A stretch of DNA of 32,000 nt from Telmatocola sphagniphila (GTDB lineage: Bacteria > Planctomycetota > Planctomycetia > Gemmatales > Gemmataceae), in assembly GCF_018398935.1 (NCBI RefSeq), contig NZ_CP074694.1:5670001-5702000 (forward strand), written 5' to 3'. The notes under the pieces were generated by a model. That model made no database searches, was not told the origin of the DNA, and saw only the letters and a program-made list of their open reading frames with translations. Every line of letters starts with the position of its first letter. The stretch's first letter is position 1. Made by a program: the position numbers and the translations under genes. Below are positions 1-32,000 of the stretch, piece after piece.

Positions 1-19
1 GGCCCGCCGGGCCTTCCTG

Positions 20-1084
20 ATGGAGCTATTCCAGACCCCGGAGTACCAAGCTCTTCACGCCGGGACCCGACTGGATGAAGTCTCCTCCGAGATCGCCACC
101 CTGCACTTCGCCGAACAGTTCGCCGCTCTCCGGAATGCGGCTACCACGGCCGAACCCGAGATCGCCACATTAAAAGCGGTCAGCCGGGCGGTGCTGGCCG
201 CTCGCGAAGAGGTCGACCAGTGCCGGGAAGCGATTACTGCTCTCGGCGGCGGGCTCGGTCCGGGAACGCCGGGCTCGGTCGATCCCAAAGGGATTGCTCA
301 GCTGTTCCAGCGGGTGCGCCAGGACCCCACGTTGCGACGGATCTGCGAACTGGCCGGTCGTTATCGGCGATTGGCCCAGTCGAGCCAGCGTCGCAAATGC
401 GCGCACGGTCAGGATGACTTGGTCGGAGTGACTACCTCAGGAGACTTGGCTCAGTTGCTGCCGCACGAGCTGGTCCGCTTGGGAATTCCCGAGTTGGAAC
501 TGGACACCCTGCGCCGTCTGGCCGAACGGCAGTGCCTGGCCCGGGACTACCAGTCCTTGGAACCGGTGGGCAAAGGTCCGATCGTGGTGGTCATCGATGA
601 ATCGGGCTCGATGGCTGGGGATAAAGTGCAAACGGCCAAGGCTCTAGCCTTGGCTTTGGCCTGGATCGCCCGGCAGCAGCGACGCTGGTGTGGCCTGATT
701 GCCTACTCGGGCGATACCGGCGAACGGCTGTTGTCTTTGCCGCCGGCGCGCTGGGACGAATCGGAACTGCTCGACTGGCTGGGAGCCTTCCTCGGAGGCG
801 GTTCGACCTTGGATGTTCCGATCGTGGAACTGCCTTGGATGGTGGAACAGCTCTGGGCTCCCCCGGGCATTACCGATGTCTTGATTCTGACCGATGCCAT
901 CTGCTCGATTCCGCTGGAGTTGCAGCAGAAGTTCCTGGCCTGGAAGCGCTTGGTTTCGGCGCGGGTGATTTCGTTGATCTTGGCCGACACCGCGGGGGAC
1001 CTGGCGGCGTTGAGTGATGAAGTCCATCTGGTTAAATCGCTCGAAGTCACCGAGAACGCCCTTGGCTCTGTGCTGTCGATCTAG
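20..1084 (+). CDS. von Willebrand factor A (vWA) domain protein with MIDAS motif; possibly 5'-incomplete
   Basis: 354-aa ORF. It has a DxSGS MIDAS motif (VVVIDESGSMAG, D-E-S-G-S at nt 595-609) followed by a vWA-like pattern (AKALALALAWIA, VLILTDA). The reading frame stays open upstream to nt 2, so the true start may lie outside the window. Confidence 0.8.
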   Translation: MELFQTPEYQALHAGTRLDEVSSEIATLHFAEQFAALRNAATTAEPEIATLKAVSRAVLAAREEVDQCREAITALGGGLGPGTPGSVDPKGIAQLFQRVRQDPTLRRICELAGRYRRLAQSSQRRKCAHGQDDLVGVTTSGDLAQLLPHELVRLGIPELELDTLRRLAERQCLARDYQSLEPVGKGPIVVVIDESGSMAGDKVQTAKALALALAWIARQQRRWCGLIAYSGDTGERLLSLPPARWDESELLDWLGAFLGGGSTLDVPIVELPWMVEQLWAPPGITDVLILTDAICSIPLELQQKFLAWKRLVSARVISLILADTAGDLAALSDEVHLVKSLEVTENALGSVLSI

Positions 1085-1109
1085 CCTTGTTTTTTTATTT
1101 GGTGTGAAA

Positions 1110-1152
1110 GCCTGCGGATCTTCCTTCGCAGAAGGTTCCGCGGGCTTTTTTT
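1110..1152 (+). terminator. Rho-independent terminator after the vWA gene
   Basis: Hairpin gcctgcgga...tccgcgggc (one G-U pair) with an inner ccttc/gaagg stem, followed by a T7 run. It lies 26 nt after the stop at 1084. Confidence 0.6.
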
Positions 1153-1190
1153 CTGTTTATTTCTCAGTCTTGAAGTGAAAGGAACTCCCT

Positions 1191-2090
1191 ATGAGTGCTT
1201 TGATCAAAACCAACATTATGCCGAAGGTTACTCCGGGAGCTCGCCTCTTGGGCGAGATCATTACCTGGACCGCATCCGGGGCCAGCGTTCGGCACAGCGA
1301 CTTGATTCGAGCCCTGAAGGAAGTCGGCCTCGATGAAAGCGTGGCCCGGGAGTTAGCGCCCCGGCACGCTTTTGCCCGGGCCTGTCGCAAGCTGTCCGAA
1401 GCCCGCATCATTCGGCAGATTGCCGAAGACGAGGCCTCGATTCAATTCCAGTTTACCCAGGAATCGAAACAGGGGGACCGCTTCAGCTACGACTTCGAGA
1501 CCCTTCTGACCCTGACCAAGAAGACCGGGCAGGTGCACTGCGACAAAGGGGAATTAGCTCTATTGGCTCAGGAAGAGCTGGATCGCTGTATTGCCGTGCG
1601 GACCGGCAGCGATATCACCCGGATCGTACAGAAGCTCTTCGAACGGGAAGCCGATCTTTTCCCGATTCGGCCTCAGGGCGGAGCCTACTTCGTCCCGCAG
1701 TTGCATGCCGGCTTCATCGATCGGGTGCAGAGCTTGTTGAAGCAACTCAATGGTCAGATGCTGCGCTTCCCGGTACCGGAAGGAACTGCCAGCGGCGACG
1801 TCTCGGTCAAAGAAGCGGTCGCTTCGGGATTATCGGCTCTGATTGCCGAGCATGAGGAAGCGATTGCCTCTTTTGGCGAAGATACTCGGCCCGATACAGT
1901 AGAACGAGCCGCCGAGCGGATTCGCAACACTAAGTTCAAAGTCGAAGCCTACGCCGCTCTCTTGGCCGATCAGAAGCATCAGCTGGAACTTTCCCTCGCC
2001 ACGGCTTCCCGAAAGCTCCGTCAGAAAGTTGAAAGTCTGGCCGCCGAAAGGGAAGCGGTGCTGGTCTCGCTTGGCCGGCTTTTCAATTGA
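1191..2090 (+). CDS. Hypothetical protein (299 aa) with coiled-coil-like C-terminal third
   Basis: Long ORF with an aaagga SD-like element about 10 nt upstream. I can name no catalytic motif. The C-terminus (KFKVEAYAALLADQKHQLELSLATASRKLRQKVESLAAE) looks heptad-like. It sits directly between the vWA and clamp-like genes. Confidence 0.6.
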   Translation: MSALIKTNIMPKVTPGARLLGEIITWTASGASVRHSDLIRALKEVGLDESVARELAPRHAFARACRKLSEARIIRQIAEDEASIQFQFTQESKQGDRFSYDFETLLTLTKKTGQVHCDKGELALLAQEELDRCIAVRTGSDITRIVQKLFEREADLFPIRPQGGAYFVPQLHAGFIDRVQSLLKQLNGQMLRFPVPEGTASGDVSVKEAVASGLSALIAEHEEAIASFGEDTRPDTVERAAERIRNTKFKVEAYAALLADQKHQLELSLATASRKLRQKVESLAAEREAVLVSLGRLFN

Positions 2091-2165
2091 TTCGCAGTTT
2101 TGCTTTTTAGCCCTTCTCCCGTCTATTCGCACTTTCATTCCAATACTACTCACCGAAGGAAAACC

Positions 2166-3515
2166 ATGATCCATTTGCAGCGCCGGCAAGTCCGGCAGTT
2201 ACGCAGCTTGTTCAAGAAATTGGGAGCGGCCCGCTGCCCAGCTCCGACTAGCCTCTTGCTGAAGACCGATTCATCCGGGCTCTCAATACAGGGCTCGATC
2301 GGCGAAGTCACGGCGATTTACCGGCTGCCGGGCTCCTTTGCCGACGAGCAGATGACCATTCCTTTTGCCGTGTTCAATGATACCGCCGGCTCGGATGACA
2401 GTGTCGTCGAAATCGTGGCCCTGGTCCACCAGAAGTTGCGCGTCGCCTGGAGTTCGGGAACGGTGCCGCAGATTCGCGAGTACGAGATTCCCGCCAGCGT
2501 TGAAAGTTGGTCTTTACCGGAGGTCTGGACGCCGATGGACCTGCGTCTGCGGGAAGCACTCACCGAGGCAATGAAGACCGCTAGTGCCGAGGCGACACGC
2601 TTTGCCGTCAATTACATCCAGTTGCGTGGCCGGACGGGCGAGGTCATTGGTACCGACTCCAGGCAACTGTTTATTGAGTCCGGATTCCCGTTCCCTTGGG
2701 AAGACGATTTGCTAATACCGCGCTGTGGACTCCTGGGAGTAGAGGAACTAAAAGGCGATTCCTTGGAGATAGGCAGAACCGCCTCGCATATGTGGTTACG
2801 ACTGGGGGCTTGGATGATCGCCCTGCAAATCGCCTCGGAAGCTCGCTATCCCGAAGTCCATCGAGCGATTCCTGCCTCTTTGGAAGCGACGCGCTGGAGG
2901 ATAGACCCGGGAGAATCGCACGGTTTGGCACAGTGCTTGAAGCAGTTGCCGGGCGAGAAAGATCCGCATCGACCGGTGACGGTGGAACTCAACGGTCATG
3001 TTGCGATTCGGGCTCGAGGAACCGAAAGTCTGCAAACGACCGAAGTTCACCTCAACCGCTCGCAGGTGGAAGGGAATCCGCTCAGCTTGGCCTTGGATCG
3101 AGACTATTTGCGGCGGGCGTTGCAGTTGGGTTTTTCAGAGTTCCAGATCGTGGATCCCGACAAGCCGATTGTTTGCCAGGAAGGCAGCCGAAGGTTCGTC
3201 TGCATGCCCTTGGGTAAGTCCTCGGTCGTAGCTTCTTCTTCCGAAGCGATTCGAGTTGAACTATTGGAACCTCAGCGAGAACTGAAGCCCAAGAGCGTTA
3301 CGGCCCAGCGCTTGCGACAGCGGGCCCAAAGCTTCACCTCGGCCCTTCTGGCAGGACTGCTGGAAGAAGCGGAAGCTCTGCAATCTCTGGGTCAAGCCCT
3401 GATAGAACGACTCGGCTCGCTGAGCCTGGAGATCCAGCGACTTCTCCCGAGCAGAAGGCCCGAACTAGTCAATGCCAATGCATCTCCCGAACTGCAGCCC
3501 GATCCCTTCATTTGA
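2166..3515 (+). CDS. DNA polymerase III beta sliding-clamp (DnaN)-like protein, divergent, with coiled-coil tail
   Basis: Several blocks match DnaN signatures by eye: GTDSRQLFI (cf. TDGHRLA), ARYPEVHRAIP (cf. G-FPDY--VIP), LALDRDYLRRAL (cf. FN--YL-DAL) and FVCMPL (cf. vvMPmR). I prefer ATG 2166 with a gaagga SD over the TTG at 2100 used by the ORF track. Confidence 0.6.
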   Translation: MIHLQRRQVRQLRSLFKKLGAARCPAPTSLLLKTDSSGLSIQGSIGEVTAIYRLPGSFADEQMTIPFAVFNDTAGSDDSVVEIVALVHQKLRVAWSSGTVPQIREYEIPASVESWSLPEVWTPMDLRLREALTEAMKTASAEATRFAVNYIQLRGRTGEVIGTDSRQLFIESGFPFPWEDDLLIPRCGLLGVEELKGDSLEIGRTASHMWLRLGAWMIALQIASEARYPEVHRAIPASLEATRWRIDPGESHGLAQCLKQLPGEKDPHRPVTVELNGHVAIRARGTESLQTTEVHLNRSQVEGNPLSLALDRDYLRRALQLGFSEFQIVDPDKPIVCQEGSRRFVCMPLGKSSVVASSSEAIRVELLEPQRELKPKSVTAQRLRQRAQSFTSALLAGLLEEAEALQSLGQALIERLGSLSLEIQRLLPSRRPELVNANASPELQPDPFI

Positions 3516-3623
3516 ATTCCCTCGGTTGCTAAACTTCATCCCTTCCTAAATAGGAGAAATTGCATGAGTGCCAAGCACAAGCTCAACGCCGCGCATATGA
3601 CCGGATCTTGACTGGTCGCGATT

Positions 3624-3719
3624 ATGCTGGGAGTGATTTTTCAATCGGCCCTGATCGCCCTTGGAGCGGTGGTTTTTCTGCTCAGTATGGATCTGGTCGG
3701 AGGAAATATCCGTCGGTAG
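3624..3719 (+). CDS. Candidate 31-aa hydrophobic peptide (MLGVIFQSALIALGAVVFLLSMDLVGGNIRR)
   Basis: Short ORF encoding one predicted TM helix, ending 10 nt before a perfect terminator. It is in frame with an SD-led ATG at 3564 (aggag, 7-nt spacer) but separated from it by TGA at 3609-3611. Below the ORF-track size cut-off. Confidence 0.3.
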   Translation: MLGVIFQSALIALGAVVFLLSMDLVGGNIRR

Positions 3720-3728
3720 GCGATAATA

Positions 3729-3777
3729 CTCCCGTTTATTCATAATAATCATGAATAAACGGGAGATTTTCGTTTTT
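3729..3777 (+). terminator. Strong rho-independent terminator
   Basis: Perfect 15-bp stem (ctcccgtttattcat / atgaataaacgggag, 3729-3743 and 3751-3765) with a 7-nt loop, followed by attttcgttttt. Confidence 0.75.
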
Positions 3778-4061
3778 GAAAAGGCCAATAAATAGGATGC
3801 CAATTTTTAGCTATTAGAGGTCAGTTGTGCAATTTCGTGAGCGAATTTAGGTCAATACTGTTAATCAGACGGTTCTAGGTTCGAGTCCAACTCGAGGAGT
3901 TTGATCAGGTCTGGACACAACTCGATTCACAGGCAATACCTGTAAATCGCTCTTGTGAAAGGGTTTGTAACCGGTCAATTGGTTCGCATCCTAGTCACGA
4001 TTCAGACCCCGAGGCATCCACCAAGCTTGCTCATCGCTTGATTTTGGGCTCTTAGAGCCTA

Positions 4062-5069
4062 TCACGGTCGATCCACCTGTTTGATGGAAGTTCTTTCTGA
4101 CACCCAACCCCGATACCAGCGTTGGAAAGCGATTGACGGCGCATCCGACGGCATCGACACTTCACCGCCGGCAGGCACTTCGGACGGCCAGCACGTAATC
4201 TTGTTGCGTCGATCTTCGGCCAGGATGACCGGTGTCAGCAAGTCGTAGATACGTGGCAGGAGGCTAAATTTGCCAAAGTTGCGGCGGGCCACCACAATGT
4301 TTCGAGAAGTATTTTCGCTCAGCGGCACGACCCAGATGAACAGCAGAGACTTCCGCCCTGGTCGTTTTTGCGGGATACCGAGGCTCATCGCATGCGGAGG
4401 GTGGAACGCGACCCAACCCACGTCGGGTGATGCGACGCCGGGGCCGGTCTCGACCCACCAGTCCATATGGAAGCCGCCGTCCGGACGTTGCTCCAGTTTG
4501 TGGCCAAGCTGCGCGTTCGGCATCTTGCCCAATGCACGGCCGAATGCAGCACCTATACTCCAGGGGTGGACGAACGGAACGTGGGCAACGTCCAGCGCCG
4601 TTTGGACGCCGCGACTCCAATGAACGGGCCAGTCACGTTCGACAACGGAACCGAACCACCCCTCTCCGAGGGGCGGTGGCATCACGGGCGGAGGGGCGTT
4701 CTCGGCTTCACCCGCGTACAGCCAGAGCAGTCCCTCGCGTTCCTCGCACGCCATCGCCTGCGCGCGGACCGCAGACAGTTTCGCTTCGGGATTGAGCGGA
4801 ATGTGGCGGCACACGCCATCGCCACCGAAACGCCAGCCGTGAAAGCTGCACTGGATAGTCCCGTCGCCGGGCATCGTTCCAATCGAAAGCTTGACGCTCC
4901 GATGGGGACAGCGGTCGACGAGCGCTCGGGCTTGGCCCTTCTCATCGCGAAACGCGACGACGGGGACACCATCCAGCACGAGACCGAGAGGTTTGCCAGC
5001 CTTCAGCCGACTGGCGGCGGTGATCGGCGACCAATAGCCGTGAAGCGTGGGGAAAGTAACCGTGCGCAT
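4062..5069 (-). CDS. Rieske [2Fe-2S] non-haem iron oxygenase, alpha-subunit-like
   Basis: Rieske motif CPHRSVKL...CSFHGWRF (CxH...CxxH) plus a mononuclear iron motif DVAHVPFVH (Dx2Hx4H). The start is set at ATG 5069, which overlaps the upstream gene's stop as TGATG. The track's alternative start is 5114. Confidence 0.85.
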   Translation of the reverse strand: MRTVTFPTLHGYWSPITAASRLKAGKPLGLVLDGVPVVAFRDEKGQARALVDRCPHRSVKLSIGTMPGDGTIQCSFHGWRFGGDGVCRHIPLNPEAKLSAVRAQAMACEEREGLLWLYAGEAENAPPPVMPPPLGEGWFGSVVERDWPVHWSRGVQTALDVAHVPFVHPWSIGAAFGRALGKMPNAQLGHKLEQRPDGGFHMDWWVETGPGVASPDVGWVAFHPPHAMSLGIPQKRPGRKSLLFIWVVPLSENTSRNIVVARRNFGKFSLLPRIYDLLTPVILAEDRRNKITCWPSEVPAGGEVSMPSDAPSIAFQRWYRGWVSERTSIKQVDRP

Positions 5070-5845
5070 CAACCACTCCCTGATTCGATTGGTTTGTCTG
5101 CTACGAGCAGCCACATGAGCGCCCCGGCGACCCCGAAGGCTGCGCTTGAACGTTTCACGTCGAGCCCGGCGTCGCGGAGTGCCTGAGCGTAGCTGTGCGT
5201 AGGCACGTAGTCGCCAATGACGACACGCCCGCCGGGCTTCAGCACGCGGGCGATTTCCCGGCAGGCGACTGTCTGGTTGGTCTTGGGTTCGATGTTGTGG
5301 AGGCAGAGCAGAGAGAGAATCACGTCGAAGGTCGCATCTGGGAAGGATAATCCCGTGGCGTCGTCGGTACGAACCTCGGCCTGGTCTGTTACGCCCTCCA
5401 GGGCGATGTTCCGACGGGTCGCATCAGCAGAGTTGTCGCTGAGGTCCTTTGCGGACCAAATATCGATTCCGACCACGCGACCGCCGGCGTTAAGGCGTTT
5501 TGCGGCCCCAATCATTAGCATTCCCGCGCCAGTACCGACGTCGAGCACGACCTCATCGCCGCGCCACGTCACAAGGTCCAAGATCGCATCGCGAGTTCTC
5601 GATTTTCCCCGTAGACCGTACTGTAACATTGCCAACCCGAGCGTGAGCGGTACGGTTCCCGCGACGGCGAGCACCACACCCACGGCCTGGGAAAAAGGAA
5701 ACGGCTCTGCCATAGCGAGGGTGACCCCCGCCGCAACCAGGACACTGCCCACCCCGAGCATTCCAAGCATGATGCCCGGAGCGTCCCAGCCGTAGTTCGG
5801 TTTTCCTTTGACGAGAGGCGGTGTCGGGGGCATAGTGGAGTTCAC
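5069..5845 (-). CDS. Membrane-anchored class I SAM-dependent methyltransferase
   Basis: SAM-binding motif VLDVGTGAGML, preceded by two hydrophobic helices (IMLGMLGVGSVLVAAGVTLA, VVLAVAGTVPLTLGLAML). The track start at 5845 is GTG; ATG at 5833 is an alternative. Confidence 0.8.
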   Translation of the reverse strand: MNSTMPPTPPLVKGKPNYGWDAPGIMLGMLGVGSVLVAAGVTLAMAEPFPFSQAVGVVLAVAGTVPLTLGLAMLQYGLRGKSRTRDAILDLVTWRGDEVVLDVGTGAGMLMIGAAKRLNAGGRVVGIDIWSAKDLSDNSADATRRNIALEGVTDQAEVRTDDATGLSFPDATFDVILSLLCLHNIEPKTNQTVACREIARVLKPGGRVVIGDYVPTHSYAQALRDAGLDVKRSSAAFGVAGALMWLLVADKPIESGSG

Positions 5846-5905
5846 TCTATTTATTAAACAGACTGGTTCGTATAGTAATAGCCTCAGGGAAACAGGAGGT
5901 CAAGT

Positions 5906-6571
5906 TTGATTTCGGAATCTTCATCAGGCGAGCGCCCACGGCCGCTCGGACGACCACGCGATCCAGCGAAGGTGGAGTCCATCCTGACCGCAAGCTGGCG
6001 ACTATTCCTGAAGCACGGCGTGGAACCGGTAGCGGTCGAGACCATCGCTGCCGAGGCGGGTGTCTCCAAGGCAACCGTCTATGCGTACTTTGATGACAAA
6101 CGCGCGATGTTCCAGGAAGGCGTACGCCGTGAGATGGCGAAGATCGAGGCGGCCCAACGGCTCGATGAAGCCGCTATCGCAGGAACAACTCTACGGGACG
6201 TGCTCATCAGGTTCGGTACAGGGATTATGACATTTCTGACCGGTTCCGGGGCCGTTGACTTCTACGGCTCCTTGTCCGGAGAACTGCGTCGAGATCCACA
6301 ACTTGCCCGAATGTTCTATGACGCAGGGCCCGGACGTACGGTGGCAAACTTGGCCGCGATCCTATCAAGTCCGCTTGCTTCCGATCTTGAGATTGCGGAT
6401 GCGAACAGTGCGGCCGAAATGCTCCTCGGCATGTGGCAGGGTATGACCAACTACCAACTCATGCTCGGGATCGACCACAAGAAGGTGACAAAATCGATTC
6501 CGAAGCGGGTCACGACAGGGGTTGATCTCTTCTTGAAATCTCATGCGCAGTTACGATCTTCTAATCATTGA
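5906..6571 (+). CDS. TetR/AcrR family transcriptional regulator
   Basis: N-terminal TetR HTH (VETIAAEAGVSKATVYAYFDDKRAMF). TTG start with a strong aggagg SD 6 nt upstream. Divergent from the methyltransferase/Rieske pair. Confidence 0.9.
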   Translation: MISESSSGERPRPLGRPRDPAKVESILTASWRLFLKHGVEPVAVETIAAEAGVSKATVYAYFDDKRAMFQEGVRREMAKIEAAQRLDEAAIAGTTLRDVLIRFGTGIMTFLTGSGAVDFYGSLSGELRRDPQLARMFYDAGPGRTVANLAAILSSPLASDLEIADANSAAEMLLGMWQGMTNYQLMLGIDHKKVTKSIPKRVTTGVDLFLKSHAQLRSSNH

Positions 6572-6627
6572 CGCTCAGCCAGAAAATGTTCTATCCGTGC
6601 CTTGTCACCCCTTTTGTTTGTGCGTGA

Positions 6628-6960
6628 TTATGTGCCCAGGCGACGTAGCACTTGTGTCACCCTTGCCCGGCTGACACCGAGATGGCGGGCAAGCGCCGCC
6701 CGGTTCTCAAACTTGCCAGTATCGAGAAGGGCCTGGTAGTGGCGGGCAAGTGTGAGCGGATTACGGCGTTCTTTGGGGACAGCTTGGGTTTTCGATTTGG
6801 CGTCTGAAAAGCCGTTCCAGGGGTATAGGGCAATGACGGCCGCTCGACGTAACCTCTTAAGCTGTAAGGTCCCGCGTTCGTTGAACCCTGGATCGAGTTG
6901 AGTACGCCTCGAGGAGATAATTTTAGCGGAAGCCTCTTCACACCGTCGACTTGAACAGAA
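6628..6960 (-). pseudogene. Start-less HTH-domain ORF remnant (recombinase/partition-associated type)
   Basis: The frame open between the stops at 6961-6963 and 6628-6630 has no ATG. It ends in a classic HTH (RAALARHLGVSRARVTQVLRRLGT). The ORF-track entry 6657-6941 is a different frame of the same stretch. Confidence 0.4.
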
Positions 6961-6981
6961 TTAATCCGGATCGAAGCGACT

Positions 6982-8544
6982 CTATTTGTTGAGATTAAGC
7001 TTGGGATGATCTTTTTGGGCTTGAAGGAATGCTTTATCAGTCACTTTCGTGCCATAGAGGTAGAACTGCTTTAGCTTGGGTAATTTGAGCAACTCTCGAA
7101 ATCCTCCATCGCCCAACTGACTGTAATTGAGATTTAGATCTTCGAGTTGGGCCAAAGAAGAAAGGAGTTTGGCATTTGCATCCGAGAAGTTGATTTTACT
7201 CAGCGATAGTTCTTTGAGATTAGACAAAGCGGAAAGGTATCGCAACCAATCTCCCTGTGGAACGGCCTCCGAAAGATCGAGTTTTTCAAGTTTAGCAAAT
7301 CTCGAAATAGCTTGGAAGGTCGCTTCCGTGGTTGGGCACCTCTCCATGCCGAGTTCTCTGATGGGGGCGTCAGTCATTAATGCTAAGCCGGTACCTGAAA
7401 TTTTAGTCTTCGAGAGTTTTAGTTCCTCTAATTTTTTGAACTGCGACAAGCTCTTAAATGCTTCGTCGGTTATATTGGTCTCACTTAGATAAAGAGAAGT
7501 GAGATTCGGAAATCGTAAGAGAGCGGAAACAGCTCGATCCGTTATTTTAGATCCTCCCAGATAAATGTACTTCACCTTTTCGGGTTTGCTGGCTTTCTTC
7601 ACCGTGGATTTTCGGAATGCCCACTCATTCATAGATTTTTGAGCGGTGGTTGGACCATCGAGCCACCCCTTCGCTATCAAGGATTCCAGCAATGCATCGT
7701 CAATATGACTCGTGTCGAAAATGAATTGCTCCGGCAGATGCTTGTCAACGATCGCCCGAATTCCAGCAGTTGATAGGGGGCTCCCTTTCATTCGAGAGTC
7801 ATGCCGACTAGTGATTTCCAAATCGGTCAAATTCGGTATTTTTGAGATGTTAATCGCTCCTTCATCGGTGAACCCATTTATGCTTTCCAAATGGAGACAT
7901 TCCATAGTAGTCTTTCCTGCGAATGGCTCAAAAGCAGCGCCGTCCAAAGATATATAGGCTAGAGATAAATTTTTCAGCAATGGTAGCTTAGCTAGTTCTC
8001 TCACTCCTGCATCGGAGATCCCATTACTCCCAACAATCGTAATCGAGTGAATATTTTTGCATCCCGCCAAAGCTTTCAGATCAGCGTCCTTAATATCGAT
8101 GCCCAGCATTACAATGCTCTCCAGATTCGGTAGCATTGCTATCAATTTCAGGCATTCCGGCTCAAGTTTTGTGTTTTGGATAATAAGAATTGTCAATCGT
8201 CTGGATTGCTTTAATAGTTTACAGTCCTCGACCGTAACATTACCATCTTCAATTAGCAGAACCCCAGATAATGGTTTATTATTCGTTAGCGATCCATAAG
8301 TCATAAATTTCCATTTTTTTGCTTCCAGGTAATTCAGCACCGTTGGATCTTCTGCATCTGGATTCAAGAAATCACTGGCCGGTAGAGTCGCTATGGGATC
8401 ATAGTTTTTGGCTTGATTTGTAGTTGACGATTGAGTTGGCTCAATAACTACCGGCTTTGGTTCAGACCTCTGACAGGAACTCAGCAAAATAGAGAGTCCG
8501 AACACAACTAACACAGTCGCTGGATACAAATCGAACTGCTTCAT
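6982..8544 (-). CDS. Leucine-rich-repeat lipoprotein
   Basis: Signal peptide with a lipobox-like LLSSC. Many tandem roughly 24-aa LRR units follow (L--L--L-L----ItD-g---L). G+C is visibly lower than in the flanking sequence. Confidence 0.85.
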   Translation of the reverse strand: MKQFDLYPATVLVVFGLSILLSSCQRSEPKPVVIEPTQSSTTNQAKNYDPIATLPASDFLNPDAEDPTVLNYLEAKKWKFMTYGSLTNNKPLSGVLLIEDGNVTVEDCKLLKQSRRLTILIIQNTKLEPECLKLIAMLPNLESIVMLGIDIKDADLKALAGCKNIHSITIVGSNGISDAGVRELAKLPLLKNLSLAYISLDGAAFEPFAGKTTMECLHLESINGFTDEGAINISKIPNLTDLEITSRHDSRMKGSPLSTAGIRAIVDKHLPEQFIFDTSHIDDALLESLIAKGWLDGPTTAQKSMNEWAFRKSTVKKASKPEKVKYIYLGGSKITDRAVSALLRFPNLTSLYLSETNITDEAFKSLSQFKKLEELKLSKTKISGTGLALMTDAPIRELGMERCPTTEATFQAISRFAKLEKLDLSEAVPQGDWLRYLSALSNLKELSLSKINFSDANAKLLSSLAQLEDLNLNYSQLGDGGFRELLKLPKLKQFYLYGTKVTDKAFLQAQKDHPKLNLNK

Positions 8545-8651
8545 GATCGTTCTCTCAAGGCTAGGAACTCGTCTCTATTTGTAAAACAGTAAGTATTGAA
8601 AGAAAATCCCCGGAGTATTTAGTTTCGAGACGGAGCGTCCCGCCCCCACTA

Positions 8652-9410
8652 TTAATTCTCCGGAGAAAGAATGAACGGCTTCAGCTCTTCCCACACCGGA
8701 ATAAAAGGACCATTGCAGGTGATCAAAACTTTTAACAAGCCAGGAGGTGTTTTTCGGGAAAAGAATTTTGTCGAACAGTCACATAAGCCGATGTTGAAAT
8801 CACCATCGAACTGGCCACCGATTTCGGGATCAGCATTCGGATCAAACGGGATGTCATCAGGCTTTGTCCAAATCACTGATTTGCGGCCTTCACAAAGCAA
8901 GACCGTATTAGAGGTTCCATGTTTCAAATTGACGAATGCAATTTTAGAACCCAGGATGGATTGTGGTCCTTTTTCAGGATACTTCGTTCGAAAAGCTTGA
9001 ATGTATGTTTCCCCTATCGGCACCGAACCTCTGACGGGTTTGAATAGGTCCGGAATATTTTCAATTAGAGCTTTATTAGTTGGACTATCCCACGGCTCAT
9101 TTAGTTTGAATTTTTTATAAAGTTTTGGCTCCGTCACTTTGAGAAGTTCGACGCGCCAACTCAGGAGAGGCTTTTTCTCTTTTCTGGGCGATTCGGGAGT
9201 TGGGGGTGTATAAATGTCATCAAATTCTCCATCGGACATTAAGCTCCAAACATCTGCAAGGATTTTTCTTAGATTGCCCGCGGCTTGTTTCTGAAGAGGA
9301 TCTTCCTTGATGGTTTCGTTGACTTCGGACTTCGTGTCGGTTTGATTGGTTTTCGAGCAACCGAAAGATATCAGAATGCAGCACAACAGCATGGGAATGC
9401 AAAGTCTCAA
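8652..9410 (-). CDS. Lipoprotein with DUF1559-like C-terminal motif
   Basis: Signal peptide plus lipobox (LISFGC). The C-terminal FNIGLCDCSTKFFS parallels the DUF1559 tail (NVLFADGSVRFIS) typical of planctomycete proteins. Confidence 0.7.
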   Translation of the reverse strand: MRLCIPMLLCCILISFGCSKTNQTDTKSEVNETIKEDPLQKQAAGNLRKILADVWSLMSDGEFDDIYTPPTPESPRKEKKPLLSWRVELLKVTEPKLYKKFKLNEPWDSPTNKALIENIPDLFKPVRGSVPIGETYIQAFRTKYPEKGPQSILGSKIAFVNLKHGTSNTVLLCEGRKSVIWTKPDDIPFDPNADPEIGGQFDGDFNIGLCDCSTKFFSRKTPPGLLKVLITCNGPFIPVWEELKPFILSPEN

Positions 9411-9534
9411 AGGTAGTCTCCTAAATAAATCCGAAGGTTATCTCTTTCGACCTTTATCAGTGCGCGAGTATCCAACCTCGGGCGTTTGTTCAGATTTCGA
9501 ATTTTTTATCCAATTTAAGGTCATATGCCAATGG

Positions 9535-9815
9535 TCAATGAGGGTAATACGACGACCGGGCAAGTTGCAGAAGGTGTCCACTCAAGGCGACTTCCACCCA
9601 CCTCGACGACGTTCGCAGCCTCATGTACCGCCAGACCGTCCTCAACGAGATGCCCAACGCCGTGCTGATCTTCGGGTCCGTCAGCCCCTTGTCACGGAGT
9701 TCGACCACCCGACAGGGATTTCGCTTCAACGTCCCATTCGCACGCCCCTTGTATTTACCCTTCTTCTTGGCCTGCTCGATGCCCGCCGCTTGCCTCTCCT
9801 TACGGCGGGTGGCAC
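9535..9815 (-). pseudogene. Serine recombinase (resolvase/invertase) C-terminal fragment
   Basis: Translation gives RRKERQAAGIEQAKKKGKYKGRANGTLKRNPCRVVELRDKGLTDPKISTALGISLRTVWRYM. This is the linker plus HTH of a resolvase. The catalytic N-terminal domain is absent, because an in-frame TGA lies just upstream. Confidence 0.55.
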
Positions 9816-9861
9816 TGGTAACCCTTGAGAATCACCGTAAGTCATTGTCAGGTAATGTTTT

Positions 9862-9991
9862 GGGTCCCACTGGCTATCTGCCAGTGACTGAGAAAGAGAA
9901 ATCAGAGAGACTTTTCGCCAACTCAGAAACACATTCGATCCGAAAACGGGAGTTATATCGAAACGGCACTGTCAGATAGCCAGTGCCACCC
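9862..9991. repeat. 130-bp element bounded by about 26-bp inverted repeats (MITE-like or recombination site)
   Basis: The left end gggtcccactggctatctgccagtg matches the reverse complement of the right end gggtggcactggctatctgacagtg, about 22 of 25 positions by eye. Each end is itself a 7-bp hairpin. A third partial copy (gggtggcactgg) lies at 9808-9819. Confidence 0.6.
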
Positions 9992-10259
9992 AAGTCTAGA
10001 TTGTACAGGGACTTGCGTTTATTGAGATGGGGTGCCAGTGTCACCCGTCGCAAACTGATAGAGAGCATCTCCATGATTCTCGACCCAGTTCGCAGGATCG
10101 AGAAATGGCAGAGGTAAAGATCGATCCATGAAGGTAACTCGGCATCTAGTCGGCATCCGTTTTTGTGAGCCGCTAGATCGGATTAGTCGGAACTCGAGCG
10201 AAAGGATTACACGAAATTCCGGTTTTGGGCGAAATTGTTAGTCGCGTGGCTAATGGCTA

Positions 10260-10808
10260 CTAAGAAGCTTTGGATTCGTTTTTGCAACCGCCGGATTCGC
10301 CGGAGCCTAGTTGAGATCCAACCAGCAAGCCAATTAGACCGGAAATTGCGAGTTCCACAAAAGGGAGATCCGTGGAAGTGGCCAGGATATAGCCCACTCG
10401 CTTCGGCCAGTACTGTTGATCTTCGACGGAAACAGATTGGCACCATCGGGTTAAATCTTTACCCGCTAATCCCAAAGCTCCAAAGCAGCCAACGGCCAGG
10501 AATGCGGCGGCCACGGGTCTTAGAAATCGCGAACTACGGTAATGGAGAACCCACACCAATGCCAGGAGCGCAATCAGCCAGAAAGCATGCATAGCGATCA
10601 GCGACTGGATAGGGGGAAAACAGCCCCAGACTCCACATAATTCTTCGCCGAGATCGTAGGGGATGTCGGAGATATAGAGCGAGGAAACCGCCGCCGTCAA
10701 CCAACCGATGGCGATCCAGGCGGGTCTCCGAGTTTTATGAATCGGACAATCGAGGGGACACAAATCGGTTGCGGTGTCCTTGCTGGATTCTGTTTTTCCC
10801 TGGTCCAT
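10260..10808 (-). CDS. Hypothetical multi-pass membrane protein
   Basis: 182-aa ORF with about four hydrophobic helices (WIAIGWLTAAVSSLYI, FWLIALLALVWVL, AAAFLAVGCFGALGLA, LAISGLIGLLVG). No recognisable motif. Confidence 0.55.
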   Translation of the reverse strand: MDQGKTESSKDTATDLCPLDCPIHKTRRPAWIAIGWLTAAVSSLYISDIPYDLGEELCGVWGCFPPIQSLIAMHAFWLIALLALVWVLHYRSSRFLRPVAAAFLAVGCFGALGLAGKDLTRWCQSVSVEDQQYWPKRVGYILATSTDLPFVELAISGLIGLLVGSQLGSGESGGCKNESKAS

Positions 10809-11493
10809 GAATCTGCACTCGCTTCAAAAGTACTCGTGTGAGAGTTGCTCGCGGGACATAGCCCCAGTCCGTCTCCCGGCTAGTATTTGGATGCGCTCGG
10901 AGTTCAGAAGTTACAGGTTCAGTAATAAGATTCTGCGTAACGTGCCCTCCATTAGGAAACCTCCATGAGGAAATCCTCCCCACAAATTGTGAGGGATGGG
11001 TCCAGCGACGCGAGCCCAACGCGGGAGCGATGCTGCACCCAATTTGCACCCAAAATGGCGTTTGGCGACGAAACAAGCACGAAGGATGTTTTTCGTAAGT
11101 GCTTATCCGATAACTACTTATGGATTTTTTGAGGCGTCAAAAAGTGAGCTACCCGACTAGGATTCGAATGTAAATTCGAACAGTTGGGCTTATGTTGGTG
11201 TAGCGTCTCGAACACGTCGAAGTCACGGCCATGAAAGCTGTTGCGCCGCGAACCTGTTCTCGCTGGTAATTATACCGCATTGGCCTCGCACGGCCAATAG
11301 TGCCCGCTTTTTGCCCACCCTAGATGCGTTATCTCCAGGTGGCCAATTCTCTGCCTCAAACATATTTTTCCGGTTTAAGAGGAAATTGGTCGACTCTTCA
11401 AGTGGAGTTCTTTTCAGATGATAGCGAACCATTCCGAATCAGAACCATCTATACCCTTGTACAATCCTGCCATGGGCCTAGGGAGATCGTCGA

Positions 11494-12630
11494 ATGTCAT
11501 CAGAATGGTCGCTTCTTTACCTTCTGCCAAACCTAGTCATTTCAGAGACTGTAGAGTTCGGGCCATTGGCTGTCGTCTCGAATGAGGACGAACGCCTCAA
11601 CCTTTTACTGGATCAACCAGCGGTTCAGATACTACTGAGGAATTTTACGACGGTATTCGGCGACCAAATCAAACCGGCCGCAATGATAACACGGAAGGAA
11701 GTTGCTACGCCAAGCAGAGACCAAATCATAGCATTCCGCAACTGCCTAGCATTATCAGGGTTAGCCGAAGCCCACCGAGAGTTTCTATCTGGATCTAGGG
11801 GAAACTTGCAACGCTATTCCGACTACTTTGACCTTTACCCTTTTACACCCAGTAATGATGGGGAGGAATTAATTTCTCACACTCCTGCAAATTGGGAGTG
11901 TCGATCAGAAACTCGCGACGAGTTCCGAGGGCAACCATCTGCATATTTGTCGCATCTAAACATGCTACCGTGTAAGCTGGATTTGCGATTATTGGATCTA
12001 TTACGTATACGCTGGCAAGAGTGTTTTCTACTCCGCCAAGAAACACCTAGGAACCGTCGGGTATTTCGATCTATGGAGATTGCACTTCTTGCAATGCGTT
12101 TGCCTGGAATTAGTATTCTAATTCCAACCATTCACGACATGGGAGTGAGTGCAGGACTATGGGTCAGTGCGTTCGAAATTCTAGCATACGATGGGAAATG
12201 GGCTGGTCCGAAGCAGGTTAAAGCGATGATCGGACAGGGGCCATGGCTGACCGATCAGTCACGTGCAATCGCCGTTGATTTATACGAGGCGCTTTATGCA
12301 GCTAGAAATGCCTTCATGCATGGGAATGAAGTGACATTAGCAGACCTACATCTTGGTGGTCAAACTCAGCAAAGCGTCATGCTACCTATGATTGCCCCGC
12401 TGATTTTCAGAAACGCATTGCTAGGTATTTTAGGCTTCATTGTTCCGCCAAGATTGGATGAAGTTGCGGATCAATGGCTGCCATATTACTGGAACCAGGA
12501 GCCATTCGAAAGAGCGATGACAAACGCGCTTACGTTGGTCGCTCAATCTGTCGCCGAACTTCAGAGGCTGAATGGAGACTTGGAAGTCTTGTCGGAGCAG
12601 TCCCAAGATGAAGCATCTCAAATGGATTAG
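11494..12630 (+). CDS. Hypothetical protein with HEPN-type RNxxxH motif in a helical C-terminal half
   Basis: 378-aa ORF with a gggaga SD 7 nt upstream. The hexapeptide R271-N-A-F-M-H276 (nt 12304-12321) fits the HEPN Rx4-6H signature, which has a polar residue after R. The surrounding sequence looks helical. Confidence 0.6.
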   Translation: MSSEWSLLYLLPNLVISETVEFGPLAVVSNEDERLNLLLDQPAVQILLRNFTTVFGDQIKPAAMITRKEVATPSRDQIIAFRNCLALSGLAEAHREFLSGSRGNLQRYSDYFDLYPFTPSNDGEELISHTPANWECRSETRDEFRGQPSAYLSHLNMLPCKLDLRLLDLLRIRWQECFLLRQETPRNRRVFRSMEIALLAMRLPGISILIPTIHDMGVSAGLWVSAFEILAYDGKWAGPKQVKAMIGQGPWLTDQSRAIAVDLYEALYAARNAFMHGNEVTLADLHLGGQTQQSVMLPMIAPLIFRNALLGILGFIVPPRLDEVADQWLPYYWNQEPFERAMTNALTLVAQSVAELQRLNGDLEVLSEQSQDEASQMD

Positions 12631-12794
12631 GCCTATCGTCATCTTCCGTATGCTCGAAATCTACTTCCTGGTAAAGACGAATTTGCCTGGTTTGGAATTG
12701 CGATCTCTTGGCGAGCCATACTGTTGGGATGCGCTAATAGATTCCGGCACTCACGCGGCGGCCCAGTAATAGTCGTTCCAGAGTCCGCCGTAGT

Positions 12795-12990
12795 TTAAGG
12801 CAACAGAGGCGGGTCAGCCAGACGCCTAGGGGTCTCTTCCCTGTAGAGGACCTTCGTCCGGCACTCGCTCGGAGGCGTGGTAGAAGTCGAGTACCTGCAT
12901 CGCCCCGGGGAACGATTCATGTCCCAGAGAACTTTGGCGAACCCGTACAGTTGCTAGGCAATTCGTTCTAATGATCTTATTAAGGTCTGC
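12795..12990 (-). pseudogene. Degenerate DDE-transposase fragment
   Basis: The reverse strand reads ...SFPGAMQVLDFYHASERV, then after a frameshift VLYREETPRRLADP, then a stop. The LDFYHAxE block is one I associate with ISKra4-like transposases. It is short and interrupted. Confidence 0.35.
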
Positions 12991-13124
12991 GTCTGGATGC
13001 CGACTTTAATGAGTTCAGACAACCCAAACTCGGTGAATTACGCATAATACCATACCCGGCTTCACTTTATTGCATTGTCTCAAATCACGTTCTAGTTTTC
13101 TCCTGTAGGTGAAACCGCGCGCAA

Positions 13125-16100
13125 ATGACGCTCGATATCGAAGCTCGGATCGAAGAGTGGATGAAGCTACTTCTCGATACATCTGCCAGAAACAAGCTCA
13201 TCTCTACTAAGTTCGGCCCCCGAGCTGCGCTTGAACTCCTTCGTCCTGACGCCAAGCAAGTTTGGAAATCGATGCTCGAAGGAGAAGCCGGTATTTCATT
13301 CGCCTGGAAGCGGGATTTGCTAAATGATGAGCAGAATGACGAAGGCGAAACCGATTCCGAATTGGAAGGTGATGACGCCGAGCGAGAACGCCATACCGAT
13401 TCGGAGGCGACAATTCAACTCTGTCTGTCGTCCCCGAAATTGCGGGACGAAGCGTTGTCGAAATTGACCGATAAACGGCTCGATTCCCGACTCAAAAGGC
13501 TGTCGTTGAACGCCAAGGTAAGTCTGGACGAACGCGGTGTAAATACTCTTTACCTCGCGATTGGGTTCCTGCATTGGTACGAGGCCGAGAATGCTTCTAG
13601 TGATCACCTCGCACCACTTCTTCTGATTCCCGTTCATTTGAGCCAGGAAAACCTGATCGGCAATTGGCGAATTGCGCCGCTTGATGAAGGTGCCGAACGG
13701 AACGAGTGCCTTGCCGAACGATTCCGAAACGATTTCAAGATACAACTACCCGAATTGGCGGAGGAAAGCGACGATAGTGAGCCGTTGGATAGCTACATCG
13801 AATTCATTTCAAGCGTTCAAAAAATCCTCTCCAAGTTGCCCGACCGCCGCTGGGAAATTCGCGAAGACATGATCGCCCTCGGTCATTTCGATTCCCGCAA
13901 ATTGCCCATGTGGAAGGATTTGCAGAAGAACATGAAACGCATTGCCGCGCACCGATTATGCCGGCTTATTGCAGGGGACACGGATGTGCTAGCCCACGAC
14001 CCCGGAATTCGGCCATTGGAACCGGAGGAACTCGATGCCCAGGTGCCCGTTAGCGAATTGCTCCATATCCTGCCCGCCGATTCGAGCCAACACGCAGCAA
14101 TCGAAGCAGTGAAAAAAGGTATCGATCTGGTTCTCGATGGCCCGCCCGGTACGGGAAAGAGTCAAACTATTGCCAATATCATTGCCGACCGGATCGGTGC
14201 GGGGAAAACCGTCCTGTTCGTCAGCGAAAAGGCCGCCGCTTTGCAAGTCGTTGAAAGTCGGCTTCGCGAAGCCGGTCTCGGCGATTTTTGCCTGTCACTT
14301 CACGATCCGTCGAAAACGTCACGCACTTCAGTCTGCGAGGAATTTAAGAAAGGCCTGGCATTACGGCCTGCCGCATACGACGACCCTAGCGTACGGCAGA
14401 AAAAGCAGCAGGAGACGCGGGAACACCTCAATCGATACGTTCACGCCTTGCATGAGAAGCGCGAACCTTTGGGCCTTTCCTTTTACGAGGTTTACGGGAA
14501 GCGCGCGCGATTCACCCAAATCGCGAGTCAATCCAGACTGATAATACCTGATGCGGGTGCCTGGGATCGTCATAGGCTCGAATCGGTGCGTGAGGCCCTC
14601 ACCCAACTCCATGATGCTCGAAGCGTTTTTGCTGATCCGGAACGTCATCCGTGGCAGGGTTGTTTGCCAGAGCGGTTGACCGAAGTTCTTCGCGACGATA
14701 TGCAACACAATCTTGAGCGATTGTCACACGGGTTAACCGAAGCGGAGAGAATCGCCAAAGAATGGTCGTCGATGGATTGGCTTCCCACGCGGCCCAACTG
14801 GAACGATTTCCATGTGGGCATTAACGAAGCCGGTCGGGCTTTGGATGTTCCGATTCTCCACCGTGAGTGGTTGTCAACCGATCCCCAGAAAGCCCTTCGT
14901 GCCGTCCAACAAATGCCGGCAAAGACTAGCACCCACCGTGCAGCAGTGAAAATGCTGCCCGAATTCGATATCGAAACCGTGTGCGAAGATTCTGAGATGC
15001 CACGAGCGCCGGATCGCTCAATTCCACTGAAAAAACCATACTTCGAGTCGATTCGTAGCCGATTGATAGAAGTGCAACGTGTGCTCGAACGAATGCTGCG
15101 AATGAAATCGAAATCATCTTTGGTTCGGCAGACATTAGAGGCCCTCACCGCGATCGTTCCACTGCCGTGGGAAACCACGCCTGTTACAGATCTCCCTGAT
15201 TTACTCGCACGCCTACGGGCAGTTGTCGCTGTTTGTCCGCTGCCCGCTACATGGTCCAAACACGAAGACCGATCCGAAAGACAGATCCTACTCGCACGCG
15301 GTAAGGATGCTCTGGAAAAAGCGGAAACGATTCGTGCGGGACTGCTCAAAGAAATCTCGCTACAAGCGTTCTCTTTCGAAAAAGCCGGATTAGTTGAAAA
15401 AGCCTATCCCTATCGTTCGCGGTTACGCAAACTCGGTTTCGGCTGGTCTTCTCTAAAGCGAGAATGGCGTACCCTCTACTCGACTGAATTCCCGAAGCAC
15501 GCTGAGTTCCGAAACCACGTTGAACAACTTGATAGTTTCCGTCGGCACCACATACTCGTCAAGGAATTAGTTGCCACTTGCCCGGAATTCCCCGGGTCGG
15601 AACTCTCTGCCCGCCGTTGGCAAACAGAGTGTGATCGACTCGGTGCAGTCGTTGCATTTGCCGATGGCGACAACTCCCTGCCCCTGCAACCCATTTTCTT
15701 CGAGGCCGAAATCGAAAAGCCCACACTCATTTCCCTGATCGACCGAGCTTCGGAGTCGGTGGTCGGCCTCATCTCCGAATGCGCAGAACTCGATATTATT
15801 CTGACCTTGAAGCAACTTGCTACAGGGGGCAAAATCACCGGTCGAATACAAGAAATGGACGAACTTGTTGCTCCCGTTGAAATGCAATTGAAGAATGAAA
15901 TTCTGTGTCTCGACCGCTGTGTGCGCTGGCTTCGGACGGATGCGGATGTCCCCTTCGATGTCCTCTCCGAACGTATGCCTACACTGCAAAGGCTGCGAAA
16001 CCTGCGGGACGAAATCGACCAACTTCGAAATAGTTTCCAACCCTCATTGGATTTGCAACAGGCGATTCGCCGCGAATGGAGAGCGGATGCCGAGGCTGCC

Positions 16101-18230
16101 GAAAAAGGGGAAGCCTACTTGAACCGTTGCGCAACGCCACTTCCGGAGAAAGATCGCAAAGCGCTATCGGACGAGGAATATCGACAAAACCTCGACCGAT
16201 TGCGGCATAGGGGTATCAGAGTTGGTACGGAGGGATTAACTTCGGCGTGGTCCTTCCTGACGGAGAAACTCTTCCCTTCCTCCAGTTCCGTTTCGACAGG
16301 TATCGTATTGGAGCAGTCGCCCCTCGATGAAGTCGTAGCCTGGAGTGAATCGCGACGGAAGGACGCCAATCGAATGGAGGAATGGTTGACCTACCAGCGT
16401 GTTCGCCGGGAAACGCGGGCCGTCGGTGTCGAGGAAATCATCGAGGAAATCCACCGGAAGGAAGTGAAGCTTGAGGAAGCAGCGATGGCTTTCGAATCCC
16501 GCTTTCTGGCGCAGTGGATCGATGCATGTAGCGAACCGATCAAAGAACTGTCGGATTTTCGCTTCAACAAACACGAACGATTGATCGCGGATTTTGTTGA
16601 ACGGGACAAGTCTTTAACAGCCTCCGCTTCAGATATGATCCGCTCGACATTAATGAACGATAGCTGTCGGCCATCAGATATAAAGTGGTCGAGTCGCGAT
16701 CCGAAAGTTCGAATTCTGAAGGAAGAAATTCAGAAGAAACGATCACGCAAACCAATCCGGAAGTTGTTCGCTGAAGTTTCGGCTCCTCTACTGAAGCTAA
16801 AGCCTTGCTGGATGATGTCTCCGCTTGCAGTCAGTACGTTTCTCGATTCGCCCGATTTTCACTTCGACGTAGTAATCTTCGACGAGGCTTCGCAGATTCG
16901 GCCCCATGATGCCATATGCGCGATCTACCGGGGCAAACAACTTGTTGTGGCCGGAGACCCGAAGCAATTGCCCCCCACGGAGATAGGCGTCAGGAATAAG
17001 GTGATTGCAAATGATGACGATGACAACTCTCTACTCGAACATGAGAGTATTCTCGATGTATTGCTTGCCAAATCACTCCCACAGAAACGACTGACCTGGC
17101 ACTATCGCAGCAAACGCGAGGAACTTATTGCGTTCTCCAACCAGGAAATCTACGGCGGTGAACTCGTAAGCTTCCCTTCTCCCGACGATGCCGGAGAAAG
17201 GCCGATTCAATTCGTCCACACTCCTCATGGGCGATTCATTGGCAACAAGAACGAAATCGAAGCGGCAGTCGTAGCCGATTTAGTCATCGAGCATTTCGAG
17301 CATTCTCCAAATCAATCGTTGGGAGTAATCGCTTTCAGCTTGAAGCAGCAGGAATGTATCAACGATGCATTGGAAAAAAGGCGGCGCGAAAAACCACATT
17401 TAGAGGAGCATTTCAACCGTTTTGGTTTAGAACCATTCTTCGTCAAGAATTTGGAAAACGTACAAGGCGATGCTCGGGACCACATCATCCTGAGCGTCGG
17501 TTATGCGAAGGATGAATTTGGAGCCTTAGCAATGCGATTTGGTCCACTTAACAAGAAAGGTGGTGAGCGACGACTTAACGTTGCTATCACTCGCTCTCAG
17601 CATTGTATGAGCATCGTGTCATCGATGCACCCGCTTGAGATGGATGTAGATAGATTGACAAACGATGGCCCTAAATTGCTCAAGACATTCTTGCAATTTG
17701 CAATGGATGGGCCGCAAGCAATTGCAAGAAAAACGAACAGTGTCGGTGAGGAACACGAATCTCCTTTCGAAGCCGCTGTTGCCGAGCAATTGCGTCGCGT
17801 GGGAATTCTCACGAAGCCCCAGATCGGATGTGCTGGATACCGCATTGATCTTGGAGCCTACGACGCCCTTCAACCGGGTCGCTTCCTACTTGGCATCGAA
17901 TGCGATGGAGCTATGTATCACAGCGCGGCAACTGCGCGGGACCGCGACCGATTACGACAGGAAGTCCTAGAAAGTCTGGGCTGGAAGATCGTTCGCATTT
18001 GGTCAACCGATTGGTTCAAAAACCACAAAGAACAGGTTGAACGCATTGTCAGCGAAGTTGAGAAAGCCAAGAAACGCTATGCCGAGAAGGAATTGATTCC
18101 GGCAACTAACAGGCGGGTGGTAAGCCAATCTCCGCTATTGGAAACGGCAACCAGGAATCGAAAGGAGCACTTGGCCGACCCACAAGCAACTTTAATCTCG
18201 AAACCAGTTCCATCGGGATTGTTCGTATGA
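13125..18230 (+). CDS. Giant DUF4011 / UPF1-like superfamily-1 helicase fused to a Vsr/DUF559-like (PD-(D/E)xK-fold) endonuclease domain
   Basis: N-terminal DUF4011-type blocks (LLDTSARNKLIS; GVNTLYLAIGFLHWYE...APLLLIPV). Walker A GPPGTGKS at aa 339-346 (nt 14139-14162). Walker B DEAS at aa 1253-1256 (nt 16881-16892). Further SF1 motifs VVAGDPKQLPPT, NVQGDARDHIILSVGY and RRLNVAITRSQ. The C-terminal endonuclease block is GYRIDLGAY...LLGIECDGAMYH...RDRLRQEVLESLGWKIVRIWSTDW (about nt 17757-18017). Confidence 0.9.
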   Translation: MTLDIEARIEEWMKLLLDTSARNKLISTKFGPRAALELLRPDAKQVWKSMLEGEAGISFAWKRDLLNDEQNDEGETDSELEGDDAERERHTDSEATIQLCLSSPKLRDEALSKLTDKRLDSRLKRLSLNAKVSLDERGVNTLYLAIGFLHWYEAENASSDHLAPLLLIPVHLSQENLIGNWRIAPLDEGAERNECLAERFRNDFKIQLPELAEESDDSEPLDSYIEFISSVQKILSKLPDRRWEIREDMIALGHFDSRKLPMWKDLQKNMKRIAAHRLCRLIAGDTDVLAHDPGIRPLEPEELDAQVPVSELLHILPADSSQHAAIEAVKKGIDLVLDGPPGTGKSQTIANIIADRIGAGKTVLFVSEKAAALQVVESRLREAGLGDFCLSLHDPSKTSRTSVCEEFKKGLALRPAAYDDPSVRQKKQQETREHLNRYVHALHEKREPLGLSFYEVYGKRARFTQIASQSRLIIPDAGAWDRHRLESVREALTQLHDARSVFADPERHPWQGCLPERLTEVLRDDMQHNLERLSHGLTEAERIAKEWSSMDWLPTRPNWNDFHVGINEAGRALDVPILHREWLSTDPQKALRAVQQMPAKTSTHRAAVKMLPEFDIETVCEDSEMPRAPDRSIPLKKPYFESIRSRLIEVQRVLERMLRMKSKSSLVRQTLEALTAIVPLPWETTPVTDLPDLLARLRAVVAVCPLPATWSKHEDRSERQILLARGKDALEKAETIRAGLLKEISLQAFSFEKAGLVEKAYPYRSRLRKLGFGWSSLKREWRTLYSTEFPKHAEFRNHVEQLDSFRRHHILVKELVATCPEFPGSELSARRWQTECDRLGAVVAFADGDNSLPLQPIFFEAEIEKPTLISLIDRASESVVGLISECAELDIILTLKQLATGGKITGRIQEMDELVAPVEMQLKNEILCLDRCVRWLRTDADVPFDVLSERMPTLQRLRNLRDEIDQLRNSFQPSLDLQQAIRREWRADAEAAEKGEAYLNRCATPLPEKDRKALSDEEYRQNLDRLRHRGIRVGTEGLTSAWSFLTEKLFPSSSSVSTGIVLEQSPLDEVVAWSESRRKDANRMEEWLTYQRVRRETRAVGVEEIIEEIHRKEVKLEEAAMAFESRFLAQWIDACSEPIKELSDFRFNKHERLIADFVERDKSLTASASDMIRSTLMNDSCRPSDIKWSSRDPKVRILKEEIQKKRSRKPIRKLFAEVSAPLLKLKPCWMMSPLAVSTFLDSPDFHFDVVIFDEASQIRPHDAICAIYRGKQLVVAGDPKQLPPTEIGVRNKVIANDDDDNSLLEHESILDVLLAKSLPQKRLTWHYRSKREELIAFSNQEIYGGELVSFPSPDDAGERPIQFVHTPHGRFIGNKNEIEAAVVADLVIEHFEHSPNQSLGVIAFSLKQQECINDALEKRRREKPHLEEHFNRFGLEPFFVKNLENVQGDARDHIILSVGYAKDEFGALAMRFGPLNKKGGERRLNVAITRSQHCMSIVSSMHPLEMDVDRLTNDGPKLLKTFLQFAMDGPQAIARKTNSVGEEHESPFEAAVAEQLRRVGILTKPQIGCAGYRIDLGAYDALQPGRFLLGIECDGAMYHSAATARDRDRLRQEVLESLGWKIVRIWSTDWFKNHKEQVERIVSEVEKAKKRYAEKELIPATNRRVVSQSPLLETATRNRKEHLADPQATLISKPVPSGLFV

Positions 18231-18237
18231 GGCAGAT

Positions 18238-18384
18238 ATGACGACGATCCTAGTCCTTAAACAAGCGAAGCGGACGCCGGTTTGCGAGAACCATGTGAGC
18301 TGCCCGGAAGGAGAATCATTTTTCGTCAAACACTTGGCTCAATCGATCAGTGATCGTATAGATCAATCGGAAGTGCAAAAGTAA
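18238..18384 (+). CDS. Candidate 48-aa mini-ORF coupled to the helicase gene
   Basis: ATG lies 8 nt after the helicase stop, and a gagg SD overlaps that stop. The peptide is MTTILVLKQAKRTPVCENHVSCPEGESFFVKHLAQSISDRIDQSEVQK. Below the ORF-track cut-off, with no homology evidence. Confidence 0.3.
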   Translation: MTTILVLKQAKRTPVCENHVSCPEGESFFVKHLAQSISDRIDQSEVQK

Positions 18385-18396
18385 GTCGCCAATCGC

Positions 18397-19077
18397 CTAC
18401 ATCCTCAACCCCGCCTTTCTACGCCCGTACCGCACGCATTCTTCAGAAATGATTTCAACGACGATTTCTTCGATGAGCATATCGGTCGAGGCCAGTGGGT
18501 GGAGTCTGTCCGCGATGCGATCTTGGATTTCGTCAGGCAATTTTTGCGGCAAGTATACGTGTCCGTCGGTGCCGATTATAGGGTTGACATTTACGCGGAC
18601 TTTACGGATCGGGTGTTTTGCGAAGATCGACGCACAACAACCGACGAAACGCGAGGCGGGCATAAAGAGTTCTTCGATGAAGCCGCGCCGATAGGTAATG
18701 CGTCCACCCAGGTTCGGGTCAAGAATCTTCCAATGTTGGAAATCGATTACCGCGTATATGAGCCAGGGCGTCTTCGGTTTGTGTCCGAGAACGATGGGAT
18801 GGATGCCGCGCCAAGTCATGCTCTCTTCACCGTTCCAATGCTTCTCCGCGAAGATGTGGGGAACATTGTGCGCGCTGTTCGGATCGGTTTCGGAGAACCC
18901 GATGGCGAAATGTTCATGCTCCGGTTCGGCGCATTGCAGGCGGATGAAATCGGAGAGAAAGTCCCGACCTCGTTCATCTGGCCCCTGTTCGTCAAGCCAG
19001 TCAGCGTATACCAGACGGGGCGCAACATCGTCCGGATATTCGCAAATGGTTCGGACGAAAGCGGCGCGGTCGCTCAT
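18397..19077 (-). CDS. TIGR02996 (repeat-companion) domain protein
   Basis: The N-terminus AFVRTICEYPDDVAPRLVYADWLDEQGPDERGRDFLSDFIRLQC matches the planctomycete TIGR02996 signature (P-DD-pRLVYADWLeE-Gd). Confidence 0.8.
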   Translation of the reverse strand: MSDRAAFVRTICEYPDDVAPRLVYADWLDEQGPDERGRDFLSDFIRLQCAEPEHEHFAIGFSETDPNSAHNVPHIFAEKHWNGEESMTWRGIHPIVLGHKPKTPWLIYAVIDFQHWKILDPNLGGRITYRRGFIEELFMPASRFVGCCASIFAKHPIRKVRVNVNPIIGTDGHVYLPQKLPDEIQDRIADRLHPLASTDMLIEEIVVEIISEECVRYGRRKAGLRM

Positions 19078-19421
19078 GGAGGTATTGTAGAACGACCTTA
19101 CCGAAATGGGCCAAAGTCAATGTCGAAAAGGTGAAAGTTGACAGCGACATAGGTCGATCAGAAGATGGAGAAGGTAATGGCAATCACTAAAATTGCTTTT
19201 GAAATGTAGCCAATCTAGCTTAATGCCCAGGGCTTCGAAAAGGCGACTGCCGGGCCGACTGCTACTGACCGACCCAAACTGGTCCGGGGTCTGTGAGACA
19301 AAAGAAATTAAAGGGCCTGAGAAGATTACCTGTCCAACAGTATCAGTCTTATTAACTGGTGAGACGACGCGGACTTCAAGAAATCCTTGGCATTTATCTT
19401 CTAAAGCTTTAACGTCCTCCA

Positions 19422-20330
19422 ATGCCTCGCCGCCTCCCCCCTAAGGGCGATTTTCAGCCCGATTTCTTCGCTGCCAGTTTCGCGGACATCCCGATCCGCG
19501 ACCAGCGGGATACGATGGAGAGGCCTTTTTTTAGCTTGGCCAAGAAGCCCCGTTTCGACCCAATCGAGTACCACGTCGGCGATGTCTGGCTCGAAGTAAG
19601 CGCGAATCCGATGTTCGGCATGGCCACCATCTGGGATGCCGATATTCTGCTTTGGGCTTCGACGCAAATCACCGAGGCGATTGACCGGGGAATGCCCGGC
19701 AACCGTACACTCAAATTCCACCCGCACAACCTCCTCAAATCCATCCGCCGCGAGACCGGCGGCGATCATTATGTCCGATTGCGGGCAGCCCTGGAACGCC
19801 TCACCCACACGGCGGTTCGGACCAATATCCGGGCCAATGGCAAAAAGAAGTTCGCTTCCTTCCATTGGCTGGAAAGCTGGACCGAGGTCACGGACGAAAC
19901 CACCGGCGAAACCCAGGGGATGACGATAACAATCCCCGATTGGTTATTCCAGGGCATCGTGATGAAGGGTGGTGTGCTGACTATCCACGAGGACTACTTC
20001 CTGCTCACGGGTGGAATTGAACGCTGGCTGTATCGAGTAGCTCGCAAGCATGCGGGGCACCAGGAGATTGGCTGGCAGTTTACCATGCGGCAGCTTTACG
20101 AGAAATCCGGTTCGACGGCTCGATTTTCGGATTTCGCTATCGATGTCCGGAGGCTGGTCGAATTGAATCAACTACCCGAATATTCGCTCTATCTGCATCG
20201 CAATGAGCAGGAGGAAGAGGTCATCAATTTTCTGAGGCGCAGCCAATTGGGGGTCGATGATCCGAATTACCAGTTCGAACGGAATCCCAAGCGGCGTTTA
20301 ACGCCCGCTGCGGTTCGATGGATTGATTGA
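19422..20330 (+). CDS. repA: Plasmid replication initiator (replication initiator protein A family)
   Basis: The N-terminal block DFFAASFADIPIRDQRDTMERPFFSLAKKPRFDPIEY...GMATIWDADILLWASTQI matches the conserved RPA-family signature. An iteron array follows immediately. Confidence 0.85.
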   Translation: MPRRLPPKGDFQPDFFAASFADIPIRDQRDTMERPFFSLAKKPRFDPIEYHVGDVWLEVSANPMFGMATIWDADILLWASTQITEAIDRGMPGNRTLKFHPHNLLKSIRRETGGDHYVRLRAALERLTHTAVRTNIRANGKKKFASFHWLESWTEVTDETTGETQGMTITIPDWLFQGIVMKGGVLTIHEDYFLLTGGIERWLYRVARKHAGHQEIGWQFTMRQLYEKSGSTARFSDFAIDVRRLVELNQLPEYSLYLHRNEQEEEVINFLRRSQLGVDDPNYQFERNPKRRLTPAAVRWID

Positions 20331-20347
20331 AAACAGTCACTTAAATT

Positions 20348-20656
20348 TCCGAGGGTCGGCCTATCGGGCGCATTCCGGTTGAATTCTTCATCTTCGGATC
20401 TCCTTTCGAGCCCCCTCTTCTCCCGACTTTGAACGCAATCGAATCGATTTATGGGTGATTATCGTAAATTTCGGAGAGGATTTCGGCAAAGTGCCGGTCA
20501 TCAACCTATTAGGCGTACAGTTCGTAGATTCATTTCGCTGGACAAGTTATCCCCAACCGCTCCAATACAACACGGCCTATTAGACGCAACCTGCTCGGCC
20601 TATTAGACGCAGTTTCATTTGGCCTATTGGGCGCATGGATTCGGCCTATTAGGCGC
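20348..20656 (+). repeat. Iteron array (oriV candidate), consensus GGCCTATTAGGCGC
   Basis: Direct copies occur at 20348, 20503, 20574, 20597, 20621 and 20643. The last four are spaced 23, 24 and 22 bp apart. An inverted partial copy lies at 20985-20998, and a DnaA-box-like ttatcccca at 20547-20555. Confidence 0.8.
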
Positions 20657-20699
20657 GCCAACGCCCGAAAAATCCCTGTGATTCAAGCGTTTCCAGGGG

Positions 20700-20745
20700 G
20701 CCTAACTGTTTAACCTAAACAATAAATATAACTCTTTTAACGGAA
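20700..20745. promoter_or_regulatory. AT-rich stretch, candidate DNA-unwinding element
   Basis: cctaactgtttaacctaaacaataaatataactcttttaacgg lies just after the iterons. It is A+T-rich and carries four TAAC motifs. Confidence 0.35.
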
Positions 20746-21020
20746 GCGGTTTGTGCACAATTCGTTTTGCCCCACACCTGTTTTGTTCTCTCCAACCCTG
20801 CTTTGAACATCTCTTAGGATCGAAGAAAGTGGCTCAGCAGAAAGGGACTTCCCGGGATCGATCTATTCCCTTCAAAGAACGATTCGCGCGGGCAACCTGA
20901 GGCGAAAGGCGTATCGAAGCCCCTACCCTATCAAAAAACGTCTTCGCTGCTAAAAAGGCTATTTCTCGGAGAAATGACTTTAATGCGCCTAATAAACGGT
21001 GTTCCGGTGGATTTCGAAAT

Positions 21021-21338
21021 TTAGGACCAATACCCTTTGGCTCGCATCCAGTCCTCCAAAGCCTCCTCGAGCACTTCCTGCAAGGAATTGGGATACTGGT
21101 TATTCAATTGCCGCTCGAGGGATTCCCTCTTGAGGGCATTGGCGAATTCCGCGCGGAGTCGTGAAGTAAAGGGAACTCGGCTTATGGGCGGTTGGCCTTT
21201 GGGATCGCGGCTTTCCACGGCTTTCGGATGAATTTTGACGGGTTCCTCGGCTTCTTTGCTGCCAAAAACAAACTGCTTTTCAATGGCTGGATCGATAGGA
21301 TCCTTCAGGCCGGTGACTAATGGTCTTCTCTCTTTCAT
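21021..21338 (-). CDS. Ribbon-helix-helix partition/centromere-binding protein (ParG-like)
   Basis: Small ORF directly downstream of parA. The ATG at 21338 is preceded by a gggaggaag SD; the track's GTG at 21353 is less likely. The C-terminal part (ISRVPFTSRLRAEFANALKRESL...LEEALEDWM) is a beta-strand-plus-helices RHH pattern. Confidence 0.7.
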   Translation of the reverse strand: MKERRPLVTGLKDPIDPAIEKQFVFGSKEAEEPVKIHPKAVESRDPKGQPPISRVPFTSRLRAEFANALKRESLERQLNNQYPNSLQEVLEEALEDWMRAKGYWS

Positions 21339-21355
21339 GAGTCTTCCTCCCACAA

Positions 21356-22030
21356 TTAAGCAGATTCCAATTTCATGATTTTGCTTCGCTTTTTGCTGGC
21401 GACCGCATCCGGCAGTAACTCCCTGAAAAGGGCCTGCACTTCATCGGCGGCTTCGCGGCCCCGACTCCCCAGTTTCCAGACGACTGCCCCCTGCCCCGGC
21501 GCATCGGCATAGATCTGCTTCAGAGTTAAAGCGGTCTTGGCCAGCGGAAGCTCTAAAGCTTCGGCGGCATCCTTCATATCCTGCGTCAAGCGATAGTTTT
21601 TTCCCACCATTGAAAGAACGATCACGGCTTCGGGATGGCCTCCCCGAATATCCTGGGATTGCCGTAAGACCTTGGTTGCCTGGGAAAGCGCCCTCACCTC
21701 CAACATGGAGGCTTTGCACGGGACGATAGCCAGATCCGCTCGAAGTAGTAAGGCTCGGCTGGTTTCCGTGTTGCTGCCCGGGCCATCGGCGACGACATAC
21801 TCGGCGTGTTCGCTCAGTGTTGGCAAACGATCCAAGATTTCTTCGGGGTCGGCGAGTCGTACCGTTTTAACTCCGGGTACCGCTTCGGCGGCCCAATCGG
21901 AGGAGGAATGCTGCGTGTCGCAATCGGCCAGAGTTACCGTATGGCCCTGCTCAAAAAGCCAAGCGGCTAAATGGACAGCCAGCGTGGACTTCCCAACTCC
22001 GCCTTTTGAATTAGCAACGACAATGATCAT
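21356..22030 (-). CDS. parA: ParA-family partition ATPase
   Basis: Deviant Walker A at the N-terminus (MIIVVANSKGGVGKSTLAVHLA). Size (224 aa) and context are typical of plasmid type Ib ParA. Confidence 0.9.
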   Translation of the reverse strand: MIIVVANSKGGVGKSTLAVHLAAWLFEQGHTVTLADCDTQHSSSDWAAEAVPGVKTVRLADPEEILDRLPTLSEHAEYVVADGPGSNTETSRALLLRADLAIVPCKASMLEVRALSQATKVLRQSQDIRGGHPEAVIVLSMVGKNYRLTQDMKDAAEALELPLAKTALTLKQIYADAPGQGAVVWKLGSRGREAADEVQALFRELLPDAVASKKRSKIMKLESA

Positions 22031-22345
22031 GCGGCGGACGGTACCACATGTTTACATGATTGCAAGTAATATGTGCAACATGAAGACACGACGACATGTC
22101 GGCAAGGCGACATAATTTTATGTCTTCAGGTAAGTATGAAAGCTTGTCGTCGTGTAAGTATGTCAGCACGCCGTTTTGATGACTTGGCGTCAGTACGACA
22201 TGTAAGCAAGTAATCTGTATTTCATGTATTCATGCAGTCTGGCAATCATGCTTACATGTTTACAAGAATGCAAAATGATCGCCTAACATGTAATCATGTT
22301 TTCATGTCGGCATGTCTGTCTGAAAACATGTCTGTTTGTATTCAT
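22031..22345. promoter_or_regulatory. CATG-box array upstream of parA: candidate centromere (parC/parH-like) and par operator
   Basis: There are 15 CATG cores between 22028 and 22330, of which 10 are CATGT and 6 are palindromic ACATGT. ACATGTTTACA is duplicated (22046, 22254), and there are several 7-8 bp inverted repeats (gaagaca/tgtcttc; cgacgaca/tgtcgtcg). Confidence 0.6.
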
Positions 22346-22604
22346 CTTTGCAGGCTTGAAAGTCAGCTTTCTGGCTAGTCTGCCGGAATTTCACGGTGAA
22401 ATTCTGCCGATGCGAAGCATCGGGAAGATGCCTGTACCGTTGAGGGATATTTTTTTCTCGTGGGAAAATCGCTCGAAAATGCATTAGAATTTGGGGCGCT
22501 GAAGATAGAAAAAGCGTCCCCAGTATCGCTTCCGAAGCGAGCGATTGCACCTATAATCGACCGGAATCATTGCAAAGTATATTAAATCCCCAGCCTCGAA
22601 ATCG

Positions 22605-23126
22605 GTGGTCGTAGATCGGAATATGAATGACATGGAAGAACTCGATTCGGAATCCCAGGAACTACCGCACTACCGGCGTCCTTGGATCCTGCTGATTCCT
22701 CTCGGATTCGCAGCCTTCCTTTTTTTCTTGCTGACACTTCTCTTTCTTTTTGGACCGGTAGACAAAAAGCATAAAGAAGATGATTCGGCCATGTTGCTTT
22801 TAGTAGGCGGCATCATGGCATTTTTCTTCGCGGTATCTTTTTTTGTTTGCGTTCGGCTTTACCGGGGGCCGCGACCGGGCACGACCTCAGCGTTGCCGCT
22901 TTGGTTCATTCGCGGATTTGGCCTATTCATGGCTCTGGGGACAATCGGAACCTATCTGTTGAATAAAACGAGTTTTCCAAATTGCATTAAAAGTCTTGTT
23001 TTGTTCCTGGGGATTGCGATTACGGGCGATGTTGTTCAGATGATTCAGGACTCCTCGAAAGAAGACAAAGAAAAAGAGAAAGCCCCCAGGAATTCGGGAT
23101 CCCAGACGGATGATGAATCAAAATAG
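22605..23126 (+). CDS. Hypothetical membrane protein with charged C-terminal tail
   Basis: About four hydrophobic helices and a tail SSKEDKEKEKAPRNSGSQTDDESK. The track start is GTG at 22605; ATG at 22623 is an alternative. Confidence 0.6.
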   Translation: MVVDRNMNDMEELDSESQELPHYRRPWILLIPLGFAAFLFFLLTLLFLFGPVDKKHKEDDSAMLLLVGGIMAFFFAVSFFVCVRLYRGPRPGTTSALPLWFIRGFGLFMALGTIGTYLLNKTSFPNCIKSLVLFLGIAITGDVVQMIQDSSKEDKEKEKAPRNSGSQTDDESK

Positions 23127-23192
23127 CCCATTGGGAGTACCAAAGAGTTTTCTATTTGCTTACCTCGATTGACGAGTTGTACAATTCAAGCT

Positions 23193-23259
23193 GTCCCGCA
23201 GATTGCTCCCGGACTTCGTGCTTGGGCGACACGGAACCGGACCTCTGCGGGACTTTTTT
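23193..23259 (+). terminator. Hairpin plus T-run terminator between convergent genes
   Basis: gtcccgcag (23193-23201) pairs with ctgcgggac (23245-23253) and is followed by tttttt. The loop is large (about 43 nt). Confidence 0.5.
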
Positions 23260-23398
23260 CATTTCTTGTCGTGCAGCTTCTTTAGACTCTATGGGGCTTT
23301 TCCGACGCACGGTGGTTATTCCTTAAGTTCTTAAACCTGAATGATCAGTCTTAGATCTGAAAGCGAATAACCACGCTAATCTTCCGAGCTATAGGTAT

Positions 23399-25015
23399 CT
23401 ACTTGAGAAACTCTACCAGGAAACGATGGGTAGACTGTGTTACAGGAGCAAGGCTTGAATTAACACTCAGATCGTCGCCGCTGTGCTCGACTCGACCGCA
23501 CCTGATCTGAGTGGCATACCAGAGTCCTTTCGGAGATTGTTCGGCTGCGTCGATAATCGTGGTCTCGATCCAATTTGAAGTCTTTTCCGGCATGATTTCT
23601 GATCGAACGCACATATAGTCGCGATCCGGTGCTAACCAGTAACGCCGTACATTTTTTCCCGTTTTGACATCCTGCACCGTGATCATCGCCGCTTCACTGG
23701 GGCCAATCGAAGGCTTGGGATTCAACGTGGCCCGAACTCCTTGGTTTGGTAGACCGAGCCCGGGATAGATTATGCGATCAGGACAGTACGATGGGCTGAT
23801 GGTATCTTTGTTCAAGTAACGAGTGGTTTCCATTTTGTCTACTTCCGCCTTCCACCACAACATGCGGCCGGCACTATCAGGCAGACTTTCAATCAATTTG
23901 AAAGCCAAAGGATTCGCTTCCTTGGGGAGTTTTCTCACTTCGTCTAGAAGCTGTTTTACCGCGTCCGGGTTCGGGCCATTGGCCCCCAGCATCATTTGTA
24001 ATCTTTGGATCTGAGTGAGATCGACTTCTTCACCGCTGTGGCCCTGGTCATCATGCCGTGAGCGATGAACCAGGCCGAGGGTCTTCCAATCATCCTGCTG
24101 AATGGAGGTTAAAATGGTCGCTTTGTAGTGATCGAAGGACTGACGTTGTTTTTTGGCATAATCGTCTAAGAGCTTTTTCAACTCTTTACCTGAAGTAGTG
24201 TCGATCACCTGGGCGTCCTTCGGCACATTCATCGCATACAAGTTTTCCGGACCGGATTCGGGATAGTCGATGGCATAAGTTCTCGAATAAGGTTTCTCTT
24301 GAAATTTCCATTCTTCAACCATCTTGGAGGGTAATTGCGAACCGCTTGGCACATGAAATATTTGCCGAAACTGCGGTGGAGAATGGCGGTCGTCCTCAAA
24401 ATCGAATGCGTATTCCGTCCAGCGATTGTCTCCAGAGCGTTTTTCGTCGCGGCTGGTACGAACGACCTTCATTTCATCCGGACCGGAATTCCGAACTTCG
24501 TTTTTTTCGCCAATAGATTGCAAGATCGACTTAAAAGCGGTGAAACTTTCCTCCTCATGGCTATCCGCATCGGAAATAATCACCGTCTTCGTCTTCACGT
24601 CGTAGCGTAACTCCTTATTGAGACCGAATTCGAGAAAGGCAGTGAATTTCGGAAATTTTCCCGCCGCAATTCGCTTCTTAGGGGACATCCAAATCTCAAC
24701 TTGGGCATCTTTTTTCGGATCGGACAACGTGAGCCGCACCCACGCTTGTTTTTGCATTTTGTCAAGTACTTGTGACCATGCATCGGTTGGCCAAAAGACA
24801 AATGCAGTAACAATCAAAGCGAGGGCAGCCGTTATGGACCATGTGATTTTTCGGATGCCCGTTAGTGGTCTGGAGGAATTTACCGAGACGTTTGGTTGGC
24901 CAAGCGGGATGTACTTATCCAGATCGATGTCTGGAATGGGGACCTCCAAAATGGTTTGCACGGCCAGGCGATAAGGTAAAGGCAGTTCGTCATAAGTTGG
25001 CTTTGGACTTTTCAC
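23399..25015 (-). CDS. Putative anti-sigma factor / single-pass membrane protein coupled to the ECF sigma gene
   Basis: Its GTG start overlaps the sigma-gene stop as GTGA (25012-25015). It has one TM helix (ITWSITAALALIVTAFVFW) after a short cytoplasmic N-terminus and a large extracytoplasmic domain with no motif I recognise. Confidence 0.6.
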   Translation of the reverse strand: MKSPKPTYDELPLPYRLAVQTILEVPIPDIDLDKYIPLGQPNVSVNSSRPLTGIRKITWSITAALALIVTAFVFWPTDAWSQVLDKMQKQAWVRLTLSDPKKDAQVEIWMSPKKRIAAGKFPKFTAFLEFGLNKELRYDVKTKTVIISDADSHEEESFTAFKSILQSIGEKNEVRNSGPDEMKVVRTSRDEKRSGDNRWTEYAFDFEDDRHSPPQFRQIFHVPSGSQLPSKMVEEWKFQEKPYSRTYAIDYPESGPENLYAMNVPKDAQVIDTTSGKELKKLLDDYAKKQRQSFDHYKATILTSIQQDDWKTLGLVHRSRHDDQGHSGEEVDLTQIQRLQMMLGANGPNPDAVKQLLDEVRKLPKEANPLAFKLIESLPDSAGRMLWWKAEVDKMETTRYLNKDTISPSYCPDRIIYPGLGLPNQGVRATLNPKPSIGPSEAAMITVQDVKTGKNVRRYWLAPDRDYMCVRSEIMPEKTSNWIETTIIDAAEQSPKGLWYATQIRCGRVEHSGDDLSVNSSLAPVTQSTHRFLVEFLK

Positions 25016-25548
25016 TGTGATTCTCCTTTAGATGAGTTAGAGAGTACGACGTCAAGTTTGACGCGGACCTTATGGATTGCGGCAGCCACCGCACCCGTAC
25101 TAATTTCTAAAACAGTGGCAATTTCTGAGTTCGAAAGCTGATCGAAATAGCGAAGCGCAAATACGGCGCCCTCTCGTTCCGGTAGAGCGGCAATTACCGA
25201 CCGCAAATGTTCCGCTAATTCGCGACGTACTGCATCATCGAATGGCGAACTGTTCCAAGTCGCCAACGATTCCAAAGAATGCGGATGTTCCTGGCGAAAT
25301 CTCCGCCGTCGATCCAGAGCTGCGTAGATTGCCAGACGACGGAAATAGGCTCCCCAATTGCGGATTCGATCAATTTGATTCCCGGAAATAACTTTTAGAA
25401 AAACTTCTTGTACTACTTCCTCTGCATCAGCGGCATTATCCAAAACGCGCATGGCGGTTTGAAAAATCATTCGACCATGCTCTTTGACAAGGGCGTTCCA
25501 GTTGACCGGCATATTTGTGATCTCGAATTTCCCAGCATCGAACGTCAA
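25012..25548 (-). CDS. ECF-type RNA polymerase sigma-70 family factor
   Basis: Region 2 (AADAEEVVQEVFLKV...WGAYFRRLAIYAALDRRR) and a region 4 HTH (LSNSEIATVLEISTGAVAAAIHKVRVKL). The track start is TTG at 25548; ATG at 25512 is an alternative. Confidence 0.9.
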   Translation of the reverse strand: MTFDAGKFEITNMPVNWNALVKEHGRMIFQTAMRVLDNAADAEEVVQEVFLKVISGNQIDRIRNWGAYFRRLAIYAALDRRRRFRQEHPHSLESLATWNSSPFDDAVRRELAEHLRSVIAALPEREGAVFALRYFDQLSNSEIATVLEISTGAVAAAIHKVRVKLDVVLSNSSKGESQ

Positions 25549-25821
25549 CCTTCTGACGCTTCTGGAATCGCAAAATTACTAGTTCGAATGGAAATATTTT
25601 GAAATTCAGAATTCAGTCTGTTCCAACTGGTAACTCGTTAGTTTTGGTTCATTCGAGGGTGTGTCTTCAGCCAATGATGAACTAGCAGCCAACATGCTTG
25701 CGATCACGAAGAATCGTGTCAATTTTTGCCACATCGTTCCCGTTGCAAAATAAAAATAATTATCAACGCTTGGCTTATTTTGTAATCTCAGCTACCTTCT
25801 CGATGAAAAAAATACACAAGG

Positions 25822-26085
25822 TTGCGAGGGGTCATGTCATGGAGCGAACGCACGGCCAAGATTCAAGTGGGGGATAAGGTGGCGTTTAGCAAACGCTACT
25901 GTCAATCGTCTGGTCAGGTCACGGGAGAAATTCCCTTTGCTCGAGGGGTGGTCCAAGAGCTGAAAGCCATGGGTCCCGAGTTTGTGCTGGCGACCGTTAA
26001 ATGGGATAATCCCGACATTGGTGAGAAAGTCGCTGCCAGTAATCTCGTCCGGGTGACAGAGAAGGGAATTCTCGACGAGTACTGA
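25822..26085 (+). CDS. Hypothetical small protein
   Basis: 87-aa ORF; the likely true start is ATG 25834, after gagggg. A bidirectional terminator follows. No recognisable motif. Confidence 0.5.
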   Translation: MRGVMSWSERTAKIQVGDKVAFSKRYCQSSGQVTGEIPFARGVVQELKAMGPEFVLATVKWDNPDIGEKVAASNLVRVTEKGILDEY

Positions 26086-26140
26086 TCTCGCGGCTAGATC
26101 TTGAAAAAGAAAACAGCCGCGCGAAGCGCGGCGCGACCTT

Positions 26141-26176
26141 CAAAAGAAAAACCCGCCTCGCGGCGGGTTATTTATT
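26141..26176. terminator. Bidirectional rho-independent terminator
   Basis: 8-bp stem aacccgcc/ggcgggtt (26150-26169), flanked by an A-run on one side and tatttatt on the other. It serves the convergent genes ending at 26085 (+) and 26176 (-). Confidence 0.65.
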
Positions 26177-27084
26177 CAGGCAAGTTGTTCGGTTTTCGCT
26201 TTCTGCAGTTCGTGCAGATAGGCGGCGGCTTTTTCAGCCTGGGCGGCGGCGTTGAAGATGGCTTTCTTGTCTTCTTTCAAAACCTTCAGCCAGCAAGCTA
26301 GATAACTGGCATGGTCTTCCCGAGGCTCAGCTGTGATACCCAAATCGGAACAAAGGAAGGCGGCTCCGATCTCGGCTATGAGTTCTTCCCGGGCATACCC
26401 GGTATCTCCGAATCGTTTCGAATCAAAATTCCGATTCAGGCGGCTCTCGGCTTTGGTCCAGTGGGTGAGCTCATGCAGCAACGTGCTGTAATAGCTTTCT
26501 CGATCCTCGAAGGTTTCAAAGTTGGGCATCTGTACCAGGTCTTCGCTGGGGCGGTAATAAGCTTGGCTGCCACCGTGGCGGATGGTCGCTCCAGTTCCTC
26601 GGGCAAAAGCTTCGGCATTTTCCAAACGTTCTTGGATGTTTAACACGTTCGGCTCTACCTTGGTGAACTTCTCCGGTAATCCTTCGATCTGCTCGGCGTT
26701 GAACACCGTATAGGATTTCAGGAACGGGATATCCCGTTCCAATTCCTGGCCGTTTTCGTCTTCTTCGGTTTTGGTGAAACTGGAGGCATAGACCACCGTG
26801 GAACCATGTTCGCCTTTCTTAACGAAGGCGTTCATTTCCTTGGCTTGATTAAAAGTCATCCACCAGGGGGAATTGAAGCCCTTGGTTTCGGCATCGATCC
26901 AGAGCATTAACACATTTACCCCTCGGTAGGGTTGGCCATTGGAACGCAAGGGACGGCAAACGGGTCCGTCGGCATGTTTGGCTTTCCAGGGTTGATGCCA
27001 GGGGCGGGTTCCTGCCTCGAGCAAGGCCACAATCTTTTCGGTCACGCGGGTGTAGACATCGGGTTTGCTGTTCGGGGTCGTCAT
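26176..27084 (-). CDS. ardC: ArdC-type antirestriction protein (N-terminal ssDNA-binding domain plus zincin metalloprotease)
   Basis: N-terminal ArdC/DUF1738 signature (ITEKIVALLEAGTRPWHQPW...RPLRSNGQPYRGVNVLML) and a C-terminal HExxH (YYSTLLHELTHWT). Confidence 0.9.
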   Translation of the reverse strand: MTTPNSKPDVYTRVTEKIVALLEAGTRPWHQPWKAKHADGPVCRPLRSNGQPYRGVNVLMLWIDAETKGFNSPWWMTFNQAKEMNAFVKKGEHGSTVVYASSFTKTEEDENGQELERDIPFLKSYTVFNAEQIEGLPEKFTKVEPNVLNIQERLENAEAFARGTGATIRHGGSQAYYRPSEDLVQMPNFETFEDRESYYSTLLHELTHWTKAESRLNRNFDSKRFGDTGYAREELIAEIGAAFLCSDLGITAEPREDHASYLACWLKVLKEDKKAIFNAAAQAEKAAAYLHELQKAKTEQLA

Positions 27085-27111
27085 GGTCTTTACCTCTCTT
27101 CAAATTGAGTT

Positions 27112-27147
27112 TTCCGGTTTGAATGCAGAGCGCATTCAAAACCGGAA
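27112..27147. promoter_or_regulatory. Imperfect 15-bp inverted repeat upstream of ardC
   Basis: ttccggtttgaatgc ...gcattcaaaaccggaa (one extra A) lies 28 nt upstream of the ardC start, next to its SD. It could be an operator or an RNA hairpin. Confidence 0.45.
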
Positions 27148-27345
27148 CGAAGAGAAGGACTTCTAAAATGGGGGAGCGATTGTCATAGGACAGGGTCGGG
27201 GAGGGGTCCCGTCTGCACAAATGCAGCGCAGCGGAATGCGGAAGATGGGGAGGGGCCGCGACCCTGCCGGAGGGCATCCTTGATCAATCGCGGGGGAAAC
27301 CCCCTGTATTCAATTCAAGAAAGAATTCCTTCTGAGTTGACTCAC

Positions 27346-27537
27346 TCAGCCGGAAGAAATGTTTTTCCCTTTTCGCCGGTTACGGCGAGCCAACTCGTCT
27401 TCATAGAGCTGATAAGCCCGTTGCCGGGTCACTTCACTCTTCGGCCAATCTTGCCCACGTCGAGCTTGCTCGACGAAGGCCGACCAAGCACAGCCGTGAA
27501 AAAGATCGTCCCAGATTTCATCATCTATGGGGAGCAT
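27346..27537 (-). CDS. Hypothetical small protein (63 aa), acidic N-terminus and basic tail
   Basis: ATG preceded by a ggagg SD, with the start 3 nt after the upstream gene's stop. Part of the packed minus-strand operon. Confidence 0.6.
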   Translation of the reverse strand: MLPIDDEIWDDLFHGCAWSAFVEQARRGQDWPKSEVTRQRAYQLYEDELARRNRRKGKNISSG

Positions 27538-27540
27538 GGT

Positions 27541-27981
27541 CTACCTCCGTTCTTTCGGTTGTTTACGGGAGGAGTAGCTCCGACCAGTGATCTTGGCAAA
27601 GACTTCCTCGGCATGGCGGCGAGTACCAAAATCGCCGATCGCCTGGACACCTTCGCCGGTGATATGGCCGTAAAGCGTCCAGAAATCGGCTTCGAATCCT
27701 TCGCACGGCTCGACATAAGAGCGATCCGGTTCATCCTCCAGGATGTAGCGTCGACAGGGTTGGATTTCGTAATCATCGAAGCGGGTCAAGAGGTTGTTAT
27801 TCGACACTGAAGGCGTGAAGCCCGTTTTCGCACCGGCCTCGAACGCGGCGAGGAGAGCATTCTTGATTCCCCAGACAGACACCTCATGGAAATCGAGGGC
27901 ATCACTCATCCGAGTTTGGAGCGTGCGGACCTGCAGATGTTTACTGGCGATATCGGTTAATAATTCATCGAGAGTTGTCAT
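27541..27981 (-). CDS. Conserved-looking hypothetical protein (146 aa) of conjugative-element type
   Basis: The start is set at ATG 27981 (aaagga SD, 7-nt spacer), 25 nt after the methyltransferase stop. The N-terminal block LQTRMSDALDFHEVSVWGIKNALLAAFEAG resembles an uncharacterised plasmid/ICE family I recall but cannot name with certainty. Confidence 0.6.
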   Translation of the reverse strand: MTTLDELLTDIASKHLQVRTLQTRMSDALDFHEVSVWGIKNALLAAFEAGAKTGFTPSVSNNNLLTRFDDYEIQPCRRYILEDEPDRSYVEPCEGFEADFWTLYGHITGEGVQAIGDFGTRRHAEEVFAKITGRSYSSRKQPKERR

Positions 27982-28006
27982 AGCGGATTCCTTTCCAGTG
28001 GGTTGA

Positions 28007-28759
28007 TTACGGGCGTTCAAGAATGGTGCAGACATCGTGCAGTCCGGGGATGAAGCTGCTTCGGTAGACTTTCCTGCCACTGCTGGCCCCGTGCGAAAAG
28101 CGAATGATGTCAGTACCATGCTGGCGAAGTCCAGCGGCAAAAGCCAATCGCTTGGTATGGTAGGTGAGGGGCAGAAAGCCAAAGTCTCGGTCGGAGTAAT
28201 CTCCCATCAGGATTGCCAGCTTGCCGGAATTGGTCAGGCTGGCGGCACAGTTGCGGATGAACTGGCCGTACCGTTTCAGGAAATGCTCCGGAGTGGGCGA
28301 GCGAGATAGATCTTTAGGATCTTCGGCATAGAGCTTCTGCCGATAGTATGGAGGATGGGCCCAGATAAAATCGAAGGTATTGTCCGAGCCGAATCCTTGC
28401 GGATCGCAGGCATCAATCCCCCGGTGAATATCCCAGGCGATACAGGGGATGCCAAGTTCTTGGCAGACATCGGAACAGGTTCCGCTGCCACTCATGGGAT
28501 CCAAAACCAATCCCTGAGGTTTGAAATAGAGCAGCAGATCTTTAATCAGATTGCCGCCGCAGTTGCCCGGCCATTGGCGGTCCCCGTATTCTCCTGCCCG
28601 GTGAAAATGATACAGGCTAGTTAAGTGCGGCACCGGACTGGCATTGCGGGGAGCCCGAGGCAACCGAGCATAGATCGGTTCCAGGGATGGGGAAGGGACG
28701 CCCGTACGCTGATTTCGAGCGGCATAGAAGGGATTGATGAGAGTGGGCGAAGAGTTCAT
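28007..28759 (-). CDS. Orphan DNA (amino-)methyltransferase with atypical HPPY catalytic tetrapeptide
   Basis: SAM motif I VLDPMSGSGT (aa 85-94) precedes motif IV WAHPPYY (H135-Y138, nt 28346-28357). No restriction endonuclease gene is adjacent. Confidence 0.8.
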   Translation of the reverse strand: MNSSPTLINPFYAARNQRTGVPSPSLEPIYARLPRAPRNASPVPHLTSLYHFHRAGEYGDRQWPGNCGGNLIKDLLLYFKPQGLVLDPMSGSGTCSDVCQELGIPCIAWDIHRGIDACDPQGFGSDNTFDFIWAHPPYYRQKLYAEDPKDLSRSPTPEHFLKRYGQFIRNCAASLTNSGKLAILMGDYSDRDFGFLPLTYHTKRLAFAAGLRQHGTDIIRFSHGASSGRKVYRSSFIPGLHDVCTILERP

Positions 28760-28761
28760 GG

Positions 28762-29026
28762 TCAGTGGTTCCTTTCGTTGGTGGTTTGACGGTGGATGAG
28801 TGTTCGCAAAGCGGGTTCGTACCGGTCGCCTCGCCAGGAGTTAACCCCCGAAGGCGATATTCCCCAGAGCGAGCTTATCAAGGTTGAAGACCGCCACATG
28901 ATGGGATTGTTCGAAAACAATGCCGAGCATCCGTCCTTCGTCTGGATCGCGGAAGATCAAAACGTGGAACGGAGCTCCGGAGATACCATTGCGATGATAT
29001 TGCAGGGATTCGAGAATCAGGTTCAT
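28762..29026 (-). pseudogene. Small conserved-looking gene split by a +1 frameshift in a 5-nt homopolymer
   Basis: The 61-aa ORF (28841-29026, aggagg SD) stops right after a G5 run (C5 on the + strand, 28845-28849). Removing one G continues it as GVNSWRGDRYEPALRTLIHRQTTNERNH and ends it at TGA 28762-28764, 2 nt before the methyltransferase ATG. Confidence 0.6.
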
Positions 29027-29035
29027 GGTCGCCTC

Positions 29036-29272
29036 CTACGCTTCGCTTTCCGGGTCTTCACCGAATAACGAGAGAGCGGCCGCCTCAAGCGTTTCCCAGG
29101 AAATACCGAAGTTGCAATCATATTGTTTGCGGACGAGTTGCAGCACGTCCCAGGCCTCGTATACATCGAGGTCGGGACGCACTTCGTGAACATCTTCGGC
29201 TGACCAGACAATGGCGATCTGTTTGTGTTCGGCCAGGAGGGCGTGAATATCAAGGTTTTGAGTGCAGCTCAT
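29036..29272 (-). CDS. Small highly acidic protein (78 aa; 16 D/E vs 4 K/R)
   Basis: aaagga SD. Its stop lies 9 nt before the next start. Composition was counted directly from the translation. Confidence 0.65.
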   Translation of the reverse strand: MSCTQNLDIHALLAEHKQIAIVWSAEDVHEVRPDLDVYEAWDVLQLVRKQYDCNFGISWETLEAAALSLFGEDPESEA

Positions 29273-29289
29273 GGAGAAATCCTTTCTGA

Positions 29290-29448
29290 TTAGTTGTGGT
29301 TGAGGGAAAAGCGGAGTTCTGCAAATTCACGTTCGAGATCGTCGTAGACGGCATCGAATTCGGGATCGCATCCAGCCGGGTGGCCTTCGAGAATCGAGGT
29401 TAATTCGAGGAAGCGTGTGGAATCGAATTTTTGAGAAGTGAATTGCAT
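29290..29448 (-). CDS. Small acidic protein (52 aa), not in the ORF track
   Basis: ATG at 29448 with an aaagga SD 9 nt upstream. The peptide is MQFTSQKFDSTRFLELTSILEGHPAGCDPEFDAVYDDLEREFAELRFSLNHN (11 D/E vs 4 K/R). Its stop lies 17 nt before the next gene's start. Confidence 0.5.
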   Translation of the reverse strand: MQFTSQKFDSTRFLELTSILEGHPAGCDPEFDAVYDDLEREFAELRFSLNHN

Positions 29449-29470
29449 GGTACGGGTTCCTTTCGAAGGG

Positions 29471-29490
29471 GGGCGGCCTTGCGGCCGCCC
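29471..29490 (-). promoter_or_regulatory. GC-rich 8-bp hairpin with GNRA-type loop between the DUF736 gene and downstream ORFs
   Basis: The minus strand reads gggcggcc-gcaa-ggccgccc. No U-run follows, so it is more likely a stabiliser or processing element than a terminator. Confidence 0.35.
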
Positions 29491-29499
29491 GAGGGTTGA

Positions 29500-29706
29500 T
29501 TATTTCTGTTCGGTGGCGACGCGGAGTTGAATGCGTCCATCCAAGGGTGCGACTTCGAGTTGGATATTGAAGCCTTTGTTGTCTTTATGAGCCCAGGCGA
29601 CTCCGATTTTCGTCCAGAAACCTTTGTCTTTGCCTTCGCGGACGTGGTAGGCGATGTGGGTGGGGGCTTTGCTGTTGGAATTGGAAGTTTCGGTGTTATT
29701 GGACAT
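29500..29706 (-). CDS. DUF736 family protein
   Basis: The 68-aa product (...HIAYHVREGKDKGFWTKIGVAWAHKDNKGFNIQLEVAPLDGRIQLR) matches the DUF736 pattern common on conjugative plasmids and ICEs. Strong aaggag SD. Confidence 0.85.
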   Translation of the reverse strand: MSNNTETSNSNSKAPTHIAYHVREGKDKGFWTKIGVAWAHKDNKGFNIQLEVAPLDGRIQLRVATEQK

Positions 29707-30479
29707 GGTCTTTCTCCTTCTTTCGTTTCCGGCCTCACCATGAGGCCTTATGGCATACGACCAGAAGCAGCCTCAGACGGGAGTTCTTACGCCCGGTCCA
29801 GCGGAATCACGGAAAGGGGCCCTTTAGGGAATAAACCGTTATTCTGCTTGACCGGCCCGTCGGCTGCTTCAAGTTGCCATTAATAAGGCCGTGTGGGGGC
29901 GGAATAGAGAGTTCTGGAGAAAGTGTCTCAAAACATCGATCCACGATGATGGACAGAAAAGCCTTCTGCAATCCCTTCTGAAGTCCGAGAAATGTGTAGT
30001 TGTCTGGAATCGGCGGGGTGTGTTGGAAAGCTGATCGCAAAGTCGGCAAGTCCGACAGGAAATTGCTCGCGCTGGACGCGGAATCGAAGTGACACAAATG
30101 GAATCAACACTAAGCGGACGCAAGGCCTCCCCCCTCGACGCTTCGCAACCCGGGCCAGCTACGCGTGCTCGGGGGGAAGGTTAGGACAAACACCCTCCGA
30201 TTGGGAATCAAATCGTTTCCCTAGGATGACCATACCTTAGAGGTGCTAAAAAACCTCGGTTTTAAGAGGTTTTCAATGGACAATTGATGGTTTTGTGAGG
30301 ACCTCTAAGTAAATATCGGGATACTCTTGTCCATAGCAATGTTGCAACTCCTCGATGCCCAGTCAGGAGATTTGGATAAATTTACCCATAGTATCCATGT
30401 AAATTATCATCCTGAATTTGCTTTACACTTTGCAAAAATCTTGTTTTAATAAAGCTACCTTTTGACGAGGGACTGAAAG

Positions 30480-32000
30480 TTGCCTGATGAAATTCCAGTA
30501 TCGTCGCCTCCGCCCAATCCAATCCATTTAAGCTCAGATGTTGCCGAGGGAAATCGGGACTCGAAAGGTCCGGATTTCGAGTCTACCCCGATTGAAAGTG
30601 GCAAAACAGCATCAACCAGAGCATACCCCGCGGGACTCGCTTCGGAAGCGCCGAATTCCGATTTGATCAATGGAAGCCCCACTGGCGAATTGGTTACGCC
30701 TGATTCTAAGCTTCCCAAGTACAAATCGATTGACAGTCGAGATATTCCAACGATTGAAGGATTTAGAAATTTAGAACTGATCGATCAGGGGGGAATGGGA
30801 GTAGTTTACGAAGGCTACGATTCGCTCGGTCGGCGAGTCGCCATTAAAATGATACGTGCCTCGCGGATGAGCGAGACAAGTTTAACTCGGTTCCGCGAAG
30901 AAGCGGAAGCCATGGCTCACCTAGAACACCCTAACATTGCACCGGTTCTGAATTATGGCTCGGTCAATGGTTGCCCTTATTACGTGATGAAATACTTCAG
31001 TGGAGGAAGCCTCGCTAAACGGATGGAGGAATTCCGCAAAGATCCTCGAAAATCCCTGGTCTTGATTGCGAAAATTGCCAAAGCAGTTGAATTTTTGCAT
31101 TCCAAAGGGCATTTGCATCGCGATATCAAACCGCAGAATATCCTTCTGGACGAGAAGGACGAACCCTACTTGAGTGACTTCGGCCTAGTCAAACGCCAAT
31201 CCGAGGATTTGCGGCAAGTTAGCGATTCGATTTCTGCTGAATTCCCAGCTTCTAAGAATCCAGACCCAAGCTCGCGAGAGAACGAATTTCGCGATTATTT
31301 TACGTTAGCTGGGCAGTTTGTTGGCACTCCTGGGTATTCATGTCCCGAACAGTCAAAAGGTCAACTCGAGGCGGCCGGGCCACTTTGGGACATCTGGTCC
31401 TTGGGCGCGGTGCTCTATGAGCTTTTGACAGACCGAAAGCCATTCCTTTTTAAATCGAGTAAAGAATACAGTGAAATCATCAGTCAGCAGGATGTTAAAG
31501 CCCCGATTGAAATTAACCGCTCGATAGACAAACGAATCAACAAACTTGTGGTTAGTTGTTTGGCTCGGGAACCCAGTAAGCGGTTGCAAAGCGCTGAGAA
31601 GATTCACGAACAAATCATGAGAGTGGTCCACCCTCCCAAACGAGGCGTCTGGATCTTTTTGGTGCCAATCTTTGCGATTGCTTTCGTCGCTTCATTCATG
31701 CCCTGGAAATCGACTCCCGAACAGATAGAAGCCAGATTACAAGCTGCCGCAAGCAAGAAATTGCTGACCGGACAGCCCGTTGAGATCGTGAGTCCCACCG
31801 GAGAGGAGAAAGTTCCGCTCATTGTGGCTTCTCCGAAAGAGTACAGCCGAAAATATATCCATCAAGGCATGATTTACCTGGAGTCCGACTCCTCTTGTCT
31901 CGTAGACTGCATACGGTCGGTACCCGTGCCTAATTTCAGCTTTCAATTCGATTTTTATCTAAATTCCAAACCTGCCGAAGACACGATGGTAGGAATTTAT
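30480..32000 (+). CDS. Membrane Ser/Thr protein kinase (Hanks-type), 3'-partial at the window edge
   Basis: Not in the ORF track because no stop falls inside the window. The frame is open from 30477 to 32000. TTG at 30480 follows a gaggga SD. Motifs: GGMGVVY, VAIKM, HRDIKPQNILLD (31116-), DFG (31176-31184) and GTPGYSCPE. A TM helix VWIFLVPIFAIAFVASF follows, then an extracytoplasmic region. Confidence 0.9.
   Translation, partial: MPDEIPVSSPPPNPIHLSSDVAEGNRDSKGPDFESTPIESGKTASTRAYPAGLASEAPNSDLINGSPTGELVTPDSKLPKYKSIDSRDIPTIEGFRNLELIDQGGMGVVYEGYDSLGRRVAIKMIRASRMSETSLTRFREEAEAMAHLEHPNIAPVLNYGSVNGCPYYVMKYFSGGSLAKRMEEFRKDPRKSLVLIAKIAKAVEFLHSKGHLHRDIKPQNILLDEKDEPYLSDFGLVKRQSEDLRQVSDSISAEFPASKNPDPSSRENEFRDYFTLAGQFVGTPGYSCPEQSKGQLEAAGPLWDIWSLGAVLYELLTDRKPFLFKSSKEYSEIISQQDVKAPIEINRSIDKRINKLVVSCLAREPSKRLQSAEKIHEQIMRVVHPPKRGVWIFLVPIFAIAFVASFMPWKSTPEQIEARLQAAASKKLLTGQPVEIVSPTGEEKVPLIVASPKEYSRKYIHQGMIYLESDSSCLVDCIRSVPVPNFSFQFDFYLNSKPAEDTMVGIY

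Follow-up and report, generated by a model that had tools for sequence, protein, structure and literature searches.

The window analysed in this work comprises 32,000 nucleotides of Telmatocola sphagniphila DNA and contains three co-oriented open reading frames (ORFs), present at the coordinates that an earlier note on this sequence had assigned to them: a gene for a 378-aa protein, a gene for a 1701-aa helicase-nuclease, and a 48-aa mini-ORF immediately following the latter (Table 1). The 494-bp region separating the two large genes contains neither a consensus promoter or terminator site nor an Rfam family, and scans of the whole window for repeats, sigma-70 promoters, terminators, tRNAs and Rfam families returned nothing informative. 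A short peptide encoded on the opposite strand of this gap, MQVLDFYHASE, matched ISKra4 family transposase genes in a tblastn search against plasmids with E-values of 0.09–0.3 and had no Pfam matches.

Table 1. Positions of genes, domains and sequence motifs in the analysed window.
Feature	Position	Strand	Basis or remark
378-aa ORF	11494..12630	+	ORF list and translation
RNxxxH (Rx4H) motif, R271-N272-A-F-M-H276 followed by G277-N278, 'AARNAFMHGN'	12304..12321	+	
Intergenic gap (494 bp) between the 378-aa and helicase genes	12631..13124	.	Sequence
ISKra4-like transposase fragment, MQVLDFYHASE	12868..12900	-	Six-frame translation and tblastn, weak
1701-aa helicase ORF	13125..18230	+	ORF list and translation
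DUF4011 N-terminal domain	13170..13721	+	Residues 16-199; Pfam PF13195, 107.4 bits, E 9e-31
Walker A P-loop GPPGTGKS, G339-S346, including K345	14139..14162	+	A3 alignment
Second part of the SF1 helicase core (AAA_11 C-terminal part and AAA_12)	16854..17624	+	Residues 1244-1500, Pfam
MTES_1575/Vsr-like endonuclease domain	17766..18056	+	Residues 1548-1644; Pfam PF18741, 118.1 bits
Helicase ORF end, where the alignment to relatives stops	18195..18230	+	
48-aa mini-ORF	18238..18384	+	Starts 7 nt past the helicase stop codon
RepA/RPA gene	19422-20330		
ParA gene	21356-22030	-	
ArdC gene	26176-27084	-	

The locus had been described as the accessory part of a plasmid, lying among IS and recombinase debris. 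The debris is only weakly borne out, by the single short ISKra4-like peptide, and those ORFs of at least 100 aa that were scanned between 9.3 and 11.1 kb had no family matches. Genes for RepA/RPA, ParA and ArdC proteins are located nearby, but a free plasmid is unlikely, because the public T. sphagniphila record carrying these plasmid-type proteins is a contig of 6,592,641 bp. It is therefore probably a plasmid-like element that is integrated in, or was assembled with, the chromosome. A megablast search of positions 11000–18500 against the PLSDB plasmids yielded no matches.

The predicted helicase is identical to a DUF4011 protein of T. sphagniphila (P0031), and the architecture proposed for it, a DUF4011 domain followed by a UPF1-like superfamily 1 (SF1) helicase and a Vsr-like nuclease, was recovered in Pfam searches, in which DUF4011, AAA_11/AAA_12 and MTES_1575 were all matched; DUF559 gave a weaker match to the nuclease domain (24.2 bits). 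The helicase core is split, an insertion of about 900 residues separating the Walker A motif from motif II. In an alignment of 32 homologues (A3), residues G339–T348 are invariant, as are F1252-D1253-E1254 and S1256-Q1257 around motif II (D1253-E1254), while A1255 is conserved in at least 90% of the sequences. The IECDG block corresponds to residues 1591–1595, of which E1592-C1593-D1594-G1595 are invariant. Both this block and the Walker A lysine K345 (GPPGTGKSQ) are thus found as they had been named beforehand, and the residues attributed to ATPase and nuclease activity (K345, D1253/E1254 and E1592/D1594) are intact in the window copy. When genome contigs were scanned using this protein alone as the query, no relatives were found.

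A distinctive feature of this copy is its C-terminus. It lacks a domain of about 80–90 aa that at least 90% of its 31 closest full-length relatives in A3 possess; there the domain carries the motif 'SIExVP...RRLGFKRTGxKIRxRI'. Likewise, the match to the PADLOC model PDC-S37, a profile of 1550 positions, ends at position 1366, whereas some homologues extend to position 1454. The possibility that the mini-ORF or the DNA downstream is an out-of-frame source of the lost domain was considered and rejected for want of any tblastn signal at E ≤ 10; the C-termini of nine homologues, searched at this threshold, matched nothing downstream of position 18203 in any frame. Since the ORF ends where the conserved C-terminal domain of the closest relatives begins, the function of the window helicase may be impaired. 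However, among 80 more distant helicase-family loci, tblastn recovered this domain in only 15, so it may be dispensable.

The 378-aa protein consists of an N-terminal alpha/beta domain (residues ~1–155), an all-helical HEPN-like domain (~158–320) and a non-conserved C-terminal helix; an AlphaFold2 model of the entire protein has a pLDDT of 86.7 and a pTM of 0.86, and a model of the C-terminal helical domain has a pLDDT of 86.6. The HEPN-type RNxxxH signature pointed out in the earlier note is present at R271–H276. In 56 diverse family members (alignment A2), the invariant residues include R271, H276 and G277 as well as R82, R192, S225 and E228; conservation of N272 and N278 is at least 90%. 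A word-indexed search revealed 30 homologues, all with no more than 35% identity, while a profile search recovered 1402 representatives at 50% identity, all of about 350–400 aa and distributed over many phyla. The window ORF is full-length and aligns end to end with this family. Only two loci were found in viral contigs, so this is not a phage family.

Neither Pfam, PADLOC nor NCBIfam contains a model matching the 378-aa protein, and the family is absent from all three. Sub-threshold HMM matches were obtained for four of the 56 members and were to HEPN families: Csx1_HEPN (0.042), HEPN_RiboL-PSP (two members) and the PADLOC model CARF_HEPN (0.001). A Foldseek search with the C-terminal domain placed the HEPN structures 4nqf, 7bxo_D (the best, TMt 0.56), 8xdj_B and Cas13b among the top 50 hits, all of them non-significant (E ≥ 0.4). 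The full-length model had no significant Foldseek match in PDB or BFVD, and a sequence search of PDB with profiles of the family returned nothing meaningful. The NCBI annotation covers only the last 185 aa of the gene, and this fragment is labelled 'Apea-like HEPN domain-containing protein' in UniRef, a name taken here as a source label only; in one read-assembly variant the gene is frameshifted after residue 103. Altogether, membership of the 378-aa protein in the HEPN superfamily appears likely.

The 48-aa ORF, which had been presented as a coupled mini-ORF, does exist at the expected place, but it is probably not a gene. It has no matches in Pfam, PADLOC or NCBIfam, forms a singleton cluster in a collection of 15 billion proteins, and has no tblastn relatives in 160 related loci. 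The presence of such an ORF is in itself no sign of a gene, because reading frames of 40–50 aa frequently occur by chance here: 12 kb contain 101 ORFs with a length of 40 aa or more. Most likely, it is a chance reading frame in the sequence past the truncated end of the helicase gene.

The co-occurrence of the genes was examined in both directions. Of the genome loci of the 378-aa family, 80 were searched by tblastn (E ≤ 1e-3), 69 of them with at least 1.5 kb of downstream sequence, and none had a helicase relative. Reciprocally, neither tblastn nor hmmsearch at E ≤ 1 revealed a member of the 378-aa family in 80 metagenome loci of the helicase family, 60 of them with at least 1.5 kb upstream, and in none of the same loci was the mini-ORF found. 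A DUF4011 gene was also missing from the contexts of eight close homologues of the 378-aa protein. No neighbouring gene family is common to more than 10 of the 80 helicase loci, and the larger helicase relatives P0120 and P0040 are likewise solitary. These data contradict the proposal that the HEPN-like protein, the helicase and the mini-ORF constitute a three-gene system, and they show that the caveat attached to that proposal, that the adjacency may be accidental, was the right reading; the 494-bp gap with an ISKra4-like fragment on the opposite strand agrees with it. The nearest relatives of either large gene are only 35–39% identical, so a recent coupling within this lineage would be beyond the reach of the comparative data.

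Across 80 genomes, the immediate neighbours of the 378-aa gene are mostly ordinary genes. A conserved operon partner of this family was sought and rejected, since the loci with a tightly linked gene numbered only 23 of 77 on the upstream side and 13 of 72 on the downstream side, with mutually unrelated partners. In planctomycetes, close homologues are often located directly upstream of genes for a TIR protein, GmrSD, a PLD protein plus helicase, or a kinase. Such placement near other defence genes could reflect a modular partner role rather than mere co-residence in an island.

We consider it probable, with good confidence, that the two large genes are independent accessory genes that adjoin in a plasmid-like element with RepA, ParA and ArdC, and do not form an operon-type system. 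Their adjacency would then be the outcome of island accretion and rearrangement. By analogy with Hhe, the SF1 ATPase of the helicase could load on or translocate along foreign or aberrant DNA, which the C-terminal Vsr-like nuclease would nick or cut. The 378-aa protein could be a HEPN-type RNase acting alone, as Abi-type or ApeA-type HEPN proteins do, and its N-terminal alpha/beta domain could control this activity. A role in conflict or defence is plausible for both proteins. The two genes are co-oriented and both of defence type, an observation that runs counter to their independence; co-orientation of two defence-type genes within an island is, however, no evidence of a system.

The same adjacency and orientation could be read as a sign of a lineage-specific system of two or three genes, in which the HEPN RNase and the helicase-nuclease, perhaps with the mini-ORF, would act as sensor and effector in abortive infection. 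The defence-type character of both genes, and the occurrence of 378-aa homologues directly upstream of other defence effectors on several planctomycete contigs, are in line with this. Nevertheless, such a system is highly improbable in view of the lack of linkage in both reciprocal tests (0/80 and 0/80), the transposase-like fragment on the other strand of the 494-bp gap, the solitary organisation of the helicase family wherever it was examined, the singleton nature of the mini-ORF, and the 3'-truncation of the helicase gene, which indicates rearrangement at the site. It is also unlikely, though less so, that the helicase has no immune function but a role in housekeeping or in DNA repair/recombination, its likeness to Hhe being no more than a resemblance. 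Its homologues at E ≤ 1e-10 number more than 6,300, and many lie on large chromosomal contigs beside ordinary genes such as those for glycosyltransferases and peptidases; all P. aeruginosa isolates have a DUF4011 gene among the conserved core genes that border the defence hotspot cDHS1 (PMC10250203); PDC-S37 has no more than candidate status, and the helicase scores under the NCBIfam equivalog cut-offs. On the other hand, ProA and Hhe, the named proteins that it matches most strongly, carry an anti-phage annotation, PADLOC includes its clade on defence-island grounds, and the gene resides in a mobile, plasmid-like region beside another defence-type gene.

Decay of the locus is a somewhat more credible alternative, although we still incline against it: the helicase would have become inactive through loss of its C-terminal domain by rearrangement, and the gene pair would be debris. 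The 5.1-kb helicase ORF is uninterrupted and retains every catalytic motif, the 378-aa ORF retains its full length and end-to-end family alignment, and the rarity of the C-terminal domain in distant loci suggests that the protein may do without it; these points have to be set against the absence of a domain found in nearly all of the closest homologues, the transposase fragment upstream of the helicase gene, the NCBI gene call that covers no more than the final 185 aa of the 378-aa protein, and the frameshifted read-assembly variant of its gene. For the 378-aa protein, the R...H pair could alternatively serve a different hydrolase, a binding site or a regulator rather than a HEPN RNase. No HEPN family is matched significantly, whether by HMM or by fold, R82, R192, S225 and E228 are invariant outside the canonical signature, and the neighbours in 80 genomes are mostly ordinary, which makes this a possibility of some weight, if still a doubtful one. 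The motif itself, R-[N]-x3-H-G, in which the arginine is followed by a polar residue, has the classic HEPN form, is invariant and lies within an all-helical domain, every recurring sub-threshold match is to a HEPN family, and the UniRef name points the same way.

Returning to the reading of two independent genes, the 378-aa family is the only part of the locus worth following up, being large, phylogenetically broad and uncatalogued, with an invariant HEPN-like motif. One could hypothesise, as a speculation to which we give little credence, that it is a stand-alone HEPN-type defence or Abi nuclease hitherto missing from the catalogues, and that in planctomycetes it is a modular first gene, placed directly in front of effectors that can be exchanged for one another; these would be represented here by the DUF4011 helicase-nuclease and elsewhere by a TIR protein, GmrSD, a PLD protein plus helicase, or a Ser/Thr kinase. 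If the family does represent an RNase-based defence gene, annotation pipelines would gain one more single-gene HEPN family.

Comparison with known systems places the two genes differently. The 378-aa protein resembles ApeA and the Abi-type HEPN proteins (AbiV, AbiU2 and AbiD/F) in being encoded by a single gene of variable context and in having an Rx4-6H motif in a helical domain together with an extra N-terminal domain. It differs from them in that neither the window protein nor its 56 relatives matched the corresponding Pfam or PADLOC models, and in the additional invariant residues of its own family. Mokosh (MkoA/MkoC) and Nhi are SF1 helicase-based defences, but these families lack DUF4011; the MkoA and MkoC models matched the helicase with 81 and 66 bits, respectively, over the helicase core only, and Nhi gave no match at E ≤ 0.1. 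A PLD nuclease domain is absent from the helicase according to Pfam, and the scanned flanking ORFs, having no family matches, did not provide one either.

Closer relationships were found with proteins listed as anti-phage or as defence candidates, so that the status of an undescribed system cannot be maintained for a helicase already present in defence catalogues as a single-gene entity. Hhe (NCBIfam NF042953, PADLOC PDLC02194) is an experimentally active anti-phage protein that likewise combines DUF4011, a split SF1 core and a Vsr-like endonuclease in one polypeptide encoded by one gene. The helicase matched it with 855.9 bits in NCBIfam, against an equivalog cut-off of 2000, and with 590.9 bits in PADLOC; the similarity lies mostly in the C-terminal 740 residues, and Hhe belongs to a different clade. 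The top NCBIfam score was to 'anti-phage protein ProA' (NF058533), with 1151.8 bits against a cut-off of 1500. Residues 5–1666 were aligned to model positions 356–1723 of 1903, so that ~355 positions at the start of the model and ~180 at its end have no counterpart in the window helicase. The best PADLOC model was PDC-S37 (PDLC05009, 'phage defence candidate'), which ranked first of 10 PADLOC matches with 1186.8 bits (E = 0), an assignment made on HMM score alone. Close homologues of the helicase score alike, with 1300–1358 bits for PDC-S37, 1258–1317 for ProA and 908–933 for Hhe. The literature searched contained no primary source for ProA or PDC-S37, and PDC entries are candidates rather than validated systems (PMC11514479). 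PDC-S37 is a single-gene entry with the same solitary organisation as the helicase, from which the window copy differs in lacking the C-terminal domain. Judged by its sequence, the helicase is a single-protein helicase-nuclease of the DUF4011/Hhe/ProA superfamily, in the PDC-S37 clade. As a divergent and perhaps truncated member, it extends a family already represented in the defence catalogues by a case from planctomycetes that lies on a plasmid-like element.

The three co-oriented ORFs that an earlier note had combined into one undescribed multi-gene conflict system, encoding a 378-aa protein, a 1701-aa helicase and a 48-aa product, are present at exactly the claimed coordinates. However, reciprocal neighbourhood tests show that the 378-aa gene and the helicase gene are two separate genes without conserved linkage. 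No helicase relative was detected (tblastn, E ≤ 1e-3) in any of 80 genome loci of the 378-aa family, comprising 1.3 Mb and including 69 loci with at least 1.5 kb of downstream sequence. Likewise, neither the 378-aa family (0/80; tblastn, and hmmsearch with the family HMM at E ≤ 1) nor relatives of the 48-aa ORF (0/80) were found in 80 metagenome loci of the helicase family (0.91 Mb; 60 loci with at least 1.5 kb upstream). No widely conserved neighbour was revealed for either family, the maxima of 8/80 loci for the 378-aa family and 10/80 for the helicase family being attributable to related genomes. Tight same-strand partners of the 378-aa gene, found upstream in 23 of 77 loci and downstream in 13 of 72, were mutually unrelated. 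The proposed multi-gene system is thus unsupported, and the caveat of the same note, that the adjacency might be accidental, was right. The 494-bp gap between the two genes carries an opposite-strand peptide, MQVLDFYHASE (12868-12900), that had no Pfam match and whose sole database matches were weak ones to ISKra4 transposases (E 0.09-0.3). Since the helicase N-terminus aligns with its family from residue 1, the gene starts independently, and a separate promoter presumably lies in this gap.

Predicted features of the locus and of the adjoining plasmid-like module
Feature	Position	Strand	Basis
378-aa ORF	11494-12630	+	ORF call, translation
1701-aa helicase ORF	13125-18230	+	ORF call, translation
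48-aa ORF	18238-18384	+	ORF call, translation
RepA (RPA family, E 1e-79)	19422-20330		
ParA/MipZ-type ATPase	21356-22030	-	
ArdC (ArdcN + zincin peptidase)	26176-27084	-	
ORF whose match to the N6_N4 DNA methylase model is confined to the C-terminal part of the model	28007-28759	-	

The 378-aa protein has no match in Pfam, PADLOC or NCBIfam. A word-indexed search retrieved 30 relatives with at most 35% identity, both source-named ones being planctomycetes, while a full profile search revealed 1,402 representatives at 50% identity; nearly all of the best 150 of these are about 350-400 aa long and match end to end. The family occurs in Planctomycetota, Alphaproteobacteria, Acidobacteriota, Desulfobacterota, Verrucomicrobiota, Firmicutes, Chloroflexota and others. 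The RNxxxH signature claimed for the protein was confirmed as R271-N-A-F-M-H276; in 56 diverse members R82, R192, A200, S225, E228, R271, H276 and G277 are invariant, and conservation at N272 and N278 reaches at least 90%. In a confident AlphaFold2 model (pLDDT 86.7, pTM 0.86), an N-terminal alpha/beta domain precedes a helical C-terminal one, in which the motif ends a long helix. No significant match to solved or viral structures was obtained by fold or sequence; among the 50 best Foldseek hits of the helical domain are the HEPN structures 4nqf, 7bxo_D (TMt 0.56), 8xdj_B and Cas13b, none of them significant. Sub-threshold Pfam matches of the family were to Csx1_HEPN and HEPN_RiboL-PSP, PADLOC CARF_HEPN matched once (E = 0.001), and the UniRef name of a shorter version annotated by NCBI is 'Apea-like HEPN domain-containing protein'. 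Since these recurring weak hints all point to HEPN, the protein probably belongs there.

This shorter version (QVL31625.1, 185 aa, start near 12073) covers only residues 194-378, and a protein record from a read assembly (P0299, 111 aa) departs from the 378-aa protein past residue 103, near 'aggggaaac' (~11800); frameshift heterogeneity or a gene-calling error may be involved. The ORF in the window is full length, and the family alignment runs end to end. The window protein is shorter at 12100-12250 (residues ~250-255), where the 23 other aligned members all carry about 20-25 additional residues between 'WLTDQSRA' and 'IAVDLY'.

Close planctomycete homologues immediately precede, in the same orientation, differing defence-type genes: a TIR_2 607-aa protein (31-bp gap) beside a TaqI-type restriction-modification gene (L173-L176), GmrSD (L178), a PLDc_2 protein and a ResIII helicase within a restriction-modification island (L001), and a Ser/Thr kinase, overlapping by 4 nt, with a PemK toxin nearby (L177). 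In a set of 80 diverse genomes, most of the genes next to the family member are ordinary, with a minority of defence or mobile ones (AbiV three times; AAA_21, AAA_15, SLFN_AlbA_2, DUF4145 and integrase twice each). This pattern fits an accessory, island-prone single gene; a role as a modular partner is quite improbable. In three alphaproteobacterial loci (L068, L079, L082) a common gene of ~390 aa precedes the family gene with identical 24-bp spacing, which looks like a subclade-specific two-gene arrangement. This uncatalogued HEPN-like family is the sole part of the locus worth further work.

The domains attributed to the helicase were recovered by Pfam: DUF4011 (16-199), AAA_11/AAA_12 of the SF1 core (1244-1500), and MTES_1575 with a weaker DUF559 (1548-1645) for the Vsr-like nuclease. 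The P-loop GPPGTGKSQ (K345), separated by about 900 residues from motif II (DE, 1253-1254), and the E-C-D-G residues of the IECDG block (1591-1595) are invariant across a 32-member alignment; the catalytic apparatus is thus intact in this copy. The protein stops where a conserved C-terminal domain of its relatives ('SIExVP...RRLGFKRTGxKIRxRI') starts. Because this domain is kept in 90% or more of the aligned proteins and left no trace downstream of 18203 in any frame, the 3' end of the gene appears to have been lost or replaced. The match to PDC-S37, a single-gene 'phage defence candidate' of PADLOC, ends at profile position 1366 of 1550, with some homologues extending to 1454. In a broader, more distant set, tblastn revealed the domain in only 15 of 80 loci, so that it may be dispensable.

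The 48-aa ORF, considered earlier a coupled third gene, lies in the sequence past this truncated end. Chance alone yields many ORFs of this length here (101 of 40 aa or more within the 12 kb examined). This one matches no family, has no relatives in 160 related loci, and forms a cluster of its own in a 15-billion-protein collection, known only from a read assembly of the same organism; it is therefore not considered a gene. Between the helicase end and repA (18397-19134) are two long overlapping opposite-strand ORFs, of 226 aa (-) and 211 aa (+), without family matches, the latter product forming a singleton cluster.

RepA, ParA and ArdC, encoded downstream, are plasmid-type proteins. The NCBI record holding the window proteins, which are those of Telmatocola sphagniphila, is a 6,592,641-bp contig; together with the methylase-like ORF, these genes therefore probably represent an integrated or co-assembled plasmid-like element and not a free plasmid. 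A PLSDB search with 11000-18500 gave no match. A 27-nt inverted repeat (9860-9993; 89% complementary, 80-nt spacer), in a region where scanned ORFs of at least 100 aa had no family matches, may mark the end of a mobile element or form an RNA hairpin. Three co-oriented genes at 20-3515 encode a 354-aa weakly VWA_2-like, a 299-aa DUF6744 and a 471-aa protein, the last without family match. A 520-aa leucine-rich-repeat protein (6982-8544, reverse strand) adjoins a weakly DUF1559-like (planctomycete) ORF in a lower-GC (0.43-0.44) stretch. Also on the reverse strand, at 23399-25548, an ECF sigma factor gene (25012-25548) shares 4 nt with the 538-aa ORF downstream of it, which has no Pfam match; the two could be a sigma/anti-sigma-like pair.

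We propose that the helicase acts as a single-polypeptide defence, like Hhe: foreign or abnormal DNA would be engaged by the SF1 motor and cut by the Vsr-like domain. A genome-wide phage knockout screen on E. coli hhe placed candidate triggers in the T7 DNA-metabolism gene cluster, suggesting sensing of a process, not of a single protein (bioRxiv 10.1101/2024.10.10.617714). The 378-aa protein would probably work alone in an Abi-/ApeA-type manner, with its N-terminal domain controlling a HEPN-type RNase activity, and the two genes would lie side by side because defence-type genes have accumulated in a mobile region.

Four other readings, not mutually exclusive, were considered. Given the reciprocal absence of linkage, a coupled system specific to this lineage is highly improbable. 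The helicase is unlikely to be a housekeeping or repair enzyme, in favour of which are a DUF4011 gene that is a core gene beside a P. aeruginosa defence hotspot (PMC10250203), the ordinary neighbours of many helicase homologues, and the mere candidate status of PDC-S37. That C-terminal loss has inactivated this copy, whose catalytic motifs are retained, is rather unlikely, and it is somewhat doubtful, set against the convergent hints, that the 378-aa protein is not a HEPN RNase.

Among known systems, membership of ApeA is not supported for the 378-aa protein, since neither it nor 56 relatives matched ApeA in PADLOC or Pfam. PADLOC matches between the helicase and Mokosh components are confined to the helicase core. 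The best PADLOC model was PDC-S37 (1186.8 bits, E = 0), followed by Hhe (590.9 bits). In NCBIfam the top-scoring match, 'anti-phage protein ProA' (1151.8 bits), and 'DUF4011 domain-containing anti-phage protein Hhe' (855.9 bits) are below their cut-offs of 1500 and 2000, respectively. The helicase family exceeds 6,300 proteins at E ≤ 1e-10; the closest relatives (36-39% identity, ~1750-1800 aa), mostly Planctomycetota among those with a named source, scored 1300-1358 bits with PDC-S37, 1258-1317 with ProA and about 910-930 with Hhe. Judged by these scores, the helicase is a member of the DUF4011/Hhe/ProA superfamily, belonging to the PDC-S37 clade and equivalog of neither validated protein.
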